Source: Candidatus Hodarchaeota archaeon (GTDB taxonomy: Archaea; Asgardarchaeota; Lokiarchaeia; Sigyniarchaeales; SOKP01). Taken from it: 64,000 nt of DNA. Under the pieces are notes generated by a model. It ran no database searches and was not told the DNA's origin. It saw only the letters and a list, made by a program, of their open reading frames with translations. The stretch lies in NCBI GenBank assembly GCA_048887165.1, contig JBHLJZ010000008.1, forward strand, positions 2,340 through 66,339, read 5' to 3'. The position numbers were made by a program, and so were the translations under genes. Below are positions 1 through 64,000 of this stretch, in pieces (within the stretch, counting starts at the first letter, position 1; every line of letters begins with the position of its first letter).

Positions 1-32
1 GAAACTTCATTCTCCTCAAGATTCTCGAAATA

Positions 33-347
33 ATGGCATCTCAAAAAGATTTATTGAGTTCTTTGGTAAGAGGTTTTCCAAAGGGGATAAAGATTAATAA
101 AACAATCCCTATTTCATCGGATATAATTCAAATCATCCATAACAAATTACGAGAGGTAATAGATGAAAATAAACTTAGATATCATGATATTATCAACGAA
201 TTAAGAGTTATAGATGAAGATGTTTACGTCGATATTAAAGTAGCATTAAATCGGGATGCTATACTCCTTTCTTCAGAATCGCAGGATAAAATGAAAGCAA
301 AAAAGATGATTGATAAAATTTCAAAAATAATAACTGAATTAAATTAA
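33..347 (+). CDS. hypothetical protein (104 aa)
   Basis: Intact ORF in the track with a charged helical composition. No motif recognised. Confidence 0.4.
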   Translation: MASQKDLLSSLVRGFPKGIKINKTIPISSDIIQIIHNKLREVIDENKLRYHDIINELRVIDEDVYVDIKVALNRDAILLSSESQDKMKAKKMIDKISKIITELN

Positions 348-461
348 GTTTTTTAGAATAAAGAAGATAATAATCTTTTCATATAAATTAAAGATTTATA
401 GTAGTATAGTTATTATAATATTATTAATAATTTCAAAAAAAAATAAAAGGATGTTTTAATC

Positions 462-1142
462 GTGGCGTTATTCGACATAAATACTATAATATTTTTTGTG
501 ACATTTTTAATCATTTATGGAATATTTCTAATTTTTGATGCTTTCAAGCGTAATGAAAAGTATGGCTATTTTGCATATATTATTGCTCTTCTACCAATTA
601 ATTTTCTCTGGATTCTTTATTACACTGATCCTCTTGTAACATATCTAGTTTTATTTATTCTCTGGACTTTATGCTTATTACGAGATCTATGGGGTGTTCA
701 TAAGGAAAAGAAACAAATTAATGAGATTGTTCTTTACCTGGTACTAGCAATTATTATCCAATTGATACTCGCTGCTATTTTGCCTGAATCAATACCTAAC
801 TTAAAAACTAATAATACTCAATGGTTATTTTTTTGGTTACCAGACCTCTACACAACTACTTGGGGTATAGAACTGTGGGTTAATCTAAATGTATTGATCG
901 CATTTAGAATTATGGCAAGTCTTTTAATCTTTTTTGTAATTATACCATTAATCGTTGATATTCGAGGAGAAGATGTCCCTTTGCCTTTATTTATCATAAT
1001 AATTGCTCTTTTTATACCTCCATTTCTGTATTTAAGTTATGTATGGTTACCACAAGCTACAGGGGTTTTAACTTTTCTAATGTGTGTGATTTTGTTTGTC
1101 TGCCTACTTATCATCACCAGAAGCGGGAAAGAGGTCAAATAA
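462..1142 (+). CDS. polytopic integral membrane protein, unknown function
   Basis: 226-aa ORF with a GTG start and about 6-7 long hydrophobic segments rich in F/I/L/W. No catalytic motif recognised. Confidence 0.5.
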   Translation: MALFDINTIIFFVTFLIIYGIFLIFDAFKRNEKYGYFAYIIALLPINFLWILYYTDPLVTYLVLFILWTLCLLRDLWGVHKEKKQINEIVLYLVLAIIIQLILAAILPESIPNLKTNNTQWLFFWLPDLYTTTWGIELWVNLNVLIAFRIMASLLIFFVIIPLIVDIRGEDVPLPLFIIIIALFIPPFLYLSYVWLPQATGVLTFLMCVILFVCLLIITRSGKEVK

Positions 1143-1417
1143 ATAAATAATTTGAAACAAATTAAAAAAATTACATGGAGATTTGGATATTGCCTTGCCA
1201 TTTGCTTTTTGCTATTATTTTTATAATTGTATCATTATTAAGTTTAATAAGAGATGAATTTATTATATAATGATAACAAGGAGTGGTAAAGAAGCATAAT
1301 AAAAAAATTTTAAATTTTTATTATTTTATTAATTTTTGTTATTATTTTTATAATTATATGATAATAAATTAACGAAATTATACTCACTATCCAAATTAAT
1401 TAAAGTTGATATAGATT

Positions 1418-2416
1418 ATGGCAAAGAAAGAAGGTAATTCGGAAGAAAAAGAAGTTAATAAAGCTAAGAAATCTGAATCCAAATATGATTTGAATGATTT
1501 ACCAGGTGTTGGTGATGCAACATTAAAGAAACTTAAGGAAGTGGGAATTTTATCTGTGAGAACACTTGCTATGTATCCTCTACAAAAGTTAATGGATGAC
1601 GCTGGTGTTGGTGAAAAGACTGCTCAAAAGTTGGTGAAAGCAGCACAAGAAATTGAGCACATGACTTTTAAGTCTGCTGATGTAATTTGGGAAAAAAGAA
1701 AAGAAATGAGAAAATTAACTACCGGAAGTCAAAATTTAGATGATCTTTTAGCAGGAGGTCTTGAAACTGGTGCTGTTACGGAGATTTTTGGAGAATATCG
1801 AACTGGAAAAACTCAATTAGCCCATCAACTATGTGTTAATGTTCAATTATCTTATGAAGATGGTGGTCTTGAAGGATCAGCATTATATCTTGATACAGAG
1901 GGTACATTTCGGCCAGAAAGAATAATTCAAATGTCTTTGGCAAAAGATTTAGATCAGAAAAAAACATTAAAGAACATTATAGTGGGAAGAGCTTATAATA
2001 GTGATCATCAAATATTATTAATAAAAGAATCTCCCAAAATTATTGAAGAACGAAATATCAAATTAATTATTGTAGATTCTATAATTAGCCATTTTCGGAG
2101 TGAATATGTAGGGCGAGGAACTTTATCTACGAGACAGCAGTTACTAAATAGCCATATTCATGATTTGTTAAGATTAACAGAAACATATGATGAAATGGCA
2201 GTTTTATTTACTAATCAAGTATCTTCAAGACCAGATGTTTTTTATGGAAATCCTTTAATTCATACTGGGGGAAATATAATAGCACATGGTGCAACTATCA
2301 GAATTTTTGTGAGAAAAGGCAAGGGAGAGCAAAGAGTAGCAAAAATTGTTGATGCGCCTCATTTACCCGAAGAAGATGCAGTATTTTCTATAACAGAAGA
2401 TGGAATTACTGACTAA
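1418..2416 (+). CDS. radA: DNA repair and recombination protein RadA
   Basis: N-terminal helix-hairpin-helix (LPGVGDATLKKLKEVGI). Walker A GEYRTGKTQL, Walker B-like LIIVDS, and a typical archaeal RadA length (332 aa). Confidence 0.95.
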   Translation: MAKKEGNSEEKEVNKAKKSESKYDLNDLPGVGDATLKKLKEVGILSVRTLAMYPLQKLMDDAGVGEKTAQKLVKAAQEIEHMTFKSADVIWEKRKEMRKLTTGSQNLDDLLAGGLETGAVTEIFGEYRTGKTQLAHQLCVNVQLSYEDGGLEGSALYLDTEGTFRPERIIQMSLAKDLDQKKTLKNIIVGRAYNSDHQILLIKESPKIIEERNIKLIIVDSIISHFRSEYVGRGTLSTRQQLLNSHIHDLLRLTETYDEMAVLFTNQVSSRPDVFYGNPLIHTGGNIIAHGATIRIFVRKGKGEQRVAKIVDAPHLPEEDAVFSITEDGITD

Positions 2417-2555
2417 ATAAATTAATTTGCTTCATTAAATGAAAGCTTTAACTTCTCTAGGAAATCATAAACAACATTGTTAAATAAGCATTTATTAATT
2501 AGTTTTAAGTTTATTATCATATAAGAAATGAAGATGAAATTCCTTAGATGTAATT

Positions 2556-4691
2556 TTGCCTGAACGAGAAGAAAATTTAAACGAAGTATATACATTTGAA
2601 TTTTATGAAGATGATTATACGGAGACATATGACCTAAAAGAAACAAAAGTTATTGAAGAATACAATGAAATTGATTTTGAATCCGATTTAAACGATGAGC
2701 AACTCGAAATTGTTAATAATCTTAAAGGTCCAATGTTAGTAATAGCTGGTGCTGGTTCAGGTAAAACGAGAACAATTGTTTATTCTGTTGCAAAGTTGTT
2801 AGTATCAAGAGTGAAGCCTAGTGAAATCATGTTAGTCACATTCACTAATAAAGCTGCAAATGAAATGATTAAGCGAGTAGAAACTCTCCTTGGTAAAAAA
2901 CCAAAGGGAATTTGGGCTGGTACTTTTCATTCTATGGCTAATAGATTTTTACGAATGTATGCTAAGAAATTGGGATTAAAGCCAAATTACACTATTATGG
3001 ATGAAAGCGATTCGAAAACACTTATGAGATTAGCAATTGATAAAGCAAACGTAAAGGAAGTTGAAGAACGCTTTCCTACTGCTGTAGTAGCTAAAGATAT
3101 ATTATCTTTTTCTATTAATTGCAACAAATCAATTCGTGAAGTGATTCAATGGAAGTATTACCAATTTGATAGTGATCCTGTCATAATGAAACTCAGTGAA
3201 GTGTTTACAATTTACAAAAAGAAAAAAGAGCAAGATAACTTAGTTGATTTTGATGACTTATTGGTTTTTTGGAATGCACTTCTTGAGGAAAGAAATATTG
3301 CACAAATGATTGCGAGAAGAATAAAATATGTATTAGTTGATGAGTATCAAGATACAAATCATATTCAAGATGAAATAATCCATAAAATCGTTAAACAAAA
3401 TCCAAATTATAATGTTATGGTTGTTGGAGACGATGCACAGAGCATATACGCTTTTCGAGGTGCTAATTTCCAAAATATTTTAGAATTTGAGAATAAATAT
3501 CAAGATTGTCAGAGGCGTACAATAACTTATAATTATAGGAGTGTCCCTCAAATTTTAGATTTAGCAAATGATTCAATAAAGCATAACAAAAAGCAATTTA
3601 AAAAAACCATGAGACCCACTCGTCCAAAAGGTATTATACCTTTTCAAGTAAATGTGGCAGATGATAAAGATCAAGCTCGATTTATAGCAAATCAAATCTT
3701 AAAATTACGTTCGAATGGATATGCTTTGAATGAAATTGCGATTCTTGTTCGAGCAAGTCATCATTCAATGCAAATAGAGATTGAATTAAAGACAAAAAAT
3801 ATTCCTTATGAAGTGAGGGCAGGTGTTGCATTTTTTGAAAAAGCTCATATAAAAGATATGATTGCACACCTCAGAGTCATTGAAAATCCTTATGATGAAA
3901 TTTCTTGGTCTCGAATTTTTAGCATTATACCTGGAATAGGTAAAATTTCTGGTACAAAATTATTTGAAGCTATTGCCAAAACACCTAGTCCAATAAACCA
4001 TTTGGTAAGCAAAACTTTTGCTTATGAAAAAGATAAAGTATCTCGAATTTCAAAAGAAGCGAAAAAAAACACAATAGCTCATGTAAAAAATTTGTTAGGA
4101 CTTTCAATTGAAGACAATCCTGGTGATATTATTAAAAAATTAATTCCAATTCTTGAAGATCATTTACAATCTAAATACGATAATTGGAAAGATAGAATTG
4201 ATGATTTAGAACAACTTGCTGTTTACTCCCAAAACTTTACTAATCTTCGAAATTTCTTAGAAAACTTAAGTCTAAATTTATCAAATTTGGAATCTAAAAC
4301 AGTTCAATTAGGAGACCAAACCGAGGAAGAAAAACCACTTGTGATTTCGACTATTCATCGTGCAAAAGGTCTTGAATGGCGCGTTATTTTCATTCCAATG
4401 CTTTGTGAAGACTCGTTTCCTTCCAGCAGGGTATTGGGTGATCCCGAATCTTATGAAGAGGAGAGAAGAGTATTTTATGTGGCAATTACGAGAGCTAAAG
4501 ACCTACTGTATTTAATATCACCAGCAGTTATTCATACTTATAGAGGACTTCAAACGGTTCGATTATCTCAATTCGTCGCGGAATTAAACCCTAAAATATA
4601 TACTAAGTCTTCAGTTCAATTTAAATCAAAAAGAAGAAAAAAAGCAACAATTCTAAAAGCCAATTTTAAAACAGCTAATGACTTGCTTTAA
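2556..4691 (+). CDS. UvrD/PcrA/Rep-type superfamily 1 DNA helicase
   Basis: SF1 motifs are present: AGAGSGKT (I), VDEYQDTN (II), VGDDAQSIYAFRGA (III), STIHRAKGLEW (V/VI region) and VAITRAKDLLYL. TTG start in the track. Confidence 0.9.
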   Translation: MPEREENLNEVYTFEFYEDDYTETYDLKETKVIEEYNEIDFESDLNDEQLEIVNNLKGPMLVIAGAGSGKTRTIVYSVAKLLVSRVKPSEIMLVTFTNKAANEMIKRVETLLGKKPKGIWAGTFHSMANRFLRMYAKKLGLKPNYTIMDESDSKTLMRLAIDKANVKEVEERFPTAVVAKDILSFSINCNKSIREVIQWKYYQFDSDPVIMKLSEVFTIYKKKKEQDNLVDFDDLLVFWNALLEERNIAQMIARRIKYVLVDEYQDTNHIQDEIIHKIVKQNPNYNVMVVGDDAQSIYAFRGANFQNILEFENKYQDCQRRTITYNYRSVPQILDLANDSIKHNKKQFKKTMRPTRPKGIIPFQVNVADDKDQARFIANQILKLRSNGYALNEIAILVRASHHSMQIEIELKTKNIPYEVRAGVAFFEKAHIKDMIAHLRVIENPYDEISWSRIFSIIPGIGKISGTKLFEAIAKTPSPINHLVSKTFAYEKDKVSRISKEAKKNTIAHVKNLLGLSIEDNPGDIIKKLIPILEDHLQSKYDNWKDRIDDLEQLAVYSQNFTNLRNFLENLSLNLSNLESKTVQLGDQTEEEKPLVISTIHRAKGLEWRVIFIPMLCEDSFPSSRVLGDPESYEEERRVFYVAITRAKDLLYLISPAVIHTYRGLQTVRLSQFVAELNPKIYTKSSVQFKSKRRKKATILKANFKTANDLL

Positions 4692-4761
4692 AAAATCTTA
4701 AGAAGGAATTCGTAAAAAATTAATAAAGAAAAATTTAAGTATTTCTATCAAAAAGATTATC

Positions 4762-5229
4762 TTAAAAATTAAGATCAACATTTACTTCAATACCCATTCT
4801 AACAGATTCGGTGACTATACAGAAGTTTTCAAAAAAAGGTTTTAAATTTGCAGCTTCTTTTAAACATTGTTCAGCTCTTTTACGCGCGTCAGGATCTTCA
4901 ATTTTAACATCAATTGTAACATCGATTTTTTTAACTCTCCAAAAGCCCTTTTCGTTACGGGTAATTGTCACTTCAGCTTCAGCCTTAAGATCATCCAAAT
5001 TAAAATTTCTTTTTTTTAAACAAAAGATAAAACTTGCACTCAAGCAACCCAATACTGCCATTGCTAACATTCGTGAAGGATTTGGACCAAGCATGTCCAC
5101 TTCATCTTTATGAGTATCATCAATATAGCAATCTTTTACTTTCATTTCTCCAAGTTCACATTTAAATATCATATCTTTCTCTAAGGAAATCCCTACTTTA
5201 GTTTTCATTTCTTCAGACAATCTGTTCAC
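4762..5229 (-). CDS. OsmC/Ohr-family peroxiredoxin-like protein
   Basis: GPNPSRMLAMAVLGCLS and a second Cys (FIFCLKK) match the OsmC family pattern, as does the ~150 aa size. The overlapping plus-strand ORF 4811..5113 is treated as a shadow. Confidence 0.65.
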   Translation of the reverse strand: MNRLSEEMKTKVGISLEKDMIFKCELGEMKVKDCYIDDTHKDEVDMLGPNPSRMLAMAVLGCLSASFIFCLKKRNFNLDDLKAEAEVTITRNEKGFWRVKKIDVTIDVKIEDPDARKRAEQCLKEAANLKPFFENFCIVTESVRMGIEVNVDLNF

Positions 5230-5317
5230 TCCTAATTTATTTTAAAAATGTAGTTTATAATTCAATTCTTCTAATTATTTCTTAAATATTTTTCATTTAA
5301 TTTATAAGAAATTAAAG

Positions 5318-5908
5318 TTAACTAGCTTCTATTTTTTTTAAATAGTAATGACGCTGTAAATGAAAATATAAAAAAGGAAAATAGAACAATACAATTAAAA
5401 TGAATTTAAATGCGAAAAAAATAGCACAAACCATCATAAGGATAAATAATAAAACTTCGATACCCATACAGACTCTATTTTGATAATATTTAACATCAAA
5501 AAACGATTCAGCTCTTTTATATTTCTTCAGGTATTCTCCAATGTTTTCAAATTCCTCTCGTGAGATTAAAAGTTTTAAACCAACTTGTTTTTTTTGAAAG
5601 TAAAAGAAATTAGTGCCCCAATCAAAAGTGTCGATAACTATATGGATAAAATATACAAATCCGCTAAAGAATAAGGCTATCCAATTAAAAATGAATCCAA
5701 AAATCATAATAATTATACTTGGTACTATTGAGTGAGAAATTAACATTCTGTGATTATTGTTTATTGCATATTTTGAGAAAAATACATCAAAATCACAGAT
5801 AAATGAAGAAAAAATTATTAATAAAAATTCGATTAAAATAAAACTGTAAAAGTAATGCAGAATTGAAGAGATAATAACTCCAACCGCAAAATGTGAATTA
5901 ATATGCAT
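5318..5908 (-). CDS. membrane protein, possibly YdjM/DUF457-like membrane-bound metal-dependent hydrolase
   Basis: Hydrophobic 196-aa protein with His clusters at helix ends (MHINSHFAVG, SHSIVPS, HIVIDTFDWG). The family assignment is tentative. Confidence 0.4.
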   Translation of the reverse strand: MHINSHFAVGVIISSILHYFYSFILIEFLLIIFSSFICDFDVFFSKYAINNNHRMLISHSIVPSIIIMIFGFIFNWIALFFSGFVYFIHIVIDTFDWGTNFFYFQKKQVGLKLLISREEFENIGEYLKKYKRAESFFDVKYYQNRVCMGIEVLLFILMMVCAIFFAFKFILIVLFYFPFLYFHLQRHYYLKKIEAS

Positions 5909-5936
5909 ATTTAGTAATAATTTATTTTAATTTTGC

Positions 5937-6920
5937 TTAAGTGATATAATTCTTGTTTAAAACTCTTTTTATAACTTTGCTTTTCTCTTTAAACCCCGCA
6001 GGCCCTTTTTTTTCAACTAAAAATGAAGCAGCTGCTGAAGCTAAATGAGCTGCTCTTTCCACGTTTTGCCAGTTCATATTTGACTTAATAAACTCATATA
6101 AAAAGATTGCTAAGTAAACATCACCGGCACCAGTTTCATCCACTACTTCTTTAGCTTTAAATGCAGGAATCTCTAACAGCTTTTCTTCTTTTTTAATTAT
6201 CATAGAGCCTGCTTCTCCTAAAGTCATAATGAAGATCCCTCCCGTTCCGAATTGATTAAAGCATTCCATAACATCATAAAAATCATCACAACCAGATAAT
6301 AATTTCATTTCAATTTCCGATCCTTTAAGTATAAGACGATCTGCAATTAAATTTATTACGTTCCTCATGTTCGATATTATTTCTTCATCATGAATATAAG
6401 ATACGATTCCATTATCATCTATATATCTTATAAAACCTTGTAGATCTATTCCAATATATGCCTCTGGAAATTTCTTAATTATTTTTGAAACATATTCATA
6501 TGAGATTTCATTACATAAAGGAGCTAAAACTATTACTTGCGGTGAATTATGATAAAAATATTCAGGGATATCTTCAAATTTTAGATTTGGGCTTCTTGAT
6601 TTAAGTGTTAGCGTTCTGTTATGATTAAAATAATCTAATACAAAATTGGTATTATTAGTATTAGACCACTTTAAACCTCTCAAGTCAATATCTTTATTAT
6701 CGAACGATTTTAGCAACTCTTTTTTAAAATTTAACTCCCCTAAATTTGAGATTATACCGATTTTTACATCTTTATTATATTTTCTCAAAGCTAATGAACC
6801 AAATGAAACAGTTCCTCCTATAGTTGGTTTATGTGTTTTTTTAAATCTAACAATGCTATCAATAGCTAAATGTCCAATGAACAAAATTGATGTTGTACTT
6901 TGATCGATTTTATTTCTCAT
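5937..6920 (-). CDS. PfkB-family carbohydrate/nucleoside kinase
   Basis: N-terminal GHLAIDS and C-terminal DETGAGDVYLA (the PfkB GAGD anion-hole motif), at 327 aa. Substrate unknown. Confidence 0.75.
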   Translation of the reverse strand: MRNKIDQSTTSILFIGHLAIDSIVRFKKTHKPTIGGTVSFGSLALRKYNKDVKIGIISNLGELNFKKELLKSFDNKDIDLRGLKWSNTNNTNFVLDYFNHNRTLTLKSRSPNLKFEDIPEYFYHNSPQVIVLAPLCNEISYEYVSKIIKKFPEAYIGIDLQGFIRYIDDNGIVSYIHDEEIISNMRNVINLIADRLILKGSEIEMKLLSGCDDFYDVMECFNQFGTGGIFIMTLGEAGSMIIKKEEKLLEIPAFKAKEVVDETGAGDVYLAIFLYEFIKSNMNWQNVERAAHLASAAASFLVEKKGPAGFKEKSKVIKRVLNKNYIT

Positions 6921-7071
6921 CTATTTTTTTTTATTTCTTATTCTTCAAAAAATTTTCCCAATTATTCGAAGTGGAAAACTTAAAAATAGTTTTTAAAGAA
7001 ATCGTTTTAAAATGGAAATTTGCTAAAAAATTTAATGATAATCAAATAAGATTGATATAAACAAAAAGGAG

Positions 7072-8181
7072 TTAAGCTCCTTTAATTGATTTATTTAATT
7101 CAAGAATTTTTTGATCTTTTTCTTGAATTGTTAGTTTCAATTTATTAATTGTACTTTGGAGATTCTCAATTAATCCTGTCATTGGCCCGGATGTACCGAT
7201 TTTTTCGGTAGGTTGGGATAATTTTAATTGAGCGATAATATCATCCTTTTCTGCTAATTTACCTTCAAGCTCTCTTAACTTAGATATGATTTCTTGTGGT
7301 ATCTCTTTTTCTTTTGACTTTTCTTTAAGATCGTTTTGTAGATTACTTAACTCTCTCTTAAGATTCACATTTTCTCTTTGTAATTCTTCTAAATCTTCAG
7401 TATTAAACTTAAAACCTTTATCTTCTAACGCCTGTCTTAACTGAGATTTTTCTTCATTTAATTTTTCAATAATTTTTTTATATTTATTAAGATCGGTTTG
7501 TAAATCTTGACATAGTAATTCAAGTGGTTTTGATGATGTTTCGGGAGGCAGTGGTTTTATTACTGCAGGCTCAATATTTTCAACGGGTACAACATAATCA
7601 ATAGGTAAACTCTTTAATTTTTCAACTTGTTGATTGAGTAATGCTTTATTTTCTTGTTTTAGTTCCGAGATACTTGCCTGCAAATCAATAATTTGACTTT
7701 TTTTCTTAGATAATTCAGATTGTAATTCTTCAACCAAATTTATATTTACTGAATCAGCTGGAGATTGAGATTGAAATTGAGGTTTACTAATATCCTGTTT
7801 TAATAATACTAACTCATTCTCCTTTCCTTTTATTTCTTCATCTTTTTCTAAAAGTAATTTTACCATACTCTTTACTTTATTGCTTAATTCTAAATTTTCT
7901 TGTTCTATTTCATTTAATTTTATGGTTACTTGTGTAGTTACTTCCTCTTTTTCTAATTTCAATCGCTCTTTTTCTTCAACGGTTCTTTTAATAATATCTT
8001 CAGATTTACTTATAAGCTCAATATTTTCAGCTATTTTTTTTCTCAATTGTTCATTTTCTTTTTGTAATAATTCTAATTTATTTATAGTATCTTCAATAAC
8101 TGATGGAGATTTATTATCTGTTGCCATTTTCTTTTTCCATAAACTGATAAAATCCTCAATTTTCTCGTTATCTTCAGGCAT
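7072..8181 (-). CDS. long coiled-coil protein (369 aa), unknown function
   Basis: Near-continuous heptad-like E/K/L/Q-rich sequence with repeated LQ/LK/EL blocks. No enzymatic motif. Confidence 0.6.
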   Translation of the reverse strand: MPEDNEKIEDFISLWKKKMATDNKSPSVIEDTINKLELLQKENEQLRKKIAENIELISKSEDIIKRTVEEKERLKLEKEEVTTQVTIKLNEIEQENLELSNKVKSMVKLLLEKDEEIKGKENELVLLKQDISKPQFQSQSPADSVNINLVEELQSELSKKKSQIIDLQASISELKQENKALLNQQVEKLKSLPIDYVVPVENIEPAVIKPLPPETSSKPLELLCQDLQTDLNKYKKIIEKLNEEKSQLRQALEDKGFKFNTEDLEELQRENVNLKRELSNLQNDLKEKSKEKEIPQEIISKLRELEGKLAEKDDIIAQLKLSQPTEKIGTSGPMTGLIENLQSTINKLKLTIQEKDQKILELNKSIKGA

Positions 8182-8215
8182 AATTCTACAAATTTTTCCT
8201 TGAATTTTATATTTT

Positions 8216-9097
8216 TTATTTTATTAATATCCCAGAAAAATACCCTACACAATATCCAAAACTCCCTGTTTTTTCATGACTGGTATAATATCGTAATAAT
8301 TTTCCTCTACTAGCATTTAACTTTTTACAGATTAACATTAAAGTTGTGATTGTCTGCGTACCACACACCGTTGTATTTGAAGCTGCTGAAAAGGTTTTCT
8401 GAGGATCGAATATGGTAAAAGCATCTATAACATCTTGATCATATCTTTTAAACTCAAGGAATTGGTTGTTATCATGAACTTGTTTGTGGGACATGTCTGA
8501 TGAGGCTACAATCACAACGTCCTTACCACTAGCATTTATTGCTGAAGCTATATCTTCTGATATCTCTTCCAGAATTTTAAAGTTTCTGCGGGTACCTACT
8601 TTTATAGTCAAAATTTTAATATCCTTATCATTTGCACAAAATTTTATGAAGGGGAGTTGTATTTCAATATTATGCTCTTCTTCTAATCTCCCTAGAAATG
8701 CGGATTCATCTTTTATTATTGTCTTACTTATATTTAACACATGATTTGCTAAATCGTTATCGATTTCTAAATTCCCAAGCGGTGTTTCCCATTCTCCTTC
8801 ATCTAAAAGAGCAACTTTTCCATATCCTAAATGGTCTGTTCCCAATATTATTACAGTTTCAGGAATTCTTTCTTTAAATAGATTTAAATATGTGAATGCC
8901 GCACAATTTCCAGAATAAACATAGCCAGCATGTGGCGAAACTCCACCAATTATAGTTCTGTTGTCCTGATTTAATGAAATAGGTAATTCACAAGGTCCAA
9001 ATTCCTTGTCTAAAAATAATTTTTTTAGCTGAGATCTTAATGCATCTTTGCTACCGGGATACCAGGAACCAGCATGTAAAGCTCGTCTCACAACCAT
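8216..9097 (-). CDS. MEMO1-family protein (AmmeMemoRadiSam system protein B)
   Basis: HAGSWYPG at the N-terminus, SPHAGYVYSG, GTDH and SSDMSH motifs are typical of the Memo/extradiol-dioxygenase-like fold. Confidence 0.85.
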   Translation of the reverse strand: MVVRRALHAGSWYPGSKDALRSQLKKLFLDKEFGPCELPISLNQDNRTIIGGVSPHAGYVYSGNCAAFTYLNLFKERIPETVIILGTDHLGYGKVALLDEGEWETPLGNLEIDNDLANHVLNISKTIIKDESAFLGRLEEEHNIEIQLPFIKFCANDKDIKILTIKVGTRRNFKILEEISEDIASAINASGKDVVIVASSDMSHKQVHDNNQFLEFKRYDQDVIDAFTIFDPQKTFSAASNTTVCGTQTITTLMLICKKLNASRGKLLRYYTSHEKTGSFGYCVGYFSGILIK

Positions 9098-9233
9098 TTT
9101 TTTATCACCTATCTACAAATTATATTATAATCATTATATTAAATAATTTTTATAGTATTTTCATATAATCTTATTTTTTATTACGTCTTTTCATTAAAAG
9201 AATTATTAAGATATACAAAATATTTTTATCTTA

Positions 9234-9836
9234 ATGAATGATGAAAAGAATAGTATTATTACGCTAGATGAGATTACTAAAGAGAAAGTTCCAGAAAAAA
9301 TACCAACAAAATTAATTAATTCTAGAGTTATTGTTTTTAATCCATTACATGCTACATATCTTTATGTAAAGCGAAAATTCTTTGGATCCCCGCTTGGAAT
9401 AAGCAAACCACGTTTAGAATATTTTTCAAAACCCTCAGAATTATCATTAATAGAAGCTTTTTATTTATTAAAGAATGAGAAAATAACCATTTTTGATCCG
9501 CAGAAAAATAAATATCTTGAAGTAGAAGAATTCTATGAGTTCGCTAAAAAAATCCATCATAAATTCGAAGAGAAGTTTATTATATATAAAGATCTAAGAG
9601 AAAAAGGATATATCCCTCGACCTGGGCTTAAATTTGGTGCGGATTTTGTGGTTTATAAAAAGGGACCCGGTTTAGAGCATTCACCTTTCATTGTTCATGT
9701 TTTACCGCATGACTCAAAAATTTCTGCTATTGATATGGTTCGAGCTGGTAGATTAGCTACTTCAGTTAGGAAAAAATTTGTTATAGCTAATCCTCTAACC
9801 CTAAGTTATTACTTCTTTGAATGGTTTAAACCTTAG
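9234..9836 (+). CDS. endA: tRNA-splicing endonuclease
   Basis: C-terminal catalytic domain pattern GADFVVYKKGPG..HSPFIVHV plus a downstream conserved Lys (SVRKKFVIA). The 200 aa size fits the archaeal EndA type. Confidence 0.85.
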   Translation: MNDEKNSIITLDEITKEKVPEKIPTKLINSRVIVFNPLHATYLYVKRKFFGSPLGISKPRLEYFSKPSELSLIEAFYLLKNEKITIFDPQKNKYLEVEEFYEFAKKIHHKFEEKFIIYKDLREKGYIPRPGLKFGADFVVYKKGPGLEHSPFIVHVLPHDSKISAIDMVRAGRLATSVRKKFVIANPLTLSYYFFEWFKP

Positions 9837-9904
9837 ATAAATTTAATCAAGATTTGAATTTCGAATATTGAATATGTTCTTATAAATCCTGAGAAAGCAG
9901 TTTC

Positions 9905-11719
9905 TTATTTAAGTTTAGAAAGTATCATTGTTTGATTAATTTGATCTTTATAATGCTCAAGAGACTTAAAATTATCATTTGAAATAGTGTGTCGGATTTT
10001 TAAAATATCTGCTATGAAATCTTTTCCTAATAATTTTTCAATCGAAACATCTTGTTCTAAGAGATCTTTACCTATTTTATAAATTAATAAAAATATTTTA
10101 ATCATTCCAAGTAGCTTTTTAACATTCGTATAGTTATCAATAGAATCATAAGCACTTTGAATCAAAAATCCATTTTTAATTAAATTAGAGATTAAAAGGA
10201 TTAACTTTTGATCTTCAGATAAGTTCCTTTCTCCAATTAGTTGTATAACTTGCATAAGATCTTGCTCTTGAGACAATATTTCATTAACTTTTTCTCTGCA
10301 TTCCATCCAATTAATGTTAATTTCAGACCAATAAATATCTTGTTCATTCCACCATTTTTCAATATATTCTGGATAATTCGAATAAGAGTTAAACCAGTTA
10401 ATTGCTGGATAGTGTTTTAAGTATGCTAATTTTGGATCTAATGCTAAGAAGACTTGAACGACTCTTTTTGTTATTGCCGTTACAGGCTCATTGAAGTCAC
10501 CTGCTGGAGGAGATATTGTACCTATAATAGTTATAGAACCTTTTCTTTCATTTCCTAATTTGTCTTTTCCTAATGTTTCAATAATTCCTGCTCGTTCATA
10601 GAAACTTGAAAGTTTTGATTGCAAATATGAAGGGTATCCTTCCTCAGCAGGCATTTCTCCCAATAAACCAGAAATTTCTCTTAGCGATTCTGCCCATCGA
10701 GATGTACTATCTGCTAAAACAGCTACATTATATCCCATATCTCGATAATATTCTGCTATAGTTACCCCTGAAAATAAACTAGCTTCCCTAGCGGAAACAG
10801 GCATATTCGATGTGTTCGCAACAAGGATAATGCGTTCTAAGATAGGATGATTAGTTCTTGGATCTATTATCTCCGAAAACTGTTTTAATGTGTTTGCGAT
10901 TTCATTACCTGGTTCTCCACAACCTATGAAAATAATAATATCAGCATCAGACCATTTTGCCAAAGATTGTTGAAGGACAGTTTTACCTGTTCCAAAACCT
11001 CCAGGGATAGTAGTAGTACCCCCTTTTGCAATTGGAAATAATAAATCGATTACTCGGATTCCTGTAATTAGAGGTTCAAAAGGTTGGATTTTTTTTTTAT
11101 AAGGTCTTTTTTTTGTAATAGGCCATTTTTGCATCATTGTAAAAGAAGCTTCTCCATCTTGATTTTTTAATTTATATATCTCTTCGTCTATTGTATAATC
11201 ACCTTCTTCAGCGATAAAAATTAAATTACCAAATTGTTTAGGAGGGATCATTATTTTATGTGTTATTAGGGAAGTTTCTTGCACAATCCCAATTACATCT
11301 CCGTTGCTAACTTTGTCATTCAAATGCTTTAAAGGGATAAAATGCCATTTTTTAGTTCTAGATAATGAAGGGAACCGCACTCCTCTATTTAACCATCCAG
11401 ATTTATTGTTCATAAAAATCTTTTTTAGCGGTCTTTGAATTCCATCAAATGTATTCCCTAAAAGCCCAGGTGCTAATTCCATAGAAAGAGGTTCATTTAA
11501 ACTTATGACTCTTTCATTGAGTTTAACTTTAAGAGTACCTTCAAAACACTGAGCAATGATATAATCTGAATATATTTGGATTACTTCTCCTAGGATATTA
11601 TGGCCCATAATTTTTATTAGATCATTTAATTGAACATGATTTTCTAATCCTCTTATTTTTATAATAGATCCAAAAATCTCAGATATGTAGCCATATGTAG
11701 CATTTTCAATAGATTCCAT
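9905..11719 (-). CDS. A-type ATP synthase subunit A paralog (second copy, GEPGNE variant)
   Basis: Full-length (604 aa) homolog of the A subunit, with Walker [25 protein letters not shown] and [16 protein letters not shown]. It carries [11 protein letters not shown] where copy 1 and canonical A subunits have GERGNE. Confidence 0.9.
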
Positions 11720-11741
11720 TATATTTTTACCTCACCATATT

Positions 11742-12173
11742 TTAACTTTGGATTATTTTCCCACATTGGGGACATTTTTTAGAGAAACTGGACAGGATCA
11801 TACCACATTTACTGCATTTATGAATTAATGGTTTACGATAATTGAATTCTAAGCTAATATTAGTAGTATTTTTCTTTTGTGTTGGTTCAATTTTTTGATT
11901 TAAAAGCTCTTTATATCTTTGGTAATCACCCTTAACTGGTTTTTTTCTACTTTGAAATAGTTTTGAAAGTTTTTCAGTACCAGCAACTATTAATCCAGAA
12001 ACCACTAAAAAGAGAAAAACTAAAATTATCACTACTACAATCGGATTATTTTCAATCTTGATTAAAATAAAATACAAATAAAAAAGAAAGATGGTATAAA
12101 GTATTAAAAAACTAACTTTAAATAATTTAAGCTTTTTCGACTTGGTTTTTTGTTTAATTTCCGATTGAATCAT
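11742..12173 (-). CDS. membrane-anchored zinc-ribbon protein (143 aa)
   Basis: Two N-terminal hydrophobic helices, a basic linker and a C-terminal CSKCG-x12-CPQCG four-Cys ribbon. It sits between atpI and the second atpA copy with 32-nt and 22-nt gaps. Confidence 0.6.
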   Translation of the reverse strand: MIQSEIKQKTKSKKLKLFKVSFLILYTIFLFYLYFILIKIENNPIVVVIILVFLFLVVSGLIVAGTEKLSKLFQSRKKPVKGDYQRYKELLNQKIEPTQKKNTTNISLEFNYRKPLIHKCSKCGMILSSFSKKCPQCGKIIQS

Positions 12174-12205
12174 AATAGTAAATCTAGTGCATTTTTTAAA
12201 GATAT

Positions 12206-14539
12206 TTAGGCCTTTTTAAAGAATTTATCCTCAATAAGGCTAATTGCCTCATCAATTACTTCTTTCGCCTTTTTTGGTTCAATTTCTTTCTCAATTTCTT
12301 CAGAAATTATATCCCTACTAATTTCTTTTTTGAAAGTTATGATGGAATAAGTTTCATCTAAATAGAATGGAAAAAATTCTGTTCCTGATCCTTTATAAAA
12401 TTTAAAGAAAAATTCATAAAAATGTAACCTTATTGTATTAATAAAAACTAAAATGCCTTCTAATAAGATAACTACTAGGTTCCCAAAGATTAAACCTATA
12501 ACTCTAAAAATTTCAATTACAATTCCCTCACCTTGTAAAATACCTATCATAGTCTGAATTGAAATCATCAATGCAATATGAACAAGCGCTAAAGCTAATA
12601 ACCTTATATAAGAAGCAACATTGCTTAGCACAGATAATACTGTTTCAAACGTCTGTATTGAGCCTTCACCAATTAAAGCTCCAAAAGACTCCTTTTTTAG
12701 ATATGATACTCCTAATAAACGCCCAAGAGGTCTTAAAATTATTAATAGAATCCCTGGGATAATAACTAATAAGATAGGTGGTGGTAGCGGGATCGGTCCC
12801 CATAAAGTAACTAAGTATGTTGGCGATAACCAAACGGTAAAATTTATACCATATGTGAATATTAAAATCGCGCCACCTGTTATAAAAAATATTTTCATAA
12901 GTGAATTAGAAAATGAAAGGTATTTTTTGGACTGCTTCCAATAATTTATAAACTCTATAATCCAACCCATGTCAATGTGCACAACTCCTATAAATAAAGT
13001 AAACATAAACACTGACATAATATTATTTATAGGATCATATAAATTAATTGAGCCTAATAAGGGTAAAAAGAATGGAACTGGTTGCAGGTGGATTCCGAAC
13101 ATCATTTCTGAGCCAAAAAATTCGCCGTAGAGAAAACCTCCCAAAACTGCTCCAAATCCACAGTATAAAATTATCCAACTAAAATTTCGAATAGCCTTCC
13201 TTTTTCTAAAAATTACCCCTCCTATAAATCCGGCTATTATTAAACTTAATCCATGACCAATGTCTCCAAACATTAATCCAAAAAGCAAAGGAAAAGTAAT
13301 TGCAAGAAACGGAGTCGGATCTATTTCAGAATAAGAAGGAGTTCCATACATTTTTGTCAGAGTCTCAAATGGACGAAAAAACCATCTATTTTTCATAATG
13401 GTGGGAGTATTGGATATTATATCATCATTTACATTTTCTTTAGTCTTTCCTTTTTTATCTTTAAGATCCTTTATAGCTGAAATATCCTTATGTTCAAGCT
13501 TTTCAATTTCTTCTTTTTTAATTGATTTATATTTTGGTATATTTAATGATTCAATTATGATTTTATCTTTAAAATTTTTAATCAAATTCTGTTCTACATT
13601 CTTTTTATCGCGAGAAGGAACGAAAAATTTTAAAGAGAGACGATCAGATGATGTTTTTTCGAATTGTTGCTCTGCCCAATAATATTCCTCAACATTTTGA
13701 ACAATTTCATTGATTGCAGCAAATTTATACAAATTATCATCCTTTAATCTTAACCTTTCTTTTTCATATTTAGAAAGAGTATTTTCGATAATTTTTAACT
13801 CACTATTAATCCTAGAAAAATTAATACCCTCTGAAGTCAAATACTTTTTGAGAATTGGCACTTCTTCAGCGAATATTAACTTTATCCTTTCATTTAATTC
13901 TTCCTCTTTTTCAATTGGATATATTATGAAAAAGATTGTTCTATCTTCAACTTTATAAGCATTTGGAAAAAGTTCATCAGTTTGGTATACATTTGGAAAA
14001 GATTGAAAATCAAACAACAGTTTTAAATTATCCAAATTTTTAGAGAACGTTGAATAGACTCGAAAATTCAATTTATTTAGATCACTTAAACTACTCCTAC
14101 TTAAATTAAATTGTTCAAGAAAGGTGTAGCTAGTTTTTATTAGTTGAACATTTTCAAGTTCAATTTTTGCTTTTGCAATATATCTATCTAATTCATTAAT
14201 TCTATTAGTATAGTAAATTATTTCTTCCTTAACGGTGCCGATAAGTTCATTTATATCATCTACAACAAATTCGATTCTTTTTTCCTTTTCAACTTTTTTT
14301 AGACTTGAGAAAGTTGATTCTGAAATCTGGATTTTGTTGAATAATTCATTTAAGTCGCGTCTTAAATTTTTAATAGCACCTAATAATACGTCCTTTTCTT
14401 CTATTTCCTTTCTTTCTTGAAAAATTTTTTTTGATTTTATGTGAATGTTATTAATATCAGAAAGTTGGTTTAGTAGAGCATCTTTATAATTGTAATTAAT
14501 AACTACATTAAACAATGACATCTCGGTTTTTTGAGGCAT
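12206..14539 (-). CDS. atpI: A-type ATP synthase subunit I (stator a-subunit homolog)
   Basis: 777 aa. It has a long N-terminal cytoplasmic coiled-coil half and a C-terminal polytopic membrane half containing the conserved YIRLLALALVH segment (essential Arg region). Confidence 0.85.
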   Translation of the reverse strand: MPQKTEMSLFNVVINYNYKDALLNQLSDINNIHIKSKKIFQERKEIEEKDVLLGAIKNLRRDLNELFNKIQISESTFSSLKKVEKEKRIEFVVDDINELIGTVKEEIIYYTNRINELDRYIAKAKIELENVQLIKTSYTFLEQFNLSRSSLSDLNKLNFRVYSTFSKNLDNLKLLFDFQSFPNVYQTDELFPNAYKVEDRTIFFIIYPIEKEEELNERIKLIFAEEVPILKKYLTSEGINFSRINSELKIIENTLSKYEKERLRLKDDNLYKFAAINEIVQNVEEYYWAEQQFEKTSSDRLSLKFFVPSRDKKNVEQNLIKNFKDKIIIESLNIPKYKSIKKEEIEKLEHKDISAIKDLKDKKGKTKENVNDDIISNTPTIMKNRWFFRPFETLTKMYGTPSYSEIDPTPFLAITFPLLFGLMFGDIGHGLSLIIAGFIGGVIFRKRKAIRNFSWIILYCGFGAVLGGFLYGEFFGSEMMFGIHLQPVPFFLPLLGSINLYDPINNIMSVFMFTLFIGVVHIDMGWIIEFINYWKQSKKYLSFSNSLMKIFFITGGAILIFTYGINFTVWLSPTYLVTLWGPIPLPPPILLVIIPGILLIILRPLGRLLGVSYLKKESFGALIGEGSIQTFETVLSVLSNVASYIRLLALALVHIALMISIQTMIGILQGEGIVIEIFRVIGLIFGNLVVILLEGILVFINTIRLHFYEFFFKFYKGSGTEFFPFYLDETYSIITFKKEISRDIISEEIEKEIEPKKAKEVIDEAISLIEDKFFKKA

Positions 14540-14550
14540 TAGATCACATC

Positions 14551-15210
14551 CTATACTTTACTTATTTCCTTTTTTTGAATAAGATCCTTAGTCTTTTTCA
14601 ACCTAACAAAATTTTCTCTATCGTTTTCTTCTAAAATTTCTCTAATCTTTTTAATATCTGCTATTAGTCTGGGAATAATTATGTTTTTCAAACCATTTAT
14701 TCTACGAGTAATCCTATTAAAATAATGGACAAATTTAATAAATAAATCTTCCTTTTCAGCTAACTTTATTAAACTTTCGAAAAAATTTTCTAAGATAAAC
14801 GTAAGATCATCAAGAAAATGACTTGAATTCTCAAAAGAGTATGCTGGTAATTTATCTTTCCGATCTAAGTCATAACTTATTTCACTGGAAGGGATTCCAA
14901 TTCGCTTGGTATGTTTTAAATTAATTGAAGGTTTATATTGAATTTTACTAATACTACTAATCAATACTAAATCCCTTTTTCCCATCTCTTTATAGGTTTT
15001 GTTTAAATTAATCAAAGAGTTTTTGTATAAATTCATAAATTTATTAAAGACTGATTGATATTCATAATATCTATTTTTAATTTGTGACATTAACTGTTCT
15101 TGTTTAAATTCTAAAAATTTCTTCCCTCTTACAGCAAAATTTAATCTTTTTTGAAGATTTATCAAGTTCGTTTTTGTAGGTTTTAATTCTCTAAAACTAA
15201 TTGTTCTCAC
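14551..15210 (-). CDS. atpD: A-type ATP synthase subunit D (central stalk)
   Basis: N-terminal KPTKTNLINLQKRLNFAVRGKKFLEFK is the typical V/A-type D start. Size (219 aa) and position after atpB also fit. Confidence 0.85.
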   Translation of the reverse strand: MRTISFRELKPTKTNLINLQKRLNFAVRGKKFLEFKQEQLMSQIKNRYYEYQSVFNKFMNLYKNSLINLNKTYKEMGKRDLVLISSISKIQYKPSINLKHTKRIGIPSSEISYDLDRKDKLPAYSFENSSHFLDDLTFILENFFESLIKLAEKEDLFIKFVHYFNRITRRINGLKNIIIPRLIADIKKIREILEENDRENFVRLKKTKDLIQKKEISKV

Positions 15211-16599
15211 CTACTCTCTGTAATACTTATCAATAAATTCTTGATGAATGCGAAATAATAAATTCTTTGGTAAATTTGACAAAACCTCCCAAGCTCTTGA
15301 AAATGATTCATTTAAATTTCTATTGTCGAGAAAGTCTTGATTTAAAAATTTTTGTTCAAAATCTTCACCAAATCGTAATAAAGCTTTCTGGTCAAAATTA
15401 AGTCCATCTTCCCCTACAACAGCAAGAAGATCTCTCACTTCAAGAGCGCTAGAGTAAGATGCTAATAATTGTGAACTTAAATCGGCATGATCCTCTCTAG
15501 TTGTACCACTTCCTATAGCATCTTTCATTAATCTTGAAATTGAAGCTAAAACTCCGATAGGAGGATATATTCCCTTCTTATATAAATCTCGATTGAGCAC
15601 TATTTGACCTTCAGTGATGTATCCAGAAGTATCTGGGATTGGGTGAGAAATGTCATCATTTGGCATGGTTAAAATTGGGATTTGGGTTATAGTTCCAGTC
15701 TTACCCTTGATCTTTCCAGTTCTTTCATATATTGATGCGAGATCGGAATACAAATACCCCGGATATCCTTTCCTGCTAGGAATCTCTTCTTTCGCAGAAC
15801 TTAATTCTCTTAATGCTTCAGCGTAATTCGTCATATCAATTAAAATTACAAGAACATGCATATCTTTTTCAAAAGCAAAATATTCAGCAGTAGTTAAAGC
15901 CACCCTTGGAATAATTAGCCTTTCCATTATTGGATCAGATGCAAAATTAAAAAATGAAATAATATTAAGAATATTTCCACTTTCTTGAAAGCTTTTTATG
16001 AAGTTAATAGCATTATCTTCAATGATTCCAATACCACAAAAAATTATTAAGAATGGTTCTTCAGTTAGAACTTTAGCTTGTGTTACAATTTGAGTAGCCA
16101 ATCTATTATGCGGGAGCCCTTGACCACTGAATATTGGAAGTTTTTGTCCTCTTATAAGAGTAAAAAGACCATCAATGCTGCTTATACCTGTTTGGATTAC
16201 CTCTGAAGGATAATCTCTAGCATAGGGATTTATTGGAGCACCAAATATGTCTCGTTCTTCTGTTGTTATTATTTTTGAATTTAGAACTTTTTTAGTTTCG
16301 ATATCAATCGGTTCACCTAAAGAATTAAAAATTCTTCCAAACATATCATTATCAGAAATTCTGATTTTAAAAGAATCTTCTGTGAAAAATATCTTAGAAT
16401 TTTCAGCTGATATTCCTTTTGTATCTTCAAATACTTCTAATATTATCATATCTTCATTAATCTTCAATACTTGTCCATTACGAATAGAACCATCTTCTCC
16501 TTCAATCCTGACAAATTCTCCGTATTGAACATCATGATTATTCTTTAAAAATAATAAAGGTCCAATAATTTGCTGAACTTTTCTATAAATTGTACTCAT
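15211..16599 (-). CDS. atpB: A-type ATP synthase subunit B
   Basis: 462 aa with a degenerate P-loop region (FSGQGLPHN) and the conserved blocks [20 protein letters not shown] and [20 protein letters not shown]. Its start makes an ATGA overlap with the atpA stop. Confidence 0.95.
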
Positions 16600-18434
16600 T
16601 TTTTACTTCTGACTCCATAAAGAATTTTAAGAGATTCAATTTCTTGTAGTAGCTTCTCTTTAATATTATCAATCTTATCAAATTCATTATTAGGGATACG
16701 ATTATTAATTCTGATTATTTCATTTATAATCTGAAGGTTCTTGATATCTTCGAGAAGAAATCCTTGTTTTAGAATTTTTTTTCCCTCATTATATAGTAGA
16801 AGAATTAATTTTATGTGTCCTAGAAGCTTCTTCGCATCAGTATAACCATCGATAGTATCAAACGCATTTTGAATAAGAAAGCTTTCTCGAATCACTTTTG
16901 CTATAAATAAAATTAACTGTTGTTCTTCAGGTAAATTTTCTTCTCCAATTAATTGAACTATATTAATCAGGTTTTGCTCTTTAGACAAGATCTCTTCTAC
17001 ATAATTTCTACATTGGTACCAATCCAAATCCATTTCTACCCAATCAATATCTCTTTCAAACCACCAATCAGAAATATAGTCAGGATAGTTAGAATAGGAA
17101 TTCAGCCAATTTACAGCGGGATAATGTTTTGAATATGCTAACCGAGCATCTAATGCCCAAAATGCTTGAACAAAGCGTTTAGTTGTCGAAGTTACAGGTT
17201 CGCTAAAATCTCCGGCAGGTGGGGAAACAGAGCCTATTATGGTTATTGATCCATAATTTTTTTTATCAGAATTGGAATTACCTAGTGTTTTTATAACACC
17301 AGCTCGTTCGTAGAAACTTGAAAGCTTAGAGGGAAGATATGCCGGATATCCCTCCTCTGCAGGCATTTCTTCTAATAATCCTGAAATTTCTCTTAAAGAT
17401 TCAGCCCATCGAGAAGTACTATCAGCTAAAACAGCTACATCATAACCCATATCCCTATAATATTCAGCTATAGTAACTCCTGAAAAAATACTTGCCTCGC
17501 GTGCTGAAACTGGCATATTTGACGTATTTGCGATTAAAACAATCCTTTCTAATAATGGTCTTCCTGTTCTAGGATCTATAATTTCAGAAAATTCTTTTAA
17601 TACATCAGCGATTTCATTTCCTCTCTCCCCACATCCAACAAATACTACTATATCAGCATCACACCACTTAGCTAGAGATTGTTGTATAACCGTTTTTCCA
17701 GTACCAAAGCCACCAGGGACAGCAACAGTCCCTCCTTTTGCTATAGGAAATAATAAATCGATTACTCTTATTCCCGTTAATAAGGGTTCACTCGGAATAA
17801 TTCTTGCTTTATGAGGTCTAGCTTTTGTAACAGGCCACCTTTGTATCAGATTAAAAGATTTTTCTTGGTTTTGATATGATAAACGATAAATTTCATCAAT
17901 GACAGTATATTCTCCCTTTTCAGCAATGTAAGTTACTTTACCTGAGCTTACTGGTACTAATATTTTATGAACAATAGATGGAGTTTCTTGAACTGTTCCA
18001 ATAGTATCTCCAATATTAACTGCATCTCCTATTTTTTTGGTAGGTGTGAAATTCCATTTTTTCGTTCTAGAAAGGGAGGGTATTTCTAATCCACGTGATA
18101 TAAAACCTATTCCTTCAGATGATTTAAAAGCTTGATCTAAGGGTCTTTGAATTCCATCAAATACACTAGCTAATAGTCCTGGGCCTAATTCCATTGATAA
18201 AGGTTCATTTAGATATAACACTTCATCATTTAGCTTCAAATTATTCGTATTTTCATAACATTGAGCAACTACGTGGTTAGCATAAATTTGAATTATTTCT
18301 CCTAGAATTTGATAAGAAGAAACTTTAATTAAATCATGGAGTTTAACTTTGCTTTCTAAACCTTTTATCTCTATAAGAGTACCATTGATTGCCGAAATTA
18401 TGCCTGTATCATTATTCTTTTTAGATTCAATCAT
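16596..18434 (-). CDS. atpA: A-type ATP synthase catalytic subunit A
   Basis: 612 aa with Walker [11 protein letters not shown], the canonical GCGERGNEI motif, [30 protein letters not shown], and the non-homologous insert region typical of A subunits. Confidence 0.95.
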
Positions 18435-19002
18435 ACGTCCTTAAATGCTCCTTGATATCAAGTTTTTTATTTCGAATAAATTTTTCAAAACTAAGTTGCA
18501 TCTCTTTGATTTCTGACTCTGAAAAGATCTTTGAAAACTCTTTCTCAATGAGGATGCTTTTTTTTTGTAGTAAATTATCAATTGTATAGTCATATGACAT
18601 GTTGATACTATTTTGGAAAACTTTGAAACCACCAATAAATTCATCATTAGACTTGAGAATTTCAACCTTATTTTTAAATAAATCTTGAATATGATTAGGA
18701 TTGGTTTTAAAATAATCATAATCCTTAGAATTTAGACTAATCGATATTTTTGGGGGCTTATCAATTATCGAAATTACTTTTTTAAAAATTGAAATTAAAT
18801 ATTTTGTATATTTTGAATAATTTTTAGATATTTTATTTCTAATACTAGTTTCAAGCGCACTATATAATTGTTCTATTAGATTCCGTTTTAATTGAAGTAT
18901 TTCATCTTTTACTTTTGATAAGGTTTCTGAAAGAGTATTATTCAAAAATTGATCATAAGTTTCTATAAAATGATTTTTTATTCTAAGAGAATTCTCATCC
19001 AT
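18427..19002 (-). CDS. atpE: A-type ATP synthase subunit E (peripheral stalk); true start probably upstream of the first ATG
   Basis: Position before atpA, a helical N-terminal half and a globular C-terminal half. The frame stays open 53 codons upstream and encodes an E-like IIEEAEKKVKEI helix, with no ATG/GTG/TTG (see finding). Confidence 0.7.
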   Translation of the reverse strand: MDENSLRIKNHFIETYDQFLNNTLSETLSKVKDEILQLKRNLIEQLYSALETSIRNKISKNYSKYTKYLISIFKKVISIIDKPPKISISLNSKDYDYFKTNPNHIQDLFKNKVEILKSNDEFIGGFKVFQNSINMSYDYTIDNLLQKKSILIEKEFSKIFSESEIKEMQLSFEKFIRNKKLDIKEHLRTYD

Positions 19003-19161
19003 TCTCTTTAGGTAATTTTTTTTAATTTCTGCTTTTTGAAAAAGTGTGGATTGGTTTATCTCCTTTACTTTCTTTTCAGCCTCTTCAATAATATATATTC
19101 CTAGCTTTCCAAATTGACTTTTTATGTCCTTTTCTTGCGAAATGGTAAATTCAACTTTTTT

Positions 19162-19479
19162 TTAAATAATTTGGTTAATAAATTTGAAAATTTTTGCCAT
19201 AATTTTGTTTTGTTGTTCGATATCAGTTGTAAAGACATCTGGTACATAAAACACAAATGGTTTTTTATTATTTAATTTAAAATCAAATAAATATTCGATC
19301 TCATTTTCTGGTAAATTTAAAGCTACAATGATCATTCCAATTGAAGAGTCTTTAATCAATCTATCAAACTCTTTGGAGAATTGTTCTGTATTCTCAATAA
19401 TCTTTCCTTCAATTCCTAATAAACCCATTAATAAAACGAATTCCTCATATCCTAATACAAATATTTTTTGATTAAACAT
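19162..19479 (-). CDS. atpF: A-type ATP synthase subunit F
   Basis: 105 aa with a flavodoxin-like pattern (KIFVLGYEEFVLLMGLLGIEG...IGMIIV) typical of V/A-type F. Operon position also fits. Confidence 0.7.
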   Translation of the reverse strand: MFNQKIFVLGYEEFVLLMGLLGIEGKIIENTEQFSKEFDRLIKDSSIGMIIVALNLPENEIEYLFDFKLNNKKPFVFYVPDVFTTDIEQQNKIMAKIFKFINQII

Positions 19480-19789
19480 TGAAATTCAGCCCAGCTTTAG
19501 TTATTATTTCTTCAATTAATTCTTCCATTTTTCTTTCATAATTAGATTTAACTAGCTTTAATTTTGATTCTAATTTTTCTTTAAAAATTCTGATTTCTTC
19601 TTTAGTTTCTTTATTAAGTGATTTTAGGACTTCTTTAACATTATTTTGTTTTGTTTGTATAGAATCCTCCAAAAATTTTTCCTGCTCTTTACGGAAGGTT
19701 TGAATTTCAATTAAACTTTCTTCCTTTGCTTTCTCAATTAAATCTTCATAAACTTTTTCAATATCTTTTATCCATTCAAAAATCTTCAT
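19472..19789 (-). CDS. atpH: A-type ATP synthase subunit H-like small coiled-coil stalk protein
   Basis: 105-aa all-helical E/K-rich protein that overlaps both neighbours inside the operon. Assignment rests on size and position. Confidence 0.5.
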   Translation of the reverse strand: MKIFEWIKDIEKVYEDLIEKAKEESLIEIQTFRKEQEKFLEDSIQTKQNNVKEVLKSLNKETKEEIRIFKEKLESKLKLVKSNYERKMEELIEEIITKAGLNFNV

Positions 19790-20855
19790 CTAATAAATTT
19801 AGCCTCTCATAATTTTCATGAATAATTCTAACAATATGCGGCATTATTATGAATTTAATTTCTTTATCTTTTTTAATTATTAACTCCAGAATACTGTAGA
19901 TCGTTGAATACTCTATATCATCAATCTTCATTTTAAATTTTTTGAAGTAATATGCTTGGTAAATTCCCTCTAATGACCATCTTATATGCTCCCTTTTAAA
20001 CTGAATTGGTATAAAGAAGGCTTTCAACTCTTTTTTATTTTGCAGATAGCTAGCAATCTCTGAAATAAAAGTATCAATATTTGTGAGATTAAGCAATGAT
20101 CCAATCTTTTCTTTGTTAAAAAAAAGATATTCATCTACTAACATTTGAGAAAGTAATTTTCTTTCGATATTATCCTTAATTCCTCTATAAATTAATCGTA
20201 GATTATAAATCTCAACCACATATTTGATAAATAAATTTATCATTTCAGTTTCTTTTTTAGAATATATCTTTTCACTCTTTATTAAATTTTCATAATATAA
20301 TTTATCCAAAAAAGCTTCTAAAACAAAAATTTCTCCGGTGTTTTTAAAATATAAAATTCCTTCTCTTATAGCTTTGTTATATATAGTTTTTTTCACGAAT
20401 AGTTGAATTTCACTTAAAGATGTAATCTCTAATAACTTTTTAATGAAGTCTGAATGATCTAAATAATCTTCGACTAGAAAATTGATCCTCTTATACTTTT
20501 GTTTCATATCCATGCCAGCAATTAGCCCAAGGATAATTTGCTTAATGTTATTAATTTCAAATTTTAAAAGTAAAGACCTTATAAATCTTCTCATATTTTC
20601 AGGTGATACAAACATAATTTTTCCCATCAATTTTATATAGACATGAAAAAGAGCTTGTTCGATTTCGATAATTAAATAATTTTTAATGTCTATTTCTGGA
20701 TAATATGGGGTGATGACTTCTATAAACTCTTTTATATCTTTTATTTTTTTCAACTTTTTTAAAGATGCCTCATCTATTAGTAAATTTTTTAAAAAATTTA
20801 CTTTGATATACGTATAAGCATAAGATGGAATAATTATACTCGTTGAAAACACCAA
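19776..20855 (-). CDS. atpC: A-type ATP synthase subunit C (V-type d homolog)
   Basis: 359-aa helical protein between atpK and the stalk genes. Length and internal two-fold helical repeat character fit subunit C. Confidence 0.75.
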   Translation of the reverse strand: MVFSTSIIIPSYAYTYIKVNFLKNLLIDEASLKKLKKIKDIKEFIEVITPYYPEIDIKNYLIIEIEQALFHVYIKLMGKIMFVSPENMRRFIRSLLLKFEINNIKQIILGLIAGMDMKQKYKRINFLVEDYLDHSDFIKKLLEITSLSEIQLFVKKTIYNKAIREGILYFKNTGEIFVLEAFLDKLYYENLIKSEKIYSKKETEMINLFIKYVVEIYNLRLIYRGIKDNIERKLLSQMLVDEYLFFNKEKIGSLLNLTNIDTFISEIASYLQNKKELKAFFIPIQFKREHIRWSLEGIYQAYYFKKFKMKIDDIEYSTIYSILELIIKKDKEIKFIIMPHIVRIIHENYERLNLLDEDF

Positions 20856-20887
20856 AGGATGAAATTTCTTTGAAAATATTTAATTTA

Positions 20888-21262
20888 TTATGCTGGTAAT
20901 GATGGTATTTTTGTCCATAGTAGAATAGCTACAATAAGGCCATAAATTGCTAACGCTTCGGCTAACGCAACAACTAAAAAAGCCTTAAAAAATGCTTCTT
21001 CTCTTTCTGAAAGAGATGAAATTGCTGCTGTTCCAACAGTTTTTATTGCCCATGCGCTCCCTAATACGGACGCACTTACAGAAATTCCAGCAGCAATAGC
21101 TAATAATGCGGATGTAAAAGAATTATAGTAATCATAAATATCAGTTTGTGCTGCAGCAAAAGTTATAAGTCCGTCTACTGTTAAATAAACTGTAGCTATT
21201 AAAATTAACTGGAAAATTCCAAGTAGCAAATAAAATTTTTTCTTTCCGTTCAAATTTTTCAC
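20888..21262 (-). CDS. atpK: A-type ATP synthase proteolipid subunit K (c subunit)
   Basis: Gly/Ala-rich helical hairpin (AIAAGISVSASVLGSAWAIKTVG ... FLVVALAEALAIYGLIVAILL) with the carboxylate in the second helix. There is an extra N-terminal hydrophobic helix, and the start is GTG. Confidence 0.85.
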   Translation of the reverse strand: MKNLNGKKKFYLLLGIFQLILIATVYLTVDGLITFAAAQTDIYDYYNSFTSALLAIAAGISVSASVLGSAWAIKTVGTAAISSLSEREEAFFKAFLVVALAEALAIYGLIVAILLWTKIPSLPA

Positions 21263-21391
21263 TTATTATTAATTCATATTTATAATTATGAAAAAATTAT
21301 TAGCGTAAAAATTTTACCCATTTATTTTAAAAGTAAATAATAAAATTAATCCTTAAGTTGTAGAAAAAATGTAAATGAGAATTAAAAAAAT

Positions 21392-22054
21392 TTATTGATA
21401 TAATAAAACTCTTATAACATCAGCAATATCATGGATCCGGTCAGCTAACTGCTCTAATAAAACAATACTATCTCTTAACCGTAAGAGTAATCGAATATTT
21501 AAATCTTGTTCGGATGTTGAATATAAATAGTCTAGAAATTGTCTATATGTTTTGTCGATATCATTTTCAAGTTCGTGAATAGTAACTGTATTTTTATATA
21601 CCTCATCAGGATTGTCTCTTAAATTTTTTATTGTAGTTTTCAATACATCCGTCATTTCAATAATTTGATTAATTAATTTGTCATATCTTTTTTTAATTTC
21701 TTCATATTTTAGATCAATTAAATTTATTTTATCCAACATATCCACAAATTCAAGTGGATAATTTATTACATTATCCAATCTTAAAATTAATGCTACGTAA
21801 TCACCTACGAAAGTTCCAGTTTCCGAAAAGTTCTGAATTATCTGAATTTTAAGTTCATCAGCTTCTTCTTCAGCTAATTGCATTTTACTCCTTTTTTTCT
21901 CAAAACTTTTTTTATTGGATTCGAAATCTTTTGACCATTTGGAATAATACACACCCATATCACTTATAACAGAATATACAATTCTAACATGTTCCATTAA
22001 CATTGCAATAATTTCTTGTTTAATCTTTCTGTTAGACGACATTTTAAAATTCAC
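21392..22054 (-). CDS. DUF47 / PhoU-like helical protein
   Basis: Two repeats of the E-x-x-x-D helical signature (AEEEADELK, HELENDIDKTY) and a C-terminal LEQLADRIHDIADVI, consistent with the PhoU_div family. Confidence 0.5.
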   Translation of the reverse strand: MNFKMSSNRKIKQEIIAMLMEHVRIVYSVISDMGVYYSKWSKDFESNKKSFEKKRSKMQLAEEEADELKIQIIQNFSETGTFVGDYVALILRLDNVINYPLEFVDMLDKINLIDLKYEEIKKRYDKLINQIIEMTDVLKTTIKNLRDNPDEVYKNTVTIHELENDIDKTYRQFLDYLYSTSEQDLNIRLLLRLRDSIVLLEQLADRIHDIADVIRVLLYQ

Positions 22055-22217
22055 TAAATTTTTAATATTCTAAGAATATTATATGATTAGATAAATAAAA
22101 ATCATCAGTATCATCAATAGTTGAATTTCGAAAAGAATTAATGTTTTGGATATTTAAAAGAATAATAATGATTATTATCATATTATACTTAACTCTCAAA
22201 AATTTATTGAGAAAAAT

Positions 22218-23060
22218 TTGCAATCTACTTTTAGGAAAATTTTTGATCCAAGGTGCTATTTAAATAAAATGGAATTAAGAAGCATTTTTAAGAGATGGCG
22301 GAAATACTCAGAGATGTCTGAGTTAGGTATTATCGCCCGTCGAAAATTTTTTAATAATTGTTTTGACGGGGCTTTAACCTGTGCTGGAATAGTAAGTGGA
22401 GTTTTTGTTTTGTTTTTAGCGGGTTTAAGTCAAAACACTCCTGGAAGTATAGTAGTTTTAGGATTTTCAACGGCACTAGCTATTGGTATTAGTGGTTTAT
22501 GGGGTGCTTTTCTTTCGGAAGAAGCAGAAAGAAAGAAAAAAATAATTGATCTGAAAAAAGAGATGGTAATTCTTGAAGAATTAGAAGATGACGATGATAT
22601 TGATGCGTTAGAAAAGAAAAAGTTAGAATTAGCAAAAAAGATATTGGAAGAAAAAGAAATCCAGAAAGCTATGGTTATTCCAATTAAGAATAATGGTTTA
22701 AAGAAGGAAAAGAGTATTTTAATTCCAATTAAAATGCAGAAAACTAAATTAAAAAAAAACAAAACTATGATTGAACAAGCAGAAAATTTTGCCACAATTA
22801 TAGCCTCTTTAGTTGATGGTGGCGCTCCTGCTTTAGGATCTACGCTTCCATTAATTCCTTTTTTCTTTGGTTCCGAGTTAGTTTTACTTCATTTTATTTT
22901 CTCTTATCTCATTTTAGTTGGATTATTAGTCTATTTAGGCATATTTTTAGGGAATATTTCTGGACAGGGTCGAATAAAATATGCTACACATCTTGTAACA
23001 GCTGGAATTGTTACGCTTATTGTATCATTATTATTAAGTATGGCAACAGGAAATTTCTAA
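22218..23060 (+). CDS. VIT1/CCC1-like membrane protein (paralog 1)
   Basis: RRKFFNNCFDGALTCAGIVSGVF N-terminal motif, a central Glu/Lys-rich cytoplasmic segment, and C-terminal TM helices with GGAPALGSTLPLIPFF. Paralogous to the next gene. Confidence 0.45.
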   Translation: MQSTFRKIFDPRCYLNKMELRSIFKRWRKYSEMSELGIIARRKFFNNCFDGALTCAGIVSGVFVLFLAGLSQNTPGSIVVLGFSTALAIGISGLWGAFLSEEAERKKKIIDLKKEMVILEELEDDDDIDALEKKKLELAKKILEEKEIQKAMVIPIKNNGLKKEKSILIPIKMQKTKLKKNKTMIEQAENFATIIASLVDGGAPALGSTLPLIPFFFGSELVLLHFIFSYLILVGLLVYLGIFLGNISGQGRIKYATHLVTAGIVTLIVSLLLSMATGNF

Positions 23061-23156
23061 TAAAATATTTTTATGGAAGTGAATTTAAAAAAATTTTAAA
23101 AAAAAAAGGAAAGTTTTCCTTTCTAAGCTTAAATTACACTTGAATTTTTATACAAA

Positions 23157-23870
23157 ATGTTAGATAAAATTAGAACGTATGCAAGAATAAGTAATTTATG
23201 GCCAATAGCTCGTCGTTATTTTGTGAATAATTTTTATGATGGGATGCTCACTGTTTTAGGAATATTATTAGGATTTTTTATAATTATTATTAAAGGAAAC
23301 CAAAACTCAATTGAAAGTAATTTAGTTATATTAACCGGAATAGGATCTTCAATATCAATGTTTATTTCAGGATTATCAGGATCTTATTTATCAGAAAGGG
23401 CAGAACAAAAGAAATTGAAGAAGGAATTGGAAAAAGCGATGGCTCTAAGTGATCTTGAATTTGATAATACCGATCCATTTTTAGAATTAAATGAAATTGA
23501 AAAAGCAATGCTGAAAAAAATTAAAAGAAGAAGATTACTTAGAAAGAAAGCTTTATTTGATGATAATAATAATAAAAAGAAATCTAAAACTATTCAAGAT
23601 AAAGCTGAACAATTTGCGATTTTAGTAGTATCCTTTGTTAATGGAACTTCTCCTTTTTTAGGTGGAATTGTACCATTAATTCCATTTTTTCTTGTTCTAA
23701 CTGCTGGTATTATGACTTTTATTTATTCTTTTTTAATAATTTTACTATGCATTATTTTACTGGGAATATTTTTAGGAACCGTCTCAAAAGAATCAATTAT
23801 TAAAAATATAATTCAGATGGTCGTTGCATTTCTCATAACAATTTTAATCTCATTATTATTACTACGATAA
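23157..23870 (+). CDS. VIT1/CCC1-like membrane protein (paralog 2)
   Basis: RRYFVNNFYDGMLTVLGILLGFF, SGSYLSERAEQKK and FVNGTSPFLGGIVPLIPFF. Same architecture as 22218..23060. Confidence 0.45.
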   Translation: MLDKIRTYARISNLWPIARRYFVNNFYDGMLTVLGILLGFFIIIIKGNQNSIESNLVILTGIGSSISMFISGLSGSYLSERAEQKKLKKELEKAMALSDLEFDNTDPFLELNEIEKAMLKKIKRRRLLRKKALFDDNNNKKKSKTIQDKAEQFAILVVSFVNGTSPFLGGIVPLIPFFLVLTAGIMTFIYSFLIILLCIILLGIFLGTVSKESIIKNIIQMVVAFLITILISLLLLR

Positions 23871-23951
23871 TTTTACTCAAACAACCAACCAAAAATTTAA
23901 AATTTTTTAAATAATTTTCTTACAAAAATTAAAAATAGATAAAGAGATATC

Positions 23952-24731
23952 TTGAAAACTTTTATAGGGATTGATATAGGTTCATTGGCAACTAAAATTG
24001 TTTTATTAAACGATGGAAAACTATTAGACCATAAAACAGAAAGATCAACTTATGATTTTAAAAAGATTGGCTATAACTTATTTAATGAATTATTAGAAAA
24101 ACATAATTTAAAAAGAACTGATATTTTTGTAATGAGTACAGGTTATGGAAGGAATACTGTAGATTTTGCTGATGATAGAGTCACTGAAATTACAGCACAT
24201 GCAAAAGGAGTTCAATATTTCTTTCCTGACGCTCATTCTGTTATAGATATTGGGGGTCAAGATAGTAAGGCAATAGTGATGTCAAATAAAACTAGAAATG
24301 TTATCGATTTTCAGATGAATGATAAGTGTGCTGCTGGAACCGGTAGATTCTTAGAAGTAATGGCACATGCATTAGAAGTCCCGATTGATCAATTTGGAGA
24401 TTTGGCATTGAGATCAAATAAACCAGCATCTATTAGCTCTACTTGTACTGTATTTGCTGAAAGTGAGGTTATAAGTCTTTTCGCAAGCGGTGCTTCAAAG
24501 CAAGATATAGCAAGTGGAATTCATAAATCTATTGCTAGACGGGTTGCAGGAATGGCTAAACGCATTGGAGTTAGCCCCCAATTAGTGTTTTGTGGGGGAG
24601 TAGCTAAAAACCCGGCTGTTAAAAAGTATTTAGAAGATGAACTGGGTTTTGAGATTGTGTCACCAGAATTACCTCAATTAACAGGTGCTATTGGAGCCGC
24701 ATTAATAGCCCAAGAGAATAACGGTAATTAA
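23952..24731 (+). CDS. 2-hydroxyacyl-CoA dehydratase activator (HgdC/BcrAD_BadFG-family ATPase)
   Basis: ASKHA-fold motifs GIDIGSLATK, IGGQDSK and GGVAKNP, plus the two cluster-bridging Cys contexts NDKCAAGTGRFLE and STCTVFAESE. Confidence 0.9.
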   Translation: MKTFIGIDIGSLATKIVLLNDGKLLDHKTERSTYDFKKIGYNLFNELLEKHNLKRTDIFVMSTGYGRNTVDFADDRVTEITAHAKGVQYFFPDAHSVIDIGGQDSKAIVMSNKTRNVIDFQMNDKCAAGTGRFLEVMAHALEVPIDQFGDLALRSNKPASISSTCTVFAESEVISLFASGASKQDIASGIHKSIARRVAGMAKRIGVSPQLVFCGGVAKNPAVKKYLEDELGFEIVSPELPQLTGAIGAALIAQENNGN

Positions 24732-24834
24732 ACTTACTTAATTTTAATTTAATACTATTATTTATATTTGTTATAGGTAAATTTTTTTAAAGTATTAACT
24801 CTTTTTTGTTTAAAATTTACTAGAGATTTTATAG

Positions 24835-25971
24835 ATGAATGATCTTGAACTCTTATCGAATTTTTCTTTATTTTTGAAAGAAAAGAAAGAAAAAGGAGTT
24901 AAAATTATCGCTTTTTTAGCACACGATAATATTCCAGAAGAATTATTAGATGCAGCAGGGTTTTTTCCATTAAGGTTAATATTTGGAGGAAATGACGATT
25001 TAATGAATGCTAGTCATGATTATCTACCACCATCTACGTGTGCTTTTGCTCAAACTTGTATAGGTTTGTTTTCAATTAAACCTGCTCAATTTGATTTTTT
25101 AGATTTAATTGACTATTTTATTGTTTCAAATCATTGTGTATCTGATATATGTGCGTCTGAAATTATTTCAAAATATTACAATATACCTAGATTAGACTTC
25201 TATGTACCATATACTAATAATAAAAACAGTTCAGATTATTTCAAATTAGAGTTAAGGGATTTAAAGCAAAAATTAGAAGAAATTATTAAGAAAGAAGTTG
25301 ATAATGAATCTATTTTTGATAGCATTAAAAAGTATAACAATTTTAAAAAAAAACTTTCAGAAATTAATAGTTTAGAAATAACCGGTTCGGAAAAATTAAA
25401 GGTTATTCAAAAAGCACTTTTATATGGACCTTCTTTTCTTTTAGAATTAGAACAGTATATAGAAAAAAATATATCAAATCCAATAGAAAAAATTGAAGAT
25501 TCTAAGAATGTCCTAATTACTGGATGCTCGATTTTTATTAATGATTATTTGATTGAATTGATTGAAGACGGAGGAGGAAATATTGTTTTTTTTGATACTT
25601 GGATTGGAAATCATTATTATTCGCAAATATTGGAGGAGGAGATGATAAATACTATTAAAGATCCATTAGATCTCTTAGTTTATAGATTTGAAAATAATCG
25701 TTATGGAGATCATTCAGTACCTAACTTTTTAGAGAATAAACTATTACTAATCGAAAAATATTATCAAAGTTATAAACAAAAGACAGGAAAAGGATTAGGA
25801 ATAATAAATCATATAATAAAATTCTGTGATCACATCTCATTAATGTCCAGTTACTTGAAAGAACGGTTACAGAAACAAGGTATAAGGGTTTTGAATTTAG
25901 AAAGAGATTATTCAAGAGCTAATCGAGGTCAACTTTCAACTAGAATAGAAGCATTTTTGGAGATGATATAA
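24835..25971 (+). CDS. 2-hydroxyacyl-CoA dehydratase family subunit (HgdB-size, 378 aa)
   Basis: Sits immediately after the activase. Has the conserved N-terminal pattern (IIAFLAHDNIPEELLDAAGFFPLRL) and Cys-containing segments, and its length matches the small subunit. Confidence 0.75.
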   Translation: MNDLELLSNFSLFLKEKKEKGVKIIAFLAHDNIPEELLDAAGFFPLRLIFGGNDDLMNASHDYLPPSTCAFAQTCIGLFSIKPAQFDFLDLIDYFIVSNHCVSDICASEIISKYYNIPRLDFYVPYTNNKNSSDYFKLELRDLKQKLEEIIKKEVDNESIFDSIKKYNNFKKKLSEINSLEITGSEKLKVIQKALLYGPSFLLELEQYIEKNISNPIEKIEDSKNVLITGCSIFINDYLIELIEDGGGNIVFFDTWIGNHYYSQILEEEMINTIKDPLDLLVYRFENNRYGDHSVPNFLENKLLLIEKYYQSYKQKTGKGLGIINHIIKFCDHISLMSSYLKERLQKQGIRVLNLERDYSRANRGQLSTRIEAFLEMI

Positions 25972-25974
25972 AAG

Positions 25975-27330
25975 ATGAGTTTAATAGCAGATGAAATTAT
26001 TCGATTTAGTTCTGTATTAAAAATTGCATATAATCTTTTAGCAGGTAGGAATTATTTGAAAAGAAAGAAATTTCGGGAAAAGGAAAAATTAGTAGCTGTC
26101 GCTTTACCCTTTTCTGATCTACCTTTTGCAGCTGGTGCTGTCCCTGTATTTCCAATTAGAATGCATATATTTGAGATAAATAAGTATTTGGCATATTTGG
26201 GTTCCGCATCAAGCATATTTGGATGGGAAAGTGTTTCGAATTTTTTAGGATTTGTTAAAAATTTGGGAATTCAAGAAATCAGTAAAATTGTAGACGATAT
26301 CATTGAAGATGTAATTGACACAATCAATAAAAAGTACAATGAGATGTATGACCTTGGAATTGAAGGTGGTGTTTCAAGTGATTTTTGCTATGGATTAAAA
26401 AGCTTAACAGGAATGCATATTACTAAAGGCCGTAATGTAGATGCTTGCTTTAATGTAACAATTAGATGCAGCGCATATAATAAATATTTGGAGTCTTTAA
26501 AAGCTATTAATTCTGAGCCTAAACAAATTTGGGTTGATATTCCACCAAGAAATATTGGAAATTCTTTGGAATTATTGACAAATAATATTTCAAATGCTTT
26601 AAAGGAGCTGGAAAATTTAACCGGAAACACATTAACTGATAATCGACTTCGAGATTTTTTCAAAATTGGTAATCAAATAAAAAGAGATTATAAGACCATA
26701 ATATATGAAATTAGTGCTTCTGATTTCTATCCCTGCAATCCGGCAACCTTTAGTGAAATTTTATCATTACTTAGTATTACATTTCAGGATTATAACTCCA
26801 ACGCTTCTAGATATCGAGATAATATGAGTTCATTAGTAAAGGAAATGAAGGAGAGAATTCGAAAAGGAATTGGAATGGACGTTTCTAAAATGCCTCGGAT
26901 CTTAGTTACTCCTATGTTTGGAGGTTGGGAACCCAAAAGTCATGAAATCATATATGAACTTGGTGGTCGAGCTTTATATGCTGATTGGGAAATACTGAAA
27001 TTATTAGAAGAAATTAATGTATCAACTCATGCAAATCCAGTAGAAGAGTATGCTCGATTCCTTCTAAATGCTACTGAAACAGGTATAGGTTGTGATAATG
27101 ATACTTTAACAAATTCATATTTAAGAATGGCTAAAGATTTAAGCGCTGATGGACTTGTTTTCTTTCAGTTATTTGGATGTCACTCTATTTCAAATTGTTA
27201 TTCGATGTTGAGGGAAAAAATTCGTCGTGATTTAGAAATACCAACTACTTCCATAACATTCAATAAAATTGGCGAAAATGTAGAGCAAGTAAAAACCCGC
27301 TTAGGAGCTTTTATGGAGATGTTTAAGTAG
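25975..27330 (+). CDS. 2-hydroxyacyl-CoA dehydratase family subunit (HgdA-size, 451 aa)
   Basis: Starts 4 nt after the previous stop. Has the VPVFPIRM motif, conserved Cys in CYG, RCS, PCNP, GCD and GCHS contexts, and fits the HgdA/HgdB/BcrBC superfamily pattern. Confidence 0.75.
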   Translation: MSLIADEIIRFSSVLKIAYNLLAGRNYLKRKKFREKEKLVAVALPFSDLPFAAGAVPVFPIRMHIFEINKYLAYLGSASSIFGWESVSNFLGFVKNLGIQEISKIVDDIIEDVIDTINKKYNEMYDLGIEGGVSSDFCYGLKSLTGMHITKGRNVDACFNVTIRCSAYNKYLESLKAINSEPKQIWVDIPPRNIGNSLELLTNNISNALKELENLTGNTLTDNRLRDFFKIGNQIKRDYKTIIYEISASDFYPCNPATFSEILSLLSITFQDYNSNASRYRDNMSSLVKEMKERIRKGIGMDVSKMPRILVTPMFGGWEPKSHEIIYELGGRALYADWEILKLLEEINVSTHANPVEEYARFLLNATETGIGCDNDTLTNSYLRMAKDLSADGLVFFQLFGCHSISNCYSMLREKIRRDLEIPTTSITFNKIGENVEQVKTRLGAFMEMFK

Positions 27331-27355
27331 ATAAAATTTTTAGAATTAATATTAT

Positions 27356-27820
27356 TTAAATTTGTTCAAAGAACATCTTTCTACCCGAATGGACTCTTTG
27401 AAAATTGTCCTTATACTTTTCAATATCATCATGAATTTCTTCTAACTCTTTATTTTCCAACATTCTATTAAAGATATTTAGTGTAGAGAGATAAAGTTTC
27501 GGCATAAAAGTATCAATCTGAGAAAGCTCGTAAGCTAAATTTAATATTGAAGAGTAGTCCAAAGTTAAATCAATTTCTCGATTTTTTATCTGTTGTATTA
27601 TCTGTTTCTCTAATTTTCTTCTTGAAATGTTGCTCCATACTAATTCATACCCAAAATAATTGACAGCTTGGACTGCCTCGGTTAAAAGTGCTGTGCCTGT
27701 CGCAATAGCGATACTACCGGTTAAAATATATGCTGTTAAGGTTCCTAGTATAATAGTAATTCCCCTATAAATTAAACTTTTTATTAAACTTTCTTTCCAT
27801 TCTATTTTTTTAGACTTCAT
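27356..27820 (-). CDS. DUF2061-like membrane protein with C-terminal helical extension
   Basis: SLIKSLIYRGITIILGTLTAYILTGS...AVNYFGYELVWSNI matches the two-helix DUF2061 pattern. About 70 extra soluble residues follow. Confidence 0.5.
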   Translation of the reverse strand: MKSKKIEWKESLIKSLIYRGITIILGTLTAYILTGSIAIATGTALLTEAVQAVNYFGYELVWSNISRRKLEKQIIQQIKNREIDLTLDYSSILNLAYELSQIDTFMPKLYLSTLNIFNRMLENKELEEIHDDIEKYKDNFQRVHSGRKMFFEQI

Positions 27821-28017
27821 AAATTTTCAGCAAGAATTTTTTATACTTAAATAGGCTTTTTAAGAGGAAAAGAAACAGTTAAAATTCCTTTTTGTTTAAA
27901 AATTCTACATTCTAAAAAAAATTAATTCTATCTTTAAAAAGTCTTTAATATGTTTTTTATAGATTTTACCACGATGATGATACTTTTGACATTTAGTACA
28001 ATAATATTTAATCATTT

Positions 28018-28278
28018 TCACTTTGAATTTATTTTATTCAATTTATCATTTATCTCATGAAATAATTTTTCTCTTTGATTAGAATCATGAATTATTTTTC
28101 TTTTTCTGATTTTATCAATAGAAAAGACAACATAATCATTTTCTAAATTTGAAGAACAATTATAATTTCTTTTAATGACATTATTGTCATTGTTGTCAAC
28201 GACAATATTAGACTTATTATCTTTTTTCTCTTTTCTTAAAGTATTTACTTTTGATTTGAATTTGTTTAAAATTCCCAA
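28018..28278 (-). CDS. hypothetical small protein (86 aa, Asn/Lys-rich)
   Basis: ORF only, with low-complexity composition. Coding status uncertain. Confidence 0.3.
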   Translation of the reverse strand: MGILNKFKSKVNTLRKEKKDNKSNIVVDNNDNNVIKRNYNCSSNLENDYVVFSIDKIRKRKIIHDSNQREKLFHEINDKLNKINSK

Positions 28279-28317
28279 ATTTGCACCTCTTTTTTAAAAT
28301 ATTTACTAATTTTTATT

Positions 28318-28587
28318 CTAAGCTCCTTCTAGAGTATATAATTGTTTCCCATTAGGGATATAAAATTTATTTTTATCTTTTATAATTATAGTATGAAAAT
28401 AAGCTGCTAATCCTAAGAAGCCTCTTATTACGGCTTCATCTTTTTCATAAACAAAACGAATCAATGTTATAGCTTTGTTTCCATTGAATTTTGCCCTTTC
28501 ATGAATTATTTCATCAATTAGCGGAACTTTTAATTCTGTAACAATTTCATAAACTTTTTGAATGAATTCTTCATTTCTGGTCATCAA
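28318..28587 (-). CDS. hypothetical small protein (89 aa)
   Basis: ORF with a balanced, globular-looking composition. No motif recognised. Confidence 0.4.
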   Translation of the reverse strand: MMTRNEEFIQKVYEIVTELKVPLIDEIIHERAKFNGNKAITLIRFVYEKDEAVIRGFLGLAAYFHTIIIKDKNKFYIPNGKQLYTLEGA

Positions 28588-28947
28588 AACACCTCTATTT
28601 TATTATTTTTATAAAAATTCACAATTTTTTCTAAATATCATTAATAATTAAACTAATTTTCCAATTAAATACGAAGTTATTCACTTAAAAGGAGTATAAA
28701 ACCATTTTAATGTAAGATTGAGCTATAATAGATGGTTTTAATAAAAACCATTCTAAATGAATAACAGTCTTACCACTAAAAATAATATTAAAATTTTAAT
28801 GGCTTTGGGTACTGATCAAATCATTTTTCGATCTATAATAATAGTATAATCAAAATTATTTAATTTTAACTATAATTAAATCAAAGGATTTTATTATTTT
28901 GTATAATAAACCTATTAAAATTTTGCTAATTTTTTAAAGCCGATTTA

Positions 28948-29964
28948 TTAGCCAGAATCTTGCTTTTCTTCTAACTTTTTCTTTAATTCTTCAGTTTCTT
29001 TCTCAAGTTCTTCGATCTTCTTGTCTCGCTTTTTTATTTTATGTTCAGCTAATGTTATACCTTGTAAACTTAAAAGTTTTTTAACAAAGATTATAGACGC
29101 TATACATATACCTATAAGATAAAATAATTCGGCAGTCCAGTAGTATTCAGATATATTAATGTAGATTGATAAATTCAAAAAAGGTAATATCAATGTTAAT
29201 ATGCCAATAAATATCAACGAAATAAGTAATGTTATTTTCTCATAAGTTTTTATCTTACTTCTGAAAAAAACATAAACTCTCAACCAAAAAATTATACTAA
29301 TAAAAGTAATTGGTATAAATATTATCGATCCTATTCCTATTATCAACAAAAAGTTTAAAGCGAACTTCTTCCTCCATAAATCTAGGATCTCTTTGGTTGT
29401 CATTTGATCTTGAACTTGTGCACTAGCATATTCTTTTCTAAGTTCAAAATATTTCTTTTTAATTCCTCTCGCTACTTGTTTGGCACCTTTTTTCCACCAA
29501 CTTAATTTTCCTAATTCTGCAGCTTCTTCAATTTGATCTCTAATAATTGGTATAATATAAAGAGTTAATAATAAAGAGATTATACCATAAAGATATAATA
29601 GCAAATCAAACCAAAACCAAAATCCTGTTTGAGTTATTATAGTTTTTCTAATGAAGCTTATAATAATTTTATATGTAGCATAACCTATTAATACCAAAGG
29701 TACAACTACCTGAATAACAATAAAAATATTTAACTCTTTCTTGCCAAATTTATCTTTAAATTTTTTTAAAATTATGAGAAAAATGTTCGAAATGCTCAAT
29801 AATATCCCAAAACCAGATAAAAACTTAACTGCCCAGAAAAAAATTAATAATGAAAAATCTAAATAAAGTAAACTAAAAGCCAAATTTATTATCATAAAAA
29901 TGATTAATGCCATTAAGATGGAGAAATAACCTATTCTATATAGCTTTTCATTCATTATAATCAA
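28948..29964 (-). CDS. polytopic membrane protein with C-terminal coiled-coil tail
   Basis: About 8 hydrophobic helices, a central amphipathic loop and a C-terminal KKIEELEKETEELKKKLEEK tail. Confidence 0.55.
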   Translation of the reverse strand: MIIMNEKLYRIGYFSILMALIIFMIINLAFSLLYLDFSLLIFFWAVKFLSGFGILLSISNIFLIILKKFKDKFGKKELNIFIVIQVVVPLVLIGYATYKIIISFIRKTIITQTGFWFWFDLLLYLYGIISLLLTLYIIPIIRDQIEEAAELGKLSWWKKGAKQVARGIKKKYFELRKEYASAQVQDQMTTKEILDLWRKKFALNFLLIIGIGSIIFIPITFISIIFWLRVYVFFRSKIKTYEKITLLISLIFIGILTLILPFLNLSIYINISEYYWTAELFYLIGICIASIIFVKKLLSLQGITLAEHKIKKRDKKIEELEKETEELKKKLEEKQDSG

Positions 29965-30189
29965 GTTTTCCTATACTGATGTATATTTAAAAATTTCAAT
30001 TACTTGGAAATCAATTGAAAATTGAACCTTATTTTATAAAATTATTGTATCTATTTAAGATTTTTCTTATATGATATAATTACTGAAGGTTAAGGTAATT
30101 ATATTAAATATAGATCCCCTAGTTATGCATAAATTCAAGGGGAATTATGATCTAAACAATTTGCTTTAAAAATATTGAATATAATATAT

Positions 30190-31293
30190 TTAATTTACTT
30201 TTATTTGTTGTTCTGTTCCTATCTCAATTAATTTATCAGTAGCAATTCGGGATTCAATTAATTTTTCAAGTGCTAAACCTTGTACTGTCCTTCCTTTATT
30301 CATAAAATCTATCCCACATAAGATCGAAGATAAATTTATTACAGAATCTATTATTGGTGTCTCAATGCCTAAAAATTTTGCTAAAGATGAAATGGGGACT
30401 AAACCAGTTGGTACATCTTCAGTAAAATATCTTGTGATTAATTCTTTTGGGGCATTTATATTTTCATAAGCCTTGATTTTTTTTATAGCCTTATGAATCG
30501 ATTTTTTTTTGACTCCATAGGATTTATTTGCCCACTCGCAAAATCTAATTTGTTTTATTCTTAAAATTTCAAAAATTTTATTCAATTCAGTTTGAATATT
30601 CTCAAGGACCTCACATGTTCTAGAGGTTGCACCTTCTGCATAAAATTTAAAGGGTATTCCTGAATCCATAGCACCAGCATTCAATAGTGAAATAGTTGGA
30701 TGTAATAACATCCCAATATTATTTAATGTCATTTCAAGATAATCATCTACAGGATTCAATTGGTGAAATATCTCTCTCAGCGTATCATACACATAGAAGG
30801 TATCTTTGTCTGGAAAAGCAGCAAAATCAACCATATCTTTAATTTTAAGGATTTTTACTCCGTTCTTTTTTAACTGCCTTGAAGTAAAGACTAACGTTTG
30901 AGTTTCAGCAATGAAAATTGGGAATGATATCCCTTTCTGTTCAATTACTCTCCTAAATTCAACAGCACCAAAACTCCTTCCGGGATTTAATAGGATTATT
31001 TGATCACGAAAAAGATATTGTGCAATTTTTTCAGCAATAGATTTATGTGCTGAAGCGGGAATAACTACCAATATGACATCAGCATCTCTTACTGCTAATT
31101 CTAAATCTTGTGTAATTAAGTTACACGGATAATAACCTTTTATTTCTCCAGATGCTTTAACACCGCCTTTTTTTTTTATATCTATAATTCTTGTAAATGA
31201 ACGATTATATAGATTTACAGGGTATCCTTTGGAAGATAAGTAAGCTGCAAAGGCACGACCACCATTTCCTGCTCCGATTACACAAAATTTCAT
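30190..31293 (-). CDS. NAD(P)-dependent opine (octopine/nopaline) dehydrogenase-family oxidoreductase
   Basis: N-terminal Rossmann motif KFCVIGAGNGGRAFAAYLSSKGYPVNLY, a ~360 aa length and the C-terminal helical domain typical of this family. Its start overlaps the upstream stop as ATGA. Confidence 0.65.
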   Translation of the reverse strand: MKFCVIGAGNGGRAFAAYLSSKGYPVNLYNRSFTRIIDIKKKGGVKASGEIKGYYPCNLITQDLELAVRDADVILVVIPASAHKSIAEKIAQYLFRDQIILLNPGRSFGAVEFRRVIEQKGISFPIFIAETQTLVFTSRQLKKNGVKILKIKDMVDFAAFPDKDTFYVYDTLREIFHQLNPVDDYLEMTLNNIGMLLHPTISLLNAGAMDSGIPFKFYAEGATSRTCEVLENIQTELNKIFEILRIKQIRFCEWANKSYGVKKKSIHKAIKKIKAYENINAPKELITRYFTEDVPTGLVPISSLAKFLGIETPIIDSVINLSSILCGIDFMNKGRTVQGLALEKLIESRIATDKLIEIGTEQQIKVN

Positions 31294-33035
31294 TCATCTA
31301 TCACCTCAAAAACAGTACTTTCATTTTGCTTTAACAAATCTGAGATATTAATATCCGACAGGTTAAAGATAATATCTTTAATTCTCTGGATTTCATCATA
31401 TTTTTTATTCTGTGTCAAATCCCATGAATAACAAGCACCATTAATTATTTTAGTGTTAATTACTCCTAAAGCAAATTTGTTATTTTTTAAATGCGGAGCA
31501 TCAAAAATTCCATATTTTACAAGCCGGTTTAAAACATTAGAATTAATATATGGATTTTTATACTCTTTTTTATATTTAGCCAAGTAGGGTATTAAATTAA
31601 CAATCCACTTTGCTTGTTTAATAAGTTCTTCTTTTCTTTCTTGTATTTTATTGTCAATGAAGTTTATTTCACTTGAATAAACTTTATTTATGACCTGATC
31701 TACTATTTTGCAGCTTTCAATTACATCTTCAGGAAGAGTGGCGTGATTAGCCTCCGAGAAACTAACTACATGAACAATATCTGGCTTTATTGCTAATTGG
31801 ACCATAGTTGCTACTGCTAATTGACCCTTAGCTCTATCTAAATCTAATGGAAAGCTAGCTAATCCAGTTCTCACTTGTTTAATTACTGAAAAATTCTTGT
31901 CTGTTAAAGTGTTAAGTAATTCATTTTTTGCCAGAATCTTTGCCAAGTCCATATTAAGGGAGCTTGAAGGGGGTGTATTAAACATGTATTGTGCAATAAA
32001 GAATTTTACGCCTAGATTTTTAGCTATAATACCAGATAAATACATATCAGCTACCGCAATCGCATCTGGAGCATTTCTAAGACTCCAATGATGAGAATCA
32101 TTAATTTCAACAGGAATATTGTTTTTAGCATGCCAGTTTATAGCTTCTAGATGTTGTTTTATTGATTTTTTTAATGTTAAGGGCCCTCTTCCATCCATTT
32201 GATTAAACCAGAAAATTGGAATAGCAGCCCAGGCATTATGAATAGTTTCTCGATATAATTTAGCTAATTTAATGAAATCACGAGTACCCGCATAAATTCT
32301 TAACAAGGGGTAATTTCCTGTTAATCTTGCTTTATATAAGTTAATAAAGTCTTCTTTAGATCTGATGGGCACCCCTCCTGCCCCAGATAGTTCCTTAACC
32401 TGATCTCTGGGATGGAAGAAGTGCGCTTGCGTATTTTGATCAGGAGCAATTGATATTATATCTAATATCTCTGCGTTTGCAATTTTTGTTATTCCTTTTA
32501 AGGTCTTCTTTATAGTTGGTAATCCGAAATGTGCTCTTATAACTGGAAAAGGACTTTTCCACTTAATTCGTGAAATTAAATCTATAGGTATTTCGCTTTT
32601 TTCTTCAGTAATAACCAAATCTCTCCCTAAGGTCGATAATATCTTATATTTTGATTCTCCTCCAACAAAATATTCATCAAAGAGATTGAATTCTTTCGCA
32701 ACTTCAACTACTTCAGGAGTACCAGCAAAAAATAATTGTTGGGGTTTTTCTTTCAATTCATAAAATTTTTCTTTAAATTGTTGTAGAACTGGTCTAAGAG
32801 TAGCTGGTGTTAGTCTATAACTAAGTCCTAAAATATTCGGCTTATAACTCTTTAATTTATCAATAATTACTGAATTTGGAGTTGCGGGTCCCAGAAATAC
32901 ACATTTAAAGCCTAATGTTTTTGCGATATTTGTAAAATTATGCGGACCTGCTATATGAACACATTGACCAATACATGCAGTTAAAATTTTTTTAATTTCT
33001 GGCTTATTGACAATATTATTATTCATTTTTATCAT
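31290..33035 (-). CDS. B12-binding-domain-like N-terminus fused to a large (TIM-barrel-like?) domain, unknown function
   Basis: Residues ~15-110 follow the cobalamin-binding Rossmann pattern (ILTACIGQCVHIAGPHNF..LGFKCVFLG..KPNILGLSYRL), with CxHxxG in place of DxHxxG. The remaining ~450 aa are unassigned; any resemblance to the glutamate mutase E chain is a recollection only. Confidence 0.55.
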   Translation of the reverse strand: MIKMNNNIVNKPEIKKILTACIGQCVHIAGPHNFTNIAKTLGFKCVFLGPATPNSVIIDKLKSYKPNILGLSYRLTPATLRPVLQQFKEKFYELKEKPQQLFFAGTPEVVEVAKEFNLFDEYFVGGESKYKILSTLGRDLVITEEKSEIPIDLISRIKWKSPFPVIRAHFGLPTIKKTLKGITKIANAEILDIISIAPDQNTQAHFFHPRDQVKELSGAGGVPIRSKEDFINLYKARLTGNYPLLRIYAGTRDFIKLAKLYRETIHNAWAAIPIFWFNQMDGRGPLTLKKSIKQHLEAINWHAKNNIPVEINDSHHWSLRNAPDAIAVADMYLSGIIAKNLGVKFFIAQYMFNTPPSSSLNMDLAKILAKNELLNTLTDKNFSVIKQVRTGLASFPLDLDRAKGQLAVATMVQLAIKPDIVHVVSFSEANHATLPEDVIESCKIVDQVINKVYSSEINFIDNKIQERKEELIKQAKWIVNLIPYLAKYKKEYKNPYINSNVLNRLVKYGIFDAPHLKNNKFALGVINTKIINGACYSWDLTQNKKYDEIQRIKDIIFNLSDINISDLLKQNESTVFEVIDE

Positions 33036-33208
33036 AAAATTATCTCCTCATCGGAGTTTTATATTGTTCTTTCGCAATTATTCAAATAATCGACTTATGT
33101 TTATTCTCCAAGTCGATTACTTTAAATTAAAAATAGACATAAATACTACTTTTTGAACGATTAAACGATGAAATATGGATAATACTATATTATTATAGCA
33201 ATATTTGC

Positions 33209-33323
33209 TATTTAAATATAATGATCTTTTAAATAAAAGTAATCTCACTTTTTATTTAAATAGATAATCTTTTAAATAATAATATTTACTTGCAATTTAA
33301 ATAAACTTATATACTTTTAAATA
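33209..33323. repeat. array of six TTTAAATA octamers in about three degenerate ~43-44 bp units
   Basis: Exact TTTAAATA occurs at 33211, 33228, 33255, 33271, 33296 and 33316. The longer matches TATTTAAATA (33209, 33253) and ATCTTTTAAATAA (33224, 33267) each recur 43-44 bp apart. Confidence 0.6.
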
Positions 33324-33427
33324 CAATATTTATATAATAATAAAATATTTTTTTATCTTTTTTTAGAAATAAATTGAAACACTTGGTGAAATAATATTTC
33401 CACTGGTGAAATACGCAGAAAAAGCAC

Positions 33428-33620
33428 ATGGCAGATAATAAAAAATATTTATCAGGCTTTAGATGATGGAAAATTTCATACAATAAGCGATATATCTCAA
33501 ATTGCTAATTCAAACTGGAGTACAATTAAAAACCAAATTGAACTTATAAAAATGATCCAAGATATGCCAAAACTGGATATTATACATGCCTCAAAGCAAA
33601 TTTTAGTAAGAAGTTTGTAA
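33428..33620 (+). pseudogene. small winged-helix/HTH-like ORF, either frame-disrupted or initiating non-canonically
   Basis: The frame open over 33390..33620 encodes IYQALDDGKFHTISDISQIANSNWSTIKNQIELI..., which looks wHTH-like, but has no ATG/GTG/TTG before residue ~40. An ATG at 33428 is one frame off, across an A6 run (33440..33445). Confidence 0.35.
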
Positions 33621-33849
33621 GATAATAGCTTTAAAAATACGATCTTTGTCTAAATCTAATCAAACAGTTCTTTATCAAAATTTTAGTAAAATTTAGAAGG
33701 CAAATTAATTTTTCAAGAGAATTTGAACGGGTGAATGAAAAATTTTATAAAAAGCTCTCATAAATTTTATTACAAAAATTTGATTACTTTTAAATTATAA
33801 TTAATGAAAAGTCCATAATTATTATATCCTTCAAGGAGTCCTATCAGAA

Positions 33850-35199
33850 ATGAGCATTTATGCTGATGATGTTGTAAGTTTTACTTCCGTTTTAAAAATG
33901 GCATATAATTTTTTAACTGGAAGAGATTTCTTAAAGAGAAAGAAGTCAAGAGAAAAAAAGAAGATCATTTCGGTAGCATTAGGTTTTCCTGATTTGGTAT
34001 TTGCAGTAAATGCTGTTCCTGTGTTTCCTATAAGGATGGAATCTTTTAAAATAGATACTGTTTTAATGGCTCTAAATTCTGCCACTAGTGTCTTAGGTTG
34101 GGATTTAACCTCAAAATTTTTGGATATAGCAAGGAAAATTGATTTTTTAAAATTAGTTGACGGTACTTTAGACAATGTAATTAAGTCTATCAATGATAAA
34201 TATAATTTGATGTATGAATTGGGCATTGAGAATGGGATTCCTTCTGAACTTTGCTATGGAGTTAATGCATTATATGGAATGCATAAATCAGTTGGAATTA
34301 ATTTAGACGCTAATCTAAACTTTGCTATGCGTTGTAGTGAGTGGAATAAATATTCTGAATCTCTAAATTCTCTTGTTCCTAATCAAGTTTGGTTAGAAAT
34401 GCCTCCTAAAGACATTGAAGATGAAGAGAAAGCAATAGAATTAATTAAGGGGAATCTGAATAAAACAATTAACGAATTGGAGTCTATAACTGGTAATGTT
34501 GTTACAGATGAAAGTTTGAAAAAACAATTTCGTATAGGAAATCAAGTAAAAAGGTTTTATAAAACAATTCTATATGAAATAAGTGCTTCAAATTTTTATC
34601 CTTGTAATCCAGCAACATTTTCTGAAATTTTAGCTCTATTAACAATTTCATTTCAAGACTACAATTCTAATGCTCAGAGATATTTGGAAAATATGAGTCA
34701 ATTAGTAAAGGAAATGAGAGAACGAATCAAAAAAGGAATAGGTATGGATGTCTCTAATAGACCAAGAATCATTTTAGCACCGATTTTTGGGGGATGGGAA
34801 CCAAGAACTCATGAAATTATATATAATTTAGGAGGTCGAATAATTTATGCTGATTGGGATATTTTAGGTTTCTTAGAAGAAATCCCTGTGTCCAAAAATT
34901 CTGATCCTCTTGAAGATTATGCCCGTTTCTTATTTGATGCTTTAAATAAAGGAATTGGTTGTGATAAAGAAAATCTAACTAAATCATACTTAGATGCTGC
35001 CAGAAATATGGAAATTGATGGTTTTATTTTTAATCAAGTATATGGATGTGAGTCAATCTCTAATTTTTATATAGATATAAAGAAAAAGATTAAAAATGAG
35101 CTTGATATTCCCGCAACCGCTATTACGTTTAAGAAAATTGGAGAAAACGTTGATCTAATTCAAAACCAATTAGAGTCCTTTATGGCAATATTTAAGTAA
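33850..35199 (+). CDS. orphan paralog of the large 2-hydroxyacyl-CoA dehydratase subunit
   Basis: 449 aa and collinear with 25975..27330 over its whole length. Shared blocks include AVPVFPIRM, IYEISAS.FYPCNPATFSEIL, FQDYNSNA and GIGMDVS. No partner subunit or activase is adjacent. Confidence 0.75.
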   Translation: MSIYADDVVSFTSVLKMAYNFLTGRDFLKRKKSREKKKIISVALGFPDLVFAVNAVPVFPIRMESFKIDTVLMALNSATSVLGWDLTSKFLDIARKIDFLKLVDGTLDNVIKSINDKYNLMYELGIENGIPSELCYGVNALYGMHKSVGINLDANLNFAMRCSEWNKYSESLNSLVPNQVWLEMPPKDIEDEEKAIELIKGNLNKTINELESITGNVVTDESLKKQFRIGNQVKRFYKTILYEISASNFYPCNPATFSEILALLTISFQDYNSNAQRYLENMSQLVKEMRERIKKGIGMDVSNRPRIILAPIFGGWEPRTHEIIYNLGGRIIYADWDILGFLEEIPVSKNSDPLEDYARFLFDALNKGIGCDKENLTKSYLDAARNMEIDGFIFNQVYGCESISNFYIDIKKKIKNELDIPATAITFKKIGENVDLIQNQLESFMAIFK

Positions 35200-35234
35200 A
35201 TATATATTTTGAAGGAAAAGTAAAGAGTGAGGAT

Positions 35235-35813
35235 TTATTTTCTAAATAAATCGGAAGGTTTCATTAAGTGTGGTTCATCTTCTTCGTCATCTTTCTTTTT
35301 CTTCTTTGGAATGTAACCATAAACTTCAGTTTCTTCTGAAGTTGTAGATTGTGTTTGAGAAGGGGTAAGATTTATTCCAGCTGTTATAGGTTCAGGTTGT
35401 TGACCTACAGGAATGCTTTGAGGACCAACTGGTATCTCAACACTTGTTGATCCTTTTAAGATTTTCAATTCACTCAAGACTTTTTCTAAATTCATTGATT
35501 GAACACTTTTGTTCATAGTATCCATAATTTCTTGTAATGATTTAGAAGTCTCTCTCAATCCTTTAGGATTAATACCCGTTAATAATGAATCTAAATTGTT
35601 ATTTATATTTTCATTTAATTCTTTAAGTGATTCTAAAACAGTAGACCAATGTTTATTCATCTGAGATTCTATGGCGCCAATCATTTTAATGGTTTCATTC
35701 ATAAAATTAACGTGTGCTTCATACCTTTCTTCGTCTTTTGCACGCAAATCAGAAATCAACATAATTAATTTACGCAGAGCTTCTTTCTCTTCACTCATTT
35801 TATTAGCCGACAC
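35235..35813 (-). CDS. hypothetical protein, helical N-terminal part with Pro/Gln/Thr-rich and charged C-terminal tail
   Basis: 192-aa ORF with no recognisable motif. Confidence 0.45.
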   Translation of the reverse strand: MSANKMSEEKEALRKLIMLISDLRAKDEERYEAHVNFMNETIKMIGAIESQMNKHWSTVLESLKELNENINNNLDSLLTGINPKGLRETSKSLQEIMDTMNKSVQSMNLEKVLSELKILKGSTSVEIPVGPQSIPVGQQPEPITAGINLTPSQTQSTTSEETEVYGYIPKKKKKDDEEDEPHLMKPSDLFRK

Positions 35814-35974
35814 TTATAATTTTTCTTTATTATACTTATGATTATTTAAAAATTTATATATATTTATTTTTCACATAAGGAAGGAATATGTATTAAAGAA
35901 TTGATTTAAATTATTTTATAAAGAAAGCGAGATAAATAATAATCATTATAAATTCCAATAAGTACAATATTATA

Positions 35975-37465
35975 ATGTCAAAATTTAATGTAAAGTGGCC
36001 TAAAAATCCAAGAATTTTAGAAATTAATACATGGCCTTGGTTACATAGCTTATCAGAGATCCATGGACACGAAATAAAACTTGATAATATACCAGTTCAG
36101 TTGATAGATCAAGAATTAGCTTTTTTTGATGCTATATGGTTAATGGGTATATGGGAAAGAAGTCCAAAAGGAAGGGATATAGCTATAAATCATGAAGGCT
36201 TACAAGAAGAGTATCGTAAGGCCTTGAGATATTTTAATACTGAAGATGTTATTGGTTCGCCTTATTCTATTTATTATTATCATGTTGATTCTCACTACGG
36301 TCGGGCAGAGGCTTTAGAATCTTTTCGCAAAGATTTAGCAGAAAGAGACTTATTACTAATTCTTGATTATGTCCCTAATCATGTTTCAATCGATCATTTA
36401 TGGACACTCGAAAAATCCGATGTATTTATTAAGGGGACTATACAAGATCAAATGACGAAACCTTACGAATTCTTTTCTGTGGGTAATATAGTGTACGCTC
36501 ATGGTCGTGACCCTAACTTTCCTCCATGGACTGATACAGTTCAGATTAATGCTTTTTCAAAAGAAGCAAGAGAAAAGGCAATAAATACCCTTCTAAGCAT
36601 TGCAAAACAGTGTGATGGTGTGAGATGCGACATGGCAATGTTGATGTTAAATGAAATTTTTGTTCGTAATTGGGGAGAAAAAGCGGGTTCAGTTCCTGAG
36701 AAAGATTTCTGGGAAGAAGTGATACCTGCTGTCAAAGAAAAGTATCCAGATTTTATATTTATTGGAGAAGTATATTGGGATATGGAATGGAAACTTATGC
36801 AACAAGGTTTTGATTATTGCTATGATAAGCGATTGTATGAAAGATTAGCTAATGAAAATGCCCAAAATATTACTGAACATCTTAAAGGAGATTTAGATTT
36901 TCAAAAAAAGTTAGTAAGATTTATTGAAAATCATGATGAACAAAGAGCTGTCTCTGTTTTTGGAGAAGAAGCTTCAAAAGCTGCTGCAATGATCGCGTTG
37001 ACTCTACCTGGTGCTAGGTTAATCTATGAGGGTCAACTACATGGATATGAAATCAAATTACCTGTTCAACTTGGAAGAAGTCCAACCGAAGAAGGTAATA
37101 TCGATATAATGGATTTTTACAATAATTTTCTAGAAATTTGGCCAGGTAGAGAATTTAGTGAAGCTAAATGGGCACTTTGTGAAGTTAAATCAGTTAGTCC
37201 CGATGATTCCTCATTTAAAAATATAATTTCATACCATTGGCATACAGCAAATCAAGATTTATTAATTGTTGTTAATTACAGTTTGAATTCATCAAAAGCA
37301 CATGTAAAAGTTAAAGGTTTAGAATATGGTCTTTCAAATTGGAATTTTTCAGATAAATTAAATAAAAAAGAATATACATATAAAGGAAAAGATTTAGATG
37401 AAAATGGACTATATGTTGCATTAGATGCTTGGAAAGGTCATATATTTGAAATAAAAAAGCAATAA
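35975..37465 (+). CDS. alpha-amylase-family (GH13-like) glycoside hydrolase
   Basis: All four GH13 conserved regions are visible: LDYVPNHVS (I), DGVRCDMAM (II), FIGEVYWD (III) and FIENHDEQR (IV). No signal peptide is evident. Confidence 0.8.
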   Translation: MSKFNVKWPKNPRILEINTWPWLHSLSEIHGHEIKLDNIPVQLIDQELAFFDAIWLMGIWERSPKGRDIAINHEGLQEEYRKALRYFNTEDVIGSPYSIYYYHVDSHYGRAEALESFRKDLAERDLLLILDYVPNHVSIDHLWTLEKSDVFIKGTIQDQMTKPYEFFSVGNIVYAHGRDPNFPPWTDTVQINAFSKEAREKAINTLLSIAKQCDGVRCDMAMLMLNEIFVRNWGEKAGSVPEKDFWEEVIPAVKEKYPDFIFIGEVYWDMEWKLMQQGFDYCYDKRLYERLANENAQNITEHLKGDLDFQKKLVRFIENHDEQRAVSVFGEEASKAAAMIALTLPGARLIYEGQLHGYEIKLPVQLGRSPTEEGNIDIMDFYNNFLEIWPGREFSEAKWALCEVKSVSPDDSSFKNIISYHWHTANQDLLIVVNYSLNSSKAHVKVKGLEYGLSNWNFSDKLNKKEYTYKGKDLDENGLYVALDAWKGHIFEIKKQ

Positions 37466-37474
37466 TTTCCCTTA

Positions 37475-39331
37475 TTAATGTACTGTAACTGTTTTCGCTA
37501 AATTTAAAGGTTGATCGGGATCTAAATTATGTTTTAAAGCAGCATAATAGGAAAGCAACTGTAATGCTGAGATGAATGTTATTGGACTGAAAATAGTGTG
37601 ATATTTATCTGAAGGTTGAGGAATTCTTATTGTTATATCACTTAAATTGGTAATAACCTCATCACTCTCTACTACAACAGAAATTATTTTTCCTCCTCTT
37701 GCTTTAAATTCCATTACATTCCCGACTAATCTTTGATAAGTTTCGTCTGGGGGTGCAATAAAAATAATGGGAAATCCTTCTCTCACTAAAGAGATTGGTC
37801 CATGTTTAGCATGTGCAGCTGAATAGCCTTCAATAAAACGACACGCAACTTCTTTTAGTTTTAAACCCCCCTCCTTCGCAGTTGCTATTGAAACTCCACG
37901 AGCTAGGTAAAAGAAATTATGACTTTTATCTAAATTATCAACAATAGTTTTTATTAGATTAACGTTATTTTCTAAAAACTCTTCAATAATATCTGGTGTT
38001 GATTGTAATGCCTGAAAATATTTATCTATTTCTTCTTTAGATCTCATCTTTCTCAATTTTGCTATTTCAAGGGCAATTAATGCTAATGTTAAGACTTGTG
38101 TACAATAAGTCTTTGTAGCAGCAACACCTATTTCTGGCCCTGCTTGGGTCACAATTACGTGATCTGAATAACGAGTAAGTGTTGATCCTACAACATTGGT
38201 GATACAGAGAACAGAAACTTTATTTTTTAGTTTATCTTTTGCCCATCTTATTGCTTCAATAGTATCGACAGTCTCACCAGATTGAGAGATAGCAATAATA
38301 ACTGAATCTTCATGTAATGCACTCCCGAGTTGAGTTTGAAATTCAGAACATTCAATTGCTTGAATATATTTATCGAGAAATTTAGTGATAATAAATTTTC
38401 CTGCTAATGAAGCATAAAATGAAGTACCAGCAGCAGTTATGTAGATGTTCTTTGCAGACCATAATATCCTTGCAAACTCTCTTAGTACTTCTTTAGATAT
38501 TTTCATAGTGCGCCTCATTGCACTTGGTTCTTCGTAAATCTCTTTTAACATAAAATGTTCAAATCCACCTTTCTCTGCGGCATCAATACTCCAATCTATT
38601 TGTTGGATTTCTTTTTCTTTTGGTATAGTGCAATTATTAAGATCAAAAAATTCGATACTTCCAGGATGCAATATCGCCATTTCATCATCATCTAATATAA
38701 AACATTTTCGAGTATATGGCAAAAAAGCGGGAATGTCAGAGGCGCAATAACTTGATTTACCCTCTTCTATTCCAATTACGATAGGAGATTCTTTTCTTAC
38801 AGCAATTATCATATTTGGATAATCAGCATGACAAATTGCTACTCCATATGCTCCCTTACATTGATTTATAGCCTCTGCAACCGCTTCTTTAAAAAGTAAA
38901 CCCTTTTTCATATAATCTTCTATTAAATGAGGAATAATCTCTGTGTCAGTATCAGATCTAAAAATATGACCCTTTGAGAGTAAAATTTCTTTTAGTTCAA
39001 TGAAATTTTCAAGAATACCATTATGAATTACTGCAATTTTATCCGAGCAATCTAGATGAGGATGACTATTAATTTTTGTTGGAGCACCATGTGTGGCCCA
39101 TCTAGTATGGGCTAGTGCAATTTTTGCTCCATTAGGAAATTCATCTAATCTAATTTTTTTATGAATTTCATCAATTTTTCCAGCATCCTTTTTAATATAC
39201 AATTGTGAATTGTATTGTGTAACGATACCGCAAGAATCATATCCACGATATTCTAGTCTTTTTATTCCTTCTAAAGCAATTTTTCCAACTGAAATTTCTT
39301 GATTTGTAACTATTCCAAAGATACCACACAA
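37475..39331 (-). CDS. glmS: glutamine--fructose-6-phosphate aminotransferase (isomerising)
   Basis: MCGIFGIV Ntn-amidotransferase start, two SIS domains (ISQSGETVDT) and the C-terminal LAKTVTVH ending typical of GlmS. Confidence 0.95.
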   Translation of the reverse strand: MCGIFGIVTNQEISVGKIALEGIKRLEYRGYDSCGIVTQYNSQLYIKKDAGKIDEIHKKIRLDEFPNGAKIALAHTRWATHGAPTKINSHPHLDCSDKIAVIHNGILENFIELKEILLSKGHIFRSDTDTEIIPHLIEDYMKKGLLFKEAVAEAINQCKGAYGVAICHADYPNMIIAVRKESPIVIGIEEGKSSYCASDIPAFLPYTRKCFILDDDEMAILHPGSIEFFDLNNCTIPKEKEIQQIDWSIDAAEKGGFEHFMLKEIYEEPSAMRRTMKISKEVLREFARILWSAKNIYITAAGTSFYASLAGKFIITKFLDKYIQAIECSEFQTQLGSALHEDSVIIAISQSGETVDTIEAIRWAKDKLKNKVSVLCITNVVGSTLTRYSDHVIVTQAGPEIGVAATKTYCTQVLTLALIALEIAKLRKMRSKEEIDKYFQALQSTPDIIEEFLENNVNLIKTIVDNLDKSHNFFYLARGVSIATAKEGGLKLKEVACRFIEGYSAAHAKHGPISLVREGFPIIFIAPPDETYQRLVGNVMEFKARGGKIISVVVESDEVITNLSDITIRIPQPSDKYHTIFSPITFISALQLLSYYAALKHNLDPDQPLNLAKTVTVH

Positions 39332-39565
39332 TGGCCTGGTTCACTCAAAAGATTGGTTTATTTTTTTATTATTTATTCTATAGTTTAACTAATTTCAAAC
39401 CTTTATTAAAATTTTGAAATTTATTTTAATTTGTATTAATTTAATGTAAATAAATTAAAAAATAATGATATGTGATCTAAATTTATCTTAAAATTATTCA
39501 AAAAGTATCTTTAAGTATAAATTATATTCATACTACCTATAATCAATTCAAAAAATATCCTTAAT

Positions 39566-40690
39566 GTGAGAATAGATTTGAATCAAAATCAAGAAAGTGA
39601 AAATAACAAGGTATTAGGTGAATTTACTCAAAAAGAAATATTTGATATACCAAATGCTTTAAAGAGAGTTACAAGGCAAAAAGAATTAGTTAATAAAATA
39701 GCAAGAGAGCTCGTAAGAAGAGAAACAAAACATATTTTTCTAATTGGAGCAGGGAGTTCTTATCATGCTGGATTCGCTATGTCTTATATGTTTAATAAAC
39801 TGACAAATATTCCCACATTCACAGAATTCTCAATGGAATTTCAATTCTTAGTAAAACCTATACTTAATAAAAAGGATTGCGTCATTGGGTTGTCTCAAAG
39901 CGGAGAAACTAAAGATACTATTGAATCTACTAAAATTGCTAATGATATTGGTTGTATGACGATAGGAGTCACAAATAATTTGCATTCTGAATTAGCAATA
40001 ATTTGTGATTTCAATATAAGTCTGGAATGTGAAGAAGAAAAGTCTGTATTAGCTACAAAAACTTATGTATCAGAATTAGCTATATTAGCTATGCTTTCTC
40101 TTGAGATTGGAAGAGAAAATAAATCAATATCAAATGAAGATTATAATAGGATCTGGGTTGAGTTGATAAGGATCCCTGACCGAATTTATTCGGTATTACC
40201 AATATTACATGAAAGAATTAAGGAATATTCACAGTATTTTAAATTTGCTAAATTCTGTTTTATTCTTGGAAGTGGTCCTGACTATGCAACAGCAATGGAA
40301 GCAGCTTTAAAATTGAAGGAAGGAGCAAGAATATATGGACAAGCTTATTCTACAGCAGAATTTCCTCATGGTCCAATTACGTTAGCAGATTCAAATACTT
40401 GTATTTTAGCAATTATACCCCATGAAAAGGATAAAAGAAAAGATAATTTATTAAATCTTTTAAAAAGGATTAAAGAAAGGAAAGCAACAATATTTGGAGT
40501 GTATGAATCGATAGAAAATGAAGAAAAACCAGAATCTATTGATTACGGAATCCAAGTTCCAAATACTCTAAATGATCTACAACCTTTAATCATGATATTA
40601 GCAATTCAACTTTTAACCTTAGAAGTATCACGAATTAATGGAATTAATTGTGATACTCCAAAGTTCTTATCAAAAGTGTCAGGAATATAG
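39566..40690 (+). CDS. SIS-domain sugar-phosphate isomerase/deaminase (GlmS isomerase-domain-only, GlmD/AgaS-like)
   Basis: Two SIS repeats (GAGSSYHAG, LSQSGETKDT; GSGPDYATAMEAALKLKE), no glutaminase domain, and a GTG start. Confidence 0.8.
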   Translation: MRIDLNQNQESENNKVLGEFTQKEIFDIPNALKRVTRQKELVNKIARELVRRETKHIFLIGAGSSYHAGFAMSYMFNKLTNIPTFTEFSMEFQFLVKPILNKKDCVIGLSQSGETKDTIESTKIANDIGCMTIGVTNNLHSELAIICDFNISLECEEEKSVLATKTYVSELAILAMLSLEIGRENKSISNEDYNRIWVELIRIPDRIYSVLPILHERIKEYSQYFKFAKFCFILGSGPDYATAMEAALKLKEGARIYGQAYSTAEFPHGPITLADSNTCILAIIPHEKDKRKDNLLNLLKRIKERKATIFGVYESIENEEKPESIDYGIQVPNTLNDLQPLIMILAIQLLTLEVSRINGINCDTPKFLSKVSGI

Positions 40691-40698
40691 ACTTAATG

Positions 40699-42123
40699 TT
40701 ATATTAAATTTAATTCTTTCATATTTTCTAATGCTAAAGAATTAATATTTTTTGTAGATTCTAGATCTACGTTAGATTCTCCAGAGATTCTAAGGTATGG
40801 ACTGGTTCCAGATCTTCGAATAAGAATCCAACCGTCTTCATAATCGAACCGACATCCATCCATTCTATTTATATTTTTGACTTTTTTTTGTAAAATATCA
40901 AAAGTATTTTTCATTTTTTCAATGATTTTTTCATTAATTTCATCTGTGAAAGGAACATCTTTTTTCAATTTAAATTTGTCAGCATAATATGGGTAATTTG
41001 GGATATCTTTAAGTAATACTTTCAAACTTTTTTCTTCATTGACTATCATCTGTAATATTTTTGCAATTGTTACTATAGAATCAGGTCCATAGTGTACATC
41101 TGGCCAAATATATGTTCCTGAAGTTTCGCCCCCCAAAAAACCTCCAAGTTCTTTTAAAGCAATAGCAACTTTAATATCTCCTACTTCAGTTCTTATAACT
41201 TCACAACCTAGCGGATTCAACACATCCTCAATTAAGCTAGAAGAATTAATAGGGGTAACTACTTTCAAATTATCTTTAGGAATTTTATCCTTGGACTTTT
41301 GAATAAAATATTTTGCCATTAGAGCAAGCAATCTAATGGGATCAATTATCTCGCCATCTTCGTCTAAAAAAATAACTCTATCGGCATCTCCATCAAGAGC
41401 TATACCGATATCTTCTTGAGAAGAAGTTTTTAAAAAATTAGATATTTGGATTAAATTTTCTTTACTTGGTTCAGAAAGACGGCCGGGAAATCTTCCATCC
41501 ATTTGAGCATTAATAGATACAATATTGATATTATATTTACTTAACAATTTTGGAACAATTTCACATCCAGAACCATTTCCAGGGTCTACGATCACGTTTA
41601 ATTTACTTCCATCAAAATTAATATGCTCCGTTATAACTCTTATATGAATATCGTTGATATCATTGATATGAGTAACTTTACCAATTTGATGCCACTCTAT
41701 TTGAGCAAAAGATTTTTCATTATAGATTCTTTCAATCTCTTCTTCCTGATTTGGTGAAAATCCTACTCCAGATGTATTCCATAATTTTAGTCCAATATAT
41801 TCTGGAGTATTGTGACTTGCAGTTATCATTACAGATGCATCAGCATTTAGATGCTTTGATGACATTGCTAATGTTGGTGTTGTTACTATTCCGAGAGTTT
41901 TTATAGTGCAACCAGTACTAACCAAGCCTGATATCAGAGCATACTCAATGGGTAATGCAGAAGTTCGAATATCTTTTCCTATTACTACCGATCCTCCATT
42001 TAAGTAAGTGCCTAACGCTAATCCTACTTCTAAAGCCATTTGAGGAGTAAACATGATGTCTGATTCAGAATAATTCTGAAAAATCCGTCTAATTCCTGAA
42101 GTACCAAAAATATTAATTGTCAT
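40699..42123 (-). CDS. phosphohexomutase (phosphoglucosamine/phosphomannomutase family)
   Basis: Active-site loop TASHNTPEYIG, metal loop DGDADR, and the sugar and phosphate loops (GGETSG, RRSGTSPYLR). Confidence 0.9.
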   Translation of the reverse strand: MTINIFGTSGIRRIFQNYSESDIMFTPQMALEVGLALGTYLNGGSVVIGKDIRTSALPIEYALISGLVSTGCTIKTLGIVTTPTLAMSSKHLNADASVMITASHNTPEYIGLKLWNTSGVGFSPNQEEEIERIYNEKSFAQIEWHQIGKVTHINDINDIHIRVITEHINFDGSKLNVIVDPGNGSGCEIVPKLLSKYNINIVSINAQMDGRFPGRLSEPSKENLIQISNFLKTSSQEDIGIALDGDADRVIFLDEDGEIIDPIRLLALMAKYFIQKSKDKIPKDNLKVVTPINSSSLIEDVLNPLGCEVIRTEVGDIKVAIALKELGGFLGGETSGTYIWPDVHYGPDSIVTIAKILQMIVNEEKSLKVLLKDIPNYPYYADKFKLKKDVPFTDEINEKIIEKMKNTFDILQKKVKNINRMDGCRFDYEDGWILIRRSGTSPYLRISGESNVDLESTKNINSLALENMKELNLI

Positions 42124-42425
42124 TTTAATACTACTAAAATAAGTTAATAGAAAAAATCTTTTAATTGCTGATGTAGAATAAAATTATTCATCCATATTAA
42201 ATTTATTTTAGCTTTAATTGTAAATTGCGGCTATATATATATTTTATAATCAAAATTAAAGTAATTGATTTTTCATAAAAATGCAAAAAGCATTAACTAA
42301 AATATTTCCTAGTTTTTATTGAGGCTTTTTTTTTAGAAGGGTAAAATATTAATTTTTTCGGTCTTTTTCTATACTATAAGTAGTAGTTTAAAATCTATTA
42401 AAATAAAGCTTAATATTGAATTTTA

Positions 42426-43904
42426 ATGATTCTTCAAGGTCTTTTCAACATCTTAAGTTTATATCTTAATGAAATTGATTTATTTTATAATACTATTGAC
42501 CAATACTTCAGAGATAAAATCACAACCCAATTTAATAGTATAAGTATAAATGAAGAGAATTTAAGTAATAATCTAAATAAATTACTTGAGTTTTGTAGTA
42601 ATGAGTTAATACTGATCGGATTTGATAAAGAAGAAATCAGTAACAAACTTTTAGATCCCTTTCTCGAATTGAGTAAGGAGGATAAATTAAGAATCACTTC
42701 CGTCATTGAATTATATAACAAAAAAGTAATTCCTTTAGTTTATGAGATTTTTTTAGAGAAATTAGTAGATTATTTGGTTGATGTCAAAGTAGCACCTTTA
42801 ATGTTAGAGTTAAAATCAAAAGGATTCCTGAATTTAGAATTTATTATTGAGTTAAGAACTTTTAAATCTTTACTTGATAATAATCCAGAAAAGAAAGAGA
42901 ATCTCAAAAAATACGTTCAAATAAGGGAAAATATAATTAAAAAATTTTGTGAAAATAAGGATAAAATAGAAAGTTTAGAAGATTTAAAAGATCCAAAGGA
43001 TAAATTACAACTTTTATATTTAATACATCGAACTATTAAATTCTTAAATTTTGAGATAATTTTTGATTTTTCTCATATTAAAGATTACTTAGCTAATAAC
43101 TTAGATGAGTGGTTATTTACTATCCCTCTAGTAACCCTGAAAAACCCTGATCTTTATTATTGTGGACTATATCTGGCTAAACATTTAAACGTAGAACTAG
43201 ACAAGAAAAAAATTTTAAATTTTTTGTTAAATCTTTTTGAGGAGGGGACTGATGAATTTGAAGCGCCTCTTATCGAAGCAACAGATGGATTATACTACTA
43301 TCTAAAATCTACAGAATTGGTTAAATTATGGTTAAAAGATGTTCAAGTGCATAGATTGATTGATACAGAATCAAAATTTTTTGAATCTTCCTATTTAAAA
43401 AATTTAGAAACGTCTCAATTGGTTGTGATATTAAAAATATTTAACCTTCTTAAAGTTAAAAAAGACGAGAATAAAATTAATGCCATAATTGATGAATTAG
43501 AATACAGAATAACTCCTGAAGGAATAAAACAGTATCGAGATGGATTCATCTCTTCAGAAGCTACGTATTACATATTATTTGCGAATTATATGAGAAATAG
43601 TTTGGATAAATTAAAAGATCATAATTTATTAGATGGAATTGTTTCTCGTATATATCGCAATATAGAAATTCTTGATTTTTCAGCAGATATGAACTATGAT
43701 TTACTTTCCGAGATATTTTATTCATTTGAGAGTTTAAAGTTATTCAATTGTATAGAAACAAAACAAATGATTATTCATCTCGCTAAATACTTATTTCCTC
43801 CAGAAGTTGTAGATAAAATTACACAGGGAAAAGAGATAGTAGAATCAAAAGCTAGATTTCGACACTTAAAAGTGAACAAGATTACGGGAGAAACAATATA
43901 TTAA
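42426..43904 (+). CDS. hypothetical all-helical protein (492 aa)
   Basis: Long ORF. The C-terminal half shows recurring aromatic-rich helices about 45-50 aa apart. No catalytic motif recognised. Confidence 0.5.
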   Translation: MILQGLFNILSLYLNEIDLFYNTIDQYFRDKITTQFNSISINEENLSNNLNKLLEFCSNELILIGFDKEEISNKLLDPFLELSKEDKLRITSVIELYNKKVIPLVYEIFLEKLVDYLVDVKVAPLMLELKSKGFLNLEFIIELRTFKSLLDNNPEKKENLKKYVQIRENIIKKFCENKDKIESLEDLKDPKDKLQLLYLIHRTIKFLNFEIIFDFSHIKDYLANNLDEWLFTIPLVTLKNPDLYYCGLYLAKHLNVELDKKKILNFLLNLFEEGTDEFEAPLIEATDGLYYYLKSTELVKLWLKDVQVHRLIDTESKFFESSYLKNLETSQLVVILKIFNLLKVKKDENKINAIIDELEYRITPEGIKQYRDGFISSEATYYILFANYMRNSLDKLKDHNLLDGIVSRIYRNIEILDFSADMNYDLLSEIFYSFESLKLFNCIETKQMIIHLAKYLFPPEVVDKITQGKEIVESKARFRHLKVNKITGETIY

Positions 43905-44117
43905 ATCTTTTTTTTAAATAATAAATTTTAATTTTGTTCACGTCATTTTACTTATTTATTCTTTAAAATATTCTATTTATTGCTTATAAAGATGCGATTT
44001 ATCGTAATTAGTTAAGAATTCAAATCTAAATTTAAAGAATTTCATTTTTAATTTAAAAAGTAGTAATTTTAAATTGAATAATTTCATTTTACTTAGATAA
44101 TATAGTAAATTAGGTAA

Positions 44118-45605
44118 TTGATATTTATGGATTTGAAAGATTTTGAATTAATATATAAGGAAAATCATATAAAGATTAAAGATAAAGATAAAATTAAATC
44201 TAAATTGCGGAATATATTAGGAGAGTCTAATTTTTCAGACAAATCGATTGATTTACTAGCTTATTCGAAAGATGGGACTATTATAGGGCATAATTGGACA
44301 TTAGAGGGAAAGATTGCTGGACTACCCGATTATATTGTTTGGCCTGAAACTAAAGAGCAAATATGCCAAATTCTGAAAATGGTAAATCAAGAGAAAATTC
44401 CTGTCATTCCATATGGAGAAGGATCAGGTGTTGTTGGTGGAGCAATTCCAGTTCGAGGCGGCATTATTATAGACATGAAAAAATTTAACAAAATACTTAA
44501 CATTAATGAAAAAGATTTGACAGTAACTGTAGAAGCAGGAATTAATGGGATGAATTTAGAACGAATATTAAATGCCAATGGTTATACCTTAGGACACACA
44601 CCCCAATCATCATATTTTTCTTCAGTCGGAGGGTGGATAGCTCATAAAGCTGCTGGGCAATTCTCAACCAAATATGGAAAAATCGAAGATATTGTCCTTG
44701 GAATGGAAATAATAATACCAAAAGGGGAAGTTATAAAATTTAAACCCATCGTAAGGAATGCTACTGGTCCTCAATTAAATAAACTATTTATAGGTAATGA
44801 AGGAACATTAGGTATTGTAACAAAAGCTACATTAAGAATCTGGCCTTATCCAGAAGATAGGGCTCTTATATCTTACGCCTTTTCCACCTTTGAAGATGCA
44901 TTAGAAGCAGTAAGACTAATCCTACGAGAACAACTATATCCTGCTGTAATTAGAATTTATGATAAAGATGAAACTAGACGGCATTTTCCCCATATTGAAA
45001 ATGCTAATGAAAAGGTTATGGTTATTTTCGTATGTGAAGGCAATAAAGAATTAGTTCAGTTGGAAGAAAGTATCACTAGACGAGAATGTGTAAAAATTGG
45101 AGGGATAAATTGTGGAGAAGAACCAGTTGAGCATTGGTTTGAGACCCGATTTAATGTTACAGAAACAAGTTCAAGTCCACAATATAATATAACGGTTGAT
45201 ACCATTGAAATAGCAGTATCTTGGGAAAATGCTGCTAATATATACCATAATGTGTTAGACAAAGTAAAAGCTATAAAAGGAATCATCTTATTTACTGCTC
45301 ATGTTTCACACTTTTATCCAAATGGTGTAGGAATGTACTTTTCATTTGGTGGAGTTGCAATGGAAGAAACCTCTAATTTTGAATTCTATCAAAAAGTTTG
45401 GAATACAACAATAAAAGCAGTATTAGAATTAGGAGGTTCTATTGCCCACCACCATGGTATTGGCATCAATCGATCAAATTGGATGGACTACGAATGGGGA
45501 AAGGGTATGGAATTATTAAGAGATATTAAGAAAATCCTTGATCCTAACTACATTTTTAATCCAGGTAAGATATTTGAAAGCATTTGGAAAGGAGGGAAAA
45601 ATTAA
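44118..45605 (+). CDS. FAD-linked oxidase (GlcD / D-lactate dehydrogenase / alkyl-DHAP-synthase-like)
   Basis: PCMH-type FAD-binding domain (PVIPYGEGSGVVGGAIP, GNEGTLGIVT) and a C-terminal HHHGIG motif. The start may be the ATG at 44127. Confidence 0.85.
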   Translation: MIFMDLKDFELIYKENHIKIKDKDKIKSKLRNILGESNFSDKSIDLLAYSKDGTIIGHNWTLEGKIAGLPDYIVWPETKEQICQILKMVNQEKIPVIPYGEGSGVVGGAIPVRGGIIIDMKKFNKILNINEKDLTVTVEAGINGMNLERILNANGYTLGHTPQSSYFSSVGGWIAHKAAGQFSTKYGKIEDIVLGMEIIIPKGEVIKFKPIVRNATGPQLNKLFIGNEGTLGIVTKATLRIWPYPEDRALISYAFSTFEDALEAVRLILREQLYPAVIRIYDKDETRRHFPHIENANEKVMVIFVCEGNKELVQLEESITRRECVKIGGINCGEEPVEHWFETRFNVTETSSSPQYNITVDTIEIAVSWENAANIYHNVLDKVKAIKGIILFTAHVSHFYPNGVGMYFSFGGVAMEETSNFEFYQKVWNTTIKAVLELGGSIAHHHGIGINRSNWMDYEWGKGMELLRDIKKILDPNYIFNPGKIFESIWKGGKN

Positions 45606-46874
45606 TTGCAGGAATTTTTAGATAAATACAAATGGTTTTTGGAAGATTTAAATAAAGTAGAGAAGGATGTAAAAAGAAAGGTATTTAATGGCTTTCGCCT
45701 TGTAAAAAAAGATTTTTATCCAGAAGGAGAATATAAAGCTGACGTAAAGAATCTAATTAATTGCGCACTCTGCCCTAATTTATGCCGTTTTGACTGCGGG
45801 ACCCTTCAAGCGTCGAAAAAAGAATCAATGAGTCCTTCCTATAAATCAAAAATAGGATATTATCTGACAATTGGAAAAATTGATCCTACAAAAGAGGAAA
45901 ATAAAGAGTTTATTGATCTTATTTATAAGTGTTCTAATGAAGAAAATTGTAAAATATGGTGCCCTTTTGAATTTTCAGTCGTTTCATTGCTTGAAACAGT
46001 AAGAGATGATCTGAATGATAAAGGATTAATGCCAGATTATTGCAAGGAACAAATTAGAAAATTAGAAAAATCGAATACTATAGAAGATTATAATATTTAT
46101 GAAACTTATAAAGAGAATGGAATTGAAAACATTGAAACTGATGGCAATGATGAAGTTTATTACTATATTGGATGCGAAATGATGAAGTTTCCGAATGTAG
46201 TAAAAGCTAATATTGAAATTTTGAAGAAAGCGGGAGTCAAGTTTTCAACCAACTTAGAACAGAAAGTTTGTTGTGGTGGACCTGCTTTCAATATAAGAGA
46301 GCTTAGTACAGGGAAAAAGTTCGCTGAAAAAAATAAAGAATTAATTAAAAAAACCGGTGCAGACCTAGTTGTTTCTGATTGTCCTGGTTGTGTCTTAACA
46401 TTAACTAATAGATATGAAAAAGCAGGAATTAAGATAAATACTAAAATCATACATATCGTTGAATATATAAAAGAACTTATTGAAAATGGAAAAATTAAGC
46501 CAGAAAAAAAAGTTCCCGAAGATTTTCAATCAATAACTATCCACGACCCTTGTTTAGTTGCTAGAAATTTAAATGATACAACATCAATTAGAAAAATTCT
46601 CAATAAAATACCGGGATTGGTAATCAATGAACCTATTTATAACAAAGAAAATGTCCATTGTTGTGGCTGGAGCGGAACGGCTCACTGGGCAGACAAAAAT
46701 CTAGCCATTAAGGAAGCAAAAAGCAGAGTCTCGGAATTAAAAGAAACTAATGCATCCGTTTTTGTTTCAGCATGCCCTCTTTGTGAATTAGGATTAGGAT
46801 ATGGATTAGATGAAAATGAAAAAGACTATTATAAAATACTAGATATATCTGAATTATTAATTAAAAGTCTTTAG
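45606..46874 (+). CDS. Fe-S oxidoreductase with CCG domains (GlcF / HdrD-like)
   Basis: Ferredoxin-like CALCPNLCRFDC, plus two CCG-type Cys-rich segments (CCGG...CPGC; CCGWSG...CPLC). The TTG start directly abuts the upstream stop. Confidence 0.75.
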   Translation: MQEFLDKYKWFLEDLNKVEKDVKRKVFNGFRLVKKDFYPEGEYKADVKNLINCALCPNLCRFDCGTLQASKKESMSPSYKSKIGYYLTIGKIDPTKEENKEFIDLIYKCSNEENCKIWCPFEFSVVSLLETVRDDLNDKGLMPDYCKEQIRKLEKSNTIEDYNIYETYKENGIENIETDGNDEVYYYIGCEMMKFPNVVKANIEILKKAGVKFSTNLEQKVCCGGPAFNIRELSTGKKFAEKNKELIKKTGADLVVSDCPGCVLTLTNRYEKAGIKINTKIIHIVEYIKELIENGKIKPEKKVPEDFQSITIHDPCLVARNLNDTTSIRKILNKIPGLVINEPIYNKENVHCCGWSGTAHWADKNLAIKEAKSRVSELKETNASVFVSACPLCELGLGYGLDENEKDYYKILDISELLIKSL

Positions 46875-46882
46875 ATAGTGAT

Positions 46883-48349
46883 TTGATGAGTGATCTGATA
46901 TGCATATTTGATGTTGGAACAACTGGAGCAAGAACTGTAATCTTTGATATTAATGGGAGAGAAATAGTAAAAGCTTATGAGGAGTATCAAATACCTAGAC
47001 AACCAGTGGGGATTTCAGAGCAAGATCCTCAGATTTGGTGGGCAGCGATAAGAAATACCTGCAATAAAGTAGTAAAAAGTGGAAAATTCAAGCCAGAAGA
47101 GATAATTGGAATCTCAGCAGCATTTGCTAGAGGTACTGTTACATTATTGGACAATAACAATGAAATTCTGCATCCTGCACTCACTTGGATGGATGAACGT
47201 GAATTAACTGATGCTAGGGGATTCAAAGAGGAATTAATTTGGAGAAATTCAATTCCTAAATTGCTATGGTTAAAAGCTAATAAACCTGAATTGTTTAATA
47301 AAGCTTCTAAAATTGTATGGCCAGATTCTTTTTTATATTTGAAATTATGTGATAAATTTGTTAGCGATCCCACTAATGGGATTAATGGTATTCTCCATCT
47401 TCAAACTTTGCGATGGGATGAAAGTCTTGCTGAAGCTTATGAATTACCTTTATCTCTATGGCCTGAGTTGCATATGCCTGGTGAAATTATTGGTGAGTTA
47501 TCGTCTACTGCTGCGTCAATGCTTGGGTTAAAACCAAATACACCAATAATTTTGGGTGGTGGTGATCAACAATGTGCGGCACTAGGAATGGGCGTAATTG
47601 AAAAAGGGCAATCTAAAGTAACTACTGGAACTGGTACAATGGTTGATTATGTAATAGACGAACCTAAACGTGTACATGGAGATGTCCCTATTTTTACTTT
47701 TCCGCACTTAATCAAAGGAAAATGGTTGCTAGAGGGAGTTATGCCTGGTACAGGAACGATGTTTCAAACCTATGCGATAAACTTCTCTCAATTGTTAATA
47801 AAAGAATGTGAAGAAAAAAATCTAAATGTATATGATATGCTAGCGAAAGAGGCAGAAATAGCTCCTCCTGGTAGTAATGGGTTATTATTTATTCCTCTTT
47901 ATATATTTCGTAAAGGAACTATTCATGGATTAGGATGGCATCATAATAGAGCTCATTTTTCTCGGGCAATTATGGAAAGTGCAGCCTTATCTGCACAAAT
48001 GTACTTAAATCTGATTGAGGGATTTGGAGGAATTAGAAGTGAAGTCCTTAAATCAGATGGTGGAGCAATGAATAGTAGCTTCTGGGCACAAATATTCGCA
48101 GATGTAACTAATAAAAAAATACTCATCCCAGAAAATAAAGATGGAGCAGCAGTAGGAGCATCTATTTTAGGATTTTATGGATGTGGAAAATTCAGCACTA
48201 TTTCAGATGCCATTAATAAAATAGTTAGATTTAGTGATGAAAAAGTACCAAATAAAGAGAATGTAAAAATATATAAGAAACTTAGTCGAATCTTTTTTTC
48301 TACAGTTCTAGAAACTAATGAAAAAAAGCGAGTAACCAAGGATTTATAA
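46883..48349 (+). CDS. FGGY-family carbohydrate kinase (glycerol/xylulose kinase-like)
   Basis: IFDVGTTGARTVIF (phosphate-1), GGGDQQCAALGMG and DGGAMNSSFWAQIFADV are the FGGY signatures. Confidence 0.85.
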   Translation: MMSDLICIFDVGTTGARTVIFDINGREIVKAYEEYQIPRQPVGISEQDPQIWWAAIRNTCNKVVKSGKFKPEEIIGISAAFARGTVTLLDNNNEILHPALTWMDERELTDARGFKEELIWRNSIPKLLWLKANKPELFNKASKIVWPDSFLYLKLCDKFVSDPTNGINGILHLQTLRWDESLAEAYELPLSLWPELHMPGEIIGELSSTAASMLGLKPNTPIILGGGDQQCAALGMGVIEKGQSKVTTGTGTMVDYVIDEPKRVHGDVPIFTFPHLIKGKWLLEGVMPGTGTMFQTYAINFSQLLIKECEEKNLNVYDMLAKEAEIAPPGSNGLLFIPLYIFRKGTIHGLGWHHNRAHFSRAIMESAALSAQMYLNLIEGFGGIRSEVLKSDGGAMNSSFWAQIFADVTNKKILIPENKDGAAVGASILGFYGCGKFSTISDAINKIVRFSDEKVPNKENVKIYKKLSRIFFSTVLETNEKKRVTKDL

Positions 48350-48643
48350 TAATCATTTAGTAAATTTTCATTTAAATTTTAATTTATTTTTATTTTTACA
48401 ATTTTAATCGAGTTATAAAGGATTTTTAGCATTGATAATAATATTCCCTTTACAAAAAGGTTAAATATGTTTAAATTGAATAAATGAAAATGAAAAAAAT
48501 TCAATGATTTCTACTTTTCCGATTATTAAAAGTGGAAAAATTATGGTAGATATTCAATATTTTTAAAGATTTTTTATTTTAGAAAAGTATTTTTTGTATA
48601 CTTTATTTCAAAAATTATTAGTAATTTCAAATTATATAAGAAT

Positions 48644-49486
48644 TTGTACATGCCTTTTTTCAAAAATAAAGAGGGATATAATCTCTATTACGAGGATATC
48701 AACGGCGAAAATAAAGAGCAAACAGAAGGTACTATTATTTTGTTACATGGTTTCGCATCTTCAGCCTCGTTTTTTAAAGGGCAAATTCAAGTATTAAAAG
48801 AATCTTATCGAATAATTGCTTTTGATGCATTAGGACATGGAAGAAGTGAACATCCAAAACAATTAAATCTTTCAAAAAATCTAAGATATGATATAATAAG
48901 AGATCTTGAGGATCTTCTTAATTTCTTGAATGTAAATGAAAAATTTGGAATAATAGGTCATTCTTTAGTAGGTGGAATGATTGCCCAATTAATTTGTATG
49001 AAAGATCCAGAAAAAATTAAGTTTTTAATACTCTTAAATTCTGGCTATATAATGATTGATAACGTAATTAGAAACATCTTTTATAATTTGCTTCCCTACT
49101 TTATTCGCATGAACTTTTTAGAGGTTGTTGCTAATTCTGTTGAGAATATTTTGGATAAAATTATTCCATATATATTAAATTCTTTAGCGGATTCAATTAA
49201 TGGAATGAAATTAACTAAAGATGAATTATATATGCTAATTGAGGATCAAATTTTTGGAATGATAAACGAAATAAATGAATATGATCCTTCTGGTATTCAA
49301 TGTCCAACCTTAATTATCGGGGGAAGATTAGATAATTTCGCTCCTGAACAAATGTCTGAAGAATTACATAAAATGATTCCAAATTCTAAGCTGGAAATAA
49401 TCGATATGGCGGGACATTTCGCACCAGCTCAACGAAAGAATGTAATTAATCAGTTAATATGTGATTTTATTAGAAGCCTTAAGTGA
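48644..49486 (+). CDS. alpha/beta-fold hydrolase
   Basis: The HGF oxyanion motif (ILLHGFASS), nucleophile region IIGHSLVGGMIA and C-terminal GHF fit the family. Confidence 0.75.
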   Translation: MYMPFFKNKEGYNLYYEDINGENKEQTEGTIILLHGFASSASFFKGQIQVLKESYRIIAFDALGHGRSEHPKQLNLSKNLRYDIIRDLEDLLNFLNVNEKFGIIGHSLVGGMIAQLICMKDPEKIKFLILLNSGYIMIDNVIRNIFYNLLPYFIRMNFLEVVANSVENILDKIIPYILNSLADSINGMKLTKDELYMLIEDQIFGMINEINEYDPSGIQCPTLIIGGRLDNFAPEQMSEELHKMIPNSKLEIIDMAGHFAPAQRKNVINQLICDFIRSLK

Positions 49487-49531
49487 ATATTATATTAAGA
49501 ATTTTCTAATCATATATAATGTTGTTTAATT

Positions 49532-49903
49532 ATGGTTTCTAATCGGATTGATGATAATAATACTACTATTTCTTACTTTAAAAAAGATGTAGATAAATTT
49601 GTTGAAGAACGAAGCTGGAAAAAATATCATACACCTAAGAATTTAATTCAAGCTCTAGGTATTGAGGTAGCGGAATTGTCTGAAATTTTTCTTTTTAGAG
49701 ATTATGATATAGAGAAAATTCACGAAGATAATAAACTTATGGAAAATATATCAGATGAGATTGCAGATATATTTATTTATTTGTTAAGTTTAGTTAATTG
49801 CTTAAATATTGATTTAACTAAGATATTTATAAGAAAAATGGAAAAAAATAGAAAAAAATACTCTCACAGAGAATTTAACAATGGATCCTTCTATAAGAAA
49901 TAA
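49532..49903 (+). CDS. MazG-like nucleoside triphosphate pyrophosphohydrolase (dCTPase-type)
   Basis: RSWKKYHTPKNL, the EVAELSEIF and DEIADIFIYLL acidic helices of the all-alpha NTP-PPase fold, and the 123 aa size. Confidence 0.75.
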   Translation: MVSNRIDDNNTTISYFKKDVDKFVEERSWKKYHTPKNLIQALGIEVAELSEIFLFRDYDIEKIHEDNKLMENISDEIADIFIYLLSLVNCLNIDLTKIFIRKMEKNRKKYSHREFNNGSFYKK

Positions 49904-49995
49904 CTAGTCGAATAGTATTTCATATTCTACAGTTAATAATTGCTATATAAAATATATTAATAGCTTTTTTATGAGAAATTTCCTTTATAATTATC

Positions 49996-50973
49996 ATGGT
50001 AGCAGACAACATTGATGATATATTAAAACAGCAATTAGATAAGACCCTACACGAGACTAACTTTTCTTCACTCGGGGAATTGTATAAAGGAAAGGTCCGT
50101 GATAACTATATAAAAGAAAATATCAGAATTATTATAGCTACTGATCGCTTATCTGCTTTTGATAGGGTCATTACTACTATACCATTTAAGGGACAAATGT
50201 TAAATCAAGTCTCTGCTTTTTGGTTTGAAAAAACTAAAAATCTTGTTAAAAATCACATAATTGATATTCCCGATCCTAATGTTGCTGTTGTGCATCAATG
50301 TGAGATGATTCCAATCGAAATTATAGTTAGAGCGTATATTACTGGTACAGCGTGGAGAAATTACTTAAAAGGAGAAACAACTTCAGGAATAAACCTTCCT
50401 AAGGGACTCAGAAAAAATGAAAAATTAGATAATATATTAATTACCCCTTCTACTAAAGCAGAATCAGGTCATGATATTTATATTTCAAAAAAGAAGATAC
50501 TAAATGAGGAAATGGTTACTAAAGAGATTTATGAACAGATGGAAGATGCTGCTATAAAGCTTTATAAATTTGGTCAAGAGTATTGTACAAAAAATGGACT
50601 AATATTGGTTGATACTAAGTACGAATTTGGGATAAAGAATGGGGAGTTAATGGTAATTGATGAAATTCATACCCAAGACTCATCAAGATTTTGGATACTT
50701 GAAACTTATGAAAAACAGTTTGAAATGGGAGAAGAACCTGAAATTTTAGATAAAGAAATATTTAGAGGTTGGTTAATGGAAACTTATCCCGATGTTTTTC
50801 CAAATATAAAACCTGATCAGGATATTCCGCCAATATCATCTGATATTAAATTAGAATTAGCTAAAAGATATATGAGAAGCTATGAAAAAATAACAGGATT
50901 GGAATTTAAAGCAGAAGTTTCAGACGTTAAAAATCGTATATATGAAAATTTAAAGAAAAATAACTATATTTGA
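49996..50973 (+). CDS. purC: phosphoribosylaminoimidazole-succinocarboxamide (SAICAR) synthase
   Basis: YKGKVRDNY, ATDRLSAFD and LVDTKYEFG motifs. This is the long (325 aa) form. Confidence 0.9.
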   Translation: MVADNIDDILKQQLDKTLHETNFSSLGELYKGKVRDNYIKENIRIIIATDRLSAFDRVITTIPFKGQMLNQVSAFWFEKTKNLVKNHIIDIPDPNVAVVHQCEMIPIEIIVRAYITGTAWRNYLKGETTSGINLPKGLRKNEKLDNILITPSTKAESGHDIYISKKKILNEEMVTKEIYEQMEDAAIKLYKFGQEYCTKNGLILVDTKYEFGIKNGELMVIDEIHTQDSSRFWILETYEKQFEMGEEPEILDKEIFRGWLMETYPDVFPNIKPDQDIPPISSDIKLELAKRYMRSYEKITGLEFKAEVSDVKNRIYENLKKNNYI

Positions 50974-51023
50974 TGTCCGTTGAGAAAAGATTTAAATAAC
51001 AATCAATAGTAATTATTTTTATA

Positions 51024-51227
51024 ATGTTTAATTTAATTTTATTAGTTGGTTCCTTTGGATTGTTTTTAACAAGCGCTATCTTATTATTAATTGATTTAGA
51101 GTCAAAAAAAAGAAGTAAAAATAGAGATAAAACTAGAAATTTGCCAAAGTTGGGAAGTTATAGTTTCTTATTAAATCTCATAGCTTTATTACTTTTAGTA
51201 TTTGTTAGCTTCAGCTATGATTTATAA
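51024..51227 (+). CDS. small two-helix membrane protein (67 aa), hypothetical
   Basis: ORF with two hydrophobic helices flanking a basic loop. Coding status uncertain. Confidence 0.3.
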   Translation: MFNLILLVGSFGLFLTSAILLLIDLESKKRSKNRDKTRNLPKLGSYSFLLNLIALLLLVFVSFSYDL

Positions 51228-51360
51228 ATTAAATTTATCATAACCAAATTGAAAATTAATTATTTAAAAATAAATTGAATTTTGTCTTATTTTGTCGATG
51301 GAAATTATTTATTAATTAATAAGAACTATTAATATTATTATGAACTTTTTCTTTAAGTAA

Positions 51361-51633
51361 ATGGAGCAGATAGAATTTATAGTAGAAGTTGTATTAGAAA
51401 ATAAAAAAGCTGCTCGGGATCCGGTAGGGGAAACTATTCAAAGAGATCTTATCGCGAAAAAAGGATATGATGCGGTTCTAAATGTTCGAAGTGGACAATA
51501 CTTAAGATTTTATGTGAAAGCGGACAATGAAAAAAAAGCAGGAGATATTATTGAAGATTTACTTAACAAGTTAAGGATTTATAATCCAGTTACTCAAAAT
51601 TTTAAAATATTAAAAATATCAAAAGAGAATTAA
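51361..51633 (+). CDS. purS: FGAM synthase subunit PurS
   Basis: 90 aa, with the ARDPVGETIQRDL motif. It lies immediately upstream of purQ and purL. Confidence 0.8.
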   Translation: MEQIEFIVEVVLENKKAARDPVGETIQRDLIAKKGYDAVLNVRSGQYLRFYVKADNEKKAGDIIEDLLNKLRIYNPVTQNFKILKISKEN

Positions 51634-51636
51634 TAA

Positions 51637-52347
51637 ATGAAGATTAAAATTGCAGTTATCCAATTCCCAGCAGCTAATTGCGATTTAGACGCATTACATG
51701 TACTAAATAATGTTTTAAATGTTGAAACTAGCTTGGTTTGGCATAATCATTTTAATGAAGCTAATTTTGATGGCGTAATCCTCCCAGGTGGATTCTCGTT
51801 TGGTGATTACTTACGAGCAGGTATTATAGCAGCTCATAGCCCCGCAATAGATCAAGCAAGAATTATGTTAAAGGATGGACGACCAATTATTGGTATTTGT
51901 AATGGTTTTCAAATTTTAACGGAAGCACAATTCCTTCCAGGCGCATTGCTTCAAAATGAGTCACTTAAATTTGTTTGTAAATGGGTAAATATCAAAGTTG
52001 AAAATAATCAAACAGCTTTTACCAATAAAATGAATTTAGGTGATGTTCTTGATATTCCGATAGCACACGGCGAAGGAAGATATTTTACTGATAATCTTAA
52101 AGAGTTAGAAGAGAATGATCAAATTGTATTTAGGTATTCTTCAAGAAATGGTGAGTTTTCAGATGAAGCTAATCCCAATGGATCAATGGATAATATCGCT
52201 GGAGTATGTAACTTAGAACAGAATTGTCTAGGTCTAATGCCCCATCCTGAGAGAACTTCTGAACCAATTTTAAGTCCTTATAGAACCTCTCATGGAAAAT
52301 TATTTTTTGAGTCGATGATCGAATTTATTAAACAGAGGTTATTCTAA
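51637..52347 (+). CDS. purQ: FGAM synthase glutaminase subunit PurQ
   Basis: The triad context is present: GGFSFGDYLRAG, GICNGFQIL and MPHPER. Confidence 0.9.
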   Translation: MKIKIAVIQFPAANCDLDALHVLNNVLNVETSLVWHNHFNEANFDGVILPGGFSFGDYLRAGIIAAHSPAIDQARIMLKDGRPIIGICNGFQILTEAQFLPGALLQNESLKFVCKWVNIKVENNQTAFTNKMNLGDVLDIPIAHGEGRYFTDNLKELEENDQIVFRYSSRNGEFSDEANPNGSMDNIAGVCNLEQNCLGLMPHPERTSEPILSPYRTSHGKLFFESMIEFIKQRLF

Positions 52348-54593
52348 TGACAAAAATAAATGTAAATGGCGAAGAAATTCACGTAGAAATGACAAATGGG
52401 GAATTTGGAAAGGTTAAGGATTTATTAGATCGGAATCCTAACATAACTGAATTAGGCATGTTTGATGTTATGTGGAGTGAGCATTGTTCTTATAAATCAT
52501 CACGTCCAAAATTGAGATTATTTGAAGATGCTGAAGATGAGTATGATTATGTTTTAGCAGGTCCTGGTCAAGATGCAGGGGTAATTGATATTGGAGATGG
52601 ATACGCTTTAGCTTTTCGAATTGAATCTCATAATCATCCTTCTGCTATTGAACCTTATCATGGTGCTGCTACAGGTATAGGTGGAATAATTAGAGATATA
52701 TTATGTATGGGTGTTCGACCTATAGCTTTATTAGATCCTTTAAGATTTGGCCGATTAAAAGATAATCCACATTCTCAGTGGTTGTTTAAGTATGTAGTTA
52801 AGGGTATTGCAGATTATGGTAATTGTACAGGAATCCCTACAATAGGGGGAGAAGTTGAATTTGATGATAGTTTTGAGAGTAATTGTATCGTAAACGTAGC
52901 ATGTATAGGATTGGGAACAATAGAAGATTTTAAGCATGCTCCTAGTAGAGCGTATAATCCTGGTGATTATGTAGTTCTAATGGGTGGTTCTACAGGTAGA
53001 GATGGAATTCACGGAGTAACTTTTGCTTCTCGTACTTTAACAGAAATGTCTGAAGCAGATAGACCAGCAGTTCAAATTGGTGATCCTTTTACAAAAAAAA
53101 TGATTATTGAAGCTACTTTGGAAGCTGTTAAGACGGGATATGTAAGAGGTTTGAAAGATCTTGGGGGAGGTGGATTGACTTGTGCCACAAGTGAATTAAC
53201 TGGAGATGGAAATACAGGAGCACGGGTAGATTTGAGAAAAGTTTTTACTAGAGAACCGGGTATGAATTCATATGAAATTATGCTTTCAGAATCACAAGAA
53301 CGAATGGCTTTTATTATCAAACCTGACGGATTAGAAACAGTTCTTGATGTATTTAAAAAATATGAAATGAGTTTTGCCGTAATTGGTAGAACTGACGAAT
53401 CAAAAGTTCTTAGAGTATTCGATGGTGAAAATCTTGTAGTAAATATCCCTTCAAAAGCACTCTCTGAATCGCCAACATTTATACGGGAAGAGAAACGACC
53501 TTCTTATCTGGATAAATTACTTGCACAAAAAACTCCAAAGCCTAATTTAGGATTAGATGAAATAGTTTATAGACTAATAGCATCTGAAAATATTTGTAGT
53601 AAAGAGTGGGTTTACCGACAATATGATCATGAAGTCGGTGTTAGATCAGTTGTCAAATGTGGTGAAGGAGATGCAGGTGTTCTGAGAATAATTGGTACTG
53701 ATAAGTTTATAGCTGCGAGTGTTGGAATTAATTCAAAGCACTGTTTCTTAGATCCATACGAAGGAGCTAAAGGAGGACTAGTTGAAGAGTGTAGTAATAT
53801 AATTGTAAATGGAGCAAAACCAATGGCAATGGTTAATTGCTGCAATTTCGGGAATCCAGAAAAACCTGAGTCTTTCTGGTATTTTTCGAGATCAGTCGAT
53901 GGTATGAATGATTTCTGTAGAAAATTAAGGATTCCTATAGTAGGAGGAAACGTTTCTTTCTATAATGAAGATGAAGTTAAGAATAGAGCAATAAAAGCAA
54001 CACCTATGATAATGATTGTGGGACTCATCGAAGGTGAAGAAAATATAATCACACTTCCTTTTAAGAATACAAGAGATGATATCTTAATAATTGGGGAAAC
54101 AAAGGCAGAATTAGGAGGGTCTGAATATAACTCAGTTATTCATAATATTGAGGGTGGGATCCCACCTAAATGTGATGAAGCGATAATTAGAGCAACCTGG
54201 GATTTTCTTTTTGAATTATATGAAAAAGATTTAGTAAAAGCTAATCACGATGTTAATAAGGGTGGATTTATAATTACGATTGCTGAAATGTGCTTTAAAA
54301 ATAAATTAGGAGCAGATCTAGATCTTACTGCCTACCATAATAATGATTTAAGAGACGATGAATTATTATTTAGTGAGTCACTAGGGAGGTTTATAATTGA
54401 AGCTGATCCAAAAGATACAGATAATATTCTGAAATTAGCGGGAAAATTTCATGTTATTGTTGAAAAAATAGGAGTTATAATTCATGACCCAAAAATAAAT
54501 ATCAAGGGATTAAAAGATAGAGAAATCACCTTAGACCTAGAAAAAATGAAAAAATTACATGAATCAACAATTCCTGAACTAATGGAAATTTAA
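52347..54593 (+). CDS. purL: FGAM synthase subunit PurL
   Basis: SEHCSYKSS, ESHNHPS and GGLTCA motifs, at 748 aa. Its start overlaps the purQ stop. Confidence 0.95.
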   Translation: MTKINVNGEEIHVEMTNGEFGKVKDLLDRNPNITELGMFDVMWSEHCSYKSSRPKLRLFEDAEDEYDYVLAGPGQDAGVIDIGDGYALAFRIESHNHPSAIEPYHGAATGIGGIIRDILCMGVRPIALLDPLRFGRLKDNPHSQWLFKYVVKGIADYGNCTGIPTIGGEVEFDDSFESNCIVNVACIGLGTIEDFKHAPSRAYNPGDYVVLMGGSTGRDGIHGVTFASRTLTEMSEADRPAVQIGDPFTKKMIIEATLEAVKTGYVRGLKDLGGGGLTCATSELTGDGNTGARVDLRKVFTREPGMNSYEIMLSESQERMAFIIKPDGLETVLDVFKKYEMSFAVIGRTDESKVLRVFDGENLVVNIPSKALSESPTFIREEKRPSYLDKLLAQKTPKPNLGLDEIVYRLIASENICSKEWVYRQYDHEVGVRSVVKCGEGDAGVLRIIGTDKFIAASVGINSKHCFLDPYEGAKGGLVEECSNIIVNGAKPMAMVNCCNFGNPEKPESFWYFSRSVDGMNDFCRKLRIPIVGGNVSFYNEDEVKNRAIKATPMIMIVGLIEGEENIITLPFKNTRDDILIIGETKAELGGSEYNSVIHNIEGGIPPKCDEAIIRATWDFLFELYEKDLVKANHDVNKGGFIITIAEMCFKNKLGADLDLTAYHNNDLRDDELLFSESLGRFIIEADPKDTDNILKLAGKFHVIVEKIGVIIHDPKINIKGLKDREITLDLEKMKKLHESTIPELMEI

Positions 54594-54631
54594 TTATAGG
54601 AAAGTTTATAATCTGAAGGAGCTGTTAAAAT

Positions 54632-56068
54632 ATTTTTAGTAAACAAGAATTAAGAGAATATTGTGGTGTTTTCGGTATAAGTTGCGATGATTACAGTTAT
54701 TCCGTCTCAGCTTTAATATATTCTGGACTTATGGCTCTCCAACATCGAGGACAAATATTTTCAGGCATATCGATAAACACATATGGAAAAAAACTTATAA
54801 ATTATAAAGATAAAGGTTTAGTTTCCAAAGTTCTCAATCCTAAAAAGTTGAAAACGATAATTGGAAATATTGGTATTGGTCATGTCTGTTATGGTAAACC
54901 TACTTGTAAAAGTGTTGAAGATGCACAACCTTATCACTTAAAAATTAATGATTTGGAGTTTTCAATAGCAATAAATGGTACTCTTACCAACTATAATGAG
55001 ATTTATCATAAATTAACTAAAATGGGAAGAGTATTTACAGGTAAATCTGATGTTGAATTAATATCTGTTTTAATTGAGACTTTTCTTAAGTTTTCAGATA
55101 GCAGGATTGATACTTTAAAAAAAGTAATGAATCTAATAAATGGAGCTTATTCTATTCTTATTTTATTTGATGATGGAAATATTTATGCGATACGGGATCC
55201 AAAAGGATATAAGCCATTATGTTATGGAAAATTGAGTGTTGAAAATAAAAATTTCTTTATTGTTTCATCAGAATCATGTGCTGTTGATGTAATTGGCGGA
55301 AATCTAATTAATGATATAAAACCCGGTGAAATAGTGAATGTTCATCCTGTAGATGGGATTAAGAAGTATCAAGGTATAACTGATAAAGCTCATGGAGTTT
55401 GTCAATTTGAGTATGTTTATTTTGCTAGACCAGATTCTATAATAGATGGTATCCCCGTTGGAGATGTAAGATATAAATTGGGCCAAAATTTAGCTGAGGC
55501 TGATAATTATTTCTCTGAAAATGCTATCGTTGTCCCAATACCAGATTCAGGGAGAAGTGCTGCAATGGGTTATTCTTGGAAATCTAAGATCCCTTATGAC
55601 GAAGGATTAATGAAAAATAGATATTTGTGGCAGCTTAAAAGTGATGTAGAAGAAAAATTAAATCCTATTAAAGAAGTAGTGAAAAATAAAGATATTATCT
55701 TGGTAGATGATTCTATTATTAGTGGAAATACCATGAAAAAGATAATATCTATGCTTAGAAGTGCAAAAGCAAAATCTATTCATGTTCGAATAAGTTGTCC
55801 ACCCATTATAAAGAATTGCGATTTTAACGATAGTATTTCTAATCGAGAATTATTAATATCTTATCAAGCTAAATTAAGAAATTATGACAATTTTAATGAT
55901 GAGATGAAAGATTTCATTGGAGCTGACAGCCTTAAGTTCCAGAGTATTGAAGGGTTGCTTAATGCTATTGGGAAAGAAGAGGATTATTTATGTATAGATT
56001 GTTTAAAAGAATATTGTTCTATAACGGAAGATTTTAATAAACATAAAATGGAAATTTTAAGCAATTAA
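54632..56068 (+). CDS. purF: amidophosphoribosyltransferase; the start given here is a proposed ATT, and the first ATG is at 54731
   Basis: The Ntn catalytic N-terminus CGVFGI is encoded at 54662..54679, upstream of the first ATG. Also present are the PRPP loop ILVDDSIISGNT and the Fe-S Cys contexts (CPPIIKNC, CIDC). Confidence 0.85.
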   Translation: MFSKQELREYCGVFGISCDDYSYSVSALIYSGLMALQHRGQIFSGISINTYGKKLINYKDKGLVSKVLNPKKLKTIIGNIGIGHVCYGKPTCKSVEDAQPYHLKINDLEFSIAINGTLTNYNEIYHKLTKMGRVFTGKSDVELISVLIETFLKFSDSRIDTLKKVMNLINGAYSILILFDDGNIYAIRDPKGYKPLCYGKLSVENKNFFIVSSESCAVDVIGGNLINDIKPGEIVNVHPVDGIKKYQGITDKAHGVCQFEYVYFARPDSIIDGIPVGDVRYKLGQNLAEADNYFSENAIVVPIPDSGRSAAMGYSWKSKIPYDEGLMKNRYLWQLKSDVEEKLNPIKEVVKNKDIILVDDSIISGNTMKKIISMLRSAKAKSIHVRISCPPIIKNCDFNDSISNRELLISYQAKLRNYDNFNDEMKDFIGADSLKFQSIEGLLNAIGKEEDYLCIDCLKEYCSITEDFNKHKMEILSN

Positions 56069-56203
56069 ACACATAGATTTGCCGCTAATAGTCGTATGTT
56101 CTATGATCACGAACATTTTTAGATTATAATAAATAATTTGAAATACCCCAAATTATTTTTACTAAATTGTTTTTTGATTATTTCTTAATATGAGTGGAGA
56201 ATA

Positions 56204-56422
56204 TTGAGAGCGCGTGCCTGTATTAAATGTAAAGAATATACCGTTATTCATCCAAGTAATCCTTTAAATCAATTAAAAATTAGTGCTTTTGAGAAAAGAC
56301 ATCATCTTCACACACTTATAACCGTAAATCTTGACGAAATTAAGGATGAGTATCAATTATATAAAAATAACGGTTCTCAAAATAATTCTGAAAATAATAG
56401 TAATTCATATAATTATGTGTAG
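56204..56422 (+). CDS. small Cys/His-containing protein (72 aa), hypothetical
   Basis: TTG-start ORF. It has an N-terminal CIKCKEY..H and RHHLH, and an Asn/Ser-rich tail. Confidence 0.35.
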   Translation: MRARACIKCKEYTVIHPSNPLNQLKISAFEKRHHLHTLITVNLDEIKDEYQLYKNNGSQNNSENNSNSYNYV

Positions 56423-56465
56423 TTTATGATTTTTTAATTCTATTTTTAGTTTTAATCAAAATAAG

Positions 56466-57248
56466 CTAAATATAATCTAGTATCGAAGCAAATGTCTTGA
56501 TAACATGATTTGGCTTTATTTTTTCAATTGATGGATTATAGAATTTTCCTTTTCCAGTTTCAACAAGTACTGCTCGTATATTAGCATTTATTGCACCTTG
56601 AATATCAGATTCTATGTCATCACCAATAACGATGGATTCGTCATTAGTTAGTTTGATTCGTTTCAAAGCTTGGTCAAAATAATCTTTTGATGGTTTTCCA
56701 AATATTCTTGCTTTAATATTTGCTGCATTAGCTATCAAATTTACGAATGAGCCGGTATCTATTACCGGTTCTCCTTCATGATCAAGAAAGTATTTATTTC
56801 CTTGAGTACCCAATAGCTTTGCACCTTTTAACACATATTTAAACGCTTGGTTTAAGCGATTAACATCCCAATTATCACGAAAATCACCAATAACCACATA
56901 ATCAGGTATTTCAGAACCCTTAACTTGAGAAAATTCTTGAAATTCTTTCTTAACTTCCATTGTTGTCACTAAAAACAATCGTTTATCAGGAGATTTAGAT
57001 AAGAATTCTTTTAATGCTATGATAGGAGTAAATATCTCTTCTTTAAAGACAGTGAATCCTAGATTCTGCAAATTCTTGTAAATTGTTTGGGGTGTCTTGC
57101 TGTCAGTATTTGTGAAAAACAATAATTTAATGCCTTCTTTGCGAAGGTTATTAACGGCTTTTATAGCCCCTTCAGTTGGTTTTCCTTTAAAGTAGAGAGT
57201 TCCGTCTATATCAGAGAGAATTCCCTTAACGTTTTCTAATTTTTTCAT
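56466..57248 (-). CDS. HAD-superfamily phosphatase, subfamily IIA (NagD-like)
   Basis: DIDGTLY (motif I), FFTNTDS (motif II) and GDDIESDI (motif IV), with the 260 aa size typical of the IIA cap. Confidence 0.8.
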   Translation of the reverse strand: MKKLENVKGILSDIDGTLYFKGKPTEGAIKAVNNLRKEGIKLLFFTNTDSKTPQTIYKNLQNLGFTVFKEEIFTPIIALKEFLSKSPDKRLFLVTTMEVKKEFQEFSQVKGSEIPDYVVIGDFRDNWDVNRLNQAFKYVLKGAKLLGTQGNKYFLDHEGEPVIDTGSFVNLIANAANIKARIFGKPSKDYFDQALKRIKLTNDESIVIGDDIESDIQGAINANIRAVLVETGKGKFYNPSIEKIKPNHVIKTFASILDYI

Positions 57249-57272
57249 TATTAATTATTTAAAAAAAGGATT

Positions 57273-57893
57273 TTATATTTTATATCTTGAAATAAATTCT
57301 TTGGCGTTCCTTACGGTACTAGGACTACTGCTTTTTAATCCCTTTTTTATAAATTCAATTATTCTATTTTTATCCTTCGCATCATCAAAAAATTCACTAA
57401 GAAAATTAATAATATCTCCTTTAATTAAATCCTTGCGACTTGTATTATGGTGAGTTTTATCAATATTTAGCAAAATAGATGTAATTTTTGATCTTAAATT
57501 TGGTTTAGCAGCAGCAATTCTCCTAGCAAATATAGCTAGCTTTCTAGCAACCATAACACTTTTATCATCAATAAGATTAAAATAATGATCGCAAATTTTT
57601 TCAAATTTCTTTTCTCTATCTATAGCAGTTAAATTTGAAATAGTAGAAATTGCTATTGACTTGTGATAAGAATTTTTACTATCTAATAACTCAACAAAGA
57701 ATTCCCAGTCTGGATAAACTATCTCAGGATTTTTCTCACTTAAAATCTCTAAAGCAATAGCATTTGGATACCTCACTTTCTCATCTTTAGCTGTAACTCC
57801 ATCCAATAGTTCAGAAAGATATTTTTTTTCTTGTAATACTCGTTTTACTATATTTTCTGCTTGAATTTCGGCATCTTTTTTAGTTATAGACAT
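57273..57893 (-). CDS. hypothetical helical-repeat (HEAT/ARM-like) protein
   Basis: 206-aa all-helical ORF. The resemblance to HEAT-type repeat proteins is weak. Confidence 0.4.
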   Translation of the reverse strand: MSITKKDAEIQAENIVKRVLQEKKYLSELLDGVTAKDEKVRYPNAIALEILSEKNPEIVYPDWEFFVELLDSKNSYHKSIAISTISNLTAIDREKKFEKICDHYFNLIDDKSVMVARKLAIFARRIAAAKPNLRSKITSILLNIDKTHHNTSRKDLIKGDIINFLSEFFDDAKDKNRIIEFIKKGLKSSSPSTVRNAKEFISRYKI

Positions 57894-58382
57894 AGTAAGT
57901 TAAATTTGGGATTTATTAAAAATAACTAGATAGCAATTAATTTATAACTACTCAATGTTTTACTAAAAAAAATTTAAAATATATTCAAAAAAAAAATACA
58001 GAAATTAGAAACAAAGAAAAAAAGAAAATAGATTGGTGGTTTTTTAATAAATTTATCATGTGAAATAATGAGAATTTTAGAGCTGGATTTGCTTAAAATA
58101 AATTTTATCTCCTTTTTAATAAATCACCTTATTTGCTTAATTACCAATTCTATTTGTGTGGGAATTGTGTCCCATTGTGAAAATAATATCATAAGAAACT
58201 TATAAATCTTTCGGATTTTTTAGATTAATTGTTATTTCCTAAAATTTTTTTATCATTATCAATTTTATATGAAAAAAATTAAGTTAATCATAGTATAGAT
58301 TTATTACAACTAGAAAATTGTTCAAAAAATTAATAGAGTTAGAATAATTTCCTTTTGTATTAATTTTGCACTAAGAACTGTT

Positions 58383-58979
58383 ATGAAAATTGCTATCGAC
58401 ATTGATGGTGTTTTAATTGATTTAATGGTAGAATATTGTAAAATCTTCAATTCAATATATGGCACCAATTATAAAAAGGATGATGTGTCCAACTGGGAAT
58501 TTTTTAACGATTGGGGGATAACTGAAGAAAAAGCTTTTGCTGTGTTTAATCAGATCTATGAGGATTCTATGTCCGTTCCTTTTATTGATAGTGAAGCCCC
58601 AAGTGTTATGGAAAACCTTAATTTGAAACATGAGGTTTCTATTGTTTCAGCAAGAGAATCACAATTTAAAGCACCTATAATAAAGAAATTAAATTTTCAT
58701 AATATTAAAAAAAACATACATTATAAAGAACTCATTTTATTAACACATAAGCCATATGATCTAAAGTTGAGTGAACATTTTGATTTATACGTTGATGATA
58801 ATCCAAATTTGGTTGAACCCATTAAAAAGCTAAAGAACAAGTTCCTATTATTATACAATCAACCCTGGAATCAAAATTCCAAATGTGAAAATAATGTAAT
58901 AAGAGTATACAATTGGAAAGAAGTACGTAAAGAAATAAATAATTTACAAATAAAAATGATTAAAAAAAAGAAGGATTAA
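58383..58979 (+). CDS. HAD-family 5'(3')-deoxyribonucleotidase-like phosphatase
   Basis: IAIDIDGVLID (DxDxV motif I), VSAR and VDDNP motifs, at ~200 aa. Confidence 0.6.
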   Translation: MKIAIDIDGVLIDLMVEYCKIFNSIYGTNYKKDDVSNWEFFNDWGITEEKAFAVFNQIYEDSMSVPFIDSEAPSVMENLNLKHEVSIVSARESQFKAPIIKKLNFHNIKKNIHYKELILLTHKPYDLKLSEHFDLYVDDNPNLVEPIKKLKNKFLLLYNQPWNQNSKCENNVIRVYNWKEVRKEINNLQIKMIKKKKD

Positions 58980-58992
58980 AATTATTTTTAAA

Positions 58993-60429
58993 TTAGAATC
59001 CAAGTTCTTTAAGTTTTTGTTTATTTTTCATCCATATTTGTGGTGTAATAGGGTAGAACTTCCAATAGATTAAAGTACAAATAGTTAGAATTATTGCAGG
59101 GATCCACCCCATATGGAAAGCTATACCTATTTGCGCTAAAGGAGTTTGGGGTGTTATTCCAGGTGCTGGATCTTCAAAAAAACCAGTAAGGATATGCATA
59201 ATTGCAAAAATAGCAACCTGAGCTCCGCGAGCAAATCGAGAGAGAAACGATGCTACACCTACAGTTGCACCCCTCCTCGGTGATTTTGTTAATATTACTC
59301 TCTCATCAAGAACATCTGCAAAATATACTGTGAATAAAGCCCAAAAATTTCCCATTGTTAATCCCAAAATGGTCATACTTACCAGTGAAAACCATATATT
59401 CCATATAGAAAATGGGACTAGAGTTGTTCCACCTATTAAACATACTCCTCCTATTAGAGCAGATTTCTTGTTATTTTGGAGTTTTTTTGCAATCCGAATC
59501 CAAATGGGAACTGATATTATAGCAGCTTGTAAAAATGTCGCGAATAACAGTATCATATTGATTGGAGTGCCAAATGGCGGTCCAGGTAATACATAATTAG
59601 CAGCAAAAGGTATGGAAGCTGTTAAAGATCCCGTGACCACTTGAAAACCGAAAAACAGAATAATGTAATAAACAAAACTTTTTTGTTTTAAGGTTGATTT
59701 TAAGGCAGATATAAAGCTTTCAGGCTTCTCTTTACTTATATAATATCTCTCAATGATTTCTTTATTCTCATGCATTCCAGGGAGAAATAATAAAGAAATC
59801 GGTGCTATTGTACCAACAATAAGCCATATCATCGGTATATAAGCTGCTTGAACGTCTATTTCTCCACCGCCAAAAAGACCAAGTATTATTGGAGGGACAA
59901 TATTTGCAACAGGTAAAGCTATCATGGAAAGAGGGGTTCCCCAACCTCTAGCCCTTCTACGAGCTCTGTCAGTCCGAAATTTATCAGGAAATAGTGCTTC
60001 TATATTGACAAAACAGAGCGTGTAAAGACTATCGAATAAAACAGTTGTGAATACAATCCACCCAAAAAAAGGGAGTGGATCTGTCGATGGGTTTCCTGCA
60101 GGGGGCATAAAAACGAGAGCAAGCACAAAGTTTGCGGGGATTATGCCAATCACAATCCAAATGAACCTTTTTCCCACTTTTCTTGTATATTTCGTTACTC
60201 GATCTGTAAGATGACCAATTAAAGGATCATTTATTGCATCCCAGACAGTGAAGATGACCATCGCCCAAAACACATATACTATATTTAAACCAACGACAGC
60301 CTCGTAAAAGAAAATTAGATATGAATTAAATACTCCATACGCCAACATACTCCAGAAACCGCTTAATCCGTAAGAAATGGTATTAGGTAATGAAGGTTCT
60401 TTATAAGTTAATTCGTTAGTTTCATTCAT
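58993..60429 (-). CDS. GPH-family (glycoside-pentoside-hexuronide:cation symporter-like) MFS transporter
   Basis: 12-TM profile and the GPH signature WDAINDPLIGHLTDR after TM2. Confidence 0.8.
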   Translation of the reverse strand: MNETNELTYKEPSLPNTISYGLSGFWSMLAYGVFNSYLIFFYEAVVGLNIVYVFWAMVIFTVWDAINDPLIGHLTDRVTKYTRKVGKRFIWIVIGIIPANFVLALVFMPPAGNPSTDPLPFFGWIVFTTVLFDSLYTLCFVNIEALFPDKFRTDRARRRARGWGTPLSMIALPVANIVPPIILGLFGGGEIDVQAAYIPMIWLIVGTIAPISLLFLPGMHENKEIIERYYISKEKPESFISALKSTLKQKSFVYYIILFFGFQVVTGSLTASIPFAANYVLPGPPFGTPINMILLFATFLQAAIISVPIWIRIAKKLQNNKKSALIGGVCLIGGTTLVPFSIWNIWFSLVSMTILGLTMGNFWALFTVYFADVLDERVILTKSPRRGATVGVASFLSRFARGAQVAIFAIMHILTGFFEDPAPGITPQTPLAQIGIAFHMGWIPAIILTICTLIYWKFYPITPQIWMKNKQKLKELGF

Positions 60430-60588
60430 TCATAAATCACTAATTTTTTCTGTTATATTTCTAAAGTTTTTTTCATTTAAAGTAAAGATTAAAATATACT
60501 TTATCAAGGATTTATATAAAGATTCCTCACCGAAAAGAGAGAAATTGGACAAAAAAATATAATTTTTGAAAGGGAAAAAAAATTGATT

Positions 60589-61431
60589 TTAATAAATTTT
60601 AGGTTTCTCAGGGGGATTTCCAAGCATTTCTGATACTAGTTCTTGAAAATTGTCAAAATGACCAGGTAAAGTTTTTTGAACATAAAAAGATTCTGCAGCT
60701 TTCAAGGTTACATTTTTACCAATAGCTGTTCCCACAGATCGGAGGAGTCTATTGGCGTATTTAGTAAGTTTTTTCATTTGTTCTGGTGTAACGAATGCTG
60801 GATCGATATTTGGAGCAAATAAATCAGCTAAGAGAGTTAAAGTGGCTTCAAACCTTAATGCAGCTTTAACTTTTTTTTCAAGAGTAGATGTAATATCAAT
60901 AAAAACATTAGGTTTGTGGCCAAGGAATCCCATAAACCATACTTCAGAACATGCATAGGGTTCTATTCCTTCTTTTAATTGTTCAGAGTATAGTAGTGGA
61001 AAAGCGGAAAATGCACCTGCTTCTGCTGCCATTCTACCCACAATAACATGATCAGGATGAACTTCATATTTTACCCAAGGATCAAACGTCACTACTCTAT
61101 CTGCTTTTAATTTCCTAACATAAAATACGAGTCTTTCTCTGAGCATGGGGCCATCAATGAATCCCGCATCTGGGTAATCCAATATAATAGTTTCTTTAAA
61201 TCCCAGAATTTGATTAGATTCTCTAAGTTCTTTTTCTCTCATATCAGCAACTTGCTTTTTTGTTAAATTAGGGTTTAAGGTTCCCACTTCTCCTCTAGTA
61301 CAACATAAAGCATATATATTATGACCCTCTTCGGCCCACCTTGCTAAGGTTCCAGCACTAAAAAACGATAAATCATCTGGATGTGCAAATATAGCTAAAA
61401 TATTCAACGATTTAGATTCCATCATATTCAC
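60589..61431 (-). CDS. PIG-L/LmbE-family N-acetylglucosaminyl deacetylase
   Basis: ILAIFAHPDDLSF and HPDH zinc-binding motifs. Confidence 0.85.
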   Translation of the reverse strand: MNMMESKSLNILAIFAHPDDLSFFSAGTLARWAEEGHNIYALCCTRGEVGTLNPNLTKKQVADMREKELRESNQILGFKETIILDYPDAGFIDGPMLRERLVFYVRKLKADRVVTFDPWVKYEVHPDHVIVGRMAAEAGAFSAFPLLYSEQLKEGIEPYACSEVWFMGFLGHKPNVFIDITSTLEKKVKAALRFEATLTLLADLFAPNIDPAFVTPEQMKKLTKYANRLLRSVGTAIGKNVTLKAAESFYVQKTLPGHFDNFQELVSEMLGNPPEKPKIY

Positions 61432-61494
61432 TTTTTGAATTATATTTAATTGTATTAAGGAATAGTAACAGAAAAAGTTGAATCTTCAAAAACT

Positions 61495-62919
61495 CTATGA
61501 AAGATCGTGTTTTGCATTTTCAACTATTTTTTCTAAATCTTTTATAATATCAGAATCAAATGTTTTTTCTTTAAGATCTTTTAGGATTTCTTCCTTTCTT
61601 CTTTGACATCGTGACTCCATAGTTGATGCTCCTTTCTTAATCCAATTTTCGAAACTATAACGATCGAGAAGATTTGAGAACCACAAGTGTTTTTTAAAAT
61701 TCTCGCGTGTATGTTTTTTATCGATAAAAGTACCTTTAGGTTCTGCTTCCTTTATAATCTCGAGAGCAAAATCATCATCGTTAAAAGAAAGGTCTCTATT
61801 CACTGATTCAATATAGGAAATTATTTCTGCTTGTAATACAAGCATATCTAGAGAAGCTGCTTGGTCCATACCACAGATACCAAAATGACCAAATATATTG
61901 GCACCTGCACCTACTCCTAAACTTAAAGTAATTCCGCATTCTAAACCTGCTTGAGCATCTGGACGTAAGGAGTCAGTTAATCCTACATTTATATAAACAG
62001 GAAAACCATAAAATTTTCCCATTTCGGTCATTGCTATTCCAAATATTGCCTGTTCGGGTCCTGAAAATATTGTTTGGACAGTACGCATATCGAATGCATG
62101 ACAAATTCCACCATAACAAATTGGCATACCTTCCCTTATAAGTTGTGTTATACATATCCCTGCTAGGATTTCAGCATTTTCTTGAGCCATTGTACCAGCT
62201 AATGTCATAGGAGCAGACATCCCCATCTGAGCAATTGGCCCGATATGTACAGGCATATTTAATTGAGCAGTTTCAAATAAAAGATCAATACCATTAAATG
62301 GAAAACTTAGAGGGCTTACGGGTTCAAAAAGGGGATAAAAAAGAGGATATTTTTCCGCTTGTTTTTCGTCTCCCCGAAGTTTGATCACCAAATCAACTAA
62401 AAATTTGGTAGATTTTCTATCATAAAACCAAAATGTAATGGGTTTATTTGTATTTTTTATCATCTCATAAGCTACTTTTACACATCTCCAATTCACTGGT
62501 AGTTCATAGGGATCTGCCATAGCTCCCGGAATAGTAATTTTTTCTAATTGGTCTGCAAATCTTGTCGCGGTAATTACATCATTAAGAGTTGCATACCTTC
62601 GCTCTGATCCAACACTTTCCATCCAAAAAGCTTGACCACCAGATGTGTTATAGTTCCGAGAATTTAAACTAAATTCAGCTTTCTCTGTTAAATCACGACC
62701 ATAAATACTAAACTTCTTTCCAGCTTTACTGATTAAGTCACTAACTAAGGAATTCGGAATTTTAACAATTCTTTTTTTTACATCGACTTGAGCTCCCCTC
62801 TTAGAAAAACGCGACAGAATTTCATCATGAGGAACAAAAACTCCAACATTTTCAAGGATATTAAGTGAGGCTTGGTGAATCTTATCTATTTGGTCATCTG
62901 ATAATAATTTAATTCTCAT
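61495..62919 (-). CDS. MttB-superfamily methyltransferase, non-pyrrolysine type (quaternary-amine:corrinoid methyltransferase-like)
   Basis: The family-typical start (LSDDQIDKIHQASLNILENVGV), ~470 aa TIM-barrel size and an uninterrupted ORF with no in-frame TAG. Confidence 0.8.
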   Translation of the reverse strand: MRIKLLSDDQIDKIHQASLNILENVGVFVPHDEILSRFSKRGAQVDVKKRIVKIPNSLVSDLISKAGKKFSIYGRDLTEKAEFSLNSRNYNTSGGQAFWMESVGSERRYATLNDVITATRFADQLEKITIPGAMADPYELPVNWRCVKVAYEMIKNTNKPITFWFYDRKSTKFLVDLVIKLRGDEKQAEKYPLFYPLFEPVSPLSFPFNGIDLLFETAQLNMPVHIGPIAQMGMSAPMTLAGTMAQENAEILAGICITQLIREGMPICYGGICHAFDMRTVQTIFSGPEQAIFGIAMTEMGKFYGFPVYINVGLTDSLRPDAQAGLECGITLSLGVGAGANIFGHFGICGMDQAASLDMLVLQAEIISYIESVNRDLSFNDDDFALEIIKEAEPKGTFIDKKHTRENFKKHLWFSNLLDRYSFENWIKKGASTMESRCQRRKEEILKDLKEKTFDSDIIKDLEKIVENAKHDLS

Positions 62920-62937
62920 CTGTCTTAAAAATTATTT

Positions 62938-63771
62938 CTATCTTTTTAAAAAATCAATAATTAGTTTATTTACTTCGGGAGCTCTTGATAAAGGGACATT
63001 ATGACCTGCTTTATTAATAGATACTAATGTACTGTTTTGCATTTTTTCATCCATTTCATACATATGTGCTTTAGGGAGGCTTCTATCATGGGAAGGCGAT
63101 ATAAGCAGAGTTTCATTTTTTATTTGACTTAATCTTTCTCGTGTATTATGTGTTTTAATCGCATGAGCTTGAAATTCTATATCCTCAGGAGTAGGCGGAT
63201 TAATTGTCGATTCTTTAATTAAATCTTCCACTGACCAAAGATCATAAAATTTTTTTCTAGGGTTGGCCTGCATTTCTTTTCTAAAAGTAGGGTAAAAGCC
63301 TGAAAGAGCTCCATCCCAGAAATATTTCTCAGGATCCGTGTCACGTTTCTTTAAATTTTCAAGCGACATTTCTTTATACCAATCGACAGCTCCTTCACGA
63401 AATCCATAATTAGTTGCGATTAAAACAATTTTATTAATTTTTTCTGGGTAAGTTAAGGCAAAGTTTTGAACGATCATGCCTCCAAGGCTCCAACCTATTA
63501 TGTGTGCTTTATCGATACTGAGATACTCCATTAGTGCTTTAGTATCTTCTACAAAAGCCTCTATAGAGTAAAGTTCTGTAGGGCGATCTGACTTCCCTGA
63601 TCCTCGATTATCAAATCTAATAACTTTGAAATATTTCGACAATTCATCAAATTGGGCAATCCAATCTTCTTTTTTACCTCCAAATCCAATAACTAATAAT
63701 ACAGGATATCCTTCACCTTTAATTTCATAACAAATTTTAATACCGTTTACTTGTGCATAATCTTCAGCCAT
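62938..63771 (-). CDS. alpha/beta-fold hydrolase
   Basis: Nucleophile elbow IIGWSLGG, a C-terminal GH motif (AGHNVP), and the 277 aa size. Confidence 0.8.
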   Translation of the reverse strand: MAEDYAQVNGIKICYEIKGEGYPVLLVIGFGGKKEDWIAQFDELSKYFKVIRFDNRGSGKSDRPTELYSIEAFVEDTKALMEYLSIDKAHIIGWSLGGMIVQNFALTYPEKINKIVLIATNYGFREGAVDWYKEMSLENLKKRDTDPEKYFWDGALSGFYPTFRKEMQANPRKKFYDLWSVEDLIKESTINPPTPEDIEFQAHAIKTHNTRERLSQIKNETLLISPSHDRSLPKAHMYEMDEKMQNSTLVSINKAGHNVPLSRAPEVNKLIIDFLKR

Positions 63772-64000
63772 AAAATCCCCATTATAAGATAATTTTCGTT
63801 TTAAATTATTTTACGTTTTATTAATATTAAATTATTTAGTTTTGTTTAGAATCTAAAACTTATATAGATTTAAAACTAATTAGAAAAAACTTGTTTTAAG
63901 TAATAATTTAGAATTATAAAAAAAAATTAATTTGGATTTAATTATTTAAATTATATCAGTTCTTGTACTAATAAACCTCTTGTTCTATTACCGGCAGGAG

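Follow-up and report, generated by a model that had tools for sequence, protein, structure and literature searches.

Few enzymes have been studied as thoroughly as rotary ATPases, in whose catalytic subunits the arginine of the GER motif is regarded as invariant. The A subunit combines an N-terminal β-barrel, a barrel-sandwich insert, an α/β nucleotide-binding domain and a V/A C-terminal domain. Its closest described relatives without catalytic activity are the B subunit of A/V-type enzymes and the α subunit of F-type enzymes, paralogues of the catalytic subunit that kept the fold and the nucleotide-binding domain, lost catalysis, and have structural or allosteric roles in the hexamer. Small membrane accessories are also known, including bacterial AtpI/UncI and the eukaryotic V-ATPase proteins e, f and Voa1/Ac45; to our knowledge, a cytoplasmic zinc ribbon occurs in no accessory of this kind. 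Low-GC Asgard archaea are close relatives of eukaryotes and related to the eukaryotic host lineage, and the eukaryotic V-ATPase is elaborately regulated.

The role of the GER arginine has been defined in two systems. In Eh-A, residue Arg262 holds the γ-phosphate together with Lys238 and B-Arg350 (PMC5095293). In E. coli F1, the βR182Q and βR182K alleles abolish ATP synthesis and Pi binding, remove most of the ATPase activity and leave MgADP binding unchanged; transition-state stabilisation is lost in βR182Q, and replacement by lysine also fails to rescue synthesis (PMC3268026).

Here we analyse a 64,000-nucleotide stretch of Candidatus Hodarchaeota DNA (the window) in which an archaeal ATP synthase operon ends in a membrane zinc-ribbon protein, ZnR, and a second full-length A subunit, A2, that has proline in place of this arginine.

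Results

The operon lies on the minus strand, to which all coordinates below refer, and encodes one A1Ao set. At its head is a PhoU_div/DUF47 gene (21392..22054; PF01865), also present in this position in relatives (loci L002, L084, L086, L088 and L004–L006), followed by the genes for subunits K, C, H, F and E (18427..21262), the canonical catalytic A subunit, A1, with an intact GCGERGNE motif (16596..18434; supported by Pfam and NCBIfam matches), subunit B (15211-16599; PF00006/PF22919), subunit D (14551-15210; PF01813) and subunit I, the a-type stator and ion channel subunit (12206..14539; PF01496). Pfam matches cover K, C, F, E, A1, B, D and I, and a 105-aa open reading frame with a weak V-ATPase_G-like (G/H-like) match is assigned to H. 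As the preliminary description of this locus reported, subunit I is followed after 32 nt by a 143-aa open reading frame, ZnR (11742..12173), and after a further 22 nt by a second A subunit of 604 aa, A2 (9905..11719). Its statement that no second B, D or stalk gene accompanies A2 agrees with the open reading frames and Pfam matches of the locus, which hold one of each. We detected no tRNA or Rfam elements in the window, and a scan for sigma-70 promoters and terminators, using a model not applicable to archaea, returned sites not above shuffled sequence.

A2 and A1 align end to end with 369 of 599 residues identical (62%), 66% identity at the DNA level and a longest identical DNA run of 22 nt. 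The two genes are, on this comparison, truly diverged copies and the product of an old duplication as previously proposed, and an assembly artefact is excluded. A2 has the same four domains as A1 (PF02874, PF16886, PF00006 and PF22919), exceeds the 470-bit cut-off of the A-subunit subfamily model NF003220 with a score of 738 bits, and reaches only 129 bits with the B-subunit model NF003235; its identity to B is approximately 25–28%. The equivalog model TIGR01043 is non-discriminating, as both A2 (718 bits) and A1 (768 bits) fall below its cut-off of 972. Compared with the canonical archaeal subunit exemplified by Pyrococcus horikoshii A (PDB 1VDZ/3M4Y; NF003220/TIGR01043), A2 shares the four domains, the length, the Walker A motif and the catalytic glutamate, with an E-value of 3e-175. 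Where it departs is in the proline found at the GERGNE arginine of every A2, in its place as a second copy at the operon end, where it follows the gene for a membrane zinc-ribbon protein, and in the absence of a B or D subunit of its own.

Alignment with HMMER to the solved P. horikoshii A subunits places A2 Pro270 exactly on the arginine of GCGERGNE (GCGEPGNE codons, 10901..10924; Pro270, 10910-10912). Together with the role of Eh-A Arg262 (PMC5095293), this alignment upholds the earlier proposal that the proline falls on the γ-phosphate-contacting residue. GEPGNE is found in 110 of the 120 best database matches to A2, and the arginine is invariant at the same position in 74 non-Asgard A-subunit open reading frames and in 99 of 99 cluster representatives; these representatives, taken at 50% identity, merge A1 and A2 in one cluster and were used solely to assess arginine invariance elsewhere. 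A2 retains 69 of the 72 positions that are conserved in all A subunits, and arginine to proline is the only complete switch among the 72 columns, present in all 114 aligned A2 sequences. Four other, conservative changes are fixed in A2 (I265, L315, T401 and L434), and A2 has gained no new basic residue. The Walker A motif (GGFGTGKT) and the catalytic glutamate (GCGE), which the preliminary description had listed as retained in the second copy, are kept in the A2 of the window and in all A2 homologues. The replacement is a fully invariant proline and not just some residue without basic charge, a hint that A2 acquired a specific property of its own rather than merely losing one. We dropped a further substitution that had been highlighted before, LLGEMP for LLEEMP, as a minor lineage-specific change: it carries little weight because it is restricted to the 6 closest relatives among the 120 best A2 matches and lies at a variable position, occupied by alanine in another A-type representative (RLAEMP).

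We examined how widely A2 is maintained. Intact, full-length A2 open reading frames with the same proline occur in more than 100 sequence clusters and on 74 metagenomic contigs. Across the same 8 genomes, A2 orthologues are 71.0% identical to one another compared with 74.8% for A1, with similar values in all four domains; the N-terminal barrel, bulge and nucleotide-binding domain (83% identical among A2 orthologues) are as conserved as in A1, and the C-terminal domain is somewhat less constrained (60% compared with 68.5%). These data show A2 to belong to a family that is large, ancient and fixed at the operon end under strong purifying selection, a status at odds with its first designation as an orphan subunit. 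In a neighbour-joining tree, Asgard A1 and A2 group together with a bootstrap of 100/100, and A2 alone receives 12/100 and is not strictly monophyletic. We attribute the low value to probable gene conversion in an L089-type lineage, where the two copies share 82% identity as proteins and 85% as DNA yet still differ at the diagnostic R/P, I/L, S/T and S/L positions. A contig scan with A2 was dominated by the universal EYYRDMGY pattern and returned mostly unrelated bacteria and archaea, which we kept as outgroups. Eukaryotic A subunits are not clearly present among the cluster-representative matches listed.

ZnR has a basic N-terminus and a two-helix transmembrane hairpin, joined by a linker of low model confidence to a putative C-terminal zinc ribbon, CSKCG-x9-CPQCG, with nine residues between the knuckle motifs in place of the twelve first given. 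An AlphaFold2 model (pLDDT 75) comprises helices 4–40 and 44–63 and the ribbon, whose short strands are modelled with pLDDT 82–89. The knuckle cysteines (C120-x2-C123-x10-C134-x2-C137) are invariant in 57 homologues, as are S70, F73 and F130. A Pfam zinc-ribbon match scores 21.7 bits, below the cut-off of 25, and no Pfam or NCBIfam family matches ZnR above cut-off. Foldseek searches with the model returned generic zinc ribbons alone, with no PDB match at E ≤ 0.001, and the ribbon resembles only small protein-binding ribbons. A profile search identified at least 160 homologous clusters, none with a functional name and most unnamed or labelled "hypothetical protein". ZnR resembles AtpI/UncI and the V-ATPase proteins e, f and Voa1/Ac45 as a small membrane protein tied to the membrane sector and outside the core rotor and stator, and has no sequence or fold similarity to them in Pfam, NCBIfam or Foldseek comparisons.

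The order I–ZnR–A2 is almost invariant. ZnR lies directly upstream of 50 of 51 metagenomic A2 genes, subunit I is upstream in all 34 metagenomic A2 loci with enough sequence, and the same gene order recurs in 8 MAG loci; A1 is also present in 10 of 11 loci of sufficient length. In the complete genome CP070831.1, where the operon is split, I, ZnR and A2 remain together. With the purifying selection on A2, this synteny bears out the expectation of a conserved A2–ribbon pair in relatives as opposed to a decaying duplicate. Locus L009 carries ZnR without A2, and L008 has neither gene. No ZnR–A2 fusion was found among 120 A2-type and 120 ZnR matches.

Discussion

Our analysis places A2 alongside, and apart from, the known non-catalytic head subunits. 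Like A/V-type B and F-type α, A2 is a paralogue of the catalytic subunit, with a proposed pseudo-active site. The B subunit of the window reads GIGIIEDN at the GCGERGNE site and lacks both the glutamate and the arginine of GER, whereas A2 lacks the arginine only. With 62% identity to A1 and only about 25–28% to B, A2 would be a third, much younger type of head subunit. The E. coli βR182Q/K alleles remove the same GER residue, and by analogy their phenotype is the biochemical phenotype expected of A2. They differ from it as engineered alleles of the only catalytic subunit, while A2 occurs in nature as an additional gene, next to an A1 that is wild-type, and selection has fixed its proline. A Methanospirillum locus (L056), a candidate example of whole-operon A/V-ATPase duplication in other archaea, also has two A genes, like the window, and unlike A2 both of its copies keep GCGERGNE. 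In the window, A alone is duplicated, and the copy without the arginine is accompanied by a new membrane protein. We found no account of an A2-type subunit or of ZnR in the literature searched, in keeping with the earlier impression that the arrangement is undescribed.

We propose, with confidence that is evenly balanced, that A2 is a conserved pseudo-catalytic paralogue, kept by positive maintenance, that uses the same B, D and stalk subunits as A1, and that ZnR is a new membrane accessory. As part of the same explanation, and at the same level of confidence, A2 may have arisen by duplication inside low-GC (Loki-type) Asgard archaea. A2 would occupy an A position in the A3B3 head, or build an alternative A2–B head on the same Ao, because all of its surfaces are as constrained as those of A1 and no second B or D is encoded. 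Its site would still bind nucleotide, probably MgADP, would lack Pi binding and transition-state stabilisation, and would not turn over, so that A2 could act as a built-in brake or a nucleotide-sensing regulatory site that, for example, stops wasteful ATP hydrolysis. ZnR would be a new accessory membrane subunit beside subunit I, with its cytoplasmic ribbon recruiting or anchoring A2-containing heads. Several points weigh against this proposal: the proline is fully invariant, the C-terminal domain of A2 is somewhat less constrained than that of A1, A2 is not strictly monophyletic in the neighbour-joining tree, and ZnR lacks A2 in L009 while both are missing from L008. Were A2 just a substitute for A1 in the head, operon history would also suffice to account for its strict adjacency to ZnR. 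Because ZnR occurs without A2 in L009, it probably serves the I/Ao sector in the first place and not A2 alone, and its role may be independent of A2; the earlier suggestion of the zinc-ribbon protein as A2 partner thus holds for the conserved pairing and not for exclusivity. More tentatively, and with less than an even chance in our estimate, the Loki-type Asgard rotary ATPase may have a mixed or switchable head, in which arginine-less A2, delivered or anchored by ZnR beside subunit I, locks, gates or senses nucleotide state. We also considered a "gear-shift", with the ion/ATP ratio increased by an inactive site, and rejected it on thermodynamic grounds, as each productive 120-degree step needs the same driving force.

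The preliminary description left a choice between an altered or regulatory head subunit and a ZnR-partnered protein outside the canonical complex, and this hedged reading stands. We consider it rather unlikely that A2 works outside the rotary head, held by ZnR beside subunit I as a nucleotide sensor (monomeric or oligomeric), an assembly chaperone or a parking factor for Ao. The near-absolute adjacency of ZnR and A2, the persistence of I–ZnR–A2 in a fragmented operon, the occurrence of ZnR without A2 but never of A2 without ZnR, and a ribbon that resembles only small protein-binding modules all speak for such a role. The barrel, bulge and nucleotide-binding domain, which contact B and the stalks in A1, are however equally conserved in A2, which is hard to explain outside the hexamer, and the 69 universal residues retained and the absence of ZnR–A2 fusions among the matches examined further count against this possibility.

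It appears improbable that A2 still catalyses as an alternative head subunit that differs from A1 in kinetics, substrate or direction (being slower, for instance, or biased towards synthesis), serves in particular conditions and has another group compensating for the missing arginine. The pocket is otherwise intact, including the Walker A lysine and threonine and the catalytic glutamate, the nucleotide-binding domain is highly conserved among orthologues, and fixation of I265, L315, T401 and L434 suggests a retuned rather than an abandoned pocket. Against this, A2 has gained no new basic residue, the arginine is invariant in all other A subunits sampled, and in F1 the Pi binding, the transition state and synthesis all depend on the homologous residue, with synthesis not restored even by lysine (PMC3268026). 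The lack of its own B or D and the loss of one catalytic residue could each be expected of a copy in decay, of an artefact from assembly or binning, or of an accident without function that befell one lineage recently; an intact full-length frame with the same proline throughout the clusters and contigs sampled, a rate of change close to that of A1, conserved synteny and only 66% DNA identity between the copies in the window make any of these extremely improbable.

At present A2 is annotated as "V-type ATP synthase subunit A" and ZnR as "hypothetical protein", and A1 and A2 may be mixed up in single-copy-marker or ATPase phylogenies. An arginine-less A subunit selected across a clade together with ZnR implies that the energy machinery of energy-starved sediment archaea has a level of regulation or assembly so far overlooked, and the module offers a testable handle on the evolution of head-subunit specialisation and of A/V-ATPase regulation. 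If the mixed or switchable head is true, regulated control of the V-ATPase-like kind would exist in prokaryotic form, within the lineage from which eukaryotes obtained their V-ATPase.

Results

The A1Ao ATP synthase operon of the window runs on the minus strand in the order K (20888–21262), C (19776–20855), H (19472–19789), F (19162–19479), E (18427–19002), the canonical catalytic subunit A1 (16596–18434), B (15211–16599), D (14551–15210) and I (12206–14539), each identified by Pfam, with H a 105-aa open reading frame that gives a weak G/H-like match. A spacer of 32 nt separates I from a 143-aa open reading frame for the membrane zinc-ribbon protein ZnR (11742–12173, minus strand), and a further 22 nt separates ZnR from the second A-type subunit A2 (604 aa; 9905–11719, minus strand), called by open reading frame and Pfam. 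B, D and the stalk set are each present once by both open reading frames and Pfam, in agreement with the preliminary description of one A1Ao set and no second B, D or stalk gene beside A2. The I–ZnR spacer (12173–12205, minus strand) contains TTTAAAAA ~19–26 nt ahead of the ZnR ATG, which may serve a leaderless transcript as an archaeal TATA box or may simply be an AT-rich stretch, and the ZnR–A2 spacer (11720–11741, minus strand) contains a Shine-Dalgarno-like GGTGAGG ~12 nt ahead of the A2 ATG. Directly upstream of K is a PhoU_div/DUF47 gene (21392–22054, minus strand) that occupies the same K-adjacent spot in the compared loci L002, L004–L006, L084, L086 and L088, so that a phosphate-regulator-like protein has apparently joined the ATPase operon in these archaea. 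Beyond it, the plus strand carries a tandem pair of VIT1-family (iron/manganese transporter-like) genes (22218–23060 and 23157–23870), followed by two 2-hydroxyglutaryl-CoA dehydratase D-component genes (24835–27330).

A2 matches A1 in its four Pfam domains, scores 738 bits against the NCBIfam subunit-A subfamily model (cut-off 470) and aligns with A1 over its full length at 62% protein identity. The two genes share 66% DNA identity, and their longest identical run is 22 nt, which makes A2 an old duplicate rather than an assembly artefact, as first proposed; the A2 protein is also 100% identical to a protein of an Asgard metagenome-assembled genome (NCBI label Hodarchaeota). Translation places GCGEPGNE of A2 at 10901–10924 (minus strand), and alignment sets its proline onto the arginine of GCGERGNE in solved Pyrococcus horikoshii A subunits (residue 264 there by offset), bearing out the proposed R-to-P position. 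By sequence, A2 is a member of the subunit-A family that lacks one defining catalytic feature, and assignment as a B-type subunit is excluded.

The arginine replaced in A2 is kept in 74/74 A-subunit open reading frames from 73 unrelated bacterial and archaeal genomes and in all 99 representatives of 50%-identity clusters with a recognisable motif. In the tight state of Enterococcus hirae V1, the gamma-phosphate is held by A-Arg262, Lys238 and the B-subunit arginine finger, with A-Arg262 located in an ‘arm’ of residues 261–275 (PMC5095293); judging from the numbering offset and this stated arm position, A-Arg262 should be the GERGNE arginine. In Escherichia coli F1, Q and K mutants of the homologous arginine, betaArg-182, have no ATP synthesis, low ATPase activity and no Pi binding, the Q mutant additionally loses transition-state formation, and the residue plays no part in MgADP binding (PMC3268026).

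A2 had been described as an orphan, a label that its relatives contradict: the proline is shared by 110 of its 120 best database matches (GCGEPGNE in 106, ACGEPGNE or GCGEPDNE in four), defining a large conserved family, and the ten GCGERGNE matches occupy the A1 position wherever context was examined. We aligned 114 A2, 20 Asgard A1 and 37 outgroup sequences and found 72 columns whose conservation across A1 and outgroups reaches 95% or more. A2 retains 69 of these, and R to P is the sole complete switch (114/114 A2 sequences); five further A2-specific changes, at V90, N276, L315, T401 and L434, are all conservative. The LLGEMP variant, initially singled out as a second change, is confined to the six closest relatives among the best 120 matches and is not diagnostic, since the same position reads RLAEMP in another A-type representative. 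Across eight genomes carrying both genes, mean orthologue identity is 71.0% for A2–A2 versus 74.8% for A1–A1, comprising 63% versus 68% in the N-terminal barrel, 66% versus 65% in the bulge, 83% versus 86% in the nucleotide-binding domain and 60% versus 68.5% in the C-terminal domain.

ZnR is composed of a basic N-terminus, two hydrophobic helices and a CSKCG-x9-CPQCG ribbon, whose spacing had been miscounted slightly as x12. A single-sequence search recovered four relatives and a profile search at least 160 clusters (136–172 aa), to none of which the source had assigned a functional name, most being unnamed or labelled ‘hypothetical protein’. Invariant or nearly so are the four cysteines, S70 and F73 in an LYSRMFP-like motif just past the second helix, and Y112/I117 ahead of the ribbon. 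An AlphaFold2 model built from 57 sequences (overall pLDDT 75, pTM 0.38) predicts a helical hairpin (residues 4–40 and 44–63, pLDDT 84–90) and a small C-terminal ribbon (pLDDT 82–89) joined by a low-confidence linker, and the basic N-terminus and basic segment after the second helix would orient the ribbon towards the cytoplasm, where the A1 head lies. ZnR fits no Pfam or NCBIfam family, Foldseek comparison of the model with the PDB returned generic ribbons only (none at E ≤ 0.001), and none of these searches matched a known rotary-ATPase accessory protein.

The gene order PhoU_div-K-C-H-F-E-A1-B-D-I-ZnR-A2 is shared by L002, L003, L084, L086, L087 and L088, in which a convergent tRNA-intron endonuclease gene and then Memo, coiled-coil protein and PfkB genes lie beyond A2; L085 and L089 come close to this arrangement. 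The complete 3.34-Mb genome CP070831.1 has a split operon, with E-A1-B-D at 2.19 Mb (L007), I-ZnR-A2 intact ~0.86 Mb away at 3.05 Mb (L001), and K, C, H and F adjoining neither. A metagenome scan with a degenerate DNA pattern for GCGEPGNE yielded at least 120 matching stretches; among the 120 listed, 74 lie within A-type genes on contigs of 26–41% GC (median 31%), and 46, mostly on high-GC contigs (39–71% GC), have no A-like gene around them and were discarded as chance matches. ZnR is directly upstream of 49 of the 51 listed A2 genes with at least 500 nt of upstream sequence by tblastn, and was found by eye in L113, giving 50/51 and establishing the pairing of A2 with the ribbon gene in related genomes. 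The last case, L167, is a fragment: a truncated A2-type piece (1694–2428), missing its N-terminus and out of frame past GEPGNE, beside an unrelated gene on a 41%-GC contig, and probably a chimeric contig or pseudogene. Subunit I is upstream in 34/34 listed A2 genes with at least 1.5 kb of upstream sequence, and an arginine-type A1 lies ~6.7 kb upstream in 10/11 with at least 7.2 kb. L009 (13876–16848) encodes I, here 842 aa with a Lys/Glu-rich insertion of roughly 100 aa, then ZnR, with A2 missing from that locus; in L008 (13900–16107) both ZnR and A2 are missing after I. Together with the linkage counts, these loci define a nested module in which A2 implies ZnR and ZnR implies I, and which is not universal in related low-GC Asgard operons.

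In some loci additional genes separate A2 from the endonuclease gene. In L083 an IS605 OrfB/TnpB (Cas12f-like) gene (2486–3787) is directly downstream of A2, and L002 (13432–18066), L086 (12466–15584) and L088 (12488–17246) share a radical-SAM/SPASM gene, a ~445-aa unknown and several 80–106-aa open reading frames that may form a RiPP-like cassette. The compared loci, which share synteny and 27–30% GC (28–30% in L083, L084, L086 and other metagenome-assembled genomes), are variously labelled Loki, Thor, Odin, Hod and Heimdall by NCBI; we therefore treat these labels as unreliable and refer to the group as low-GC, Loki-type Asgard archaea. L006 bears the label Nanopelagicaceae bacterium.

A1 and A2 of L089 (10001–11827 and 16664–18457) show 82% protein and 85% DNA identity, well above the 61–70% protein identity of other lineages, and codons for identical residues agree at the third position with a frequency of 0.79 versus 0.58 in the window, which suggests gene conversion or re-duplication in the L089 lineage. 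The differences retained are R/P, I/L(315), S/T(401) and S/L(434), as would be expected if those few residues were the selected functional difference. Neighbour-joining supports Asgard A1 plus A2 in 100/100 bootstraps and A2 alone in 12/100, the latter because of this L089 similarity pattern.

Full-text literature searches, with incomplete coverage and a prior account elsewhere possible, returned no description of A2 or ZnR, consistent with the initial impression of an undescribed arrangement. Queries for the GCGEPGNE string and for Asgard ATPase paralogues, second copies or A3B3 found no relevant paper, and the passages of an ATP synthase phylogeny that treat Asgard, duplication and paralogues mention no Asgard A paralogue (PMC10656485).

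Discussion

Judged on sequence conservation, A2 is a paralogue maintained by selection and complete save for the phosphate-binding arginine, and a decaying copy or artefact is essentially excluded. Its gene is always accompanied by a normal A1, single B and D genes, a single stalk set, I and ZnR. The near-A1 constraint on the domains that in A1 contact B, rotor and stalks, together with the lack of a second B or D, makes it most likely that A2 takes an A position in the same kind of hexamer. The main alternative, that A2 acts outside the head and is tethered there by the ZnR encoded beside it, has to be set against this constraint, and we consider it unlikely.

By analogy with the betaArg-182 mutants, an A2 site within the hexamer would bind nucleotide, probably MgADP, but could neither bind Pi nor stabilise the transition state, and hence would not turn over. 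A smaller rival, a retuned yet active isoform, would have to do without the arginine kept in every other A subunit surveyed; we regard it as improbable. In a rotary head, an A2 site that does not turn over would bring ATP-driven rotation to a halt, and the simplest role for A2 would thus be to brake hydrolysis or to provide a regulatory site that senses nucleotide. ZnR would be a new membrane-sector accessory beside I that may recruit or anchor A2-bearing heads. We give about an even chance to this combined reading, in which low-GC, Loki-type Asgard archaea would fit their ATP synthase with an MgADP-binding brake or sensor and a membrane accessory.
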